From positions 2,048,001 through 2,112,000 of the forward strand of contig CBDDFZ010000001.1 of NCBI GenBank assembly GCA_965227515.1: a stretch of DNA of 64,000 nucleotides. Direction: 5' to 3'. The translations under genes were made by a program, and so were the position numbers. The DNA comes from Alphaproteobacteria bacterium. Its GTDB lineage: Bacteria; Pseudomonadota; Alphaproteobacteria; CALKHQ01. Shown here piece after piece: positions 1 through 64,000 of the stretch; position 1 is the first letter of the stretch; every line of letters begins with the position of its first letter. The notes under the pieces were generated by a model. That model was not told the DNA's origin. It saw only the letters and a program-made list of their open reading frames with translations, and ran no database searches.

Positions 1-1690
1 GGTCGTTGGCCTTGGCGCGGGCGAACGCCTGCTCCAGGTCGGCGATCGAGGTCACCTGCTCGGCCATCGCCCCCATCGCCTCGGCGTGCTTCACGAAGTC
101 GAACTCCACGAAACGTTCCTTGCGCACGGTCTCGTAGCGGTTGTTGAACTTGGCCCCGCCCTTGGCGGTCTGCAGCCGCTCGATCACCGAGAACCCACCA
201 TTGTCGCAGACGATGACGATCAGCTTGTGGCCGGTCAGCACAGTGGAATAGATGTCGCAGTTCATGAGCTGGTAGGAGCCGTCGCCCACCATCACCACCA
301 CGTCGCGGTCGTCGCCAAGCGCCATCTTGGTGCCCCAGCCGCCGGCGATCTCATAGCCCATGCAAGAGAAGCCGAACTCGCAGTCGAAGGTGTGGGCGGT
401 CTTGGCGCGCCAGTTCTGGCACAGCTCGCCCGGCAGGCCGCCGGCCGCGGTCAGCGCCAGGTCGGTCGGGTCGCAGATGCGGTTGATCGCGCCGACGACG
501 TGGGCATAGGTCGGCACTTCCTGGTTGGTCGGGCCGGAGACCTTGTCGACCAGCTCGTTCCACTCGCCATAGAGGCCGCGCGCCTTCGACATCCAGCCGT
601 CGGGCGCCTTCCAGTCGCCGAGGCCGGACGACAGCTCGGTCAGCCCGACCTGGGCGTCGCCCACCACCGGCAGAGAGCGGTGCTTGTGGGCGTCGAAGCG
701 GGCGGCGTTCAGCCCGATCAGGCGCACGTTCTCGTTGCCGAACACGCTCCACGAGCCGGTGGTGAAGTCCTGCAGCCGGGTGCCGACCGCCAGCACCACG
801 TCGGCCTCGGCCGCCAGCGCGTTCGACGACGAGGCGCCCAATACGCCCATCGGGCCGCAGTTGTTGGGGTGGTCGTGCTCCATCAGCGTGCGCCCGGCGA
901 TGGTCTCCACGACGGGCAGATTGTGCTGCTCGGCGAACGCGGTCAGTTCCGCCGCCGCGCCGGAATAGAAGACGCCGCCGCCGGCCACCACCAGCGGCTT
1001 CTTCGCCGACTTCAGCAGTTCGGCCGCCGCAACGAGTTGCTCGACGTCGGGGCGCGGGCGCGGAATGCGATGCACCATCTTCTCGAAGAACACCTCGGGG
1101 TAGTCGAACGCCTCGGCCTGGATGTCCTGGCAGAGCGCGATGAACGCCGGGCCGCAGTCGGCCGGGTCCAGCATGGTCGCCAGCGCCTGTGGCAGCGACT
1201 GGATGATCTGCTCCGGCCGGGTGATACGGTCCCAATAGCGGGTCACCGGCTTGAAGGCGTCATTCACCGACAGGGTCGGGTCGTAGAAGTTCTCCACCTG
1301 CTGCAGCACCGGGTCGGGCAGGCGGCTGGCGAACACATCGCCCGACAGCAGCAGGATCGGCAGCCGGTTGGCGTGGGCCGCACCCGCCGCGGTCACCATG
1401 TTCAGCGCACCGGGGCCGATGGACGACGCCGCGACCATGATCTGGCGGCGATGCTTGGCCTTGGCATAACCCATGGCGGCCAGCGCCATCGACTGCTCGT
1501 TCTGGCCGCGCCAGGTCGGCATCTGGTCCTGCACCGCCTCCAGCGCCTCGCCCAGGCAGGTGACGTTGCCGTGGCCGAAAATGGCGAAAACGCCCGGGAA
1601 CATCGGCGCTTCCTGCCCGTCGATCAGGGTGCGTTGCGCCACCATCCAGCGCACGACGGCCTGGGCCATGGTCAGTCGAACAGTCTTCAT
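1..1690 (-). CDS. iolD: 3D-(3,5/4)-trihydroxycyclohexane-1,2-dione acylhydrolase (ThDP-dependent); 3' end runs off the window
   Basis: Not in the ORF track. Manual translation of the minus strand from ATG 1690 (RBS GGAGG) gives MKTVRLTMAQAVVRWMVAQRT...GVFAIFGHGNV, later FDCEFGFSCMGYEIAGGWG and VGDGSY. Divergent from iolG. Confidence 0.93.
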   Translation of the reverse strand, partial: MKTVRLTMAQAVVRWMVAQRTLIDGQEAPMFPGVFAIFGHGNVTCLGEALEAVQDQMPTWRGQNEQSMALAAMGYAKAKHRRQIMVAASSIGPGALNMVTAAGAAHANRLPILLLSGDVFASRLPDPVLQQVENFYDPTLSVNDAFKPVTRYWDRITRPEQIIQSLPQALATMLDPADCGPAFIALCQDIQAEAFDYPEVFFEKMVHRIPRPRPDVEQLVAAAELLKSAKKPLVVAGGGVFYSGAAAELTAFAEQHNLPVVETIAGRTLMEHDHPNNCGPMGVLGASSSNALAAEADVVLAVGTRLQDFTTGSWSVFGNENVRLIGLNAARFDAHKHRSLPVVGDAQVGLTELSSGLGDWKAPDGWMSKARGLYGEWNELVDKVSGPTNQEVPTYAHVVGAINRICDPTDLALTAAGGLPGELCQNWRAKTAHTFDCEFGFSCMGYEIAGGWGTKMALGDDRDVVVMVGDGSYQLMNCDIYSTVLTGHKLIVIVCDNGGFSVIERLQTAKGGAKFNNRYETVRKERFVEFDFVKHAEAMGAMAEQVTSIADLEQAFARAKAND

Positions 1691-1905
1691 CGCTTCCTCC
1701 CGGCGCGCCTGAGGGCACGCTTGTCATTGCTTGGCGTCAGCGGGCGCGCATGCGGCCATGCGGCAAGCCCGACTGCCGCGTCCGCATAAATCTGCCGTGA
1801 CATGATCCCGTTGACCAGATATCAAATCAGCCCAATCCTACCAACGCAAAACGCAAGTGCCCCACCCCAAGGCTGTCGGGGCCAAATGGTTCTGGGAGGA
1901 ACGAC

Positions 1906-2904
1906 ATGGTGACCTTCGCCCAATTCGGCGCGGGCCGCATCGGCGCGATGCACGCGCGCAACCTGGCGCGTATGAACGGCATCGAGCTTGCCCACATCGT
2001 CGACGTCAATCCGGAAGCGGCCGGCCAGGTGGCGGCCGAGACCGGTGCCAAGGTCACGAACCGCGACGCCGCGCTGTCGGACCCGGATGTCGATGCAGTG
2101 CTGATCTGCTCGGCGACGCCGACCCACGTCGACCTGATGGTGGCGGCGGCAGCGGCCGGCAAGGCGGTGCTGTGCGAAAAGCCCATCGACCTGGATATCG
2201 CCCGCGCGCGCCAGTGCATCGAGGATCTGAAGGCCTATCCCGACGTGCCGGTGATGATCGGCTTCAATCGCCGCTTCGACCCGCACAATGCCGGCGTGCG
2301 CAAGGCGGTGGAGGCCGGCAAGGTCGGCGACGTGGAGCAGGTGATCATCACCAGCCGCGACCCTGGCCTGGCGCCGATGGCGTATCTGCGCGAGTCAGGC
2401 GGCATCTTCCGCGACATGATCATCCACGACTTCGACATCGCCCGCTGGCTGCTGGGCGAGGAGCCGGTGGAGGTATCCGCCACCGGCAGCCGGCTGGTCG
2501 ACCCGGGCCTGGCGGAGATCGACGATTTCGACACGGTCATGGTCACCATGCACACCGCCAGCGGCAAGCAGGTCTCGATCACCGGGTCAAGGCGCGCGAC
2601 CTATGGCTACGACCAGCGCATGGAGGTGCTGGGCTCGAACGGCATGGTGCACAACGGCAACGTGCAGGAGGCGCTGGCCCAGGTCTGGACCAAGGACGGC
2701 ATGCAGACCACGCCGTTGCTGAACTTCTTCATCGAGCGCTACGAGGCATCGTACCTGAACGAGATCAACCACTTCGTCGACGTGCTGCGCCATGGCGGCA
2801 AGCCCAGCGTGACCGCGCTTGACGGGTTGCGGGCGCTGCAGCTCGCCGAGGCGGCGACGGCGTCGGCTCACAATGGCGGCGCGCCCACGAAGGTGGAGCA
2901 GTAG
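1906..2904 (+). CDS. iolG: myo-inositol 2-dehydrogenase (Gfo/Idh/MocA)
   Basis: GAGRIG, CEKP, GFNRRFDP, SGGIFRDMIIHDFD, YGYDQR motifs; RBS GGAGG. Confidence 0.9.
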   Translation: MVTFAQFGAGRIGAMHARNLARMNGIELAHIVDVNPEAAGQVAAETGAKVTNRDAALSDPDVDAVLICSATPTHVDLMVAAAAAGKAVLCEKPIDLDIARARQCIEDLKAYPDVPVMIGFNRRFDPHNAGVRKAVEAGKVGDVEQVIITSRDPGLAPMAYLRESGGIFRDMIIHDFDIARWLLGEEPVEVSATGSRLVDPGLAEIDDFDTVMVTMHTASGKQVSITGSRRATYGYDQRMEVLGSNGMVHNGNVQEALAQVWTKDGMQTTPLLNFFIERYEASYLNEINHFVDVLRHGGKPSVTALDGLRALQLAEAATASAHNGGAPTKVEQ

Positions 2905-2925
2905 GGGGCACACATAAACCCCAAC

Positions 2926-3012
2926 CGTCATGCCCGCACTTGTTGCGGGCATCCACGTCTTGGCATCGGTTGAAAAAAGTCGTGGATGGTCGGGTCAAGC
3001 CCGACCATGACG
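2926..3012. repeat. CGTC-type REP doublet (REPIN-like), family A copy 1
   Basis: CGTCATGCCCGCACTTGTTGCGGGCATCCACG...CGTGGATGGTCGGGTCAAGCCCGACCATGACG; near-identical arms at 5482 and 63726. Confidence 0.85.
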
Positions 3013-3082
3013 AGCGAGTGAAGTGGCAAAGACGGGAACACTGGAAAAGGCAGCGGCAGCGCGCCAATCGGAGGACCGAAAA

Positions 3083-4522
3083 ATGTACGCAGATTACGGC
3101 CTTTACATCGACGGCGGTTGGCGCGGGGCCAACAGCGGTTCCACCTATCCGGTGATCGACCCGGCGACCGAGGAGGTGCTGGGCGAGGCGCCGGCGGCGC
3201 AGGACGACGACGTCGAGGCGGCGATCGCCGCCGCCGACAAGGGGTTCCAGGTCTGGCGCAACACCCAGCCGTGGGAGCGCTCCCGCCTGATCCGCCGCAT
3301 CGGCGAGCTGATGGAGGAGCGCAAGGAAGAGATCGCCACCTACATGACCCGCGAGATCGGCAAGCCGCTGGCGCAGGCGCGGATCGAGGTCAACATGTCG
3401 ATCGAGCAGTTCTACTGGTACGCCGAGGAGACCAAGCGCATCTACGGCCAGCTCGTCGAGCCGCGCGCGCCGAACACACGCATCATGGTGACCTACCAGC
3501 CGGTGGGCATCGTGGCCGCATTCTCCGCCTGGAACTTCCCGGCCGTGCTGTCGTGCCGCAAGATCGCACCGGCGCTGGCCGCCGGCTGCTCCATCATCGT
3601 GCGCCCGTCGGAAGAGGGGCCGGGTGCGGTGATGGCGATCGTGAAGTGCTGCGAGGATGCCGGCCTGCCGCCGGGTGTGGTCAACTTGCTGACCGGCAAG
3701 GCGCGTGTCATCTCCGCCAAGCTCCTGGAGTCCAAGAAGGTCCGCAAGATCTCGCTGACCGGCTCCACCGAAGTCGGCAAGCTGCTGATCAAGCAGTCGG
3801 CCGACACCGTCAAGAAGCTCTCCATGGAGCTGGGCGGCCATGCCCCGGTGATCGTGTTCGAAGACGCCGACGCCGAGAACGCCGCCGAGACGCTGGCCAC
3901 CGGCAAGTACCGCAATTGCGGCCAGGTCTGCGTGTCGCCGTCGCGCTTTTATCTGCATGAGTCGGTGAAGGACCGCTTCACCAAGCGCTTCGTCGAGGTG
4001 ACAAAGGCGCTGCGCGTCGGCAATGGCCTGGACGAGGGCGTCGATGTCGGGCCGATGGCGACCGCCAAGCGGCTGGCCGAGATCGAGGAGATGGTGGAGG
4101 ACACCAAGAAGGAGGGCGCGACCCTGCTGGCCGGCGGCCAGCGCCCGGCCGGCTTCAACCGCGGCTTCTTCTTCGAGCCAACCGTGTTCGACGACGTCAG
4201 CGACCAGGGCCGCCTGATGACCGAGGAGCCGTTCGGCCCGGTGGCGCCGCTGACCAGCTTCCGCGACTTCGATGAGGTGATGGAGCGCGCCAACTCGCTC
4301 GACATGGGACTGGCCAGCTACGTGTTCACCAAGTCGCAGAAATGGGCGCAGGCGGCGTCGGAGGCTATGGAGGCCGGCATGGTCGGCGTCAACACCATGG
4401 CGCTGGCGACCGCGGAGGCGCCGTTCGGCGGCATCAAGGAATCCGGGTTCGGCCGCGAGGGCGGCTCGCTCGGCATCAAGGACTATCTGGACGTGAAGCT
4501 GACCACGATGGTGTCGGTCTGA
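3083..4522 (+). CDS. NAD(P)-dependent aldehyde dehydrogenase, succinate-semialdehyde dehydrogenase (GabD)-like
   Basis: AWNFP, TGSTEVG, MELGGHAP, NCGQVC, EEPFGP, PFGGIKESGFGREGG. Start placed at ATG 3083 after GGAGG. Confidence 0.88.
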   Translation: MYADYGLYIDGGWRGANSGSTYPVIDPATEEVLGEAPAAQDDDVEAAIAAADKGFQVWRNTQPWERSRLIRRIGELMEERKEEIATYMTREIGKPLAQARIEVNMSIEQFYWYAEETKRIYGQLVEPRAPNTRIMVTYQPVGIVAAFSAWNFPAVLSCRKIAPALAAGCSIIVRPSEEGPGAVMAIVKCCEDAGLPPGVVNLLTGKARVISAKLLESKKVRKISLTGSTEVGKLLIKQSADTVKKLSMELGGHAPVIVFEDADAENAAETLATGKYRNCGQVCVSPSRFYLHESVKDRFTKRFVEVTKALRVGNGLDEGVDVGPMATAKRLAEIEEMVEDTKKEGATLLAGGQRPAGFNRGFFFEPTVFDDVSDQGRLMTEEPFGPVAPLTSFRDFDEVMERANSLDMGLASYVFTKSQKWAQAASEAMEAGMVGVNTMALATAEAPFGGIKESGFGREGGSLGIKDYLDVKLTTMVSV

Positions 4523-4647
4523 TCTGTTTCCAGCTTAGCTGACTCTGCACCGGCCCGCTCCCCCATCCGACCGCCCGCTGATCATACTGCCGTCGGGTGG
4601 CCGGGTGGGGGAGAGGGCCGGCGCCGACTAGATTGAAAGGTACCCTA
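4521..4647. repeat. MITE-like palindromic element, family B copy 1
   Basis: Long GC hairpin (ccggcccgctcccc...gggggagagggccgg) with flanks homologous to 21236-21364. Confidence 0.65.
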
Positions 4648-5447
4648 TGCGACCGAACAAATTGCGCGAGATCTGGGCCAAGGGCGGCGCCACGGTGAAT
4701 GGCTGGTGCGGCATCCCGTCGTCGTTCTCTGCCGAGACCATGGCCCATGCCGGCTGGGATTCGGTAACCGTCGACCTGCAGCACGGCCTGAACGACTACC
4801 AGGTCGCCGTCACCATGTTCCAGGCGATCAGCACCACCGACACCGTGCCGCTGTGCCGGGTGCCGTGGAACGAGCCCGGCATCGTCGGCAAGATGCTGGA
4901 TGCCGGCGCTTATGGCGTGATCTGCCCGATGGTCAACACGCCGGAGGATGCCGCCAAGTTCGCCGCCTACACGCACTATCCGCCGCTTGGCCAGCGCAGC
5001 TTCGGCCCGGTACGCGGGTTGCTGTACGGCGGTCCCGACTATGCGGTGCACGCCAACGACACCATCGTCGCCATCGCGCAGATCGAGACGCCGGAGGCGG
5101 TGGAGAACGTGGACGCGATCTGCGCCACGCCCGGCATCGACGCGGTCTACATCGGCCCGGCGGACCTGGCGCTCGGCTACGGCAAGAAGCCGGCCTTCGA
5201 CACCGAAGACCCAGAGATGCTGGACAAGTACAAGATCGTCATCGAGGCAGTGAAGAAGCACGGCAAGGTCGGCACCATGCACTGCGGCTCGGTCGACTAT
5301 GCGCTGCGCATGGTCGAGATGGGCTTCCAGATGACGACGATCCTGTCGGACGCGCGCATCATGGCGGCGTCTTCGGCGGCGATGGTGAAGGCGTTCAAGG
5401 ACGGCGGCAGTTCCGGCACCGCCACGCCCACCGGCAGCGGGTACTGA
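4647..5447 (+). CDS. HpcH/HpaI family pyruvate aldolase
   Basis: VDLQHG, RVPWN, LDAGAYGVICPMV, YPPLGQRSFGP, QIET, YIGPADL. Confidence 0.9.
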   Translation: MRPNKLREIWAKGGATVNGWCGIPSSFSAETMAHAGWDSVTVDLQHGLNDYQVAVTMFQAISTTDTVPLCRVPWNEPGIVGKMLDAGAYGVICPMVNTPEDAAKFAAYTHYPPLGQRSFGPVRGLLYGGPDYAVHANDTIVAIAQIETPEAVENVDAICATPGIDAVYIGPADLALGYGKKPAFDTEDPEMLDKYKIVIEAVKKHGKVGTMHCGSVDYALRMVEMGFQMTTILSDARIMAASSAAMVKAFKDGGSSGTATPTGSGY

Positions 5448-5481
5448 GGTTGGGCCACCCACCGTGCCCACTGCCCAACAT

Positions 5482-5589
5482 CGTCATGGTCGGGCTTGTC
5501 CCGACCATCCACGACTTCGCGATCGTAAGATCCGGGCTCATGCCTTCGGACTAAAGACGTGGATGCCCGCAACGAGTGCGGGCATGACG
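5482..5589. repeat. CGTC-type REP doublet, family A copy 2 (inverted, longer spacer)
   Basis: Arms are the reverse complement of those at 2926-3012, including the flanking aaaccccaac. Confidence 0.85.
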
Positions 5590-5655
5590 TTGGGGTTTGG
5601 ACGAGAGGGAGCTCTAAAAGGGCGGACACATGAACAAGAGCAAGGACACTGAGCC

Positions 5656-6624
5656 ATGTACCGGGTGGTGATGATCGGCCAGTTCCGGCCGGCGGGGCAC
5701 AAGCTGCTGGAGGGGCGGGGCGACATCAGCCTGGTCACGATCGACCATCCGACGGCCGGCGCGGTGTCGGCGGCGATGCCGGATGCGGACGCCATTGCGC
5801 TGCGCACCTTCCAGATGGACGCCGCGCTGTTGGATTCGGCGCCCAAGCTCAAGATCGTGGCCCGTCACGGCGTCGGCTACGACAATGTGGATTTGGCGGC
5901 GCTGACCCGGCGCAAGATCCCGCTCGCCGTCGTCGGTAACGTGAACGCGGTCACCGTGGCCGAGCACACGATGTTCTTCATCCTGTCGCTGGCCAAGCGG
6001 GGCGGTGCCTACGACCGCGCGGTGCGGCTGGGCAACTGGGCGCTGCGCGACGGCTTTTCCGCCAGCGAGCTGGACGGCAAGCGCCTGTTGATCTGCGGCT
6101 TCGGCCGCATCGGCCGCGAGGTCGCCAAGCGCGCCAGCGCGTTCGACATGAACCTGTCGGTCTACGATCCGTTCGTCGACGACGAGGCGATCGCGTCGGC
6201 CGGCGCGACGCCGGTGCGCGATCTGGCGGCGGGGCTGGCCGAGGCCGACTTCGTGACCCTGCACCTGCCGATGACCGACGACACCGCCAAGATGATCAAT
6301 GCCGAGACGCTGGCGGGCATGAAGCCGACCGCGCACGTCATCAACACCGCGCGGGGCGGGCTGGTGGACGAGGATGCGCTCTACCAGGCGCTTGCCGACG
6401 GCACCATCGCGGGCGCCGCGCTGGACGTGTTCGGCCAGGAGCCGCCGGCCGCCGGCCATCGCTTCTTCGAACTCGACAACGTGCTGTTGAGCCCGCACAT
6501 CGCCGGCCTGACCGCCGAGTGCGCCGACCGCATGGCCATCGCCACGGTGCGGAACGTGCTCAATGTGCTGGACGGCAAGCTCGACCCCAAGCTGGTGGTC
6601 AACCCGGAGGTGCTGCTCCGATGA
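5656..6624 (+). CDS. D-isomer-specific 2-hydroxyacid dehydrogenase (SerA-like)
   Basis: RHGVGYDNVD, VAEH, GFGRIG, INTARGGLVDE, AALDVF, SPHIAG. Confidence 0.9.
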   Translation: MYRVVMIGQFRPAGHKLLEGRGDISLVTIDHPTAGAVSAAMPDADAIALRTFQMDAALLDSAPKLKIVARHGVGYDNVDLAALTRRKIPLAVVGNVNAVTVAEHTMFFILSLAKRGGAYDRAVRLGNWALRDGFSASELDGKRLLICGFGRIGREVAKRASAFDMNLSVYDPFVDDEAIASAGATPVRDLAAGLAEADFVTLHLPMTDDTAKMINAETLAGMKPTAHVINTARGGLVDEDALYQALADGTIAGAALDVFGQEPPAAGHRFFELDNVLLSPHIAGLTAECADRMAIATVRNVLNVLDGKLDPKLVVNPEVLLR

Positions 6625-7796
6625 AGCGTCCGCTCAAGATCGGTCTGGTCGGCTCCGGTTTCATGGGCGCCTGCCATGCCAACGCCTTCCGCTCTGTCAG
6701 TGGCCTGTTCGACCTCCCGCTGGAGCCGGTGCTGGAGCTGATCGCCGACGTCGACGAGGCGGCGGCGCAGCGTGCGGCGGCGCGGTTCGGCTTCCGCCGG
6801 TCGACCGGCGACTGGCGCGAGCTGGTCAACGATCCCGAGATCGACGTGGTCGACATTACCGCGCCCAACGCGTTCCACTGCGAGATCGCGGTCGCGGCGG
6901 CGGAGGCCGGCAAGCACGTCTATTGCGAGAAGCCGCTCGGCAACACCCTGGAGGAATGCCACCGCATGGTGGCGGCGACCGACAAGGCGGGCGTGAAGAC
7001 CGCCATCGGCTTCAACTACATCAAGAACCCGATCATCGGCCTGGCGCGCGACATCGTGCAGTCCGGCGAAATCGGCGAGGTGGTGGGCTTTCGCGGCATC
7101 CATGCCGAGGACTACATGGTCAACCCGACCACGCCCTATAGCTGGCGCAACGAGCCGCCGGGCGGCGGCGTGATCGCCGACCTGGGCAGCCACATCACCG
7201 CGATGGCGCGGTTCCTGGTCGGCGACATCACCGAGGTCTGCGGCCAGCTCCACACCACGGTGAAGGAACGCCCGGTGGTGAAGGACGCCTCCACCATCCA
7301 GCTCATCGCCAGCGGCGCGATGGAGGCCGGGGAGTCGCTGGAAACCAAGGAATGCACCACCGACGACCAGGCCCGCTTCCTGTGCACGTTCAGCAACGGC
7401 GCCACCGGCTCCATCGAGGCGAGCTGGGTGGCCCAGGGCCGGGTGATGTACCTGGCGTTCGAGATGACCGGCACCAAGGGCACGGTGAACTTCAACGCCG
7501 AGCGCCTGAACGAGCTGGAGATAAGCACCAGCGGCCAGCCGCGCGGGCGCGAGGGCTTCCGCACCATCTGCGCCGGCCCGGTGCACGAGCCCTATGGTAA
7601 CTTCTGCCCGGCGCCGGGCCACCAGCTCGGCTTCAACGACCTGAAGGTGATCGAGGTCCGGGACCTGATCATGGGGCTGGCCGACGAAGGTTCCGCGCCC
7701 TGGCCGGACTTCAAGGAGGGGCTGACCGTGCAGACCGTGGTCGACACCGCCCGCCGCTCCGCCCAGGAACGCGCCTGGATGCAGGTGGAGGTTTAG
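6621..7796 (+). CDS. Gfo/Idh/MocA oxidoreductase (inositol/sugar dehydrogenase-like)
   Basis: ATGA overlap with the previous stop; GSGFMG, YCEKPL, DLGSH, GHQLGFNDLK. Confidence 0.88.
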   Translation: MKRPLKIGLVGSGFMGACHANAFRSVSGLFDLPLEPVLELIADVDEAAAQRAAARFGFRRSTGDWRELVNDPEIDVVDITAPNAFHCEIAVAAAEAGKHVYCEKPLGNTLEECHRMVAATDKAGVKTAIGFNYIKNPIIGLARDIVQSGEIGEVVGFRGIHAEDYMVNPTTPYSWRNEPPGGGVIADLGSHITAMARFLVGDITEVCGQLHTTVKERPVVKDASTIQLIASGAMEAGESLETKECTTDDQARFLCTFSNGATGSIEASWVAQGRVMYLAFEMTGTKGTVNFNAERLNELEISTSGQPRGREGFRTICAGPVHEPYGNFCPAPGHQLGFNDLKVIEVRDLIMGLADEGSAPWPDFKEGLTVQTVVDTARRSAQERAWMQVEV

Positions 7797-7804
7797 CCAC
7801 TTCT

Positions 7805-7931
7805 CCGCCGTCATCGCGAACCCGCGCCCAATTCTTGATTGGGGGCGGGTGTGGCGATCCAGGCGATTGTCGCGCGAAGGGGATAGACGCACTGGATTGC
7901 CGCGTCGCTCCGCTCCTCGCAATGACGGCGG
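7805..7931. repeat. CGTC-type palindromic repeat (GTCAT.GCG...CGCAATGAC class)
   Basis: Ends ccgccgtcat / atgacggcgg; internal hairpins and ggattgccgcgtcgctccgctcctcgcaatgac. Confidence 0.7.
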
Positions 7932-8090
7932 TGCTGCCCCCCCCCCTACCAACCGCATAGACTCCTGTCATTTCGGCGTTACACTTCGCCGGCAGGGTGG
8001 CCGCGTGTTTGGCGCTCGGGCTGCACGCGATGCAGCAAGCGGGGGCAAGGGGACCAGCGGCCTAAGCACGTCTAGGAAGGGAACCAGGAC

Positions 8091-8840
8091 ATGTACAAGA
8101 AACTTCTGACTGGAGCCGTTGCGCTCGGCCTGACGGTGGGGGCCGCCCAGGCGGCCGATCTGGAAGGCCGGGTGCTGAAGATCGGCTCCGACACCACCTA
8201 TCCGCCGATGGAGATGATCGATCCGGACACGGGCGAGATCATCGGCTTCGACGTCGATGTGGTGAACGCGATCTGCGAGCGCATCAATTGCACCGCCGAG
8301 TTCGTGACCACGGCGTGGGACGGCATCTTTGCGGCCCTGGTGCAGGGCGAGTTCGACATGGTCGTCTCCGGCGTGTCGATCACGCCCGAGCGCGACGAGA
8401 TCGTCGACTTCTCAGATCCCTATCTGGTGGTCAGTCAGGCGATCCTGATGCGCGTCGGCGACGAGGGCATGACGATCGAGGACTTCCAGGGCGGCAGCCT
8501 GCTCTCGGCGCAGACCGGCACCACCAACGCACAGTTGGCCGAGGATCTGGTGGGGCGCGAGAACATCCGCCTCTACGACACCTTCGTCTCCGCCGTGCTG
8601 GCGTTGCAGCAGGGCGACGTCGACGGCGTCATCATCGACGGCACCTCCGCGGTCGCCTACGAGCAGGAATTCGCCGGCGAGCTGACCGTGGGCATCGAGG
8701 GCCTGCAGGCCGATCCGCTGGGCCTGGTGTTCCAGGAGGGCGACCCGATGGTCGACGCCTTCAACGAGGGCCTTCAGATGATCATGGACGACGGCACCCA
8801 TGCCGAGCTGGTGGCCAAATACTGGGGCACCGAGGAATAG
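8091..8840 (+). CDS. polar amino-acid ABC transporter substrate-binding protein (SBP_bac_3)
   Basis: Signal peptide ending AQA; TYPPME, GFDVD, WDGIFAAL..GEFD, ITPER, FSDPY. Confidence 0.92.
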   Translation: MYKKLLTGAVALGLTVGAAQAADLEGRVLKIGSDTTYPPMEMIDPDTGEIIGFDVDVVNAICERINCTAEFVTTAWDGIFAALVQGEFDMVVSGVSITPERDEIVDFSDPYLVVSQAILMRVGDEGMTIEDFQGGSLLSAQTGTTNAQLAEDLVGRENIRLYDTFVSAVLALQQGDVDGVIIDGTSAVAYEQEFAGELTVGIEGLQADPLGLVFQEGDPMVDAFNEGLQMIMDDGTHAELVAKYWGTEE

Positions 8841-8914
8841 GCCAGTCTCAGGGTCCCGGCGCGCGCTGGGGCCCTGATTTCCTTTGGGCGTCATGACAAT
8901 CGACCGGCAGTGAT

Positions 8915-10600
8915 ATGCACGCGGTGAGCGTGCTCCGGCGCATCCGGCCGAGCAATTTGGTGCTGCTCGCCGCGCTGCCGTTCATCGTCTATCTGTTCGC
9001 GTCCGAGCCGAACTACCAGCGCTCCCTGGTCGCCATTCTTGGCATCGAGGATGGTGCCGGCGAGCAACTCGTCGGCTTCTGCCTGGTGCTGTCGCTGTTC
9101 CTGACCGGCCTGCTGCTGCCGATCTCGTACTGGCGCGGCACAAAGTCGGGCCGTCGGCTGCGCCGCGCCGCGCACTGGGCCGTGTTCGTCCACGCGGCCC
9201 TGCTCGCCGTCCTGCTGGCCGTGCCGGATGCGGCCGGTCCCTACATCGAATCCATCGTCGCCAACACGGTCGACCCGTACACGTCCGACTGGGTGGTGGC
9301 CGGCGAGACGCCGCGCATCCTGACCGAGGCATATGCGGACGTCGTGCGTGGCGCCTGGGCGTGGATCGTCGTCGTGTATGGCGCGGTCTACTGCGTCACC
9401 GCCGGCATCACGCTGGCCGCCCACGAGGGCATGCGCCACAACCTGCCGCCGGTCGTCGTGCGGTATGCGGCCCTTGCCCTGACGCTGATGTCGCTCATTG
9501 GCCTGTTCTATGTGCTGTTCGTCGGCCATGCGGGCTTTGCCACCGGCCTGATGATCACGCTGCGGGCGGCGGTCTTCGCCTATCTCGCCGCCGCCGTACT
9601 GGGCCTCGGGCTCGCCGGGCTGCAAGGCCTGGCCCCCGGCCGGCGCACTTTCTTGGTCTACCCGGCGATCTGCGCGCTGCTCGGCGCCGGCGCGGTCTAT
9701 TTCTTCATGCAGCCGACCGAGACCTATGTGCTCGTCGGCGAACTCGACGAGCGGGTCGCCATCATCCAGGGCACGCCGTCGGGTCTCAGCGACGTCATCA
9801 AGGAAGGCGTGTTCGAGGACCAGGACTATGGCCGGCTGTCGATCCGCGCCGCCGAGGATGTCGCCGCCGCCCTGGACCTTGTCGCCAACCAGGACAACGT
9901 GTCGGCCGCCTTCGTGCCCATCGATGCGGCGCCCGCCACGCTGCCCGTGGTGTGGGAAGTGACATTCCTGCCCAGCGAATACCGCTCGCCGGCTTTCATC
10001 ATGGCCGCCATAGGCGGGCTGCTGCTGGTGCTCTGCCTTGGCGGGCTGCTGCACAGCCGCCACCCGCTGGCGGTGGGGGCGGAGTTCTTCATCGACACCG
10101 TGCGCGGCATCCCGATGCTGGTGATCATCCTCTACGTCGGCCTGCCGCTGAGCGGCGCGATCAAGGACGCCACCGACGGCGGCATCGACCTGCCGAACTT
10201 CGTGCGCGGCGTGATCGCGATCTCCATCGGCTATTCGGCCTACATGGCGGAGATCTTCCGCGCCGGCATCGAGGCGGTGCCACGCGGGCAGATCGAGGCG
10301 GCGCGCAGTTTGGGCATGTCGCGCTGGCTGGTGTTCCGGCTGGTCATCCTGCCCCAGGCCCTGCAAGTGGTGACGCCGCCGCTGGGCAATGAATTCATCG
10401 CCATGCTGAAGGATACGTCGCTGCTGTCGATCCTGTCGGTGCGCGACGTGACCCAGCGCATGCGCGAGTTCCAGGCGTCGAGCTTCCTGCCGTTCGAGCC
10501 GTTCAACTCGGCGGCGATCCTGTACGTGGCGCTGACGCTGGCCTGCGCCAGCGGCCTGAAGTGGATCGAGCGCCGCAACGACCGCCGCGGCGCGCGGTAG
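8915..10600 (+). CDS. amino-acid ABC transporter permease (HisM/GlnP family), extended to 561 aa
   Basis: C-terminal RGIPMLV, YSAYMAEIFRAGIEAVPRGQIEAARSLG, PPLGNEFIAMLKDTSL; extra TM helices and an inserted soluble domain. Confidence 0.88.
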   Translation: MHAVSVLRRIRPSNLVLLAALPFIVYLFASEPNYQRSLVAILGIEDGAGEQLVGFCLVLSLFLTGLLLPISYWRGTKSGRRLRRAAHWAVFVHAALLAVLLAVPDAAGPYIESIVANTVDPYTSDWVVAGETPRILTEAYADVVRGAWAWIVVVYGAVYCVTAGITLAAHEGMRHNLPPVVVRYAALALTLMSLIGLFYVLFVGHAGFATGLMITLRAAVFAYLAAAVLGLGLAGLQGLAPGRRTFLVYPAICALLGAGAVYFFMQPTETYVLVGELDERVAIIQGTPSGLSDVIKEGVFEDQDYGRLSIRAAEDVAAALDLVANQDNVSAAFVPIDAAPATLPVVWEVTFLPSEYRSPAFIMAAIGGLLLVLCLGGLLHSRHPLAVGAEFFIDTVRGIPMLVIILYVGLPLSGAIKDATDGGIDLPNFVRGVIAISIGYSAYMAEIFRAGIEAVPRGQIEAARSLGMSRWLVFRLVILPQALQVVTPPLGNEFIAMLKDTSLLSILSVRDVTQRMREFQASSFLPFEPFNSAAILYVALTLACASGLKWIERRNDRRGAR

Positions 10601-10614
10601 CTAACCTATAGACT

Positions 10615-10818
10615 TGTCATCCTTGCCCGGAGCCCCGAAGCCTTCGAGGGGCGGCGTGGCGAGGATCCATTCGTGCGCAGTGTGCGCTGTTGCCTGGCTT
10701 GGCTCGATCAGTGCGCGAGCAAACGCCCGACCCGGGCTCCACCCGCATCGCTCAAGAACCAATTGCCTGTTGGCGCATTGGACAAGAATGGGTCCTCGCC
10801 ACAAGGGCGAGGACGACA
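10615..10818. repeat. REP-doublet-like palindromic element between convergent genes
   Basis: Ends tgtcatcct / aggacgaca; arm gtcctcgccacaagggcgaggac; ggatccattc / gaatgggtcc pairing. Confidence 0.6.
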
Positions 10819-10873
10819 GGGGGGTGTTTGGGGAGTGTTGCGCGTGGCGGCCAGTAGCGCCATCGAACGCCCG

Positions 10874-12403
10874 CTACTCGATCTGGATCGCCTCGAAGCG
10901 CAGTTCGCCGCCGTGGTCGATCAGCACCAGCACCGAGCGGCGGCCGATCTCCTGGGCCTCGGCGACCAGGCGGGCCACGTCGGCGGGGCTGGACACCGGG
11001 TCCTGCATCACCTCGACGATCACGTCGCCGACGCTGATGCCCTTGATGTCGGCCGAGGAGTTCGCCTCGACCGCCACCACCACGACGCCGTCGGCATTGG
11101 CGCCGAGGTCGAACTCGTGGCGGCGCTCCGGCGTGAGCGCTGAGAGGGTGAGGCCCAGCTCCGGTACCTCGGCCTCGTCCAGCGGCGTCTCCGGGTCGTC
11201 GGTGTCGCCCACCACAGGCGCGTCGGTCACCGGGGTCTCTTCCAGCTCGCCGACCATCACGCTGAGCTCGACCGATTCGCCATGCCGCCACACCTCGACC
11301 GGCACTTCGGCGTCGATCGGGGTCTCGGCGACGATGCGCGGCAACTGGCGCATCTCGCTCACCCGGCGGTTGTTGAAGTGCAGGATGATGTCGCCGGCCT
11401 CGATACCGGCGGCGGCGGCCGGGCTGTCGGCGGTGACGCTGGAAACCAGTGCGCCGTACGCTTCGGGCAAGTCCAGGCTTTCCGCGATCTCGTCGGTGAC
11501 GGTCTGGATGCGCACGCCGAGCCAGCCGCGCCGTGTGCGGCCGAACTCGCGCAGTTGCGAGATCACGATGTCGGCGATGGACGAGGGAATGGCAAAGCCG
11601 ATGCCGACGCTGCCGCCGGTGGGCGAGATAATGGCGGTGTTCACGCCGACCACTTCGCCGGCCAGGTTGAACATCGGCCCGCCGGAATTGCCGCGGTTGA
11701 TGGCGGCATCGGTCTGCAAATACTCGTCATAGGGCCCGGAATCGAGGTCGCGGGCGCGGGCGGAGATGATGCCGGCGGAGACCGAGCCGCCGAGCCCGAA
11801 CGGGTTGCCGATGGCGATGATCCAGTCGCCGACACGCATGGCGTCGCTGTCGCCCCATGGTACGTACGGCAGCGGCTGGTCCGACTCCACCTTCAGCAAC
11901 GCGAGGTCGGTCTTGGCGTCGGTGCCCAGGATCTCGGCCGGCAGGTTGGTGTCGTCCTGCAGGATGACGCGAATCTCGTCCGCGCCTTCGATGACGTGCA
12001 GGTTGGTGACCACGTAGCCGTCGGGGTCGATGATGAAGCCGGAGCCGAGCGCGGTCGCCTCGCGCGGCTGCAGGTCGGGCTGGTCGCGGTCGGTGAACTC
12101 GTCGAAGAAATCCTGGAACGGCGAGTCCTCGGGGAAGTCCGGGATCACCGGCGGGCGCCGGGAGTCGACACGCTGGGTGGTGGAGATGTTGACCACCGCG
12201 GGCGACAGGGTGTCCACCAGGTCGGCAAAGCTGAGCGGCGCGCCGTCGGGCGCTTGCGCAAGTGCTGCGGGGGCTGCCAGCGCGCTCGCCAGAACTGCGG
12301 CGCCCACGGCCAGTCCGATCGCCTTGCCGGCCACACTGGCGGTTCGCCGCCTGACGTTCTTCAAGGCCCAAGCGTTGCTATGAGCTGGGTCGACCATCGT
12401 CAT
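10874..12403 (-). CDS. degP: Do/DegP/DegQ periplasmic serine endoprotease with two PDZ domains
   Basis: GSGFII, TNLHVI, TDLALLK, QTDAAINRGNSGGP, RGWLGV. Start codon uncertain. Confidence 0.92.
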   Translation of the reverse strand: MTMVDPAHSNAWALKNVRRRTASVAGKAIGLAVGAAVLASALAAPAALAQAPDGAPLSFADLVDTLSPAVVNISTTQRVDSRRPPVIPDFPEDSPFQDFFDEFTDRDQPDLQPREATALGSGFIIDPDGYVVTNLHVIEGADEIRVILQDDTNLPAEILGTDAKTDLALLKVESDQPLPYVPWGDSDAMRVGDWIIAIGNPFGLGGSVSAGIISARARDLDSGPYDEYLQTDAAINRGNSGGPMFNLAGEVVGVNTAIISPTGGSVGIGFAIPSSIADIVISQLREFGRTRRGWLGVRIQTVTDEIAESLDLPEAYGALVSSVTADSPAAAAGIEAGDIILHFNNRRVSEMRQLPRIVAETPIDAEVPVEVWRHGESVELSVMVGELEETPVTDAPVVGDTDDPETPLDEAEVPELGLTLSALTPERRHEFDLGANADGVVVVAVEANSSADIKGISVGDVIVEVMQDPVSSPADVARLVAEAQEIGRRSVLVLIDHGGELRFEAIQIE

Positions 12404-12504
12404 GGCTCAGCCTTCCACCACTGTATTGCGCCCAAAATATGTCCGCCGGCCGGGCAATGGCTGCGCCCGGCCGGGATGGCGATCGGAACGGTGACGGCGG
12501 GCGG

Positions 12505-13620
12505 TTATTGGTTGCCGCCGTCAGCGTCCTCGTTCACTGGACCGGCATCGCCGGGATCGGCCTCCGGATCGAAGGTCGGTGCCTCGGGCTGGACTTCCTC
12601 GCCATTCTCGTTGCCGATCATGTCAAGCGTCTCCAGCACCTCGAGGGTTTCCGGATCGAACTCCTCTTCCAAGGCGGCGCGTGCCGCCTCCGCCGTCGCC
12701 TCGATGACCTCCTGCAACTCGCGCTGCTGATCCAGTGTGGGCTCGGGGAACACGTGGTCCTCCAGCCCGCGCAGCATGCCCAGGAAGTCGCTGTCCGACG
12801 TCATCACCATTTGGGTGCTGCTGCCGGCCAGTGCGTCGACGTACTGGTTGAGGGTGTAATAGAACGAGAAGAACGCCTCGTCGCGGCCATAGGCCTCCGA
12901 CAAGGTGGTCAGCGCATAGTTGTCGGCATCGCCTCGAATACGCTCGCTCTCGCGGTTGGCGCCGGCCAGAAGCTCGGCGACGACACGGTCGGCGACCGCC
13001 CGGGTCACCTCGGCGTCGCGCTGGCCTCGGGCACGTGCGGCCGCGGCTTCCTGCTGACGCTCGGTGCGCATGTTCTCCAGCACCGATTCGGTGATCGCCG
13101 CCGGCAGCTCCGCCTTCACGATACGCACGTCGGCCACCACGATGCCGTTGTTCTCCAGCTGCGCGGAGACGATTTCGCGGATTTCCTCCATGATCAGCAG
13201 GCGGCGGGGCGACAGCACGTCCGACTGCGAGCGTCGCCGCAGCACGTTACGCACCGTACTGGCCGTCTCCCGCTGAATACGGCTTTCGGCCGCCGCAATG
13301 GTGCCCAGCGTCTGGTAGAAGCGGACCGGGTCGTCGATCCGCCACATCACCGTGGTGCTGACCTCAAGCCGCTTCGGGTCGCTGAGGGTCACCTCCTCGG
13401 CGTCGGGGGTGTACTGCAGCAGCCGCTTTTCCAGCCGGATCAGGTCGTCGACCAGCGGCACCTTGAACTGCAGGCCGGGCTCGGCAACGGTGCCGATCAG
13501 GTCACCGAAACGGACCACCAGCACCTGCTCGCCTTCCTTGACGGTGTAGAAACTGCCATAGGCGAGGATCGCCAGGACGACCAGGACCACGCCAATGACG
13601 GCGCCTCTTTTGCGGTTCAT
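12505..13620 (-). CDS. hflC: FtsH protease modulator HflC with an acidic C-terminal extension
   Basis: SPFH domain (PGLQFKVP, WRIDDP, MRTER, AYGRDEAFFSFY); coupled to hflK. Confidence 0.85.
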   Translation of the reverse strand: MNRKRGAVIGVVLVVLAILAYGSFYTVKEGEQVLVVRFGDLIGTVAEPGLQFKVPLVDDLIRLEKRLLQYTPDAEEVTLSDPKRLEVSTTVMWRIDDPVRFYQTLGTIAAAESRIQRETASTVRNVLRRRSQSDVLSPRRLLIMEEIREIVSAQLENNGIVVADVRIVKAELPAAITESVLENMRTERQQEAAAARARGQRDAEVTRAVADRVVAELLAGANRESERIRGDADNYALTTLSEAYGRDEAFFSFYYTLNQYVDALAGSSTQMVMTSDSDFLGMLRGLEDHVFPEPTLDQQRELQEVIEATAEAARAALEEEFDPETLEVLETLDMIGNENGEEVQPEAPTFDPEADPGDAGPVNEDADGGNQ

Positions 13621-14903
13621 TGGCCGGCTCCCGGATTTGTGCCCTCACTCGGACGCGGCGGTTGGCCCTGCATGGTGCCCTGCAGCTGGTTCAGCGGCAG
13701 GTAAGGCACGATCGATTCGGACAAGTTGTCGCTTTCAAGAATGATCTTGGTCACGTCCGTCAGCACCCGACCCAAAGTGTCGATATAGAGCCGCTCGCGC
13801 ACGATATCGGGCGACTGCCAGTAGGCCGCCAGCACCTGGTTGAAGCGCGCTGCCTGACCGTCGGCCTGGGCGGTGACGTTGGCGTGATAGGCGCGGGCAT
13901 CTTCCAGGATGCGCTGCACCTGACCGCCGACCTCTTCCTGGATCCGGTTGGCGTAGGCATCGGCCTCGTTGCGCTGCCGGTCAGCGTTCTGCTCGGCCAC
14001 GTCGACGTCGCGGAACGCATCGATCACCTCGGCCGGCGGGTCGCCGCCCTGCAGCAGCACGTCGAGCACCAGCACGCCGGCCTCGTATTGGTCGAGCGCC
14101 GCCTGCAACCGCTCTTGCGTCAATTGCTGCACCAGAATACGCGCGTTCTCCGCTTCCTCGTCGGTCGGCGTATCCGTGCCGCCGGCGCGCAGCAGAAGCT
14201 TGGCGATCTCGGTCTGGCCGACCACCTCGCGCAGCGCACTCTCGGAGATCGAGCGCACCAGGCCCGGCGGGTCCTCGACCTTGAACAGGAAGTTGTGCGC
14301 CTCGTCCTCCTTGACGCGCCACACCACCACATAGCCCAGGTCGATCAGGTTTTCGTCGCTGGTGACCATGCGGCTTTCTTCGATCACGTAGTCGACCGTG
14401 TCGTCCGCGGAGGCCCGGCGGGTGACGCCCGAGCGCGTGCCGACTTCGGTCAGCCGCTCGTTCAGCACCTGCACGATCTCGACGCTCTCGATCGGGGAAG
14501 GCCAATGGAAGTTCAGGCCTGGTCCGGTGGTCGCGACATGGTCGCCGAAGCGCAGCACCACGCCCTGCTCGCCGGGTTCGACCCGATAGAAACCTGAGAA
14601 CAGCCAGAAGCCTGCAATGACGATCAGAACCAGGATCAGGCCGCGCTTGGAGAAGAAACCGCCGGGCATCAGCCCGCGCACACGGTCCTGCGAGCGCCGG
14701 ATAAGATCGTCGAAATTGGGCGGGTTCGGGCCCTGCCCGCCGCCGCCTCCGCCGCCATTGCCGCGACCGCCCCAACCGCCGCCACCGCCGCCGGAGCCTC
14801 CGCCACCGCCCCAGGGGCCGCCGTCACCTCCGTTGCCGCCGCCGCCGCCACTGCTGCCGCCGCCCCATGGTCCGCCGCCACTGCCTTGATTCTTCCAGGG
14901 CAT
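13617..14903 (-). CDS. hflK: FtsH protease modulator HflK
   Basis: MPW...GPWG Gly-rich N-terminus, GVVLRFG, PGLNFHWP, ESALREVVG, DPPAEVIDAF, ERLYIDT. Confidence 0.92.
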   Translation of the reverse strand: MPWKNQGSGGGPWGGGSSGGGGGNGGDGGPWGGGGGSGGGGGGWGGRGNGGGGGGGQGPNPPNFDDLIRRSQDRVRGLMPGGFFSKRGLILVLIVIAGFWLFSGFYRVEPGEQGVVLRFGDHVATTGPGLNFHWPSPIESVEIVQVLNERLTEVGTRSGVTRRASADDTVDYVIEESRMVTSDENLIDLGYVVVWRVKEDEAHNFLFKVEDPPGLVRSISESALREVVGQTEIAKLLLRAGGTDTPTDEEAENARILVQQLTQERLQAALDQYEAGVLVLDVLLQGGDPPAEVIDAFRDVDVAEQNADRQRNEADAYANRIQEEVGGQVQRILEDARAYHANVTAQADGQAARFNQVLAAYWQSPDIVRERLYIDTLGRVLTDVTKIILESDNLSESIVPYLPLNQLQGTMQGQPPRPSEGTNPGAGQ

Positions 14904-15127
14904 AAAGTCGCTCCGTTAAATCCACGTCATGCCTGCCGTGCTGCTGGACGCACATCCTCGGCACGGCTAATTACCATGCTCCAGCGCATCGAACACCAGC
15001 GCAGGGAATCGAATGCGCCGAACCGCGGCCCAAATCGCGTTCGCGCAACGCCGCCAAACCGGCTTACGTCGACTGCCATGCCCAACGTTGCCGCGCGGCA
15101 TGCTGTGAATATGTTACGGGTGACGAC

Positions 15128-16258
15128 ATGGCAAGCATCAACGAAGATACGGTCCTGCGCGCATTGGGCTCAGTACCCGTACCTGGCGCTGACACCGATA
15201 TTGTCAACGCAGGCATTGTCGCAGGCATCGCCATCGACGGCGACCGCGTGTCGGTGTCGCTGCAGGTCGATCCCAGCCAGGGCAGCGCATTGGAGCCGAT
15301 GCGCCAGGCCGCGGAACGCGCGCTGGCCGGGGAGCGCGGCATCGGTCAGGCCACCGTGGTACTGACCGCGCAACGCAGCGGCGGCCGCCAGGACCCACCG
15401 CCAGCCGGGCCAGGGGGCGGCCCCCGGGCGGGTGCGGCGCCCCCGAAGCGCATGCTGCTGCCCGGTGTCGACAAAGTGATCGCGGTGGCCAGCGGCAAGG
15501 GCGGCGTGGGCAAATCCACCACCGCCGTGAACCTTGCCCTGGCGATGGCGAAGCTCGGCCGGCGGGTCGGTTTGCTCGACGCAGACGTTTACGGTCCGTC
15601 AACACCTCGCATGTTGAATGTGACCAACAAGCCCGAAAGTCACGACGGTAAGATTTTGGAGCCGATCGAGGCGTACGGGATAAAGGCTATGTCGATTGGG
15701 TTTTTGGTCGACGAGACGACACCGATGATCTGGCGCGGGCCGATGGTGATGAGTGCCCTCGAACAGATGTTGCGTGACGTGAATTGGGGCGATTTGGACG
15801 TGATGGTCGTCGACATGCCACCCGGCACTGGCGATGCCCAACTCACCATGGCCCAGCGAGTGCCCCTGGCCGGCGCGATCATTGTTTCCACGCCGCAGGA
15901 CATTGCACTGATTGACGCGCGCAAGGGTTTGAATATGTTTCGTAAGACCGAAGTGCCGTGTTTGGGAATCGTGGAGAACATGAGCCATTTCGTGTGCCCG
16001 TCGTGCGGTCACCAGTCCGAGATATTCGGTCACGGTGGCGCGCGCGCTGAGGCTGAGCGGGAAGGCGTTGCGTTCTTGGGGGCGGTTCCGCTGCACATCG
16101 ACATCCGCAAGACGTCGGATGAAGGGCAGCCGATCGTGGTTTCCGATCCGCAAAGCGCCCACGCGAAGGTTTATGCTGACATAGCCGTTAGGGTATTGGA
16201 CACTCTGTTCGAGGAGGATCGGCATGCAAGACCTGCCCCCCGCATCGTCTTCCAGTAG
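15128..16258 (+). CDS. mrp: Mrp/ApbC/NBP35 Fe-S cluster carrier ATPase
   Basis: ASGKGGVGKST, DADVYGPS, IWRGPM, DMPPGTGD, ENMS..CPSC. Confidence 0.95.
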   Translation: MASINEDTVLRALGSVPVPGADTDIVNAGIVAGIAIDGDRVSVSLQVDPSQGSALEPMRQAAERALAGERGIGQATVVLTAQRSGGRQDPPPAGPGGGPRAGAAPPKRMLLPGVDKVIAVASGKGGVGKSTTAVNLALAMAKLGRRVGLLDADVYGPSTPRMLNVTNKPESHDGKILEPIEAYGIKAMSIGFLVDETTPMIWRGPMVMSALEQMLRDVNWGDLDVMVVDMPPGTGDAQLTMAQRVPLAGAIIVSTPQDIALIDARKGLNMFRKTEVPCLGIVENMSHFVCPSCGHQSEIFGHGGARAEAEREGVAFLGAVPLHIDIRKTSDEGQPIVVSDPQSAHAKVYADIAVRVLDTLFEEDRHARPAPRIVFQ

Positions 16259-16766
16259 CCTGATCGGACGCCGGCGTTTCCTGATCGGCGGTGCCGCCGC
16301 GGCTGCCGCCGTCACGACGGCGCGGCCCAGTCTGGCGACGGGCTATCACCCCGACGCGGTGCGTTTGCTGGAATATGTGAACATCGTGCGCATGGGCGAA
16401 GGCCGCCGGCCGCTGTCCGCCGACGACCGGCTGATGGCCGCCGCGCAAGGCCACGCCGACGATCTGATGCTGCAGGCGATCCGCGACACCATGGGCACCG
16501 ACCACCAGGCGGCGCACCGTGGCTCGGACGGCACGCTGCCGGCCGATCGCGTGCGCCGGCAGGGCTATCGCTATCGTTTCGTCGGCGAGAACGTGGCCGC
16601 CGGCCGCAATGCGCCGGAGTTCACCGTGGCCGACTGGATCGACAGCCCGGGCCACTATCAGGTGATGATGACGCACAACGCGGTGGAGGCGGGCGCCGGC
16701 TTCGCCTATGACCCGCGCGAGCCGCGCTATCAGTATTTCTGGGTGCTGGTCGTCGCCTCCGAGTAG
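16224..16766 (+). CDS. CAP/SCP domain protein with Tat signal
   Basis: GRRRFL twin-arginine leader; AQGHADD, H.GSDG, GENVAAG, WIDSPGH. Confidence 0.85.
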   Translation: MQDLPPASSSSSLIGRRRFLIGGAAAAAAVTTARPSLATGYHPDAVRLLEYVNIVRMGEGRRPLSADDRLMAAAQGHADDLMLQAIRDTMGTDHQAAHRGSDGTLPADRVRRQGYRYRFVGENVAAGRNAPEFTVADWIDSPGHYQVMMTHNAVEAGAGFAYDPREPRYQYFWVLVVASE

Positions 16767-16796
16767 GCCGGCGCGTTCCACCCGATCCCCGAATTC

Positions 16797-16831
16797 AAAG
16801 GGCGGTGCTCCATCTGGCGCCGCCCTTTTTT
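16797..16831 (+). terminator. Rho-independent terminator
   Basis: aaagggcggtgc-loop-gcgccgcccttttttg: GC stem followed by a U tract. Confidence 0.75.
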
Positions 16832-16848
16832 GCATTTGGCGAACGCGA

Positions 16849-17283
16849 TCAGACGGCTTGATCCGGCGGGCGGCTGGGCCTGGTCCAGATGAACAGGCAG
16901 GCGAGCGCGAACAGCATGCCGATCGCCACCACCCAGCCCCAGCCGATGTCCACGCCCCAGGCCAAATAGACCAGGCTCGCCGTCATCATGGTGGTGGCCA
17001 GGATCTTCGCCCACAGCGGGATGACGCCGTGCTGCTCCCAGTGGTTGAGCAGGGGGCCGAATCGCGGATGGTCGTAGAGCCAGGCATGCAGGCGCGGAGA
17101 GCTGCGCGCGAAACACCATGCCGCGATGATCAGGAATATCGTGGTTGGCAGGCCCGGCACGAACACGCCGGTGAAGCCGATCCCCACCGCCAGCAGCCCC
17201 AGCCCGATGAACACGGCGCGCCGCAGCGGCCCGGGACGGCCGAGGCGGCCGTTGGTGTCTTCTGGCGCTGGCGGCTCGCTCAA
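16849..17283 (-). CDS. YbaN/DUF454 family membrane protein
   Basis: 3' part of the 610-aa track ORF: [37 protein letters not shown]. Proposed TTG start after GGAG. Confidence 0.85.
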
Positions 17284-17442
17284 GGAATGTGCTCCGTGGC
17301 TGATCGCGGCGTCCGGGCTGCTTTCGCGCGCGCCGCAACAGCTTGCTTTCGCGGGCGGAGTTTGCCAGCCTACCGGCCTTGAACGCCAATGAAATGCGCG
17401 CGCCGCCGCCGGGCGCCGCCGCCTTCCACGGGGGAAACCAAT

Positions 17443-18552
<1,110 letters not shown>

Positions 18553-18580
18553 CTCGGCCGGCGCCCGCGACACCGGTACC

Positions 18581-19999
18581 ATGCCGGCGGGCGGGCGCGT
18601 GTCGGCGGACGACCAACTGCCGCCTTTCGTCAGTGCCGTTCCAGGCGCGGCGTGGCCCGCATTGCCTGGCGCGCGTGGCATGGCGACCGCGACTCTCCTC
18701 TACCAGATGGAGCAGACCCAGTGGTGGTCGCCGGAGCGGCTGCGCGCCGCCCAGGCCGGCCAGCTCCGCGAACTGGTTGCCCACGCCCGCGCGACCGTGC
18801 CGTTCTATCGCGACCGCCTGGGCGGCTTGCCCGATTCAGGTGACGCGGACGCGTTCTACGACGCTTGGCGACGGTTGCCGGTGCTGCGGCGCGACGAGGT
18901 TCATGCGGCGGGCGAGGCGCTGCACAGCACGGCGGTCCCGGAAGCGCACGGCGGATGGGACGAGATTGCGACCTCTGGCTCGACCGGCACGCCGGTTCGC
19001 GTCCGACGTACCCAGTTGTTCGGCCTGGTCTGGAGTGCCGTCACCTATCGCGACCATCTTTGGCATCGGCGCGACCTGACCGGCACCCTGGCGGTGCTGC
19101 GGGAGTCGGGCAAGGGCAAGGCCGCCTACCCCGATGGCGACCGCTGGGAGCATTGGGGCGGTGGGCCGACGCTGTTCCAGTCCGGCCCGTGCGTCGGCCT
19201 CAACGTCATGACGCCGGTGGCCGATCAGCTCGAATGGCTGGTCCGCATGGACCCCGACTATCTGCTGAGCTTCCCGACATTGCTGGCGGAGCTGGCGGCC
19301 CTCAGCCGGCGGACGGGCAAGCGCCCGGCAAAGCTTCGGCAGGTGGAGACGATCTCGGAAATCCTCAGTCCGGCTCAGCGGGCGACCATTGAGGACGCCT
19401 GGGGCGCGCCGGTGGTGAATCTCTACAGCGCGCGGGAGGCGGGCTATCTGGGGCTGCAATGCCCGGAAAGCCATGCGCTGCATGTTCCGGCCGAGGCGGT
19501 CTTGCTGGAGGTGCTGGACGAGGACGGCGGCTGGTGCGCGCCAGGCGAGACCGGCCGTGTCGTGGTGACGCCGCTGCACAATTTCGCAACACCGCTGATC
19601 CGCTATGACATCGGCGATTTCGCCGCGGTGGGCCAACCCTGCGCGTGCGGTCGCGGGTTGCCGGTGATCAGCCAGGTGTTCGGACGCCGGCAGAACATGC
19701 TCGTCATGCCGGACGGCACGAGCAAGGTCACGCTGCTCTCGTCATCGGACCTGCAGGACATAGCGGCCTGCGCGCCGGTGCGCCGCTATCAGTTCGTGCA
19801 ACGCACGACCGATCTGTTGGAACTCAGGGTCGTTGCCGAGGATGGCCTGAGCGACGACCAGGCCAGTGCCCTCCAGCGCTGGGCCGCCGCAAAGTTTCAG
19901 TTTCCGGGCACCGTCATGGTGATCGGCGTTCCGGACCTGCCGCGGTCGCCCTCGGGCAAGTTCGAGGACTTCATTTCGCTGGTGGAAGCGTCGACCTAG
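18581..19999 (+). CDS. phenylacetate-CoA ligase / CapK-like adenylate-forming protein
   Basis: [39 protein letters not shown]. Confidence 0.85.
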
Positions 20000-20027
20000 A
20001 TGATCAAGTTCTAGGGCCTGTTGAGAT

Positions 20028-20414
20028 TCATCGCGAGTTTATGACAGCTGCTGCGAGATGGATGATGGCGTTGAAGCTTGTGTCGGTTTTGTCTGCACGC
20101 ATGGCGATTCGCTTGAACTCTTTGAGTTTGCAGAAGAAGTTTTCGATCAGATGACGCCATTTGTACATCTCGGCGTCGATTTGCAGCGGGCTGGCGCGGC
20201 GCGGATGCTGGGATATGACGATCTTGGCACCGCGCTCGTTGAGGTCAGCAACGATGGCGCTGGTGTCGAACGCTTTGTCCGCGATCATCGCCTTGAAGGA
20301 GAGTCCGTCGATGAGCGGCGGCACGCCAACCGTATCGTAGCGATGGCCGGGCAGGAGCACGAAACGCACCAGATTGCCAAGCGCATCACACAGCGCGAGG
20401 ATCTTCGTCGTCAT
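20028..20414 (-). CDS. IS5 transposase OrfB (DDE C-terminal part; probably joined to OrfA by a frameshift)
   Basis: TTKI.A.CDALG, IADKAFD, YKWRHLIENFFCKLKEFKRIAMRADK. Confidence 0.9.
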   Translation of the reverse strand: MTTKILALCDALGNLVRFVLLPGHRYDTVGVPPLIDGLSFKAMIADKAFDTSAIVADLNERGAKIVISQHPRRASPLQIDAEMYKWRHLIENFFCKLKEFKRIAMRADKTDTSFNAIIHLAAAVINSR

Positions 20415-20779
20415 CCCGCCCTTGGAGCGGCCGATGGCCTGGCTTTGAGTCCCCCTTTTGCGCCCTGGCCGTGGCGGTGCACCTTGACAATGGTGGCATC
20501 AACCATGGCGTATTCCATGTCCGGCTCGTCCAAGCAGGCCTCGAACAGCCGCACGAAGACGTCTGCTTTGACCCAGTCGCGGTATCGCTTAAAGACCGTG
20601 TTCCAAGGGCCAAAAGATGTCGGGAGATCACGCCACGGGCTGCCCGTACGCACCACCCACAGCACGGCTTCGACAAAGCGCCGGTTGTCAGCGCCACTGC
20701 GGCCCGGATCGCTCGGCTTGCCCAAGCAATGGGGTTCCATCTTCGCCCATTGGGCGTCACTCAGTACGAATCGTTCCAT
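20411..20779 (-). CDS. IS5 transposase OrfA
   Basis: LSDAQW, RTGSPWRDLP..FGPWNTVFKRY..W, VDATIVKVH; AAAAGGGGG motif near 20451-20459. Confidence 0.9.
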   Translation of the reverse strand: MERFVLSDAQWAKMEPHCLGKPSDPGRSGADNRRFVEAVLWVVRTGSPWRDLPTSFGPWNTVFKRYRDWVKADVFVRLFEACLDEPDMEYAMVDATIVKVHRHGQGAKGGLKARPSAAPRAG

Positions 20780-20833
20780 CCGAAGCTTGAATCACAACCA
20801 AGCACGGAGAGGAATCCTGAATCTCAACAGGCC

Positions 20834-21055
20834 TTAGAACGTGATCGTCGTGGTGTGGTTGCGGCCGCCTTCGCCACCTTCGCCGCCCTCGCCACCATGC
20901 CCGCCGAAGCTGGCGCCGCTGGGCGTGAAGATGACGGTACCAGGGTCGACGTCGACGGTCGCGCCGCCTGGCCCGGGCCTGACGGTACAGCCCGCGGTGA
21001 CGGCGGCGATGCCAAAGGCGCCGATTGCGGCGGAAGCTACCTTGCGTGGGTCCAT
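20834..21055 (-). CDS. small putative lipoprotein with GGE repeats
   Basis: Basic N-terminus, hydrophobic stretch, lipobox-like TAGC; GGHGGEGGEGGEGG; GAGG upstream of ATG. Confidence 0.55.
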   Translation of the reverse strand: MDPRKVASAAIGAFGIAAVTAGCTVRPGPGGATVDVDPGTVIFTPSGASFGGHGGEGGEGGEGGRNHTTTITF

Positions 21056-21235
21056 GGCCTCATCATTCTTGAGCGAGCAATGGCGCGGTCTTGCGCTTGG
21101 GGAGGTGCTCGGATTGCGTCAATCGAGCATGGGGGCGGAAATGGGGCAACTTCGTGGCCGCCGCGCCGCCCGCTCAATGTCTGAACGAATGGTCATGATT
21201 CGGTCATGTTGGCCGCGAGAATTGTTCCAGTGTTA

Positions 21236-21364
21236 CTAGATCGGGATCAGCTTACGCTGAATCTGCGCCAGCCCTGTCCCCCGCCCGGCCTCCCACGCAA
21301 GTATCCTGCCTGGGTGGCCGGGTGGGGGTGAGGGCTGGTGCCGACTGAAATGATCATGCTCTAG
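21236..21364. repeat. MITE-like palindromic element, family B copy 2
   Basis: CTAG at both ends, imperfect TIRs (CTAGAtcggGATCA / CTAGAgcatGATCA), core hairpin shared with 4521-4647. Confidence 0.65.
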
Positions 21365-21368
21365 TGTC

Positions 21369-22115
21369 ATGGAGGATGCGATGACGGGCTGCACGGCACC
21401 GAACTTCCGCTTGAGGGATGCCATTGTCGCTATGGGCATGGTTGTCGCGGCTGCCTTCGCGCCGGCTGCCCATGCCGAGAACAATGCCCCCGGCAGCGTT
21501 GTCGGCAATAACCCCAACGACTTCGCCGACCGCTCGTCGGTGCGCATGGATTACATCCCGCTGCGCCTCGGCGCGTTCGAGACCGCGACGGTCCGGCGCA
21601 TGTTCGTCGTCATGGCCGGCGAGCTGTATGGCACCGAGCTGGACGGCATCGTCATCCGCCGCGACGAGAACCGCATCGGCCTCAACAACATCCCGATCCT
21701 GGGCGAGGTGACCCGTTTCGCCTACACGTCCGATATGTTCGCGCCTCAGTTCGGCGCCGGTTCTGTCGGCCTCATCGACGATGCGCTGGTCCTGAACATC
21801 GGCGTACTGCCGGGCCAGGTGCCCTGGTTGGGACCCATACTCTCCGAACGGCTGTCGGCCGCATTGTTGCAGCGGCCGATGATCCGGACCCCGCGCACAG
21901 GCTCCATCAGCGTGTCGACCATCGTGACCCTGAACGACGACTACAGCTTTGCCATCGCCGGTCAGGCGATCGAAGCGGTGGATGGGGTGACCGAGCGGAC
22001 TCCGCCGCCGCTGGGTGACATTCCCATCGTGGGGGAGCTGTTCACCACGACCAACACTGACAACAACACCCATGAACTGCTGGTCCTGGTCCGGCCCAGT
22101 ATCGTGGCTGACTGA
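21369..22115 (+). CDS. exported protein with a secretin (GspD/PilQ/RcpA)-like C-terminus, lacking N domains
   Basis: Signal peptide ending AHA; C-terminal P.LGDIPIVGELF...ELLVLVRPSIV matches the secretin signature. Start may be 21381. Confidence 0.65.
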   Translation: MEDAMTGCTAPNFRLRDAIVAMGMVVAAAFAPAAHAENNAPGSVVGNNPNDFADRSSVRMDYIPLRLGAFETATVRRMFVVMAGELYGTELDGIVIRRDENRIGLNNIPILGEVTRFAYTSDMFAPQFGAGSVGLIDDALVLNIGVLPGQVPWLGPILSERLSAALLQRPMIRTPRTGSISVSTIVTLNDDYSFAIAGQAIEAVDGVTERTPPPLGDIPIVGELFTTTNTDNNTHELLVLVRPSIVAD

Positions 22116-22121
22116 CTGGTC

Positions 22122-24038
22122 CTAACTAGGCGTCTGGCCGTCGTCTGCTACCGGCGCCAGTCCATGGAGCTGGCAGACCGCCACCGGGGCATCGCGGCCG
22201 TCGAGCTTGGTCTCGCCGATGGCGGTGAGGTCCGCGCCGGGTGACAGACGCGTTGCGGTCTCGGCGCTGATGACGACGGTGGTGCTGCCGTCGCCGTTCT
22301 GGACCGACTTGGCCATTGCCTCCAGGCGCTGGCAAACGTTCACCGTGTCGCCGACAACCGTGTAGTTCATGCGCTGTGGCGCACCGATGTTGCCGACTGT
22401 GGCCCTGCCGCTGTGCAGCCCGATCCTGAGATGCAGCGGCGGCGCCCCGGCGTCGCGGTTCCTGGCGTTGAACGCATCAATGGCATCGGCAATCGCCAAT
22501 GCCGCGCGGCACGCGCGCTCGGCATGGTCATGCTGTGGGTCGGGGGCGCCCCAGAACGCCATCAATCCGTCGCCGATGAACTTGTCGAGCGTGCCGGCCT
22601 CCGCTTCGATGCATTCGGCCAGGGTCGCGAAATGGCTGTTCAGGAAGCCGGCCACGTCCTGCGCGTCGCGCCCCTCCGACCAGCGCGTGAATCCGGCGAT
22701 ATCGGTGAACATGACCGTGACCTCGATGTCATGGGACTGCATCAGGGCCCGGTCGCCGCGCGCCATCAGGCGGCCGACCAGCCGGCGCGGCACGTAGATC
22801 TCGAACCAGCCGAGCGCGTTGATCATGTTGTTGAAGGCCGCTGCCTGGTCGTCCAACTCGCGGACATGGCTGCGCGGCAACTCCGTCAGCGCGCCGAACT
22901 CCATGCGCCCCACCTGAAGGCTGGCATCGGCGGCGCGGCGGATCGGCCGGGCAAGCCTGCGCGCGATCAGGATCGCGGCGATGATGGCGATGACGAGCAC
23001 GGCGAAGCTGACGCCGATGATGATGAGCAGGCGGCGAATTTCCAGGCCGATATCCCGGTCGTCGTAGTAGACGCCGAGAATGATCGGCCGGTCGGCATAG
23101 CCCGCCACTTCCTCGTAAACGTAGACGTAGGCCGTGTCGAAGGCGGTCAGGAAGTGTGCGGCGGTGCCCGGACGGAAGTCGATATAGTCGATTTCCTCGC
23201 GGCCTTCCTCCCACCACATGCGGCCAAGCACCGGATCGGCGAACCCGGCGAGGTCCGGCAGCGGCTCTTCCGGGGTCACGTCCACGTCGCCGACCGCGAA
23301 CAACGGGTGCGCCAGCACCTTGTCCGGCCCATAGAGCACGAACGCTGTGCCGTGGGTGCTCTGCGTGATGGTGTCCAGGAAGGCGGATATCTGACCGACC
23401 CTGACCGCAACCCCGATCAGGCCGAGCGGCTCTTCCAGGGTGCCGACAACGCGGACCAGGTTCACCACCGTGCCATCCAGTCCGTCGGACCAGGTTGGCG
23501 AGCCCCAGGCGTAGGGCGAGTCCAGCTGGCGCAGATAGGCCAGGGCCTCCTGCGGGTCCGGCCGCGTCATTGGAAAGATGCCGACTTCGCGCTCGCCGTC
23601 GGGGCCATTGCGCACGCCGACGGAGTTGCCTTCGAAGCGGATGAAGACGACGCCGTCGACCTGCGGCGTGGCGGCCAAGGCCCAGCCGAGAGCCTCGGCG
23701 ATCGCGTCGTTGTCGGTCAGGTCGATCCGTGGGTCGGCAAAACGCTCGGCCAGGTAGGCGGCCTGCTCCGCGCCGGGGTCGAGCTGCGCCGACAGTTCCT
23801 GGCGCACCGTATCCAGAATCAGGTGCGTCTTGTCGCCCAGCAGGCTGGCGGTGTTGGTGAAGGCGCCCCACAGCCAGACCGCGAGCACCACGCCGATGCC
23901 CACCGCCACCAGGGCGCCGATGACCAGCGACAGCACCATCGCCAGGCTGATGCGCCACCGCTTCGGCCGTCGATGCGCGCGCCCCTTGCCAAGACCGCGG
24001 GCGGGTCGGGCGGCCACGTGGCGACGAGGCTCTGTCAT
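22122..24038 (-). CDS. membrane class III adenylate/guanylate cyclase (TM-sensor-TM-HAMP-CYCc)
   Basis: FTDIAGFT, LDKFIGDGLMAFWGAP, RIGLHSG, NYTVVGDTVNVCQRLE; two TM helices. Start uncertain (track start 24224). Confidence 0.9.
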   Translation of the reverse strand: MTEPRRHVAARPARGLGKGRAHRRPKRWRISLAMVLSLVIGALVAVGIGVVLAVWLWGAFTNTASLLGDKTHLILDTVRQELSAQLDPGAEQAAYLAERFADPRIDLTDNDAIAEALGWALAATPQVDGVVFIRFEGNSVGVRNGPDGEREVGIFPMTRPDPQEALAYLRQLDSPYAWGSPTWSDGLDGTVVNLVRVVGTLEEPLGLIGVAVRVGQISAFLDTITQSTHGTAFVLYGPDKVLAHPLFAVGDVDVTPEEPLPDLAGFADPVLGRMWWEEGREEIDYIDFRPGTAAHFLTAFDTAYVYVYEEVAGYADRPIILGVYYDDRDIGLEIRRLLIIIGVSFAVLVIAIIAAILIARRLARPIRRAADASLQVGRMEFGALTELPRSHVRELDDQAAAFNNMINALGWFEIYVPRRLVGRLMARGDRALMQSHDIEVTVMFTDIAGFTRWSEGRDAQDVAGFLNSHFATLAECIEAEAGTLDKFIGDGLMAFWGAPDPQHDHAERACRAALAIADAIDAFNARNRDAGAPPLHLRIGLHSGRATVGNIGAPQRMNYTVVGDTVNVCQRLEAMAKSVQNGDGSTTVVISAETATRLSPGADLTAIGETKLDGRDAPVAVCQLHGLAPVADDGQTPS

Positions 24039-24120
24039 GTCGATGCTGTTCCGCTGCCCGTGACCATTACCGTCCGCTCGGCTAAGTTTAGCCGGCGAAA
24101 CGAATGAAAGGACATATGGT

Positions 24121-24933
24121 ATGGGCTTCGCGATTGCGCGACCTGTCTTCCAGCGCGGCATGGCGGCTATCGTCGCGCTGCCGCTGCTTCTTGTGGCCGC
24201 CGGCCCGTTGCAGGCCGCCGACAAGGCGACCGCCGAACTGGTGGGCTTCTCCCAGGACGGCCGCTATGTCGCGTTCGAGCAGTTTGGCAGCCAGGACGGG
24301 TCGGGGTTCCCGTATGCCGAGATCTTCATCATCGACGTTGCCGCGAACGATTGGGCGGTCGACCCGATACGGGTGCTGATCGACAACGACGCGCTTGCCG
24401 AAACGCTGCCGCCGCCGGCCGCGGTGATGAAAGCGCGCCAGGAAGCCGCCACCGAGGCGCGCAATGCGCTTGCCAGCCTTGGCATCATTCAGGGCAATGT
24501 CGGCACCCAGATGATCCACCGGCCCTATACCGACCTTGATGCGGCGCCGCACATCGCGACCTTCTCGATGACCGCGGTGGCGACCTCCTACATCGGCGAA
24601 CGGCACCAGGTGCTGCTGACGGAACGGCCGGCCGCGTCGCCCGACTGCGAGTACTTCGGCCCGAATGTCATCTTCACGCTGACGCTACAGCCAGACGGTG
24701 GCGTGCCGGTGGTGTTGCAGGAGGACCGCCAGTTGTTCTCCAGCCGCGGTTGCCCGCACGGCTATCGGATCGAGCAGGTGGTGCTCTATGGCCCGCTGGA
24801 GACCGGGCGTTATCTGCCCGACCTGGGCTCGTATGCGATGTTCGTGCTGGTCGGCATGAGCGTGCAGGGGTTCGAGGGCGACGACATCAGGTATCTGGGC
24901 GTGACCGCACACTTGCCGGAAGGCGTTCTCTGA
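24121..24933 (+). CDS. secreted protein, DUF2259-like
   Basis: Signal peptide; GFSQDGRYVAFEQFGSQDGSGFPYAEIFIID and SRGCP.GYRI. Confidence 0.75.
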   Translation: MGFAIARPVFQRGMAAIVALPLLLVAAGPLQAADKATAELVGFSQDGRYVAFEQFGSQDGSGFPYAEIFIIDVAANDWAVDPIRVLIDNDALAETLPPPAAVMKARQEAATEARNALASLGIIQGNVGTQMIHRPYTDLDAAPHIATFSMTAVATSYIGERHQVLLTERPAASPDCEYFGPNVIFTLTLQPDGGVPVVLQEDRQLFSSRGCPHGYRIEQVVLYGPLETGRYLPDLGSYAMFVLVGMSVQGFEGDDIRYLGVTAHLPEGVL

Positions 24934-25113
24934 GCGCCGCCGCGTGTCGGTTTTGTTGGGGGACATCCATGTTCGACTGTTTGTCGGGCATTTTACATAA
25001 ATGGAACTGAAATTGTCTGCAGGCGATTGTCAATTCAACGCCTAACGTCTGAAAAATACGCATTGGTATCCCGACAATTACGCATCAAGTGATTGTTTGA
25101 ATTGAGCCTATTT

Positions 25114-25128
25114 TTTACGCCCTGTTAA
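25114..25128. promoter_or_regulatory. possible CtrA-type box upstream of the adhesin
   Basis: TTTA-cgccctg-TTAA, one mismatch to TTAA-N7-TTAA, in an AT-rich intergenic region. Confidence 0.35.
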
Positions 25129-25201
25129 GCGGCTGCGCGAGACCATGCCGTCACGTTGCAGCAGGCCCGGCCGCAGGTAAGCGGCAAGGGCTGCGTGCGC
25201 G

Positions 25202-28200
25202 ATGATGATAAGGGCGACAGGTATGTCAGATCGGTTAGGCGGCGAAGGCGGCAATTTCCACGGGACGTTCAGGTTCGACGGTGCTCCGTCGGAGGACTGG
25301 ACGCATGCTATCGCGATTTCGCGCGACCACGGGCGCACCGGTCCCGGCCACCGGCCCCTGAGCAATGACACGGGCGGCGGCGGCGGGCCCGACATTCCGG
25401 TCACCGACCCGACCGGCCACGTCATGTCCGCGCTCAGCGGCGCGGGCTGGCTTTGGTACCGCGACATGGACGTCAAGCCCGATGCGGCGGAGACGCAGGG
25501 TGCCGTCGTCCAGGATGTCGAGGTGCCGGTTGCGGGCGACGTCGACTCACGAGCGGCGACGGTGGACCGGCTTCCCGATGACGGTGAGGCTGCATCCCGG
25601 CCCGGCGGCCCGGCGTTCAGCATCGCTGACGGGCCGGAGGCGTTCGGTGGGCTTTCGCTGACCTCCGGCACGCGCGACGCATCCGGGGGCGGCGCTTCGT
25701 CCGGCGATGCACAGCGTGCGTTCTCGCGCCAAGAGCCGTCCCAGGCGGAGCCCGTGTCCGGGACTGGTGACGATCTGGTTGCGCAGCCGCGTGCCGCCGG
25801 CACGACGTCGGCAACATCTTCAAGTGGCGACGATGCGGCAGCCGACCCCGGTTCGACGACGGGGTCTGGCGGTGCCGGGAACATCCATGCGCCGACCGAC
25901 ATGGACCTCAGCGCCAACTCGATCGCCGAGGATGCGGCCGGCGGTACCGTGGTCGGCACGCTCTCCGCGACCGATGCCGACAGCGGCAACGTGTTCACCT
26001 ACACGCTGACCGGCGGGGCCACCGACACCTTCGAGATCGTCGGCGACGAGTTGCGCCTGAAGACCGGTGCGTCGTTGGATTACGAGACCGCCACGTCCCA
26101 TCCGGTGACGGTGACCGTCGATGACGGCAACGGCAACACCTACCAGGAGGCGTTCACCGTCAACGTCACCGACGTCAACGACAACGCCCAGGTGTTCACC
26201 TCGGGGTCGAGCGCGTCGGCGGCCGAGAACGTGTCCGACAGCGCGGTGATCTACACGGCCACGACGACGGACGTCGACACCACTGGCGAGGCGATCACCT
26301 ACTCGCTGGTCGACGACGCCGGCGGGCTGTTCGAGATCGACGCCTCGACGGGTGAGGTGACCCTCGCCACCGGTCAGTCGCTCGACTACGAGACCGCGAC
26401 CTCGCACAACATCACCGTCCGCTCGACCGACGGCACCAACTCGACCGACCAGGCGGTCACCATCAACGTCACCGATGTCAACGACACCGCGGCGACGGAT
26501 ATGGACCTCAGCGCCAACAGCATCGCCGAGGATGCGGCCGGCGGCACGGTGGTCGGCACGCTCTCCGCGACCGACGCCGACAGCGGCAACGTGTTCACCT
26601 ACACGCTCACCGGCGGGGCCACCGACACCTTCGAGATCGTCGGCGACGAGCTGCGCCTGAAGACGGGCGCCAGCCTCGACTACGAGACCGCCACGTCCCA
26701 TCCGGTGACGGTGACCGTCGATGACGGCAACGGCAACACCTACCAGGAGGCGTTCACCGTCAACGTCACCGACGTCAACGACAACGCCCAGGTCTTCACG
26801 TCTGGCTCCAGTGCAAGCGCGGCGGAGAACGTCAGCGACAGTGCGGTTCTTTACACGGCTACGACGACGGATGTGGACACCACCGGCGAGGCGATCACCT
26901 ACAGCCTCGTCGACGATGCCGGCGGGCTGTTCGAGATCGACGCTTCGACGGGTGAGGTCACGCTGGCCACCGGCCAGTCCCTCGACTACGAGACCGCGAC
27001 CTCGCACTCGATCACCGTCCGCTCCACCGACGGCACCAACAGCACCGACCAGGCGGTCACCATCAACGTCACCGATGTCAACGACACCGCGGCGACGGAT
27101 ATGGATCTCAGCGCCAACTCGATCGCCGAGGACGCGGCCGGCGGGACCGTGGTCGGCACCCTCAGTGCGACCGATGCCGACACCGGCAATGTGTTCACCT
27201 ACACGCTCACCGGCGGCGCCACCGATACCTTCGAGATCGTCGGCGACGAGCTGCGCCTGAAGACGGGCGCCAGCCTCGACTACGAGACCGCCACGTCTCA
27301 TCCGGTGACGGTCACCGTCGACGACGGCAACGGCAACACCTATCAGGAGGCGTTCACCGTCAACGTCACCGACGTCAACGACAACGCCCAGGTCTTCACG
27401 TCTGGCTCCAGTGCAAGCGCGGCGGAGAACGTCAGCGACAGTGCGGTTCTTTACACGGCTACGACGACGGATGTGGACACCACCGGCGAGGCGATCACCT
27501 ACAGCCTCGTCGACGATGCCGGCGGGCTGTTCGAGATCGACGCTTCGACGGGTGAGGTCACGCTGGCCACCGGCCAGTCCCTCGACTACGAGACCGCGAC
27601 CTCGCATTCGATCACCGTCCGCTCGACCGACGGCACCAACAGCACCGACCAGGCGGTCACCATCAACGTCACCGATGTCAACGACACCGCGGCGACGGAT
27701 ATGGACCTCAGCGCCAACAGCATCGCCGAGGACGCGGCGGGCGGTACCGTGGTCGGTACGCTCAGTGCGACCGACGCCGACACCGGCAACGTGTTCACCT
27801 ACACGCTCACCGGCGGCGCCACCGACACCTTCGAGATCGTCGGCGACGAGCTCAGGCTGAAGACGGGCGCGTCATTGGATTATGAGACCGCGACCTCGCA
27901 CCCGGTGACGGTCACCGTCGACGACGGCAACGGCAACACCTATCAGGAGGCGTTCACCGTCAACGTCACCGACGTCAACGACAACGCCCAGGTGTTTACA
28001 TCGGGGTCGAGCGCGTCGGCGGCCGAGAACGTGTCCGACAGCGCGGTCATCTACACCGCCACGACGACGGATGTGGACACCACCGGCGAGGCGATCACCT
28101 ACAGCCTCGTGGACGATGCCGGCGGGCTGTTCGAGATCGACGCCTCGACCGGTGAGGTGACCTTGGTCACCGGCCAGTCCCTCGACTACGAGACCGCGAC

Positions 28201-31200
28201 CTCGCACTCGATCACCGTCCGCTCGACCGACGGCACCAACTCGACCGACCAGGCGGTCACCATCAACGTCACCGATGTCAACGACACCGCGGCGACGGAT
28301 ATGGATCTGTCGGCGAACAGCATCGCCGAGGATGCGGCCGGCGGTACCGTGGTCGGCACGCTCTCCGCGACCGATGCCGACAGCGGCAACGTGTTCACCT
28401 ACACGCTGACCGGCGGGGCCACCGACACCTTCGAGATCGTCGGCGACGAGTTGCGCCTGAAGACCGGTGCGTCGTTGGATTACGAGACCGCCACGTCCCA
28501 TCCGGTGACGGTGACCGTCGATGACGGCAACGGCAACACCTACCAGGAGGCGTTCACCGTCAACGTCACCGACGTCAACGACAACGCCCAGGTGTTCACC
28601 TCGGGGTCGAGCGCGTCGGCGGCCGAGAACGTGTCCGACAGCGCGGTGATCTACACGGCCACGACGACGGACGTCGACACCACTGGCGAGGCGATCACCT
28701 ACTCGCTGGTCGACGACGCCGGCGGGCTGTTCGAGATCGACGCCTCGACGGGTGAGGTGACCCTCGCCACCGGTCAGTCGCTCGACTACGAGACCGCGAC
28801 CTCGCACAACATCACCGTCCGCTCCACCGACGGCACCAACTCGACCGACCAGGCGGTCACCATCAACGTCACCGATGTCAACGACACCGCGGCGACGGAT
28901 ATGGACCTCAGCGCCAACAGCATCGCCGAGGATGCGGCCGGCGGAACTGCCGTGGGCACGCTCTCCGCGACCGACGCCGACAGCGGCAACGTGTTCACCT
29001 ACACGCTGACCGGCGGGGCCACCGACACCTTCGAGATCGTCGGCGACGAGCTCAGGCTGAAGACCGGTGCGTCATTGGATTACGAGACCGCCACCTCGCA
29101 CCCGGTGACAGTCACCGTCGACGACGGCAACGGCAACACCTACCAGGAGGCGTTCACCGTCAACGTCACCGATGTCAACGACAACGCCCAGGTGTTTACA
29201 TCGGGCAGCTCGGCCAGCGCGGCGGAGAACGTGAGTGACTCGGCGGTGATCTACACGGCCACGACGACGGACGTCGACACCACTGGCGAGGCGATCACCT
29301 ACTCGCTGGTCGACGACGCCGGCGGGCTGTTCGAGATCGACGCCTCGACGGGTGAGGTGACCCTCGCCACCGGTCAGTCGCTCGACTACGAGACCGCGAC
29401 CTCGCACAACATCACCGTCCGCTCGACCGACGGCACCAACTCGACCGACCAGGCGGTCACCATCAACGTCACCGATGTCAACGACACCGCGGCGACGGAT
29501 ATGGATCTCAGCGCCAACTCGATCGCCGAGGACGCGGCCGGCGGGACCGTGGTCGGCACCCTCAGTGCGACCGATGCCGACACCGGCAATGTGTTCACCT
29601 ACACGCTCACCGGCGGCGCCACCGATACCTTCGAGATCGTCGGCGACGAGCTGCGCCTGAAGACGGGCGCCAGCCTCGACTACGAGACCGCCACGTCTCA
29701 TCCGGTGACGGTCACCGTCGACGACGGCAACGGCAACACCTATCAGGAGGCGTTCACCGTCAACGTCACCGACGTCAACGACAACGCCCAGGTCTTCACG
29801 TCTGGCTCCAGTGCAAGCGCGGCGGAGAACGTCAGCGACAGCGCGGTCATCTACACCGCGACCACCACCGATGTGGACACCACTGGCGAGGCGATCACCT
29901 ACAGCCTCGTCGACGACGCCGGCGGGCTGTTCGAGATCGACGCCTCGACGGGTGAGGTGACCCTCGCCACCGGTCAGTCGCTCGACTACGAGACCGCGAC
30001 CTCGCATTCGATCACCGTCCGCTCGACCGACGGCACCAACAGCACCGACCAGGCGGTCACCATCAACGTCACCGATGTCAACGACACCGCGGCGACGGAT
30101 ATGGACCTCAGCGCCAACAGCATCGCCGAGGACGCGGCGGGCGGTACCGTGGTCGGTACGCTCAGTGCGACCGACGCCGACACCGGCAACGTGTTCACCT
30201 ACACGCTGACCGGCGGCGCCACCGACACCTTCGAGATCGTCGGCGACGAGCTCAGGCTGAAGACGGGCGCGTCATTGGATTATGAGACCGCGACCTCGCA
30301 CCCGGTGACGGTCACCGTCGACGACGGCAACGGCAACACCTATCAGGAGGCGTTCACCGTCAACGTCACCGACGTCAACGACAACGCCCAGGTGTTTACA
30401 TCGGGGTCGAGCGCGTCGGCGGCCGAGAACGTGTCCGACAGCGCGGTCATCTACACCGCCACGACGACGGATGTGGACACCACCGGCGAGGCGATCACCT
30501 ACAGCCTCGTGGACGATGCCGGCGGGCTGTTCGAGATCGACGCCTCGACCGGTGAGGTGACCTTGGTCACCGGCCAGTCCCTCGACTACGAGACCGCGAC
30601 CTCGCACTCGATCACCGTCCGCTCGACCGACGGCACCAACTCGACCGACCAGGCGGTCACCATCAACGTCACCGATGTCAACGACACCGCGGCGACGGAT
30701 ATGGATCTGTCGGCGAACAGCATCGCCGAGGATGCGGCCGGCGGTACCGTGGTCGGCACGCTCTCCGCGACCGATGCCGACAGCGGCAACGTGTTCACCT
30801 ACACGCTGACCGGCGGGGCCACCGACACCTTCGAGATCGTCGGCGACGAGTTGCGCCTGAAGACCGGCGCGTCATTGGATTATGAGACCGCGACCTCGCA
30901 CCCGGTGACGGTGACCGTCGACGACGGCAACGGCAACACCTACCAGGAGGCGTTCACCGTCAACGTCACCGATGTCAACGACAACGCCCAGGTGTTTACA
31001 TCGGGGTCGAGCGCGTCGGCGGCCGAGAACGTGAGTGACTCGGCGGTCATCTACACCGCGACCACGACGGACGTGGACACCACCGGCGAGGCGATCACCT
31101 ATTCGCTGGTGGACGACGCCGGCGGGCTGTTCGAGATCGACGCCTCGACCGGCGAGGTCACCCTCGCCACCGGCCAGTCCCTCGACTACGAGACGGCCAC

Positions 31201-34200
31201 GTCGCACAACATCACCGTCCGCTCGACCGACGGCACCAACTCGACCGACCAGGCGGTCACCATCAACGTCACCGATGTCAACGACACCGCGGCGACGGAT
31301 ATGGATCTGTCGGCGAACAGCATCGCCGAGGACGCGGCCGGCGGTACCGTGGTCGGTACCTTGAGCGCGACCGATGCCGATACCGGCAACGTGTTCACCT
31401 ACACGCTCACCGGCGGCGCCACCGACACCTTCGAGATCGTCGGCGACGAGCTGCGCTTGAAGACCGGCGCCAGCCTCGACTACGAGACCGCCACGTCGCA
31501 CCCGGTGACGGTGACCGTCGACGACGGCAACGGCAACACCTATCAGGAAGCGTTCACCGTCAACGTCACCGATGTCAACGACAACGCCCAGGTGTTCACC
31601 TCGGGGTCGAGCGCGTCGGCGGCCGAGAACGTCAGCGACAGCGCGGTCATCTACACCGCGACCACCACCGATGTGGACACCACCGGCGAGGCGATCACCT
31701 ACAGCCTCGTGGACGATGCCGGCGGGCTGTTCGAGATCGATGCCTCGACCGGCGAGGTCACCTTGGCCACCGGCCAGTCCCTCGACTACGAGACCGCGAC
31801 CTCGCACAACATCACCGTCCGCTCGACCGACGGCACCAACAGCACCGACCAGGCGGTCACCATCAACGTCACCGATGTCAACGACACCGCGGCGACGGAT
31901 ATGGACCTCAGCGCCAACAGCATTGCCGAGGATGCGGCCGGCGGTACCGTGGTCGGCACGCTCAGTGCGACCGATGCCGACAGCGGCAATGTGTTCACCT
32001 ACACGCTGACCGGCGGCGCCACCGACACCTTCGAGATCGTCGGCGACGAGCTGCGCCTGAAGACGGGCGCCAGCCTCGACTACGAGACCGCCACGTCTCA
32101 TCCGGTGACGGTGACCGTCGACGACGGCAACGGCAACACCTATCAGGAGGCGTTCACCGTCAACGTCACCGACGTCAACGACAACGCCCAGGTCTTCACC
32201 TCCGGCAGCTCGGCCAGCGCGGCGGAGAACGTCAGCGACAGCGCGGTGATCTACACCGCCACGACGACGGATGTGGACACCACCGGCGAGGCGATCACCT
32301 ACAGCCTGGTAGACGACGCCGGCGGCCTGTTCGAGATCGACGCCTCGACCGGTGAGGTGACCCTCGCCACCGGCCAGTCCCTCGACTACGAGACCGCGAC
32401 CTCGCACTCGATCACCGTCCGCTCGACCGACGGCACCAACTCGACCGACCAGGCGGTCACCATCAACGTCACCGATGTCAACGACACCGCGGCGACGGAT
32501 ATGGATCTGTCGGCGAACAGCATCGCCGAGGACGCGGCCGGCGGTACCGTGGTCGGTACCTTGAGCGCGACCGATGCCGATACCGGCAACGTGTTCACCT
32601 ACACGCTCACCGGCGGCGCCACCGACACCTTCGAGATCGTCGGCGACGAGTTGCGCCTGAAGACCGGTGCGTCATTGGATTATGAGACCGCCACGTCTCA
32701 TCCGGTGACGGTGACCGTCGACGACGGCAACGGCAACACCTATCAGGAAGCGTTCACCGTCAACGTCACCGACGTCAACGACAACGCCCAGGTGTTTACA
32801 TCCGGCAGTTCGGCCAGCGCGGCGGAGAACGTCAGCGACAGCGCGGTCATCTACACCGCGACCACGACGGACGTGGACACCACCGGCGAGGCGATCACCT
32901 ACAGCCTCGTCGACGACGCCGGCGGGCTGTTCGAGATCGACGCCTCTACCGGTGAGGTGACCCTCGCCACCGGCCAGTCGCTCGACTACGAGACCGCGAC
33001 CTCGCACAACATCACCGTCCGCTCGACCGACGGCACCAACTCGACCGACCAGGCGGTCACCATCAACGTCACCGATGTCAACGACACCGCGGCGACGGAT
33101 ATGGACCTGTCGGCGAACAGCATCGCCGAGGACGCGGCGGGCGGTACCGTGGTCGGTACGCTCAGTGCGACCGACGCCGACACCGGCAATGTGTTCACCT
33201 ACACGCTGACCGGCGGCGCCACCGACACCTTCGAGATCGTCGGCGACGAGCTGCGCCTGAAGACCGGCGCCAGCCTCGACTACGAGACCGCGACCTCGCA
33301 CCCGGTGACGGTGACCGTCGACGACGGCAACGGCAACACCTATCAGGAAGCGTTCACCGTCAACGTCACCGATGTCAACGACAACGCCCAGGTGTTTACA
33401 TCAGGCAGCTCGGCCAGAGCGGCTGAGAACGTCAGCGACAGCGCGGTGATCTACACCGCGACCACGACGGACGTGGACACCACCGGCGAGGCGATCACCT
33501 ACAGCCTGGTCGACGACGCCGGTGGGCTGTTCGAGATCGACGCCTCCACCGGTGAGGTGACCCTCGCCACCGGCCAGTCGCTGGACTACGAGACCGCGAC
33601 CTCGCACTCGATCACCGTCCGCTCCACCGACGGCACCAACTCGACCGACCAGGCGGTCACCATCAACGTCACCGATGTCAACGACACCGCGGCGACGGAT
33701 ATGGACCTCAGCGCCAACAGCATCGCCGAGGATGCGGCCGGCGGAACTGTCGTGGGCACGCTCTCCGCGACCGACGCCGACAGCGGCAACGTGTTCACCT
33801 ACACGCTGACCGGCGGGGCCACCGACACCTTCGAGATCGTCGGCGACGAGCTCAGGCTGAAGACCGGTGCCAGCCTCGACTACGAGACCGCCACGTCCCA
33901 TCCGGTGACGGTGACCGTCGACGACGGCAACGGCAACACCTACCAGGAGGCGTTCACCGTCAACGTCACCGACGTCAACGACAACGCCCAGGTGTTTACA
34001 TCGGGGTCGAGCGCGTCGGCGGCCGAGAACGTGAGTGACTCGGCGGTCATCTACACCGCGACCACGACGGACGTCGACACCACGGGTGAGGCGATCACCT
34101 ATTCGCTGTGGATGACGCAGGCGGGCTGTTCGAGATCGATGCCTCCACCGGCGAGGTCACGCTGGCCACCGGCCAGTCGCTCGACTACGAGACCGCGACC

Positions 34201-37200
34201 TCGCACTCGATCACCGTCCGCTCGACCGACGGCACCAACTCGACCGACCAGGCGGTCACCATCAACGTCACCGATGTCAACGACACCGCGGCGACGGATA
34301 TGGATCTGTCGGCGAACAGCATCGCCGAGGACGCGGCCGGCGGTACCGTGGTCGGTACCTTGAGCGCGACCGATGCCGATACCGGCAACGTGTTCACCTA
34401 CACGCTCACCGGCGGCGCCACCGACACCTTCGAGATCGTCGGCGACGAGCTGCGCCTGAAGACCGGCGCCAGCCTCGACTACGAGACCGCGACCTCGCAC
34501 CCGGTGACGGTGACCGTCGATGACGGCAACGGCAACACCTACCAGGAGGCGTTCACCGTCAACGTCACCGACGTCAACGACAACGCCCAGGTGTTCACCT
34601 CGGGGTCGAGCGCGTCGGCGGCCGAGAGTGTCGCGGACACTGCGGTTCTGTATACGGCTACGACCACCGATGTGGACACCACCGGCGAGGCGATCACCTA
34701 CAGCCTGGTCGACGATGCCGGCGGGCTGTTCGAGATCGATGCCTCGACCGGCGAGGTCACCTTGGCCACCGGCCAGTCCCTCGACTACGAGACCGCGACC
34801 TCGCACAACATCACCGTCCGCTCGACCGACGGCACCAACAGCACCGACCAGGCGGTCACCATCAACGTCACCGATGTCAACGACACCGCGGCGACGGATA
34901 TGGACCTCAGCGCCAACAGCATTGCCGAGGATGCGGCCGGCGGTACCGTGGTCGGCACGCTCAGTGCGACCGACGCCGACAGCGGCAACGTGTTCACCTA
35001 CACGCTGACCGGCGGCGCCACCGACACCTTCGAGATCGTCGGCGACGAGTTGCGCCTGAAGACCGGCGCGTCATTGGATTATGAGACCGCGACCTCGCAC
35101 CCGGTGACGGTGACCGTCGACGACGGCAACGGCAACACCTACCAGGAGGCGTTCACCGTCAACGTCACCGATGTCAACGACAACGCCCAGGTGTTTACAT
35201 CGGGGTCGAGCGCGTCGGCGGCCGAGAACGTGAGTGACTCGGCGGTCATCTACACCGCGACCACGACGGACGTCGACACCACGGGTGAGGCGATCACCTA
35301 TTCGCTGGTGGATGACGCAGGCGGGCTGTTCGAGATCGATGCCTCCACCGGCGAGGTCACGCTGGCCACCGGCCAGTCGCTCGACTACGAGACCGCGACC
35401 TCGCACTCGATCACCGTCCGCTCGACCGACGGCACCAACTCGACCGACCAGGCGGTCACCATCAACGTCACCGATGTCAACGACACCGCGGCGACGGATA
35501 TGGATCTGTCGGCGAACAGCATCGCCGAGGACGCGGCCGGCGGTACCGTGGTCGGTACCTTGAGCGCGACCGATGCCGACAGCGGCAATGTGTTCACCTA
35601 CACGCTCACCGGCGGGGCCACCGACACCTTCGAGATCGTCGGCGACGAGCTGCGCCTGAAGACCGGCGCGTCATTGGATTATGAGACGGCGACCTCGCAC
35701 CCGGTGACGGTGACCGTCGACGACGGCAACGGCAACACCTATCAGGAAGCGTTCACCGTCAACGTCACCGATGTCAACGACAACGCCCAGGTGTTTACAT
35801 CCGGCAGTTCGGCCAGCGCGGCGGAGAACGTCAGCGACAGCGCGGTCATCTACACCGCGACCACGACGGATGTGGACACCACCGGCGAGGCGATCACCTA
35901 CAGCCTCGTCGACGACGCCGGCGGGCTGTTCGAGATCGATGCCTCGACGGGTGAGGTGACCCTCGCCACCGGCCAGTCGCTCGACTACGAGACGGCCACC
36001 TCGCACAACATCACCGTCCGCTCGACCGACGGCACCAACTCGACCGACCAGGCGGTCACCATCAACGTCACCGATGCGAATGACGCGCCGTCAGATCTCG
36101 CGCTGACTGAGACCGGTGGCATTGCGCTCAATACCGACGGCGGCAACAACGCCTATCTCTACGCGACCGATAGTGGCGACCTACTCGGCGGGCTCACCGA
36201 GGCCACGGTAGAAGTCGCATTTCAGTCGAACAACGCGTCCAACAGCACGTTCATCCCCCTGTTTTCCTACCACGCAGGTGGCTCCAGCGACGAATTCACT
36301 GTCGTGATCGACACGGACGATCAGCGATTTGATATCGAGGTCGGCGAACAGACGATCTACGCCACGGGCTACGATCCGAACGTATTGCTCGATGGAAAGG
36401 AGCACCAAGTCTCCTTCACCTGGGACAACACGTCAGGCGACTGGGCGATCTACGTCGACGGTACTTCGGTTCTCAATGGCACCGGCTTGGCGACTGGGCA
36501 CACCATTGCAAGTGGCGGTACCATCGTTCTGGGACAGGAGCAGGACAGCAACGCTGGCAGTTTCGACACCACGCAGGTGTTCGACGGCACGATATACGAC
36601 GTGCGTATCTTCAACGACGCGCGGACGGCGCAGGAAATCAGCGACAATGCGTTCGGGCAGGTCGATGCAAGCGAGAGCGGGCTGGTAGCCGACTGGCGGA
36701 TGGACGATCTGTCCGGCGGCGTCACAACGGATGCCGTTTCCGGCCATAACCTTTCTGTCGGCAACGTGACCGGCACAGGCTGGGTGGCGAGCACGCCGAG
36801 CCTGGTAACCGGTCTGATCGAAGGTGCGGCCAACGGCCATCTGGTCGGCCAAGTATCGGCCAGCGACCAGGATGCGGGCGAGACCTTCACCTACAGCCTG
36901 GTCGATGACGCCGATGGCCTGTTCGCCATCGATGCGACAACCGGCGAGATCACGATCGCCGACAACTCGCGGGTCGACTACGACCAGGAGCAGAGCCATC
37001 AATTCACGGTTCAAGTCACCGACAGCGGCGGTGCCAGTTACCAGGAAACCTATTCGCTGTCAGTGCAGGACGACGGCGCCGAGAGTACATCGGACTCGTA
37101 CGAGGCCGCGGTGATGGGCCATGATCCAGTGGCCTATCTGCGGCTGGATGCGGCGGCCGACGGTGTGGTGGCTGACGGCGGGGGCTACGGCGACACCGCC

Positions 37201-38388
37201 GCCGACGAGACCGGCAACCACAACGGCACCTACAATGGCGGCACCGACCCAGAGAGCGACGGCCCCTTCAACAACATCTCGACCGGGTCGACCGAATTCG
37301 ACGGCGACAACGAGTATGTGCAGATTGCCCACTCGTCCGATTTTGAACTATCGAGTGGAACAATCCAGCTGTGGTTCAACTCGGACGATGTCGGCAGCCA
37401 GAAAAAACAACTAGTTCACAAAGAAGGTGTGGATGATCTTCAAATCTTCATTGAGAACGGAAAAATTACGGCAGGATTTGGTGGCGATAAAGTAGAGTAT
37501 ACGGGTGTAACCGCTGGCTCATGGTATCACATGTCATTTTCGTGGGGAGCAAGCGGACTGCAGTTGTACATAGATGGCGACTTGAAAGACACCAAATCTA
37601 GCTCAAAAAACCTCGCCGACACCGATGAGGATCTGTTCATCGGAATGAAATCTACTGGCAATGAATACTTCGACGGCAGCATTGCCGAGTTTGCGGTATT
37701 CGAAAGTCAGCTGTCTGAGGCCGAAATCGATGCCATCATAGATGCCGGGGTCAACGGCTATGAGGTCGGCACGGGTACCGCCGGCAACGATGTCCTGACC
37801 GGCGGCGGCGCGGATGAGCAGTTCTACGGCGAGGCCGGTGACGATTCGGTCGCCGCCGGCGCGGGTGTCGATACCGTTTATGCCGGCGAGGGCGACGACA
37901 GCGTCGCCGGCGATGCGGGCGACGACACCGTCTATGGCGGTGATGGTGCCGACACCATTTCCGGTGGCGACGGCAACGACCTGCTGCACGGCGGGGCCGG
38001 CAATGACACGATCACCGGCGACGCAGGAAACGACATCATCCATGGCGGTTCCGGCGATGACGCGATGTGGGGCGGTCTTGGCAACGACACCCTGATCGGC
38101 GGTACGGGCGACGACACGCTCTACGGCGAGGCCGGCGACGACCTGTTCATCATGGAGGCCGGCGGCGGCAACGACGTGGTGACGGGCGGCACCGGCACCA
38201 ACTGGATCGAGGTGCAGGACGTTGCGCAGGCGCCGAACACCGGCGACTGGACCTACACCCTGACCAACGGGTCCGTCACCAACACCGGTGGCGACTACGT
38301 CGAGTTCACGGCGGGAGCCGATGGCTATGTCGAGCTGACCGACGGCACGACGATGACGTTCACCGACATCGACCGCATCGAGTGGTAG
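25202..38388 (+). CDS. giant cadherin-repeat RTX adhesin (probable T1SS substrate), ~4395 aa if a 1-nt deletion near 34108 is corrected
   Basis: Track ORFs 25202-34363 and 34108-38388. Cadherin motifs LDYE / TDVND / DAD; then LamG/pentraxin-like, cadherin, second LamG-like, GGxGxD repeats and C-terminal FTDIDRIEW. No Sec signal. Start uncertain. Confidence 0.88.
25901..36075 (+). repeat. 17 tandem 600-bp units, each encoding two cadherin-like domains (200 aa)
   Basis: ATGGA(C/T)CT unit starts at 25901, 26501 ... 33701, then 34300, 34900 and 35500 (1-nt shift after the deletion). Confidence 0.95.
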
Positions 38389-38401
38389 CCGGGTAGGTCG
38401 G

Positions 38402-39592
38402 CTACGGGGCCGGCGCGAACACGTCCTGCGGATGCGCCACGCCCTTCAGCGCGAAGCTGCCGACGTGGCGCATGGGCAGGGTGCAGGTGGCGGCGAAGTC
38501 GGCCGAAACCAGCAGGGCCTCGCCTGTTGCGGCGCACAGGCCCTCCACCCGCGCGGCCAGGTTCACCGCCGGGCCGATAACCGTGAAGTCGAGCCGGGTC
38601 TCCGAGCCGATGTTGCCGTACATCGCATCGCCGATATGCAGCCCGATGCCATAGTCGATTTCTGCCAGCCCGCGGGCACGCCGGGTCGCGTTCACCTTGC
38701 CGAGTTCGCTGGCGGCCAGTTCGGCGGCAGCCAGGGCACGGGCGCACGTCTGCGCGGCGGCGGCCGGTTCCCGGATCGGAAAGATCGCCAGCATCGCGTC
38801 GCCGATGAACTTCAACACTTCGCCGCCATGGCGCTCCACCGCCGAACACATGACGCCGAAATAGTCGTTCAGCAGGGCGAGCAGCGCGTCGCGATCCAGG
38901 GCCTCGTTCAGCGCCGTGAAGCCGCGCAGGTCGCAGATCCAGATCGCGGCGTTGATGGTCTCGCCCATCCCCCGGCGCACCGCACCGGCCAGGACCCGCG
39001 CGCCGGCGTCGGGGCCGACATAAGTGCGCAGCAGCGTTGCGGCGGTGCGCTGCAGCGTCTGCACCTCCAGCACCATCGCCATCGCCGGCATGATCGATTC
39101 CAGCGCGGCCAGGTCATCATCGTCGAACCCACCCGGCGACCTGGTGGCGAAGGTCACGACCTTGATAGTGCCGTCGGAGAAGGGCGCCCCCAATGCCACG
39201 TAGTCCGACAGGCCCATCGCGCGCAGGTCCGCCAGCACGGCAAACTCGCCGGGCTGCGGCGGCGCGGTCAGGCGACAGCGCACAGGCCCTTTGCCCTGGT
39301 AGACCAGATTCGGCGGGCTCTCCGTGAAGCTTCTCAGGTCCCGTTCCTCGGCAAAGTACGACCGGGTGACGAAGGGCGCGTCGCGTCGCCACTCGCCGCT
39401 CGACGATGCGACCTGTGGGTGGAGGATCGGGATGCCGGTGGTGATCCGGTCGACGACGATGCCTGTTGCCTGCAATCGGTCGCCCAGACCGCGCAACAGG
39501 GCCTCGGTGTCCAAGGCACGGGTCTCGCTGCGCATCAGCCAATCGACAAGCGGTGCGCTGCGCCGGTATCCCGTTCCGCCAGTATTGGGCAT
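38402..39592 (-). CDS. soluble class III adenylate/guanylate cyclase with a GAF-like N-terminus
   Basis: ICDLRGFT, LKFIGDAMLAIF, GIGLHIG, GNIGSETRLDFTVIGPAVNLAARVE. Confidence 0.9.
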   Translation of the reverse strand: MPNTGGTGYRRSAPLVDWLMRSETRALDTEALLRGLGDRLQATGIVVDRITTGIPILHPQVASSSGEWRRDAPFVTRSYFAEERDLRSFTESPPNLVYQGKGPVRCRLTAPPQPGEFAVLADLRAMGLSDYVALGAPFSDGTIKVVTFATRSPGGFDDDDLAALESIMPAMAMVLEVQTLQRTAATLLRTYVGPDAGARVLAGAVRRGMGETINAAIWICDLRGFTALNEALDRDALLALLNDYFGVMCSAVERHGGEVLKFIGDAMLAIFPIREPAAAAQTCARALAAAELAASELGKVNATRRARGLAEIDYGIGLHIGDAMYGNIGSETRLDFTVIGPAVNLAARVEGLCAATGEALLVSADFAATCTLPMRHVGSFALKGVAHPQDVFAPAP

Positions 39593-39790
39593 CGCTGGTT
39601 GCCGCTGTCAGAGGATCGCAAGGGTCATGTTGGCGGTATCGGGTGCTTCCGGCAATGGCGCGCTTTCGCCAGCTTGCCGAATTGGCGCGCAGGACTTATC
39701 TCATGTTAAGGACGCGGATTCGTTCGTGGGGGGCGTTGAGGCGGCCTCGCAATGGGGTCGCGGTCCTGCATACCTGAGCCGAGGGCACTG

Positions 39791-40384
39791 ATGAGCCATG
39801 GCCGCACGATAATCGAGGAGCTGGACCGGCTGGGCCGGATCACGCGCGCCGTGCAATTCTGCGGCGGCCTCAATCCGGCACAGTGGGAGGCGTTGCGTTT
39901 CCTGGCGCGGGCCAACAAGTACTCGCGGACCGCCGGCGCATTGGCCGATTTCCTGGGTGCTACCAAGGGCACCGTTTCGCAAACCGTCTCCGCGCTGGAA
40001 GAAAAAGGCCTGATTGCGCGTGTACGCAGCAAGGTCGACCGACGGATCGTCGAGTTGCACCTGTCCGATGCCGGCGCCGAACTGATCGCCAACGACCCGC
40101 TGCTGCCGCTCGTGAAGCTGGCGGAAAGCCTGCCCGCCGCGATGTGCGACGAACTTCGCCGCATGCTGCTGGATCTCTCGACCGCCATCCAGGCGCAGCA
40201 GCATATGAAATGCTTCGGTGTGTGCTGGCAGTGCCAGCGGTTCGTCCCCATCGAGCCAAGCGACGGTGCGACGCCAAGTTGCGGCCTAACCGGCGAGTCG
40301 ATGTCGGACGCGGAGACACGCAAGATCTGCATCAACTATCTGGATGAGGACCGCGGCGCGGCCCCCAAGACGACCCAGGCTTGA
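39791..40384 (+). CDS. MarR-family regulator with a Cys-rich C-terminal tail
   Basis: GLNPAQWEALRFL, TKGTVSQTVSALEEKGLI, DRR; tail CFGVCWQC...C...C. Confidence 0.85.
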   Translation: MSHGRTIIEELDRLGRITRAVQFCGGLNPAQWEALRFLARANKYSRTAGALADFLGATKGTVSQTVSALEEKGLIARVRSKVDRRIVELHLSDAGAELIANDPLLPLVKLAESLPAAMCDELRRMLLDLSTAIQAQQHMKCFGVCWQCQRFVPIEPSDGATPSCGLTGESMSDAETRKICINYLDEDRGAAPKTTQA

Positions 40385-40448
40385 GCTGGCGCCCACAGGC
40401 TTGCGGTGCGTGCTTGACGGCGATGTGGCCGGCTGGCATGCCCTGGCC

Positions 40449-41255
40449 ATGAGCGACGATCCGCCCGACACGCTGTACTCCCCGTTCCCGTGCGCCCCGT
40501 GTGCGCCGGCCGATCCGATTCCGCTGCCGCGCCCTGAATGGGCCTATTTCCTCGACTTCGACGGCACGCTGGTGGAACTGGCGCCGACGCCCGAGGGCGT
40601 GACGGTGACGCCGGCGTTGCGCGCTCTCCTCGACGGGCTCACCCAGGCAACGAACGGGGCCGTTGCCGTGGTCAGCGGGCGGGCGATTGCCGACGTGGAC
40701 AAGTTCCTGGCACCGCTGCGCATGCCGGCAGCCGGCCTGCACGGCGTCGAGTTCCGGGTTCACGGCGCGGTCGAGGACATCGCGTCGGCCATTACGACCG
40801 GTGTCGAACAGGCGTTGGACCGGGTGCGTCGTTGTCTTGCCGACCTCGCCGCGGCGGAGCCGGGCATCCGCCTGGAAGACAAGGGCGGTGCCATCGCCGT
40901 GCATTACCGCGCCGTGCCTGCGGCGGCCGAGCGTGTGCGCGAGACGGTCGAGGCAGCGGTCGACGGCACGCCCGACCTGCACATCCAGCACGGCAAGAAG
41001 GTGTTCGAGATCAAGCCGTCCGACACCCACAAGGGCGAGGCGGTGGAGCGCTTTCTCCGCGAGCAACCGTTTGCCGGCCGGCGACCGGTCTTTGTCGGCG
41101 ACGACACCACCGACGAGGACGGCTTCGCCGCGGTGAACGCGCACGGCGGGCTTTCGGTCAAGGTCGGCGAGGCGGGGGAGACCTTGGCGGGCGCGACCTT
41201 GCCGGACGTCGCGGCCGTTCACCGCTGGCTGGCGTCGATGTTGCAGCCGGGCTAG
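40449..41255 (+). CDS. otsB: trehalose-6-phosphate phosphatase
   Basis: FLDFDGTL, VVSGR, GLHG, EDKG..IAVHYR, EIKP, GDDTTDEDGF. Confidence 0.92.
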   Translation: MSDDPPDTLYSPFPCAPCAPADPIPLPRPEWAYFLDFDGTLVELAPTPEGVTVTPALRALLDGLTQATNGAVAVVSGRAIADVDKFLAPLRMPAAGLHGVEFRVHGAVEDIASAITTGVEQALDRVRRCLADLAAAEPGIRLEDKGGAIAVHYRAVPAAAERVRETVEAAVDGTPDLHIQHGKKVFEIKPSDTHKGEAVERFLREQPFAGRRPVFVGDDTTDEDGFAAVNAHGGLSVKVGEAGETLAGATLPDVAAVHRWLASMLQPG

Positions 41256-41297
41256 TCTGACCCCAAACAACAGCCTGCAATTTGGGGAGGGATCGGC

Positions 41298-42089
41298 GTG
41301 ATCTCGGCAGCGCAGCGCGAGTTCTGGGATGAGAACGGCTACCTGATTGTCGAGGGTGTGCTCTCGCAACCCCGCCTGGAAGCGGTGCGCGCGGCGCTGG
41401 AGGCGCGGTTCGCCGAAGAAGGCGACGCGGCCGGCAGCGAGGGCTCGGACAATCCTGGCGTTCGCCGCCTGTGCAACCTGTTCTCCAAGGGCCAGGTGTT
41501 CGAGGAGCTGGGCACCGAGCCGATCGCGCTTGAGATGGCCCACATGGTCATTGGCGACGACATTCGCTGGCAGGCGATGAATTTCCACGACCCGCTGCCG
41601 CACGATCCGCGCTGCCACCAGACCATCCACGCCGACCGGGCCTTCTTCCCGATGGCGGCGGCCTACCTGAACGTGATCTGGGTGCTGGACGACATGACCG
41701 CCGAGAACGGCGCCACCCGCCTGGTGCCCGGCTCCCACAAGCGACCATGGCCGCTGGACCTGGACGACCCGAAGGCGCCGGTGCCCGGCGAGATTTTCGC
41801 CGAATGTCCCGCCGGATCGGTGGTCTTCGTCCATGGCGACACATGGCATGGCGGCCGCGCAAACTACACTGACAGCCTGCGCCGGGCGATCCACATGGGC
41901 TTCGCCTGCCCGGCAACGCCGCCGCAATACGAGCTCGGCGGCGCGATCAGCGACGAGACCCGCAACAGGCTCGGCGCGCACGCCGCGCTGATCCCGAAGA
42001 CGCTGGCCGAGTTCGGTCTGGAGCAGACCACGCAGGGCCACAGCATCGACAGCATTCTGGTCGTCAAAGGGGCATTCGCCCGCCACTGA
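41298..42089 (+). CDS. PhyH-family Fe(II)/2-oxoglutarate dioxygenase
   Basis: ENGYLIV, HAD (HxD), ENGATRLVPGSH, TWHGG, RRAI. Confidence 0.85.
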   Translation: MISAAQREFWDENGYLIVEGVLSQPRLEAVRAALEARFAEEGDAAGSEGSDNPGVRRLCNLFSKGQVFEELGTEPIALEMAHMVIGDDIRWQAMNFHDPLPHDPRCHQTIHADRAFFPMAAAYLNVIWVLDDMTAENGATRLVPGSHKRPWPLDLDDPKAPVPGEIFAECPAGSVVFVHGDTWHGGRANYTDSLRRAIHMGFACPATPPQYELGGAISDETRNRLGAHAALIPKTLAEFGLEQTTQGHSIDSILVVKGAFARH

Positions 42090-42239
42090 GGTTTCTCGCC
42101 GCGGGACGCGCGGGAACCAATCAACATCTACAGGGTTGAAGATACGGGGCCGTCGCTTCGCCCCGGGCATCGGCTCAGCCGGTGCCCGCCGGCGGGCACG
42201 CGACGATCGGACGTCTGTCCATTTCAAGTAGAGGACCAA

Positions 42240-44249
42240 ATGACCAACAAAGCAGCACATCGCGTGCCGATGCGCGCCACGCCTGCGTCGCGTGCGTTCG
42301 GTGCCGGGCGGCTGTGCGCCGTCGCGATCATCACCGTGGGCGTTGGCTTGAGCCTGGGCGCGCAAAGCGCATTCGCGCAAGCCTGCGAGCAGAGCCAGGG
42401 CCAACTGAGCCAGGCCATTGTCGATTCACAGTCCGCGCTCGACCAGATCGAGGGCGCGCTGAACAATTTCCAGAACGACCTGATCCAGCCCCGTACGGGC
42501 CCGATCGACAATAGCCAGATCGTCCAGGTGCGCGATGCGACCGACGAGTACATCGTCGCCTTGAACGATTTCAGCAGCCAGATCACCGGCATCAGCGAGG
42601 CGTGCGGTTCGGCCTTTGCCACCGACGTCGCGACCCTGAACGCCACTATCGAGCGCTATCGCACCCAGCGCACCCGTGCCGAGCAATTGCTGGCCGATCA
42701 CCAGTTGCTTGTGGATTCCGGCGAGCCGCCGATGACCCAGGCGCAGATGGAAGCGGTGCAGCGCGCGCTGATCAATCTGGGCTTCTATGACGGCGCCATC
42801 GATGGCCGCTTCGGGTCCAGCACCCGCGCGTCGATCCGCGCCTATCAGTCGTCGCGCAGCCTGGCGGCCACCGGCTATCTGACTCCGCCCCAGTTCCAGG
42901 AGCTGCTGGACACGCCAGAGGCGGACCAGGAGGTGGACACCCCGGTTGCCGACGTGCCGAATCTGCCGTCCGCGCCGACCGCGGATGGCGACCCGCCGCC
43001 GCCGGCCCCGGCCCTGAGCGACGAGGCGCGCGAAGTGTGCGTGGCCAACGTCAACCAGGTCACCACCGCGACCGAGCGCACGCAGGACTATCGCGCCGAG
43101 GTCAACCCGCGGGTCAGCGAACTGCGCACCATCCTGCGCGGGCCGCGCGTGCCAGCCTATGACGAGGAGGAAGCCGGCCGCATCGCGGAGAACATCGCCC
43201 GCTATCTGGACCAGATCGACGACTTCTACGACCAGGCCAGCAATGTCGGCACCGTGTGCGGCGACGAGTATGAGACCGCGCTTGCCTCGCTGAACAACCA
43301 GATCGATGCCTTGCGCAGCGTGCAGCAGCGCGCCGAGCAGATCGACCGCGACTTCGCGACCCTGATCGCCTCCGGCGAGCCGTCGATGTCGCGCGAGGAG
43401 ATGGTGCAGATCCAGCAGGCGTTGCAGGCGCGCGGCCACTATTCGGGCGCCCTCGATGCCCTGTTCGGGCCGAACACGCGCAATGCGATCCGCGCCTATC
43501 AGGCCGCCGTCGGCGCCGAGCAGACCGGCTATCTGACCGCCCGTCAGGTTGCCGACCTGCGCAGCGAGGCCGTGGCTCCGCCGCCGGACGACGAGCCGAG
43601 CGTGCAGGTGCTGGAGTCGCCGGACGACCCGATGGCGCGGCTGATCTCCACCGCCGTGGTCCGTGCGCAATTGGAGCAGGACCTCGCCGACCAGCCGTCG
43701 ATGCAGCCGTTCTCCGAGATCGGCCGTGACGAGGGCGCGTTCGGTGCCTTCTGGTGGCGCATGCACGACGCGCTGGCGACCAATGGCGACGCCAAGTACG
43801 TCATCGACAACCGCTATGCGCTGATGGGTGCGGTCTACATGGAGCGCTCGGCCGAATCGCTGGAGATGGTCGACACGCACCTGCTGATCGCCGACGCCTA
43901 TGCGCGTGCCGGCCTGTTCAGCGACGCCGCGATCCATCTGGAGCGGGCCTACCAGATGTGGCCGGCCCTCTCCCGCAATGCGCCGGCCGAGATGGCTGCG
44001 ATCCAGGCCCGGCTGGCATCGGTCCGGCTGGCCCAGGCGGCCGCTGGCGATGCGTTCGATGAAGGCGCGTTCGATGCCATCGCGACGATGCTGGCGGAAG
44101 CGCGGGCCTCGGCCGAGGCCAGCGTCGGCGCCAACGACGCGCTGACGCTGTCGATCGTGGATCGCCTGGCCGACCTGCATGCCGCCGCCAACCGTGAGGC
44201 GACGGATGCCGCGGTTGCGGCTGCCGTGCAGGCCCGCTACCCGCAGTAG
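42240..44249 (+). CDS. exported protein with two peptidoglycan-binding (PG_binding_1) modules and a TPR-like C-terminus
   Basis: Signal ending AFA; VQRAL..LGFYDGAIDGRFGSSTRASIRAYQ and IQQAL..RGHYSGALDALFGPNTRNAIRAYQ. Confidence 0.8.
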   Translation: MTNKAAHRVPMRATPASRAFGAGRLCAVAIITVGVGLSLGAQSAFAQACEQSQGQLSQAIVDSQSALDQIEGALNNFQNDLIQPRTGPIDNSQIVQVRDATDEYIVALNDFSSQITGISEACGSAFATDVATLNATIERYRTQRTRAEQLLADHQLLVDSGEPPMTQAQMEAVQRALINLGFYDGAIDGRFGSSTRASIRAYQSSRSLAATGYLTPPQFQELLDTPEADQEVDTPVADVPNLPSAPTADGDPPPPAPALSDEAREVCVANVNQVTTATERTQDYRAEVNPRVSELRTILRGPRVPAYDEEEAGRIAENIARYLDQIDDFYDQASNVGTVCGDEYETALASLNNQIDALRSVQQRAEQIDRDFATLIASGEPSMSREEMVQIQQALQARGHYSGALDALFGPNTRNAIRAYQAAVGAEQTGYLTARQVADLRSEAVAPPPDDEPSVQVLESPDDPMARLISTAVVRAQLEQDLADQPSMQPFSEIGRDEGAFGAFWWRMHDALATNGDAKYVIDNRYALMGAVYMERSAESLEMVDTHLLIADAYARAGLFSDAAIHLERAYQMWPALSRNAPAEMAAIQARLASVRLAQAAAGDAFDEGAFDAIATMLAEARASAEASVGANDALTLSIVDRLADLHAAANREATDAAVAAAVQARYPQ

Positions 44250-44446
44250 CGGCATGCGATAGCGGCCACCGGAACTGGTGGCCGCACGGGGTACGGTGCC
44301 CGCCCGGTCTGCCGATGTCTTCGGCGGCCCGCGGCGGGCACTGTCGTTCTTGGCGTCGATCTTGCTCGCCCCAAGCCAGGAAAGGGCCTTGCGCACATGC
44401 AAGCGTCCTGACGTTATTGCGCCTGCAACTTGCGCGAAGGACCGCC

Positions 44447-46240
44447 ATGCCCAATCTCGATCTCGCCCTTATCGGCAACTCAAGCTTCAATGCCCTGGTC
44501 GATCGCAACGGGCGCATCGTCTGGTGCTGCATGCCGCGTTTCGACGGCGACCCGCTGTTCTGCGCGCTGCTGCAGGACACCGACGAGCCCGATCATGGCT
44601 TCTTCGATGTCCAGTTGCAGAACATGGTCCGGGCCGAGCAGACCTATGAGCCGAACACCGCGATCCTGACCACGAGGCTGTTCGACAGCAACGGCAGCGG
44701 CATAGAGATCGAGGACTTCGCCCCGCGTTATTGGATGTTCGGGCGCGTGTTCCGGCCGGTCACGCTGGTGCGGCGGGTGCGCCCGATTGGCGGCACCCCG
44801 GCCGTGCGCATCCGGCTGCGGCCGACCTATGACTATGGTGCGGAAACGCCTGAGACGACGCGCGGCTCCAACCACGTGCGCTACCTGGTGCCGAACATGA
44901 CGCTGCGGCTGACCACCGATGTGCCCATCAGTTGCGTCACCGAGGAGCTGATGTTCGTGCTGGAGCAGGAATTCAGCATGCTGATCGGCCCGGACGAGAG
45001 CCTGACCCGGCCGGTCCGCGAGGTGGCGCACGAGTTCCACACCAACACGCTGGACTATTGGCGGGAATGGACGCGCTACCTGTCGATCCCGTTCGAGTGG
45101 CAGGATCAGGTGATCCGCGCGGCCATCACGCTGAAGCTGTGCGCCTACGAGGAGACCGGCGCCATCATCGCGGCACCCACCACCTCGATCCCGGAGTCGC
45201 ATGGCTCGGAGCGCAATTGGGACTATCGCTTCTGCTGGTTGCGCGATGCCTATTTCGTCGTCCATGCGCTGAACCGGCTGGGCGCCACCCGGACGATGGA
45301 AGACTACCTGCGCTACATCATCAACGTGGTCATCGGCAGCGAGGAGACCCAGGGCGACAAGCTGCAGCCGCTCTATTCGATCCTGATGGAGCCGAAGACC
45401 GACGAGCGCATCGTCGAGAGCCTGCCCGGCTATCGCGGCATGGGGCCGGTGCGCGTCGGCAATGCCGCCTATACCCAGCACCAGCACGATGTGTATGGCG
45501 CCGTGGTGCTGGCCAGCGCGCAGGCGTTCTTCGACAGCCGGCTGACGCGCCCGGGCGGCGAGACCCTGTTCGGGCGGCTGGAACGCATGGGCGAGCAGGC
45601 CTGGCTGCTGTACGACAAGCCCGATGCCGGGCCTTGGGAACTGCGCGGGTCGGTCCATGTGCACACGTTCTCGACCCTGATGTGCTGGTGCGCCTGCGAC
45701 CGGCTGGCGCGCATCGCGGCCCGCCTGGATCTGGCGGACCGGGCGGCGGAATGGACGGAGCGCGCCGACACCATTCGCACCTACATCGAAACCGAGGCGT
45801 GGAACGAGGAGGAGCAGGCCTACACCCAGGCGATCGGTGGAACGGAACTGGATGCCTCGCTGTTGTTGATGAACAACCTGGGGTTCGTGGCGGCGGACGA
45901 TCCGCGGTTTGCCAGCACGGTGGATGCCATCGGACGGGTGCTGAAACGGGGCATGTATGTCTTCCGCTACCGCGCCGCCGACGACTTCGGCGAACCGGAG
46001 AATGCGTTCAATATCTGCACCTTCTGGTACATCGACGCCATTGCGGCGCTGGGGCGCGACGAGGAGGCGCGGGCCATGTTCCAGAACATGCTGGGCTGCC
46101 TGAACCATGTCGGCCTGCTGTCGGAGGACCTGGATGTGCACACCGGCGAGCAGTGGGGCAATTTCCCACAGACCTATTCGCTGGTCGGCCTGATAAGCTC
46201 GGCCATGCGTCTGTCGAAATCGTGGGAGGATGCATTTTGA
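44447..46240 (+). CDS. glycoside hydrolase family 15 (trehalase/glucoamylase-like)
   Basis: AAPTTSIPE, RNWDYRFCWLRDA, PVRVGNAA, LLSED, GNFPQTYS. Confidence 0.93.
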   Translation: MPNLDLALIGNSSFNALVDRNGRIVWCCMPRFDGDPLFCALLQDTDEPDHGFFDVQLQNMVRAEQTYEPNTAILTTRLFDSNGSGIEIEDFAPRYWMFGRVFRPVTLVRRVRPIGGTPAVRIRLRPTYDYGAETPETTRGSNHVRYLVPNMTLRLTTDVPISCVTEELMFVLEQEFSMLIGPDESLTRPVREVAHEFHTNTLDYWREWTRYLSIPFEWQDQVIRAAITLKLCAYEETGAIIAAPTTSIPESHGSERNWDYRFCWLRDAYFVVHALNRLGATRTMEDYLRYIINVVIGSEETQGDKLQPLYSILMEPKTDERIVESLPGYRGMGPVRVGNAAYTQHQHDVYGAVVLASAQAFFDSRLTRPGGETLFGRLERMGEQAWLLYDKPDAGPWELRGSVHVHTFSTLMCWCACDRLARIAARLDLADRAAEWTERADTIRTYIETEAWNEEEQAYTQAIGGTELDASLLLMNNLGFVAADDPRFASTVDAIGRVLKRGMYVFRYRAADDFGEPENAFNICTFWYIDAIAALGRDEEARAMFQNMLGCLNHVGLLSEDLDVHTGEQWGNFPQTYSLVGLISSAMRLSKSWEDAF

Positions 46241-47616
46241 GCCGCCTGGTCGTCGTTTCGAACCGCGTCGCTCCGGTCGTCGAGGGCAAGGCCTCGGCGG
46301 GCGGGCTTGCCGTCGGCGTTCTGGCGGCCTTGCGCCAGACCGGCGGCATGTGGTTCGGCTGGAGCGGCGACCTGGTGAGCGACGACCCCGGGCCGGTGGC
46401 GGTGTTCGAAACCGGGCAGGTCACCTATGCGACGATGGACCTGGCGGAGCGGGACTACGACGAATATTACAACGGCTTTGCGAATTCCACGTTATGGCCG
46501 TTGTTTCATTACCGTATCGACCTGGTCAACTTCTCGCGCCGCCAGTACACCACTTACCAGCGGGTCAATACGCTGTTCGCGACGCGCCTGCGGCCGCTGC
46601 TGAAGGACGACGACCTGATCTGGGTCCACGACTACCACCTGATCCCCCTGGGTCAGGAACTGCGGCGCAACGGCACCGAGAACCGGATCGGCTTCTTCCT
46701 GCACACGCCCTGGCCGGCGCTGGAGGTGCTGCTGTCGCTGCCGGCCCATGGCCCGCTGGTGCGCGCGTTGTGTGCCTACGACGTCATCGGCTTTCACACC
46801 GAACGCGACCTGCGCTCGTTCCACGACTACGTCCGTTACGAGGCCGGCGGCCAGGTGCGCGAGGACGGCACCATTTCGGTCTACGGGCGCACGCTGCGGG
46901 CCGCGGCCTTCCCCATCGGCGTCGACGTGGAGAATGTTGCCAGCATGGCGGCGGTGGCCGCGCAGTCGCCGCAGACCCGACGGCTGAAGGAGACCTTGCA
47001 CGAGCGCGCGCTGATGGTCGGCGTCGACCGGCTGGATTATTCCAAGGGCCTGGTCAACCGGTTCGAGGCTTTCGAGCGCCTGCTGGAGTCCTATCCGGCC
47101 AATCGCGGCCACGTCATCCTGTTGCAGATCGCGCCGCCGTCGCGCACCGAGGTGCAGCAGTACATCGAGATGCGCCGCGAGCTGGAGACCGCCGCCGGCC
47201 ACATCAACGGCCGCTTCGCCGACTACGACTGGGTGCCGATCCGCTATCTGAACAAGGGCTTCAACAGGAAGGCGCTGGTCGGTTTCCTGCGGATCGCCGA
47301 TGCGGCCCTGGTGACCCCGCTGCGCGACGGCATGAACCTGGTCGCCAAGGAATATGTCGCGGCGCAGGACCCGGAGAATCCGGGTGTCCTGATCCTCTCC
47401 CGCTTCGCCGGTGCGGCGGAGGAGATGGATGGCGCGCTGGTGATCAATCCCTACGACACCGATACGGTGGCCGAGGCGATGCAGCGCGCGCTCGACATGC
47501 CGCTGGAGGAGCGGAAGGAGCGCTGGCAGACCGACATGGATGCGCTGCGCCGCAACGACATCAGCGCCTGGCGCGAGCGGTTCATGGCCGCGCTGGCCGC
47601 TGTCCCGGCCGCATAG
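46237..47616 (+). CDS. otsA: alpha,alpha-trehalose-phosphate synthase
   Basis: TTG start overlapping the GH15 stop; LVVVSNR, GGLA, WVHDYHL, GVDRLDYSKG, RDGMNLVAKEY. Confidence 0.95.
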   Translation: MSRLVVVSNRVAPVVEGKASAGGLAVGVLAALRQTGGMWFGWSGDLVSDDPGPVAVFETGQVTYATMDLAERDYDEYYNGFANSTLWPLFHYRIDLVNFSRRQYTTYQRVNTLFATRLRPLLKDDDLIWVHDYHLIPLGQELRRNGTENRIGFFLHTPWPALEVLLSLPAHGPLVRALCAYDVIGFHTERDLRSFHDYVRYEAGGQVREDGTISVYGRTLRAAAFPIGVDVENVASMAAVAAQSPQTRRLKETLHERALMVGVDRLDYSKGLVNRFEAFERLLESYPANRGHVILLQIAPPSRTEVQQYIEMRRELETAAGHINGRFADYDWVPIRYLNKGFNRKALVGFLRIADAALVTPLRDGMNLVAKEYVAAQDPENPGVLILSRFAGAAEEMDGALVINPYDTDTVAEAMQRALDMPLEERKERWQTDMDALRRNDISAWRERFMAALAAVPAA

Positions 47617-47631
47617 CGCGCGCTGCTGGCC

Positions 47632-48591
47632 ATGCCCGACCCGGAATATCGCCTGCTTGCCGACATCGGCGGCACCAATGCCCGGTTCGCATTGCAACGG
47701 ACCGGCGAGGAACCGGAGCATGTCATCGTCCTGCCGACCGGCGACTACGACGATCTGGGTGCGGCAACAACGGCATATCTGGACCGACTGCCCGACGGGC
47801 TTGCCGTGCGTCGCGCCGCCGTGTGCCTGGCGTGTCCGATCTTGGGCGACCGGGTGAAGCTGACCAACAACCGCTGGGACTTCTCCATCGCAGATACAAG
47901 GACGGCGCTGGGGCTGGACGTGTTGCACGTGATCAACGACTTCGCGGCGGTCGCGCTGTCGGTGCCGCATCTGGCGGCGGACGCCCTGGAGCAGGTCGGC
48001 GGCGGCCCGGCGGTGCCGCGTGCGCCGGTCGGGGTGCTTGGCGCCGGCACCGGGCTTGGCGTCGGTGCTTTGATGCCGTTGGGGGAGGCGAGCTGGCTGC
48101 CGGTGCCGGGCGAGGGCGGCCATGCCACCATGGCGCCGATGACCGCCCGCGAAGACGCGATATTCGCGCGGGTGCGCCATCGCTTCGGCCATGCGTCGGC
48201 GGAGCGGGTGCTGTCCGGCGCCGGCATCGTCAACCTGCACGCCGCGATCACGGCGGAGGACGATTTCGCGGCCGAGCACTTGACGCCGGAGGAGATCACC
48301 GCGCGTGCCGTTGCCGGCGACGTGCTCTGCGACGAGACCCTGGAGATGTTCTGCCTCGCCCTCGGCACCGTTGCCGCCAACGTGGCGCTGACCTTCAACG
48401 CGCAGGGTGGCATCTATATCGGCGGCGGCATCGTGCGCGAACTCGGCGAACGGTTCATGCGCTCGGGTTTCCGCGAGCGCTTTGAGACCAAGGGCCGGTT
48501 CAGCGATTTCCTGGCGACGGTGCCGGTGTTTCAGATCGTCAAGCCGTTTTCCGCCATGATCGGGCTGGCGGCCCTGCTGGACCAGGACTAA
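47632..48591 (+). CDS. glk: glucokinase
   Basis: ADIGGTNARFA, LTN, INDF, GAGTGLG, EGGH, ERVLSG, F.TKGRF. Confidence 0.94.
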   Translation: MPDPEYRLLADIGGTNARFALQRTGEEPEHVIVLPTGDYDDLGAATTAYLDRLPDGLAVRRAAVCLACPILGDRVKLTNNRWDFSIADTRTALGLDVLHVINDFAAVALSVPHLAADALEQVGGGPAVPRAPVGVLGAGTGLGVGALMPLGEASWLPVPGEGGHATMAPMTAREDAIFARVRHRFGHASAERVLSGAGIVNLHAAITAEDDFAAEHLTPEEITARAVAGDVLCDETLEMFCLALGTVAANVALTFNAQGGIYIGGGIVRELGERFMRSGFRERFETKGRFSDFLATVPVFQIVKPFSAMIGLAALLDQD

Positions 48592-48676
48592 TCTGCGGCC
48601 CCATCGCAATCCGACTTCGCAACCGAACAAGACCGACGCGCCGACCGGACAGAGCGCGCGCCCAATGGAGGAAACC

Positions 48677-49429
48677 ATGAACCGTATCGATCTCGAAGGG
48701 CGCAATGCCATCGTCACCGGCGCCGCGCGCGGCATCGGCTATGCCATCGCCGAGCGCATCCTGCAGTCCGGCGCGTCGTGCGCGATCTGGGACATGAACG
48801 AGGACCGGATGGCGAGCGCCAAGGCGGCGCTGTCGGCGCACGGCACGGTGGAGACGGTCAAGGTCGACATCTCCGACGCCGGCTCGGTCGAGCACGCCAT
48901 GGGCGCCACGCTGGAGGCGCTTGGCCATGTCGACCTGGTGGTCAATTCCGCCGGTGTCGCCGGCGTGTCGAAGACGGCGTGGGAGTGCGGCCTGGACGAA
49001 TGGCGCCAGGTCATCGACATCAACCTGTGGGGCACCTATCTGGTTTGCCGCGCCGCCATTCCGCAGATGATCGACCGCGGCTACGGCCGCATCGTCAACA
49101 TCGCGTCGATTGCCGGCAAGGAGGGCAACCCCAACGCGTCGCACTACTCGGCCAGCAAGGCCGGCGTCATCGGCCTCACCAAGTCGCTCGGCAAGGAACT
49201 GGCGACCAGCGGCGTGGTGGTCAACTGCATCACGCCGGCGGTGATCATGACAGAGATCCTGGAACAGGTGAGCCAGGAGCACATCGACTACATGCTGTCG
49301 AAGATCCCGATGGGCCGGGCCGGCGAGCCCGGCGAGGTGGCGGCCCTGGTGGCGTGGCTGTGCAGCGAGGATGTCTCGTTCACAACCGGCGCCGTGTTCG
49401 ATATTTCCGGCGGCCGCGCGACCTATTGA
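48677..49429 (+). CDS. short-chain dehydrogenase/reductase (FabG-like)
   Basis: TGAARGIG, VNSAG, YSASK, FDISGGRATY. Confidence 0.9.
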   Translation: MNRIDLEGRNAIVTGAARGIGYAIAERILQSGASCAIWDMNEDRMASAKAALSAHGTVETVKVDISDAGSVEHAMGATLEALGHVDLVVNSAGVAGVSKTAWECGLDEWRQVIDINLWGTYLVCRAAIPQMIDRGYGRIVNIASIAGKEGNPNASHYSASKAGVIGLTKSLGKELATSGVVVNCITPAVIMTEILEQVSQEHIDYMLSKIPMGRAGEPGEVAALVAWLCSEDVSFTTGAVFDISGGRATY

Positions 49430-49457
49430 CAGATTGGGTGTTCGCGCCCAGCATTGT

Positions 49458-49483
49458 CGGGTCCCTGTCTTTGCAGGGACCCG
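49458..49483 (+). terminator. inverted repeat, probable terminator
   Basis: cgggtccctg-N6-cagggacccg followed by T-rich sequence. Confidence 0.55.
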
Positions 49484-49562
49484 TTGATATTTTGTAGTGT
49501 ATTTGGGCCGACATTTGACGGCTCGATTTTTTATTTTTATCAAGCCATTAGGAGTCTTCGTC

Positions 49563-50618
49563 ATGGCGACCGATCGCAATTGGTTCTTGAAGACCGTGGG
49601 CGCGCCGCGTGCCTGGCAGATGGTGCAGGGCGGCAAGAAAATCGATTTCGACAACATCGACTGGGCGCGGATCGGCGCGTTCCAATGGGGCGATATCCGC
49701 ATCGCCCATCTGGATCACGGCTACACCTCCCATCCGGCGACCCGCAACATCGTGCAGCCCACGCTGGGCCGCAACTACATGGACGCCGGTGCCACCGACC
49801 CGCGCGACCCGCTGAACTATGGCGATATGTTCGGCTTTCCCGGCCACGGCACCCGCACCGGCTCCGTGCTGGTCGGCGCCGACAAGGCGGAGCCGTTCCT
49901 GGGCGCGGCACCGCGCTGCATGCTGGTGCCCTACCGGGTGACCAACCGCAGCGTGCTTAACCTGGGCGGCGGCACGTCCGGCCCGCCGGAGACCACCAAC
50001 ATCGCCAAGGCGCTGGACCACGCCATCGAAAGCAGCAAGTGCCAGATCGTCTCGATCAGCCTGGGTGCCGTCTTCGGTGCGCCTGATATGGGTGCGGCCA
50101 TCGACCGCGCCTATGAAAAGGGCGTCATCGTCGTCTGCGCGGCGGGGCAGATCGTGGAAGAGGTGGTCTATCCCGGCAAATACCCGCAGACGATCAGCTG
50201 CGGCGGCTTCAAGCCCGGTTACTGGCCCTACTACCAGTATCGCAGCTCGGGCATCCAGCCCGACATCTGGGCGCCGGGCACCAACGTTTGGCGGGGCGGG
50301 GCCGGGCTACCGGACGACGGCACGAACACTTACGACTACGACGAAGGCGACGGCACGTCCTACAGCACCGCGATGATCGCCGGGCTGGCGGCGCTGTTCC
50401 TGCGCCAGCATGAGAAGACCATGGCCACCAAGGGCTACACCGGCTGGCAGCGCGTCGAACTGTTCCGGTCGTTGCTGACACGCGGCAGCCGTGCCGTGCG
50501 GGGCGTGGACGGCGCCAGGGCCGTGCAGTTCCCGGGCGTGCTGCGCGCGGGCTTCGACTGGCCCAAGCCTTCGGCGCTGAAGAAGATCAAGACCAAAGCG
50601 GAAGACATGGTGAGTTAA
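49563..50618 (+). CDS. S8 (subtilisin-like) peptidase without an obvious signal peptide
   Basis: Triad motifs AHLDHG, GHGTRTGS, GTSYST; SISLG, AAG, YPG, PDIWAPG; RBS AGGAG. Confidence 0.85.
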   Translation: MATDRNWFLKTVGAPRAWQMVQGGKKIDFDNIDWARIGAFQWGDIRIAHLDHGYTSHPATRNIVQPTLGRNYMDAGATDPRDPLNYGDMFGFPGHGTRTGSVLVGADKAEPFLGAAPRCMLVPYRVTNRSVLNLGGGTSGPPETTNIAKALDHAIESSKCQIVSISLGAVFGAPDMGAAIDRAYEKGVIVVCAAGQIVEEVVYPGKYPQTISCGGFKPGYWPYYQYRSSGIQPDIWAPGTNVWRGGAGLPDDGTNTYDYDEGDGTSYSTAMIAGLAALFLRQHEKTMATKGYTGWQRVELFRSLLTRGSRAVRGVDGARAVQFPGVLRAGFDWPKPSALKKIKTKAEDMVS

Positions 50619-50692
50619 CCCTCATCCCCGTTTCCGCTGCGCGCTGCAATCGGCTACGCTAGCCCGAACCACACAAGGGGGAGGGATTCGGC

Positions 50693-52195
50693 ATGTCGTT
50701 GTCGGACGAGTTGGCCTGGAAGAGCGCGGCCGAAATCGCTCTGTTGATCCGTCGCAAGGCACTGTCGCCGGTGGAGGTGCTGGACGCCACCATCGAGCGG
50801 ATCGAGGCCCGCAACCCCAGCCTCAACGCGTTGGTCTATTTCGCCTATGACGAGGCGCGCGCGGCGGCGAAGGCGGCGGAAGAGGCGCTGACCAAGGGCG
50901 AGCCGCTGGGCCTGCTGCACGGCGTGCCGTCGGCGCTGAAGGACCTGTTCGACTTCAAGCCGGGCTGGATCTCCACCCTGGGTGGCCTGCCCCGCATGGC
51001 CAACCACAAGGTGGATGCCACCTCCGGTTTCGCCGAGGGCCTGGAGAGGGCCGGCGCGGTGCTGGTCGGCATGACCAACAGCCCGGTGCTGGGCTTCCGC
51101 GGCTGCTGCGACAATCCGCTGTTCGGGCCGACCCGCAACCCGTTCGACCTCAGCCGCAACAGCGGCGGTTCGTCCGGCGGTGCCGCGGCGGCTGTGGGCG
51201 ACGGACTGCTCTCTGTCGTGCAGGGCACCGACGGCGGCGGCTCGATCCGTATTCCGTCGGCGTTCTGCGGCGTTTATGGCTTCAAGCCCTCGCCGGGCCG
51301 CATCCCGCGCGTTGCCCGGCCGAATGCGTTCTCCGGCGTCACGCCATTCCTGTTCGAAGGCCCGATCGCGCGCACCGTCGAGGACGCCGCCCTGCTGATG
51401 ACGGCGCTGCATGACTACAACCCGCGCGACCCGTTCAGCCTGGACCAGCCGATGGACTACATGGGCGCGCTCGGCCGCTCGGTGAAGGGCTGGAAGATCG
51501 CCTACACGCCGGCCTGGGACGGTTTTCCCATCGAGAAGCCGGTCGCCGATGCGGTGGCCGCCGGGGTGCGCGCGTTCGAGGAGGCGGGCGCCCATGTCGA
51601 GGAAGTGAAGCTCGGCATCGACCGGCCGCAGGGCGAGCTGAGCGCGCTCTGGTGCCGCATGATCACCCCGCTCGGCCTGTCGACGTTCGAGTACATCAAG
51701 GAGCTTGGCCTCGACCTGCTGGGCGACCATCGCGACGAGTTCCCGCCGGAGTACCTGGAGTGGGCCGACGCGTGCCAGTCGATGACCGCGACCGAATTCT
51801 ACCGCGACCAAGAGATCCGTACCGAGGTCTACGACGCGATCCAGGACACGCTGGACGACTACGACATCATCGTCGGGCCGACGCTGTGCTGCCTGCCGGT
51901 GAAGAACACGGCGCGCGGCACCACCAAGGGGCCGACCGAGATCAACGGCGAGGCGATCAACCCGCTGATCGGCTGGTGCCCGACCTATCTGATCAACTAC
52001 ACCGGCAACCCGGCAGCCTCCATTCCGTGCGGTCCGTCGCCGGAGGGCCTGCCGGTCGGATTGCAGATCGTCGGCCGCCGATTCCGCGACGACGACGTAT
52101 TGACCGCGAGCGCCGCGTTCGAGCGCTTGCGGCCCTGGATGGGCACATACGCGGCGGCGGAGAATCGGCCGATGAGCGTGCCGGACGCGGCCTGA
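50693..52195 (+). CDS. amidase signature family protein
   Basis: GVPSALKD, GGSSGGAAA, GTDGGGSIRIP, GLPVGLQIVG. Confidence 0.93.
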   Translation: MSLSDELAWKSAAEIALLIRRKALSPVEVLDATIERIEARNPSLNALVYFAYDEARAAAKAAEEALTKGEPLGLLHGVPSALKDLFDFKPGWISTLGGLPRMANHKVDATSGFAEGLERAGAVLVGMTNSPVLGFRGCCDNPLFGPTRNPFDLSRNSGGSSGGAAAAVGDGLLSVVQGTDGGGSIRIPSAFCGVYGFKPSPGRIPRVARPNAFSGVTPFLFEGPIARTVEDAALLMTALHDYNPRDPFSLDQPMDYMGALGRSVKGWKIAYTPAWDGFPIEKPVADAVAAGVRAFEEAGAHVEEVKLGIDRPQGELSALWCRMITPLGLSTFEYIKELGLDLLGDHRDEFPPEYLEWADACQSMTATEFYRDQEIRTEVYDAIQDTLDDYDIIVGPTLCCLPVKNTARGTTKGPTEINGEAINPLIGWCPTYLINYTGNPAASIPCGPSPEGLPVGLQIVGRRFRDDDVLTASAAFERLRPWMGTYAAAENRPMSVPDAA

Positions 52196-52211
52196 TCTCG
52201 ACACAAGGCGG

Positions 52212-53228
52212 ATGAGCGAAATGTCTGTTCCGACCAACTGGATCGTGGCGGCGGCGCTGTCGGCTGTCGCGCTGGTGTTCGCGGCGGTGCCGGCCGCGGC
52301 CCAGTCCAACACATGCGAGTACGCCTATGACGGCGAGTGCGACGAGAGCTTCGGCACCGGGATCTGTGCGGAGGGCACCGACACCTGGGATTGCCGGCGT
52401 ACAGGCCCGCCGCCAGGGCCGGAAAGCTGCCCCTACAGCCGTGACGGCGAGTGCGACGAGCCGGGCGGTACCATGGTGTGCATTCCCTTCACCGACACCG
52501 CCGATTGCCGTCGCGAGGGCATCGATCCGAACCGGGTGTTCTTCGGCAGCGACGACAGGTTCTATCCCGACGTCACCGTGATGCCGTGGCGCGCCATCGG
52601 CCAGATCACCTATGTCAGCGGCGGTCATTGCAGCGGTGCGCTGGTCGGGCCGGACCTGGTGCTGACCGCCGCGCACTGCATGTTCGGCGGCGAGGGGCCG
52701 GGCGGCCGTGACGAGCCGTTGCAGTTCCTGGCCGGTCTGTCGGGCCCCAATGCCGTCGACTTTGCCAATGTGGTCGGCATTTACATGCCGCCCGAGTACG
52801 ACGACCGGTTGCACTCCGAGACGTCCGATATCGACGGCTACGACTGGGCCATTCTCACCTTGGACCAGCGTATCGGCGACCGCCTTGGCTGGCTGGACGT
52901 TGAGCCGCTATCCGCCGGCGAACTGAACAAATGGGTCAGCCAACGGACCCCGATCATGCAAGGTGGCTACAGCTACGACAGCAAGTCGTTCCTGTCCGCC
53001 AACCAGGGTTGCCATTTGCTGGACGTCTGGTCGGACAACACGGTGTTCCACCAGTGCGACACGCTGGTCGGCGATTCCGGGTCGCCGCTGTTTATCGCGG
53101 TCGACGGCGGCTACCGCGTCATCGGGCTGGAGTCAGCTACCTATCCCAACGACCAGTCGCAGTTCGACGACAACATGGCCGTCGACGCGCGCGCGTTCTG
53201 GCAGGCCGTTCAGCAGTTTGCCCAGTAG
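52212..53228 (+). CDS. secreted trypsin-like (V8-type) serine protease with two N-terminal Cys-rich repeats
   Basis: CSGALVG, LTAAHC, DWAIL, GDSGSP; two C.Y..DGECDE..G...C...TDT.DC repeats. Confidence 0.87.
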   Translation: MSEMSVPTNWIVAAALSAVALVFAAVPAAAQSNTCEYAYDGECDESFGTGICAEGTDTWDCRRTGPPPGPESCPYSRDGECDEPGGTMVCIPFTDTADCRREGIDPNRVFFGSDDRFYPDVTVMPWRAIGQITYVSGGHCSGALVGPDLVLTAAHCMFGGEGPGGRDEPLQFLAGLSGPNAVDFANVVGIYMPPEYDDRLHSETSDIDGYDWAILTLDQRIGDRLGWLDVEPLSAGELNKWVSQRTPIMQGGYSYDSKSFLSANQGCHLLDVWSDNTVFHQCDTLVGDSGSPLFIAVDGGYRVIGLESATYPNDQSQFDDNMAVDARAFWQAVQQFAQ

Positions 53229-53255
53229 CCACGCCGAAATTCGGGAGGGGACCGC

Positions 53256-54326
53256 ATGCCTGATCGGCACGCATTGATATTCGGGTCGACCGGTATGGTC
53301 GGCCGCAATTTGGCCGAGGTGCTGGTTGAGACGGGAGGCTGGCGGCTGACGGGGACGTCGCGGTCGCAGACGACCGGGCTCGCCGGCATCGACGAGGTGC
53401 ATTGCGACCTGACCGACGCCGCTGGAACACGGGCAGCGCTGTCGGGCGTCGATCCGGTCACCCACGTCTTTTACGCAACCTGGGTGCGCGGCGCCAACGA
53501 GGTGGAGAGTTGCGGCATCAACGAGACGATGATCCGCAACGCGTTGGATGCAGTCCCCGGCGACGCGCTGGCCCACGTGGCGCTGGTCACCGGGCTGAAG
53601 CACTATCTCGGTTCGTTCGAGGACTTCGCCAAGCGGCCGCTCGACACACCGATCGTGGAATCGATGCCGCGGGCGCCCGGCCGCAACTTCTACTTCGAGC
53701 AGGAAGACGCGGTGTTCGAGAGTGCGGAGAAACGCGGCCACACCTGGTCGGTGGCGCGGCCCCACACCATCATCGGCTATGCGCCCGGCAATCTGATGAA
53801 TCTGGGCACGTCGCTGGCGGTCTATGCGACCATTTGCAAGGAGACCGGGCGCCCATTCGTGTTTCCCGGTTCGCCGACCCAGCACGACGGGCTGACCGAT
53901 GTCAGCGATGCCCGCCAGGTGGCCCATCACATGGTCTGGTCGTCCACCGATCCCGCCGCGGCCGACACGGCGTTCAACGTCGCCAATGGTGACTACTTCC
54001 GCTGGCGGATCATCTGGCGGCACATCGCGGCCGCGTTCGGGCTCGAGGTCGCGCCCTATCCCGGCAAGACCCAGCCGATGGTCGACATGATGGCCGACAG
54101 TGCCGAGGTTTGGCGCGGCATTGCCGAGCGCCATGGCCTCGCCGAGCCAGACGTCACCCGGCTGGCGCCCTGGTGGCATGTGGACGCCGATCTCGGCCGC
54201 GATATCGAGGTGATGTGCGACATGGGGCTGAGCCGCGTGCGCGGCTTCACAGGCTATGTGCGCACCCCGGACTCGTTCGACGATTTGTTTGAAAGGTTGC
54301 GAAACGCGAACCTGATCCCCAAATAA
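53256..54326 (+). CDS. SDR of the VEP1/PRISE (progesterone 5-beta-reductase-like) family
   Basis: GSTGMVG, THVFY.TW, TGLKHY.G, NFYF.QED, WSVARP, FNVANGD.FRW. Confidence 0.85.
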   Translation: MPDRHALIFGSTGMVGRNLAEVLVETGGWRLTGTSRSQTTGLAGIDEVHCDLTDAAGTRAALSGVDPVTHVFYATWVRGANEVESCGINETMIRNALDAVPGDALAHVALVTGLKHYLGSFEDFAKRPLDTPIVESMPRAPGRNFYFEQEDAVFESAEKRGHTWSVARPHTIIGYAPGNLMNLGTSLAVYATICKETGRPFVFPGSPTQHDGLTDVSDARQVAHHMVWSSTDPAAADTAFNVANGDYFRWRIIWRHIAAAFGLEVAPYPGKTQPMVDMMADSAEVWRGIAERHGLAEPDVTRLAPWWHVDADLGRDIEVMCDMGLSRVRGFTGYVRTPDSFDDLFERLRNANLIPK

Positions 54327-54375
54327 GCGCGATTGCGGCGCTAACGGCTGAGCTTTCAGCCGGGGAGTATATTTT

Positions 54376-55788
54376 ATGACTCAAAGCCCGCACTCCATGC
54401 CCGTCGCCATTCGCGGCTATATCTGGCTCACCGTTGCTTCGATCGTCCTCGGCATTGTTTCCGCCGTCGCGGCCTCGATGGAATATTCGGTGCCGGGGTT
54501 GTTTCTCCCGCTCATCGTCGGCATTGCCATCCAGGCCATTGTGATCACACTGGTGGTCAAGCGGAAGAATTTCGTCCGCTACATCGTCCTGGTCGTCTAC
54601 GTCCTGGGCCTGATCCTGTCGGTAGGCGACATCGGCGCCCTGTTCGAGCTCCTTCCGCTCAGCGGTGCGATCAGCGTGATCACCTTTATCCTGGGCGCGA
54701 TCGCACTGGCGCTTCTGTTTTCGTCCGAGGCTTCGGCCTGGTTCACCGGCGGGCCTGAAGTTGCGCCGCGCAGTCCGGAGCAGCGCCGGCAAGACGCGCG
54801 CCGACTCCTTGTCGGTGGCGTTGTTGTGACCGGCTTCGTGGCGCTGGTCATAGCCGGCGCAATCGTCATTCCGATGCTGAAGGACTGGGATGCAGTGCTG
54901 GCGGCTTGCCTGGAGGGCACGCCCGAGAACGCCCGTCGGGATGCGGAGAAAGCCTGCGATGAGATCGTCGATGAGGATGATATCGACGTTGCCATGGCCT
55001 TCGCGGCCAACCTGCGCCTCGCCCAGATCGACGAGGGCAAGGAGAACTGGGCCGGTGCGTCCATTCACTATGGCAATGCCGCCGATCTGGATGACAGCAA
55101 CTTCGAAGTTTGGCTGAACGCCGGGATCGCTAACGTAAACCGGGCGTCCCATTATCTGGCGATTCCGCGGCTGGACCACGCCGTGGAACTGCGGCCCGAC
55201 GACCCCGAGGCGCGGCGGTACCGCGGGCTCGCATTGATGCTGCGCGTCTATCAGACCGACGACCTTGGCCGGTTGGACGAGGCGATCGCCGACATGGAGC
55301 TGGCGCAGGCCGATTTCCCCGACGATGTGGAATTGTTGGAGTACCTGGGCAACGCGTTGCGGCTGGCGGATCGATTCGACCAGTCATTGGCAGTGTTCGA
55401 GCATGCGCACGCCCTGGAGCCGGACAACAACCCGGTCATCATGGGCATGGCCATGACCCTGGCCGCTGCCGAACGCTATGAGGACGCGCTGGTCTGGTTG
55501 CGGTCGGATCTGATCCAGGTCGCCGCAAGCAAGCAGGTCGCGGCACTCTTCGTCATTCTGTCCGAGTGCCGGCTGGGCAATTTCGGGGCGGCCGACGAGG
55601 CGTTCGACATCCACCGCGAAAGCGGCAGGCTGTCGATCGGGGTGTGGACCAGCCTGCTTGACGAGTTCGGCTATGGCGAGATCGCAGGGCCGGATGGCGA
55701 GACGACTGGCGAGGAGCCGGTGCTGGCTCAGTACGCGGTCTGGAAGGACGACGGCTGCCCGCTGCCAGACACGGCGTTCTGGGGTTAG
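54376..55788 (+). CDS. multi-pass membrane protein with a C-terminal TPR domain
   Basis: About five hydrophobic helices, then TPR-like helices (AVELRPDDPEA..YRGLA, LGNAL, ALEPDN). Confidence 0.7.
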   Translation: MTQSPHSMPVAIRGYIWLTVASIVLGIVSAVAASMEYSVPGLFLPLIVGIAIQAIVITLVVKRKNFVRYIVLVVYVLGLILSVGDIGALFELLPLSGAISVITFILGAIALALLFSSEASAWFTGGPEVAPRSPEQRRQDARRLLVGGVVVTGFVALVIAGAIVIPMLKDWDAVLAACLEGTPENARRDAEKACDEIVDEDDIDVAMAFAANLRLAQIDEGKENWAGASIHYGNAADLDDSNFEVWLNAGIANVNRASHYLAIPRLDHAVELRPDDPEARRYRGLALMLRVYQTDDLGRLDEAIADMELAQADFPDDVELLEYLGNALRLADRFDQSLAVFEHAHALEPDNNPVIMGMAMTLAAAERYEDALVWLRSDLIQVAASKQVAALFVILSECRLGNFGAADEAFDIHRESGRLSIGVWTSLLDEFGYGEIAGPDGETTGEEPVLAQYAVWKDDGCPLPDTAFWG

Positions 55789-55837
55789 GGCGCTTTCGCC
55801 CACTCAGCGTGAGCCGATTGCGATCCAGACGCGCGCG

Positions 55838-56362
55838 TCAGTGAGTCTGGAGTTCCGGCCCCGTGGCACCCGCCGGCATGACGATGACGTCCACGCTCAT
55901 GGGGTCGGTGTTCTCGAACGCCAGGTCGACGGTGAAGGTATCGCCGACCGCGAGCGGGGCGGACACGTCCATCAGCATGATGTGCAGCCCACCGGGTGCC
56001 AGGTCGATTTCCTCGCCCGGCGCGATCGCGAGCCCATCCTCCAGATGGCGCATGCGCATCACGTCGCCATCCATGACCGTCTCGTGAATCATGGTCATGG
56101 CCGCGACGTCGCTGTCGCCGCCCACCAGCACGATCTCGGAATCTGTGTCGTTGACAATGGTTGCATAGACGGCTGCGTTGGCACCGGCCCGCGCGGTCGC
56201 CCGCGCCCAGGCGTCCAGCACGATGACCGAGTTCGTGGTATCGCCCTGATCGTCGCCGGCGTCGTCGCCACGGTCGTCGGCGTGGACGGCCACGGTCGCC
56301 GAGACCAGCACCGTCAGCGCCATCGCGGTGCAGGCCAGCGAGATCCGCGAAAGCCGGCCCAT
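55838..56362 (-). CDS. periplasmic copper chaperone PCu(A)C
   Basis: DAWARAT, AAVY, IHET..DGDVMRM, LAPGGLHIMLM. Start at 56362 gives a signal peptide; track start is 56533. Confidence 0.88.
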   Translation of the reverse strand: MGRLSRISLACTAMALTVLVSATVAVHADDRGDDAGDDQGDTTNSVIVLDAWARATARAGANAAVYATIVNDTDSEIVLVGGDSDVAAMTMIHETVMDGDVMRMRHLEDGLAIAPGEEIDLAPGGLHIMLMDVSAPLAVGDTFTVDLAFENTDPMSVDVIVMPAGATGPELQTH

Positions 56363-56603
56363 GCGGCGCTCGAAGTCCTCACGGGCTCGCGCGTGGCGGG
56401 CCTGGGCGAGGCCAGCCTGGGCGCCATGCGGCGTGAATGCATCGGTGTTCTGTACGGAAGCGTCGTGCAATGCTGCCATCTCGTCGCGCCAGCGCCATAT
56501 TGGCGCCGCATGTCTGCTGTACCGGGGTGCCAACTGATATGGTGGCGCACCCTGCGCCCGGCAACCGTTTTTCCGTTTACAGAACGTTAACGCGCAGATG
56601 CGC

Positions 56604-56635
56604 CAACCCGCGCTCCCAGTTTGGAGCGCGGGTTG
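56604..56635. terminator. 13-bp-stem hairpin downstream of the Bax-like gene
   Basis: caacccgcgctcc-N6-ggagcgcgggttg. Confidence 0.55.
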
Positions 56636-56659
56636 TAGGCAATTGATGTAGTTAGATTT

Positions 56660-57703
56660 TTAAAACCGCGTCGGCTGGACGCGGACCGACTCACCTTCCG
56701 CCAATCGCGCGGTGGTGAAATCCTCCAGCTCGTTGCTGGTCATGATGTTGCGGATGTAGCTGATGTAGTGGTGCGGGTTCTCCGCATACCGCGTCAGCGT
56801 GCCGATCAGCGCGTAGGCATCCAGCGGCTGGCCGGCGGCGCGCATCCGTGCCCGGTCGGCGCGGAACTCGCGATAGGCCGGGTGCGTGTTCAGGTTCATG
56901 GTGTAGGCCACCACCGATTCGAGCAGGCTGTCGAACCGCCTGATCGAATGGGTCGCGCCGGCGGACCGGTTGGCCGGCACGATGCCGGCCGCGCCCCACG
57001 TGTACTGGCCGAACATCGCGTTGCCTTCGCGGGCGAAGCGCGAGCGCCCCCAGCCGCTCTCGGCGATGGCCTGGGCCAACGCCATCGGGGTCGGAACGAT
57101 ATCCACGCGGGTCAGCAGCGCATCCAGGTCTTCCAGCGTCACCATCACCGCGGTGCCGTCCTCGGCCGGCTCGATCACCGCATAGAGCTGCGCCAGCTCG
57201 ACCAGCCACTGCATCTCCCCGGTGGAGGGGATGTTGCCGGCCACCAGCCGGTCGCGCAGGCTGATGATCATCGCGCGGTCCGCGGCAATCGCCTCGTTCA
57301 CCCGCAGCACCATCGGCAGGACGGTGCGGATAAACAGGCCCTTTCGTTCGGAGATCGGCCCAATGTCGGTCCAGCCGACCGGCAGGCTGCTGAGGAACAG
57401 TCGCGGCACCTCGGCCTGTTGCGCACGCACGCTGGCGATGTCGTATCCCAGCACATCGTGCAGGCTGCCCACTTCCTGTGCGTTGGCAACGAACACCATC
57501 GATGCGCGTTCGGTTTCCGACCAGTTCAGCAACGGCAGAATGAAGCCGTTGGTTGCGGTCGCAATGGCGACATTGTTGTCGCCGTTGGCGCCATTGTCCG
57601 CAGGAATGTCCAATGCCTGGGCGCCGGTGGCACCCGTGAGCAGGAAAACAAAACCCACTGCGGCGCACGACGCGGTGCGCCACCCATTCATCATGTCTGT
57701 CAT
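56660..57703 (-). CDS. Bax-like glucosaminidase (GH73)-domain exported protein
   Basis: RKGLFI, RVDIVP..MALAQA.AESGWGRSRFAREGN.MFGQ, NLNTHPAY. Confidence 0.87.
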   Translation of the reverse strand: MTDMMNGWRTASCAAVGFVFLLTGATGAQALDIPADNGANGDNNVAIATATNGFILPLLNWSETERASMVFVANAQEVGSLHDVLGYDIASVRAQQAEVPRLFLSSLPVGWTDIGPISERKGLFIRTVLPMVLRVNEAIAADRAMIISLRDRLVAGNIPSTGEMQWLVELAQLYAVIEPAEDGTAVMVTLEDLDALLTRVDIVPTPMALAQAIAESGWGRSRFAREGNAMFGQYTWGAAGIVPANRSAGATHSIRRFDSLLESVVAYTMNLNTHPAYREFRADRARMRAAGQPLDAYALIGTLTRYAENPHHYISYIRNIMTSNELEDFTTARLAEGESVRVQPTRF

Positions 57704-57786
57704 TTTTCATCTCGCCGCCGCCTCACTGGCGGTCGGCGTCCCGACCCTGTTGTCCTAGTTCTCAGGTGTCATTGCCGCCAAGCCCA

Positions 57787-58341
57787 TCAGGCGACGGCAC
57801 GCACCTCGATCACCTCCGGCACGTAGTGTTTCAACAATTGCTCGATCCCCATCTTCAACGTCGCCGTAGAACTTGGGCAGCCCGCGCACGCACCCTGCAT
57901 GTGCAGATAGACAATGCCGTCTACAAACCCGTGGAACAGGATATCCCCCCCGTCCTGGGCCACAGCCGGTCGAACCCGGGTATCGAGCAACTCCTTAATC
58001 TGTACGACGATGTCATCGTCGTCCTCATCCTCCGCCGCGTCGCCCTTGGCCGTGGTCCCCAACACCGCTGGCTCGCCGGACATGAAATGATCCATGATCG
58101 CGCCGAGCACGGCCGGCTTCATGCGAAACCAATCCTGGCCGTCGGTCTTCGAGACGGAGATGAAGTCGTTCCCCAGGAACACCTGGGTAACACCGCTGAT
58201 CCCGAAGATGCGCCGCGCCAGCGGCGAAGTTTCGGCCTCGTCAACCGAGGCAAAATTGGCGGGGTCACCGCCAACTACCTCGCGACCGGGCAGAAACTTG
58301 ATCGTCGCCGGATTTGGGGTCTCTTCGGTTTCAATAAACAT
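57787..58341 (-). CDS. nfuA: Nfu/NifU-C family Fe-S carrier
   Basis: MFIETEETPNPAT.KFLPG, RVRPAVAQDGGDI, GACAGCPSS. Confidence 0.93.
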   Translation of the reverse strand: MFIETEETPNPATIKFLPGREVVGGDPANFASVDEAETSPLARRIFGISGVTQVFLGNDFISVSKTDGQDWFRMKPAVLGAIMDHFMSGEPAVLGTTAKGDAAEDEDDDDIVVQIKELLDTRVRPAVAQDGGDILFHGFVDGIVYLHMQGACAGCPSSTATLKMGIEQLLKHYVPEVIEVRAVA

Positions 58342-58517
58342 CGCGGCATCCCGGCAAGCTATAGCTTACCTGTTGTTAACCGAAGCGACTCTGGTCATCG
58401 CGCGGTCGGAGTCAATTGGCAAAGCATTACGAAGCTGTAGGGTTTGCCTAACCCATTGAATTCAGTAGATCGCGCCGCGACCCGTGCGCGGTTGTTGCAC
58501 AGGCCGGCATAGCCCGA

Positions 58518-59537
58518 TCAGCCGCCGGACGGCACCGGCGCGTCCTCGCGCAACAATCCCTCGTGCTTCAGCTCCGCCCACAGGTCGGCCGGGATCGGGC
58601 GCTCCATCGCCTCGATATTGCGCGTCACCTCATAGGGGGTGACGGCGCCCGGCACAATGGACGAGATGTTCGGATGGCCGAGCGGGAACTGCATCGACGC
58701 CGCCGCCAACGGCGTGTCGTGGCGCTGGCAGACCGCCTGGATCGCGCCGACCCGCTGCAGGATCTCTTCGGGTGCATCGACGTAGTTGTACTTGGCGCCA
58801 GGCACCGGGCCGGTGGCCAGGATGCCGGAGTTGTAGGGGCCGCCCAGCATGATCCCGATGTTGCGCTCGGCGCACAGCGGCAGGAAGTCGTCCAGCGCGC
58901 CCTGCTCCAGCAGGGTGTAGCGCCCGGCGAGCAGAAAGCAGTCGAAGTCGCCGTCGCGCGCGAAACGGGCGCACAGGTCGGCCTCGTTGATGCCGACGCC
59001 GATCGCCTGCACCGCGCCTTGCGCGCGCATCTCCGACAGCGCCTTGAAGGCGCCGTCCATGGCGATCTTGTAGTGGTGTTCCATCTGGTCGCCATGGGTC
59101 CACACATCGCAGTCGTGGATCAGCAGGATGTCGAAGCGCGAGATGCCCATGCGCATCATCGACTGCTCCACCGAGCGCCAGGTGGCGTCGTAGCTGTAGT
59201 CGAACACCAGGTCGAACTCGAGCCCGCTGTTCCATTGGCCGCGATCCTCGGTCGCCGGGCGCGGCGGCATGTAGCGGCCGACCTTGGTGCAGAGGTGATA
59301 GCTGTCGCGCGGGCGCTGGCGCAGGTTGAAGCCGAACCGCATCTCGCTGGTGCCGTAGCCGTACAGTGGCGCCGTGTCGAACAGCGCGATGCCGCCGTCG
59401 CAGGCGGCGTCCAACGTCGCCTGGCAAACGCGCTCGTCCACCGGATGGTAGACACCGCCGATGGGCACGCCGCCGAGACCGAGTATGGTGACGTCGAGGC
59501 CGGACGTGCCGAGGGTGCGTCGGTCGGAGACCTTCAT
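58518..59537 (-). CDS. aldo/keto reductase (D-threo-aldose dehydrogenase-like)
   Basis: FDTAPLYGYG.SE, TKVGR, FDYSYD, LIHD, LLAGRYTLLEQ, GGPYNSGIL. Confidence 0.9.
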   Translation of the reverse strand: MKVSDRRTLGTSGLDVTILGLGGVPIGGVYHPVDERVCQATLDAACDGGIALFDTAPLYGYGTSEMRFGFNLRQRPRDSYHLCTKVGRYMPPRPATEDRGQWNSGLEFDLVFDYSYDATWRSVEQSMMRMGISRFDILLIHDCDVWTHGDQMEHHYKIAMDGAFKALSEMRAQGAVQAIGVGINEADLCARFARDGDFDCFLLAGRYTLLEQGALDDFLPLCAERNIGIMLGGPYNSGILATGPVPGAKYNYVDAPEEILQRVGAIQAVCQRHDTPLAAASMQFPLGHPNISSIVPGAVTPYEVTRNIEAMERPIPADLWAELKHEGLLREDAPVPSGG

Positions 59538-59673
59538 GGCGGTGTTCCTGTAATGCGTGATGGGTGTGCGCGAGGCCGGCGCAGTCTGGACCAGGCGCGT
59601 GGTGCGATCAATCTCGGCTTTGGGTCGACCGCGCGCCTTGTATGCACAAAGACCCGATGGCGTATTCGATGGC

Positions 59674-59702
59674 TTGATGGGGGAGGGGCACCTATGTATA
59701 AG
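59674..59702 (+). promoter_or_regulatory. sigma70-like promoter for tRNA-Pro
   Basis: TTGATG-N17-TATAAG about 9 nt upstream of the tRNA. Confidence 0.55.
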
Positions 59703-59711
59703 GCCGGCAGT

Positions 59712-59788
59712 CGGAGTGTAGCTCAGCCTGGTAGAGCACCGTCTTCGGGAGGCGGGGGCCGGTGGTTCGAATCCACTCACTCCGACCA
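59712..59788 (+). tRNA. tRNA-Pro (anticodon CGG)
   Basis: CGGAGTG acceptor stem / CACTCCG-A-CCA; D loop AGCCTGGTA; anticodon arm CCGTC-TTCGGGA-GGCGG; T loop TTCGAAT. Confidence 0.96.
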
Positions 59789-59860
59789 GACTGCCTGCAC
59801 ACATCTCCCACCACATCGATGCCACCCGTCCATATGGCGCACGTCACCGCGGGAGCACGC

Positions 59861-60730
59861 GTGAGCGAAGAGGTGCCCCAGGGCCGCGCGGGCGACGCAT
59901 GCGTGCCCCGAACGACCCCGGTACGCTTGCAGCGCGCGGTCGGCCGCATCGAGGCGGGTTTCCAATTTGACGGCACGACCACCCGGGTGCACCGGGGCTT
60001 CCAGTCCGGCTGCGGGCGGCTGCGCTTTCCGCGCCAGCACGACGGGCTGACGCCGACCGGCGTGATGCTGAACACGGCCGGCGGGCTCACGTCGGGCGAC
60101 CGGTTCGATGTCTCGGCTGACGTTGGCGCCGGCGCGGCGGCGGCGATGACCACCCAGGCGGCGGAGCGCGTCTACCGCTGCAACGGCCCAGCGGCCAAGG
60201 TCGCCAACACCCTCAACATCGAAGGCGGCGGGCGCCTGGATTGGCTGCCGCAGGAGACCATTCTGTTCGACGGCTGCAACCTGGAGCGCACGACCGCCGC
60301 GACCATGGCCGGCGACGCGACCCTGACCGCCACCGAACTGGTGGTCTATGGGCGCACCGCCATGGGCGAACGGGTGACCGACGGCCGGTTCGCCGACCGC
60401 TGGCGCGTGGTGCGCGACGGCCGCCTGGTCTTTGCCGACACCACCCGGCTGGCGGGCCCCATCGCCGACACCTTGGCGCTGCCGGGAGTGGCCGGCGGCG
60501 GCATCGCGGTGGCCCTGATTTTGCACGTTTCGCCGCGGGCATCGGCCCTGTTGCCCGACGTGCGCCAGGCATTGTCACATGCCGAAGGGCCGGCGGGCGC
60601 CAGCGCGTTCGACGGCATTCTGGTCGCGCGTGCGGTGGCGGCGACGGCGGCGCGGTTGCGCGCGACCGTGCTTGAGGTTATGGCCGTAGTGCGCGATGGC
60701 TTGCCGCCGCCACGCAGTTGGATGGTGTAG
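59861..60730 (+). CDS. ureD: urease accessory protein UreD
   Basis: [42 protein letters not shown]. Start (GTG after GGGAG) uncertain. Confidence 0.9.
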
Positions 60731-60756
60731 CGACAAGAGTCTCAAGGGGAGGGGAC

Positions 60757-61059
60757 ATGCAACTGACACCGCGGGAGAAGGACAAGCTCATGGTCGCCAT
60801 GGCGGCGAACGTGGCGCGCCGCCGCCTGGAGCGTGGCGTGAAGCTGAACCACCCGGAAGCGATTGCGCTGATCACCGACTTCGTGGTCGAGGGCGCGCGC
60901 GACGGCCGCCCGGTCGCCGAGCTGATGGAAGCCGGCGCCCACGTGATCGGCCGCGACCAGGTGATGGAGGGGATCGCCGAGATGATCCACGACGTCCAGG
61001 TCGAGGCGACCTTCCCCGACGGCACCAAGCTCGTCACCGTCCACAACCCGATCCGCTGA
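60757..61059 (+). CDS. ureA: urease gamma subunit
   Basis: [11 protein letters not shown]...KLNHPEA...[17 protein letters not shown]. Confidence 0.97.
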
Positions 61060-61069
61060 GGGGGCCGCC

Positions 61070-61396
61070 ATGATCCCGGGTGAAGTCATTCCCGCCGACG
61101 GCGAGATCACGCTGAACGCTGACCGCGCGGCGGTCACCATGACCGTCGCCAACACCGGCGACCGGCCGGTGCAGGTGGGCAGCCACTATCATTTCGCCGA
61201 GACCAATCCGGCGCTCGATTTCGACCGCGAGGCCGCGCGCGGCATGCGGCTGGACATTCCCGCCGGCACTGCGGTGCGGTTCGAGCCGGGGCAGAGCCGG
61301 GAGGTGACGCTGGTCGCCTATGCCGGCGAGCGCGCCGTTTACGGATTCAATCAGCGGGTCATGGGCCCGCTGGACCCATCAGGCTCGGAGGGCTGA
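61070..61396 (+). CDS. ureB: urease beta subunit
   Basis: [29 protein letters not shown]. Confidence 0.97.
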
Positions 61397-61399
61397 GCG

Positions 61400-63112
<1,713 letters not shown>

Positions 63113-63191
63113 CCCGGACACATGAAGACGAGCATTTCCGCTGCCGATACCCGAGCCGCCGCCATTCAAGCCGCCCTCACTGCGATTCCGA

Positions 63192-63644
63192 TTGATCGCG
63201 GCGGGGTTTCTGCTGGTGGTCCTCGCGGTACTGGCCGGGCTGTTCTACGTCCTGTCGATTTCGGCGGATCATGCGGCGGTCTATGCGGCGGCGGTGTTCG
63301 CGATAAGTGGCTGCGCCATCTGGCTGGTCGGCCGCCACAATGGCAATTTCCGGCGCTGGCGCGCCCTGGTGCGCGAGACGATGGCGGGCGAGTCCCGGCG
63401 TCAGGCGTGGGCCCTGGCCAACCGGGATCTGCCGCGGGTCAAACGACAGTCTCGCCTGATCGGCCTGGCGTTGACGGCGGCGGGCGTGCTGATGGCGATC
63501 GCCATCGCTGCGGCGCTGATCATCGGCGACCTGACATCTTACCGCTTCACGCTCTTCATTCCACTGGTCCTGCTCGCGGCGGGCTTGTGGATGCTCGTCA
63601 CCGGTCGTCAGCCCGATCCGCGCCGTGGCAAGGCGAAGCGATGA
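63192..63644 (+). CDS. hypothetical 4-TM membrane protein within the urease operon
   Basis: Four hydrophobic segments. The true start may be ATG 63122 with a frameshift near 63191. Confidence 0.55.
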   Translation: MIAAGFLLVVLAVLAGLFYVLSISADHAAVYAAAVFAISGCAIWLVGRHNGNFRRWRALVRETMAGESRRQAWALANRDLPRVKRQSRLIGLALTAAGVLMAIAIAAALIIGDLTSYRFTLFIPLVLLAAGLWMLVTGRQPDPRRGKAKR

Positions 63645-63725
63645 GTTCGAGGGGCCGGCGTGCGGCCGAAGGCGCAGCGTTACGTCCTGTCTTGAGGGCA
63701 AATGCTCTCAATGACCAACTCACAC

Positions 63726-63812
63726 CGTCATGCCCGCACTTGTTGCGGGCATCCACGTCTTTGCAACGGCTGATGCAAGTCGTGGATGGTCGGGACAAGC
63801 CCGACCATGACG
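63726..63812. repeat. CGTC-type REP doublet, family A copy 3
   Basis: Arms almost identical to 2926-3012; different spacer. Confidence 0.85.
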
Positions 63813-63833
63813 CGGGGTGCTAGGTTGAGTGCA

Positions 63834-64000
63834 ATGACCCGCGCAACCACGGTGCTCCCCAGCGGCGAATGGGACGGAGCGGGTGCCATCGACCGCGTCG
63901 TGCTCGACTACGACCACCGCTGCCGCCGGCGCATTGCGCTCACCACCGAGGGCGGGCGCGACGTGCTGGTCGACCTGCCGCATGCGACGGTGCTGCGCGA
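63834..64000 (+). CDS. ureE: urease accessory protein UreE (partial)
   Basis: Manual translation MTRATTVL...VVLDYDHRCRRRIALTTEGGRDVLVDLPHATVLR; position downstream of ureC. Confidence 0.88.
   Translation, partial: MTRATTVLPSGEWDGAGAIDRVVLDYDHRCRRRIALTTEGGRDVLVDLPHATVLR

Follow-up and report, generated by a model that had tools for sequence, protein, structure and literature searches.

The window, the whole 64,000-nt stretch of DNA analysed here, contains a gene for a giant adhesin with cadherin, laminin-G (LamG) and RTX features (Table 1). In the assembly, the gene appears as two ORFs (25202-34363 and 34108-38388) because a G is missing at 34107/34108. The sole X1 contig that spans this junction has the G, and its depth there fits two copies; the frameshift is most likely an assembly error. 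Upstream of the repeats, the N-terminal part matched no Pfam family. The 17 units start at 25898 + 600k (k = 0 to 13) and then at 34297, 34897 and 35497; this is the same array that an earlier note on this DNA had placed at 25901-36075, although that note had missed the 599-nt length of unit 14. Unit 17 departs from the other units in its tail, starting at about 36076. A 27/54-nt tandem repeat lies inside the RTX region (37849-37954), and the C-terminus presumably serves as a type I secretion signal.

Table 1. Features of the adhesin gene and its repeat array (window coordinates)
Feature	Position	Strand	Details
Cadherin/LamG/RTX adhesin gene, about 4,395 aa allowing for the missing base	25202-38388	+	Pfam Cadherin, Pentaxin/Laminin_G, Laminin_G_3, HemolysinCabind
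N-terminal non-repeat part, about 232 aa, Gly/Ser/Ala/Asp-rich	25202-25897	+	GC3 0.76; rare codons 19%
Array, 17 units of 600 nt (unit 14, 599 nt)	25898-36096	+	GC3 0.92; rare codons 4.7%
Recent tandem duplication of a four-unit block (2.4 kb)	25922-30867	+	Stretch from position 25 of unit 1 through position 170 of unit 5 matches that from position 25 of unit 5 through position 170 of unit 9, with interruptions
Isolated Ser switch, unit codon 182	26441-26443	+	TCG in 12 units, AGC in 5
Unit-boundary stretch, 56 nt, first copy (unit positions 547-602); recurs each 600 nt	26444-26499	+	Invariant in units 1-16
One-base gap in unit 14 (G missing from CTG|GTG), causing the frameshift	34107-34108	+	X1 contig carries G
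Pentaxin/Laminin-G-type lectin-fold domain	36208-36699	+	PF00354, E 7.7e-21
Second concanavalin-like (Laminin_G_3) domain	37300-37728	+	PF13385, E 1.6e-31
RTX nonapeptide Ca-binding repeats and C-terminus	37849-38388	+	PF00353, E 4.8e-28, 4 stretches

Each unit encodes a pair of EC-type cadherin domains (A and B) with DVNDN/DVNDT linkers, visible in the translation as DVNDNAQ and DVNDTAA, which gives 34 EC domains across the 17 units plus one degenerate EC domain. Matches to the PF00028 profile scored 80.2 and 114.8 bits (cut-off 28.8), and a PDB sequence search returned CELSR1 (8vy2, E 3.4e-44) among its best matches, together with protocadherins, FAT4 and cadherin-23; a single-sequence AlphaFold model was of too low quality for a verdict on the fold (pLDDT 47.5). 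Judged from sequence, the array probably forms the extender stalk of a Ca2+-binding surface adhesin that combines cadherin repeats with LamG and RTX parts.

The units have diverged by 8-15% in DNA while their protein has stayed nearly constant. Pairs of units differ at 1-92 of 600 nt and at 0-10 residues, with a mean of 55 differences per 579 nt and few near-identical pairs. As the earlier note had it, the protein varies at only a few sites: most pairs differ by 0-3 residues, the range rising to 4-6 where unit 15 is one of the two and to 5-10 where unit 17, with its divergent tail, is. Variable columns number 142 of 600 in the DNA and 14 of 200 in the protein, 5 of the latter solely in the unit 17 tail; the S/R change is located in unit 13 and the ESVADT patch in unit 15. 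Comparison of 193 codons in 136 unit pairs gave 5750 codon differences, of which 5454 kept the residue and 296 changed it, a silent-to-replacement ratio of 18:1, so that about 95% of the variation is silent. Five of nine amino acid polymorphisms differ by two or three bases (AAC/TCG, ATC/CTT, AAC/AGT, AGC/GCG and GTG/GCC), which is typical of old divergence, not of new mutation. Codon usage in the array is the genome's own, with rare codons at 4.7% against 6.7% expected, and 94 codons are variable, where 89.6 would be expected if codons were drawn twice, independently, from genomic usage. Sites mostly carry two alleles, drawn from common codons only. Singletons are few (12 of 131 variable sites; Tajima's D +1.81), the variable codons bunch together instead of being evenly spread (68 runs versus 100.3, sd 7.1), and some 40% of the unit hardly varies.

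With RTX adhesins of the LapA/MpIBP type the array shares a giant protein, tandem stalk domains (predicted beta-sandwiches with putative Ca-binding linkers), lectin-like domains near the C-terminus and terminal RTX repeats. The two-domain unit in series is also common to both, a recent preprint describing "pairs of dissimilar extenders repeated in series" (bioRxiv 10.1101/2025.09.30.679566), and a role of Ca2+ in extender linkers is described in PMC7493085. However, its domains are of true EC-cadherin type by their Pfam and PDB sequence matches and its repeat DNA is diverged, unlike the near-identical MpIBP-type extenders; region II of MpIBP/MpAFP is given as about 120 identical 104-residue repeats (PMC4083281). 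Also unlike loci of type I-secreted RTX adhesins, the window holds no type I secretion genes: no ABC, MFP or OMP gene was found beside the adhesin gene among the 42 window ORFs scanned. The best TIGR01842 match elsewhere in the genome scored 414.7 bits, below the cut-off of 510. Such adhesins also have an N-terminal retention module with a LapG cleavage site; here the N-terminal 233 aa gave no Pfam match, and the genome has six LapG-like PF06035 genes, all outside the window. Periscope Proteins are likewise surface proteins with a stalk of near-identical domains, but their defining property is that the repeats are highly identical in DNA, so that their number can vary (PMC8201768). The present array shows the opposite condition, protein identity with DNA divergence.

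Could the variation be a product of assembly or polishing of a long repeat? The one-base frameshift lacks read support, unit order and phasing are known from the assembly alone, and frameshift errors are reported, in the same preprint (bioRxiv 10.1101/2025.09.30.679566), for long repetitive RTX adhesin genes even in long-read assemblies. Such errors, however, would not be 95% silent; 42 of 84 X1 contigs match the array at 99% identity or more, including contigs of 67-151 nt with 0 mismatches across several blocks; and the same alleles recur in runs of three other studies. We therefore give an artefact hardly any credence.

The variation forms a fine mosaic and not a tree, because the Hudson-Kaplan Rmin is 33 (in 579 nt) and the PHI statistic is 0.559 versus 0.683 (sd 0.010), a value that 0 of 2000 permutations reached. 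Of the 131 variable sites, 119 are informative for parsimony; among pairs of these, 64.5% are incompatible, with the proportion at 7% for sites 1-5 nt apart and 55% at 16-30 nt. The reassortment of synonymous blocks among units that the earlier note had proposed is thus borne out. The tandem duplication of the four-unit block is still 100% identical over 503, 398, 227 and 659 nt. Two single changes break it, as do two replacements, one of about 540 nt with 65 differences and one of about 140 nt with 17. Only 1 nt separates units 4 and 8, and 11 nt separate units 1 and 5, whereas between units 2 and 6 there are 65 differing sites, the long replacement having carried whole Ser-switch clusters. 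Since the duplication keeps such perfect tracts and was later overwritten in part by the two replacements, exchange among units is recent. The earlier note had spoken of ongoing short-patch gene conversion; recent exchange is upheld, but the short patches are not established, because the replacements observed are of about 140 and 540 nt and linkage decay over 15-30 nt can arise from many overlapping long events. Variants are shared between copies in a non-tree-like manner, as expected of concerted evolution, and identical tracts reach 659 nt.

Polyubiquitin offers a precedent for evolution without exchange. It, too, consists of head-to-tail coding repeats with (nearly) identical protein and differing silent sites, and Nei, Rogozin and Piontkivska reportedly attributed this pattern to birth-and-death under purifying selection, not to concerted evolution. 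The debate between the two models is covered in PMC10457151. A purely birth-and-death history of ancient duplicates would account for constant protein and diverged silent sites in our array as well, and in other arrays the silent sites are saturated while the protein differs by 2-10%. Nevertheless, pure birth-and-death without exchange is ruled out by the site incompatibility and Rmin given above, by the 1-nt difference between units 4 and 8, and by the tracts of 400-660 nt that are identical in units four places apart; we regard it as scarcely credible. Unlike the polyubiquitin model, the array shows clear repeat exchange and an excess of Ser codon-class differences. Moreover, few known proteins are as conserved as ubiquitin, whereas the array unit has no relative above 51-54% identity.

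The codon examples cited in the earlier note are all present in the array: the versions of TSGSSAS in units 1, 2, 6 and 12, tac tcg ctg/tac agc ctc, gcg tcg ttg gat/gcc agc ctc gac, and aac tcg/aac agc. Both TCN and AGY codons occur at 11 of 19 Ser positions, with minor-allele counts of 3-8 of 16-17 (intermediate frequency), while 45 of 93 Thr, Ala, Val and Gly positions have any silent variation. The Ser class difference in the array is 0.28 at a 4-fold difference of 0.19. By contrast, in the orthologue control at saturated, family-level divergence, 79 of 533 conserved Ser had switched class (0.15, at a 4-fold difference of 0.34), and a single-base mutation-selection model calibrated on 4-fold sites gave 0.005-0.018, so that the array exceeds the model 15- to 50-fold. 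For Leu, the observed value was 0.185 against 0.074 in the model. The Ser excess asserted by the earlier note is therefore real by both standards, and a simple duplication tree free of such an excess does not describe the data. Surviving silent differences are enriched for multi-base kinds (Ser TCN/AGY, Leu CTN/TTG, Arg CGC/AGG) and tight clusters of these. Ser codon-set switches at conserved positions have been debated (Averof 2000 versus Rogozin 2016, as summarised in PMC7954308; they are also treated in PMC6872785). On species trees, TCN/AGY switches at constant Ser are rare events; here, more than half of the Ser positions are polymorphic between copies of one gene.

One source of such switches might be simultaneous multi-nucleotide or templated mutation, with purifying selection passing the silent products. 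The three-base switch at codon 182 fits this idea, as it has no flanking change (the nearest other variable sites lie more than 15 nt upstream and more than 56 nt downstream), and codon models are known to pick up Ser "island jumping" on short branches (PMC7954308). Calculated from the model calibration, however, a class difference of 0.28 would need a switch rate several times that of a single transversion, and the orthologues of the source genome show just 0.15 at saturation. Nor was a template for the alternative alleles detected: 0 of 2777 array 20-mers were found elsewhere in the genome, and only 1 of 468 12-mers over Ser-switch codons occurred at another array offset or strand. We consider a mutational origin very improbable. 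The 20-mer count also speaks against a cassette-based antigenic variation or diversity-generating system, which we rejected: there is no silent donor, 19 of 19 own-genome matches to the unit lie in the adhesin gene, and 95% of the variation is silent.

Alternatively, the deep allele classes might have entered from a large external pool, by homologous recombination with the arrays that related strains or species carry. Runs of other studies contain pieces that match the array at 99% identity or more, namely a biofloc metagenome (X2), organism B (X3, including a 226-nt contig with 0 mismatches) and organism C (X4); these runs also carry alternative alleles, such as TCG>AGC at 34309-34311, and unit 15 alone has the ESVADT patch, which is more divergent, with more than 12 differences. 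Import would shift the question elsewhere and leave it unanswered, however, since even saturated orthologues switched so few conserved Ser. In addition, no orthologous array was found among 5.8 billion proteins and 61 related genomes, where the best identity to the unit was 45-54%, and the codon usage is the genome's own. We therefore think import improbable.

Our leading explanation, to which we give somewhat less than an even chance, is that the array consists of old duplicates under strong protein constraint that have been partly homogenised, with multi-base silent differences outlasting single-base ones. Seventeen old copies of the two-domain unit would have been held near constant in protein by very strong purifying selection while their silent sites drifted to the genome's own codon-usage equilibrium. 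Homologous exchange between copies, by duplicating blocks and by replacing tracts of between one hundred and several hundred bases, would have turned the array over, removing about 60% of the old silent divergence and breaking up what was left into a fine mosaic. Mismatches hinder homologous exchange. The multi-base differences may thus be relics of the old divergence that survive because an exchange tract ends or is aborted where it meets several mismatches in a row, and selection for avoidance of instability would not be needed. In a flank test, pairs differing in Ser class also differed at the adjacent non-Ser codon with a frequency of 0.50 (equilibrium, 0.49), dropping to about 0.2 five codons away; the value for the adjacent codon was 0.38 beside 4-fold differences and 0.18 beside 2-fold differences. 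These values show an age hierarchy among the classes of difference.

Several observations weaken the explanation by old duplicates. Long tracts overwrite Ser-switch clusters, and drift in a 17-copy array should lose such clusters fast. The switches at codons 182, 8 and 113 have nearly invariant flanks, unlike an old island. Summed over sites, Ser class diversity is 4.97, above the 0.9-2.8 expected when local depth is allowed for. The searches turned up no close orthologous array by which the events could be dated, the best outside identity being 45-54%. Finally, near-total protein constancy at such silent divergence is unusual for a stalk domain, which counts against this explanation.

A serious rival, though in our view a less likely one, is an adaptive, natural "codon scrambling", in which selection keeps and even creates silent differences since long perfect repeats delete or expand more; multi-base Ser, Leu and Arg switches, as the strongest identity breakers, would be held by a form of balancing selection. 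The Ser and Leu excesses over the model, the persistence of the Ser excess after the local-depth correction, the intermediate allele frequencies with positive Tajima's D and few singletons, and the isolated switch at codon 182 inside the least variable stretch all point this way. So does the peak of divergence at switch codons with decay within a few codons, as for balanced polymorphisms, and so does the persistence of both alleles despite overwriting by long tracts; a selective coefficient of about the deletion rate of 600-bp repeats could be selectable in large bacterial populations. Yet the flank divergence equals the neutral equilibrium, with no excess, the sites are mostly biallelic, and a Ser switch would still require a non-Ser intermediate. 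The arrangement itself is not optimised for short identity. The longest perfect tracts measure 659, 503, 407 and 398 nt, 35 perfect tracts of at least 50 nt are shared by adjacent units, and tracts of at least 200 nt number 7 in the real array versus 0.2 in block-shuffled arrays. Neighbouring units do not differ more from each other than distant units do (54.8 versus 55.2 differences), and the invariant 56-nt boundary and nearly invariant 40% of the unit likewise disagree with scrambling. The arrangement of the units thus lends no support to the suggestion in the earlier note that mismatches are maintained to limit array collapse, as it does no better than its shuffles.

A similar silent-to-replacement ratio was seen in 2 of 8 other arrays examined: G150 (16.6% nt and 2.4% amino acid difference; 4-fold difference 0.46; Ser class difference 0.29) and G308 (10.3% nt, 2.0% amino acid difference). 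The ratios were 3-5 in arrays G109 and G013. These four arrays, of the same class as ours, are presumably in the starting state from which, under the explanation by old duplicates, homogenisation would proceed. If adaptive scrambling were true instead, bacteria would have very long identical-protein arrays stabilised by evolved codon scrambling; Ser, the sole residue with two unconnected codon families, would be the strongest identity breaker; and selection against collapse-prone repeats would also speed the origin of multi-base silent differences. Giant adhesins would then follow two regimes, one DNA-identical and length-variable (Periscope type), the other DNA-scrambled and length-stable (the present array, G150 and G308).

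Synthetic codon scrambling recodes repetitive genes for synthesis and stability and, as in our array, encodes the same protein repeat with different codons per copy. In a designed scramble every copy is independent, whereas the array has shared blocks, mostly biallelic sites and long identical tracts. A dipeptide minisatellite system also encodes a repetitive peptide with both Ser codon families; it mixes them in a fixed fashion inside each 18-nt unit and is unstable when cloned, whereas our array alternates between 600-nt units at one position.

Between the 17 units of the array, the protein is nearly constant and the DNA is a mosaic. Among the 600 nucleotide columns of the unit 142 are variable, and among its 200 amino acid columns 14, five of which vary only through the divergent unit 17 tail. 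Any two units differ at 1–92 bases and mostly at 0–3 amino acids; pairs that include unit 15 differ at 4–6 residues, and those with unit 17 at 5–10 because its tail has diverged. Comparison of 193 codons over all 136 pairs gave 5454 silent and 296 replacement differences, with a mean dS of 0.34 (Nei-Gojobori; 17 units). Both codon families of serine, TCN and AGY (hereafter Ser class), occur at 11 of the 19 Ser positions; any variation is seen at 45 of the 93 Thr/Ala/Val/Gly positions, and Leu CTC/TTG and Arg CGC/AGG are other multi-base alternatives. These counts bear out the near-constant protein, mosaic DNA and TCN/AGY switching described in the earlier note, every quoted codon example of which was found in the sequence. 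Five of the nine amino acid polymorphisms are two or three bases apart, and Ser is involved in six; at codon 171, for instance, Asn and Ser are encoded by AAC and TCG, three bases apart. Such two- or three-base polymorphisms look like old divergence, not new mutation. Unit 15 also carries a unique, more divergent patch at codons 111–125 (ESVADT, Leu118 and several private silent changes), which has some alleles in common with units 2 and 3 and could have been left by a unit lineage since lost or brought in from outside.

An assembly artefact is an unlikely source of the variation, because 95% of the changes are silent and identical alleles recur in sequencing runs from three other studies. Unit 14, however, is 599 nt long: one G is absent from CTG|GTG at 34107/34108, and the adhesin gene is consequently split into two ORFs. 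We placed Logan contigs from four runs on 33800-34399. In X1, a run that contains 0.81 of the sampled words and is possibly the source sample itself, the single contig spanning 34107/34108 (151 nt) has the extra G and no other difference. Calibration with three perfectly matching X1 contigs, whose copy number in the array was counted, gave depths of 32.2 for 3 copies, 123.1 for 10 and 48.5 for 4, that is, about 11–12 per copy. The G-form contig has a depth of 21.1, equivalent to two copies, whereas the G form occurs in the assembly only once, in unit 16; this indicates that unit 14 also has the G. The organism B run X3 likewise has the G, in a contig of 226 nt that is otherwise identical. We conclude that the frameshift is most likely a consensus or assembly error and not the mark of a pseudogene, and that the gene is one ORF of about 4,395 aa. 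Frameshift errors in long repetitive RTX adhesin genes, long-read assemblies included, are described in a preprint (bioRxiv 10.1101/2025.09.30.679566).

Each 600-nt unit encodes two EC-type cadherin domains (PF00028, 80–115 bits; cut-off 28.8), and Tandem Repeats Finder reported a 300-nt half-period at 62% matches. The closest solved structures by sequence are animal CELSR1 (E 3.4e-44), protocadherins, FAT4 and cadherin-23; a single-sequence AlphaFold2 model was too poor for use (pLDDT 47.5). No Pfam family matched the N-terminal part. By domain content the protein belongs with type I-secreted RTX adhesins, in which tandem Ca-binding beta-sandwich domains make up the stalk, and it probably works like them. 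Neither secretion genes beside the adhesin gene nor a retention module at its N-terminus could be found, and the window has no type I secretion genes. The chromosomal setting is ordinary, with two adenylate/guanylate cyclase genes, DUF2259, MarR and trehalose phosphatase genes as flanks, and GC content is flat over the region. The genome (G000) is complete, with 5.52 Mb in 2 contigs, and all 19 of its matches to the unit lie inside this one gene.

Features of the adhesin gene and its surroundings (window coordinates), with identical tracts at a four-unit shift (positions within units)
Feature	Position	Strand	Remark
ORF with secretin family match	21369-22115	+	248 aa
Adenylate/guanylate cyclase-domain gene	22122-24224	-	one side of adhesin gene
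ORF 1 of adhesin gene	25202-34363	+	3053 aa
Adhesin N-terminal part	25202-25897	+	232 aa, low-complexity
17 tandem 600-nt units	starts 25898+600k (k=0..13), then 34297, 34897, 35497	+	
Invariant 56-nt unit boundary, first copy	26444-26499		recurs each 600 nt
ORF 2 of adhesin gene	34108-38388	+	1426 aa; overlaps ORF 1
Divergent patch of unit 15	34630-34680		codons 111–125
After the array, in order: one degenerate cadherin domain, pentaxin/Laminin-G domain, second Laminin_G_3 domain, RTX nonapeptide repeats			
Adenylate/guanylate cyclase-domain gene	38402-39592	-	other side of adhesin gene
Identical tract	unit 1 positions 25-527 = unit 5		503 nt
Identical tract	unit 2 position 547 to unit 3 position 344 = units 6-7		398 nt
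Identical tract	unit 3 position 484 to unit 4 position 110 = units 7-8		227 nt
Identical tract	unit 4 position 112 to unit 5 position 170 = units 8-9		659 nt

Recombination between units was assessed by PHI, site compatibility and Rmin on 131 variable sites (119 parsimony-informative, 111 biallelic). Informative site pairs were incompatible in 64.5% of cases: 7% at 1–5 nt, 37% at 6–15, 55% at 16–30 and about 65–70% beyond. Rmin was 33, and PHI was 0.559 against 0.683 (sd 0.010), a value reached in none of 2000 permutations. Units do not become less similar with distance (r = 0.12, p = 0.087): the mean difference is 54.8 sites between adjacent units and 55.2 over all pairs. By these measures the variation does not fit a simple duplication tree; the incompatible pairs and PHI agree with the proposal that blocks reassort between units, and pure birth-and-death of units is refuted by the mosaic. 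Many overlapping events can produce the very short linkage range. The array also contains a young tandem duplication of a 2.4-kb block, seen as identical tracts at a four-unit shift. Two replacements postdate it, a tract of about 540 nt in units 2/6 with 65 differences and another of about 140 nt in units 3/7 with 17, against only two single-base changes, indicating that exchange is ongoing relative to point mutation. Of the ongoing short-patch conversion originally proposed, recent or ongoing exchange is therefore retained, but the tracts seen are long. A short conversion patch was considered for the differences with which units 1 and 5 begin, and rejected: the start of unit 5 equals that of unit 9, so that these differences represent the breakpoint of the four-unit duplication.

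To judge the serine switching, we paired genes from 200 kb of G001, a genome of the same family, with G000 ORFs (one-way best hits, at least 60% identity). In these orthologues the difference at conserved 4-fold codons is 0.32–0.36, which is saturated; the Ser class had switched at 79 of 533 conserved Ser (0.15; 0.092–0.174 by identity bin), and switching was 0.07–0.085 for Leu CTN/TTR and 0.02–0.06 for Arg. The array has a 4-fold difference of 0.193, a Ser class difference of 0.280, and values of 0.185 for Leu and 0.191 for Arg (2 sites). A codon mutation-selection model was calibrated to the 4-fold value, using the genome's codon usage and exponentially distributed coalescence times. It predicted only 0.005–0.018 for Ser class, whatever the strength of selection against non-Ser residues, with 0.074 for Leu and 0.021 for Arg. 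Allowing for local depth, taken from the codons flanking each Ser site with equilibrium flanks treated as infinitely old, gave an expected summed Ser class diversity of 0.9–2.8, against 4.97 observed (17 sites). Thus, the Ser excess noted earlier withstood the orthologue, model and local-depth controls, and it is real. Sites tolerant of both Ser and Thr were rejected as its sole cause: fully neutral Thr gives only 0.013 and predicts 48% Thr, yet none of the 187 codons at the 11 switch sites is Thr. The Ser pair 104/105 reads TCG AGC or AGC TCG, never TCN TCN; like it, pairs 113/115 and 5/8 are always of opposite or mixed class, with TCN at both members in no unit.

Copying from a template at another genomic site, between the A/B half-units or from the opposite strand was rejected, as none of the 2777 distinct array 20-mers occurs elsewhere in the genome, and only 1 of 468 12-mers containing a Ser-switch codon occurs at another array offset or strand (background 3.7%). 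Multi-nucleotide mutation has a low probability, the rate required being implausible, and so has import from related strains, which only relocates the question. The flanks of the switches are informative as to age. In unit pairs that differ in Ser class, the adjoining non-Ser codon differs in 0.50 of cases (equilibrium from genomic codon usage, 0.49), declining to 0.43 at two codons and about 0.2 by five; in pairs of the same class the value is 0.13. The adjacent codon differs in 0.38 beside 4-fold and 0.18 beside 2-fold differences, so that slower kinds of change mark a locally deeper history, as natural accumulation would produce and design would not. The variable codons form clusters (68 runs vs 100.3, sd 7.1), and diversity per 10-codon bin ranges from 0.00 to 0.48, with its minimum at the C-terminal end of both EC domains. 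A 56-nt stretch over every unit boundary is invariant in units 1–16. This boundary is the predicted Ca-binding linker ...VTINVTDVNDTAATD. Variation is likewise scarce where the first EC domain ends, and the boundary may be favoured for crossovers by which whole units are gained or lost. Some Ser switches are isolated, such as codon 182 (TCG in 12 units, AGC in 5), whose next variable sites lie more than 15 nt upstream and more than 56 nt downstream.

No orthologous array for dating was found. Matches to the unit occurred in 13 of 61 related genomes (G000 included), with a best outside identity of 46–54%; of 2897 candidates scored in a protein search, 2299 passed, the best non-self identity being 45–51%; and a 30-mer from the invariant boundary had no match in metagenome_contigs or genome_contigs. 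The G001 homologue has the C-terminal LamG region (64%) and the RTX region (52%) in common, but synteny is lacking in its flanks within 11 kb. G150 and G270, which belong to one genus, were unsuitable as a pair for dating, as the G270 gene lacks the 111-aa period and the G150 array ends at a contig end. Across the class, a Cadherin search matched 31 of 301 genomes, G000 included. Eight arrays with runs of near-identical units (0.9 threshold) served as comparators; L046, L049, L050, L051, the G004 loci and L026, which have no such run, were left out, and values for G046 and G003 are less clean, since they include divergent end units.

Comparator arrays with runs of near-identical units
Genome	Units	nt divergence	aa divergence	Silent:replacement	4-fold difference	Ser class difference
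G150	3 x 111 aa	16.6%	2.4%	17.5	0.46	0.29 (5/11 Ser sites)
G308	6 x 102 aa	10.3%	2.0%	13.6	0.31	0.04
G109	6 x 101 aa	18.7%	7.9%	4.8	0.51	0.18
G013	4 x 94 aa	15.7%	8.3%	3.1	0.27	0.29
G208 (two arrays), G194, G062	3-7 x 96-100 aa	5.8-7.8%	6.7-7.6%	0.6-1.3	0.04-0.19	0.00

With a silent:replacement ratio of 18.4 over 17 units of 200 aa, the array is the largest and cleanest case among those compared, and its ratio of Ser class to 4-fold difference is the highest (1.45; 0–1.05 in the eight comparators). Near-identical protein with 10–17% DNA divergence is also seen in L048 (G150:C5) and L044 (G308:C28), and the pattern is absent from the arrays of the lower-GC genomes G208, G194 and G062. A close relative of the unit is absent from the collections searched, yet the phenomenon does recur in other arrays.

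The simplest fit to most of these results, which we favour tentatively and at somewhat less than even probability, is non-adaptive. The units would be old duplicates under very strong protein constraint, a state like that of G150, G308, G109 and G013, whose silent sites had drifted a long way towards the codon equilibrium of the genome before later exchange partially homogenised and reshuffled them. Mismatches hinder recombination, and multi-base silent differences, which are over-represented among the remaining ones, may outlive homogenisation if adjacent mismatches end or abort exchange. Three observations sit uneasily with this account: long tracts copy whole clusters, drift among 17 copies ought to be fast, and isolated switches within invariant flanks do not look old. 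All three would be explained if selection against collapse-prone perfect repeats, of the kind that the earlier note had suggested, kept, and perhaps accelerated, strong breakers of identity. Maintenance is also favoured by a Tajima's D of +1.81, a flat folded spectrum with 12 singletons, and the persistence of both alleles of each switch at 3–8 of 16–17 units despite overwriting by long tracts. We regard this adaptive reading as a strong rival, though less probable than the non-adaptive account. Against optimisation, perfect tracts of 659, 503, 407 and 398 nt persist, as do 35 tracts of at least 50 nt between neighbouring units. When perfect tracts were compared with simulation, long ones proved more numerous in the real array than in local-block shuffles (7 vs 0.2 of at least 200 nt; summed excess length 18,770 vs 18,243, sd 127). 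Moreover, the alleles are nearly all common codons (rare, 4.7% vs 6.7% expected).

In its evolutionary pattern the array comes closest to polyubiquitin, with identical protein and diverged silent sites; unlike polyubiquitin, it shows clear exchange between repeats. It differs also from 'periscope' stalks, which PMC8201768 defines by DNA identity, and suggests a second regime of giant adhesins beside these length-variable proteins. Serine 'island jumping' has been recognised as an anomaly in codon models (PMC7954308). In the literature searched we found no description of bacterial adhesin repeats that are identical in protein, have diverged silently and switch between Ser codon sets, or of island jumping concentrated in one repeat array; the word 'synonymous' does not occur in the main text of PMC8201768 or 10.1101/2025.09.30.679566. 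If multi-base silent differences do outlast others or are favoured, the array would serve as a natural experiment on the control of repeat stability and gene conversion by sequence identity, and would bear on the long-running question of how Ser crosses between TCN and AGY, offering eleven crossings within one gene with flanks usable for dating. It is a natural counterpart to repeat recoding in synthetic biology. In practical terms, the array shows that protein-identical repeats spanning 10 kb can be resolved into a unique assembly, and the single frameshift splitting the gene in annotation is probably an error.

Several features of the gene and its surroundings deserve mention. GC3 is 0.92 in the array (25898-36096; rare codons 4.7%) and 0.75–0.76 in the non-repeat ends of the adhesin gene (25202-25897, 36097-38385; rare codons 16–19%), a contrast that may reflect GC-biased gene conversion within the array or a different history of the ends. 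Strand skews are strong in the array (26001-36000; AT skew +0.19 to +0.25, GC skew -0.06 to -0.10) and not in its flanks, owing to a coding composition rich in Thr/Asp/Ala/Val. The flanking cyclase pair may be part of nucleotide-signalling control over surface attachment. The secretin match upstream is limited to the C-terminal part (profile positions 96–168 of 169), and the ORF looks like a truncated or fragmentary secretin gene. Outside the window, the genome has six LapG-like (Peptidase_C93) genes, two of which, on C1 and C2, score identically; this unusually large number hints at several LapA-type adhesin release systems.
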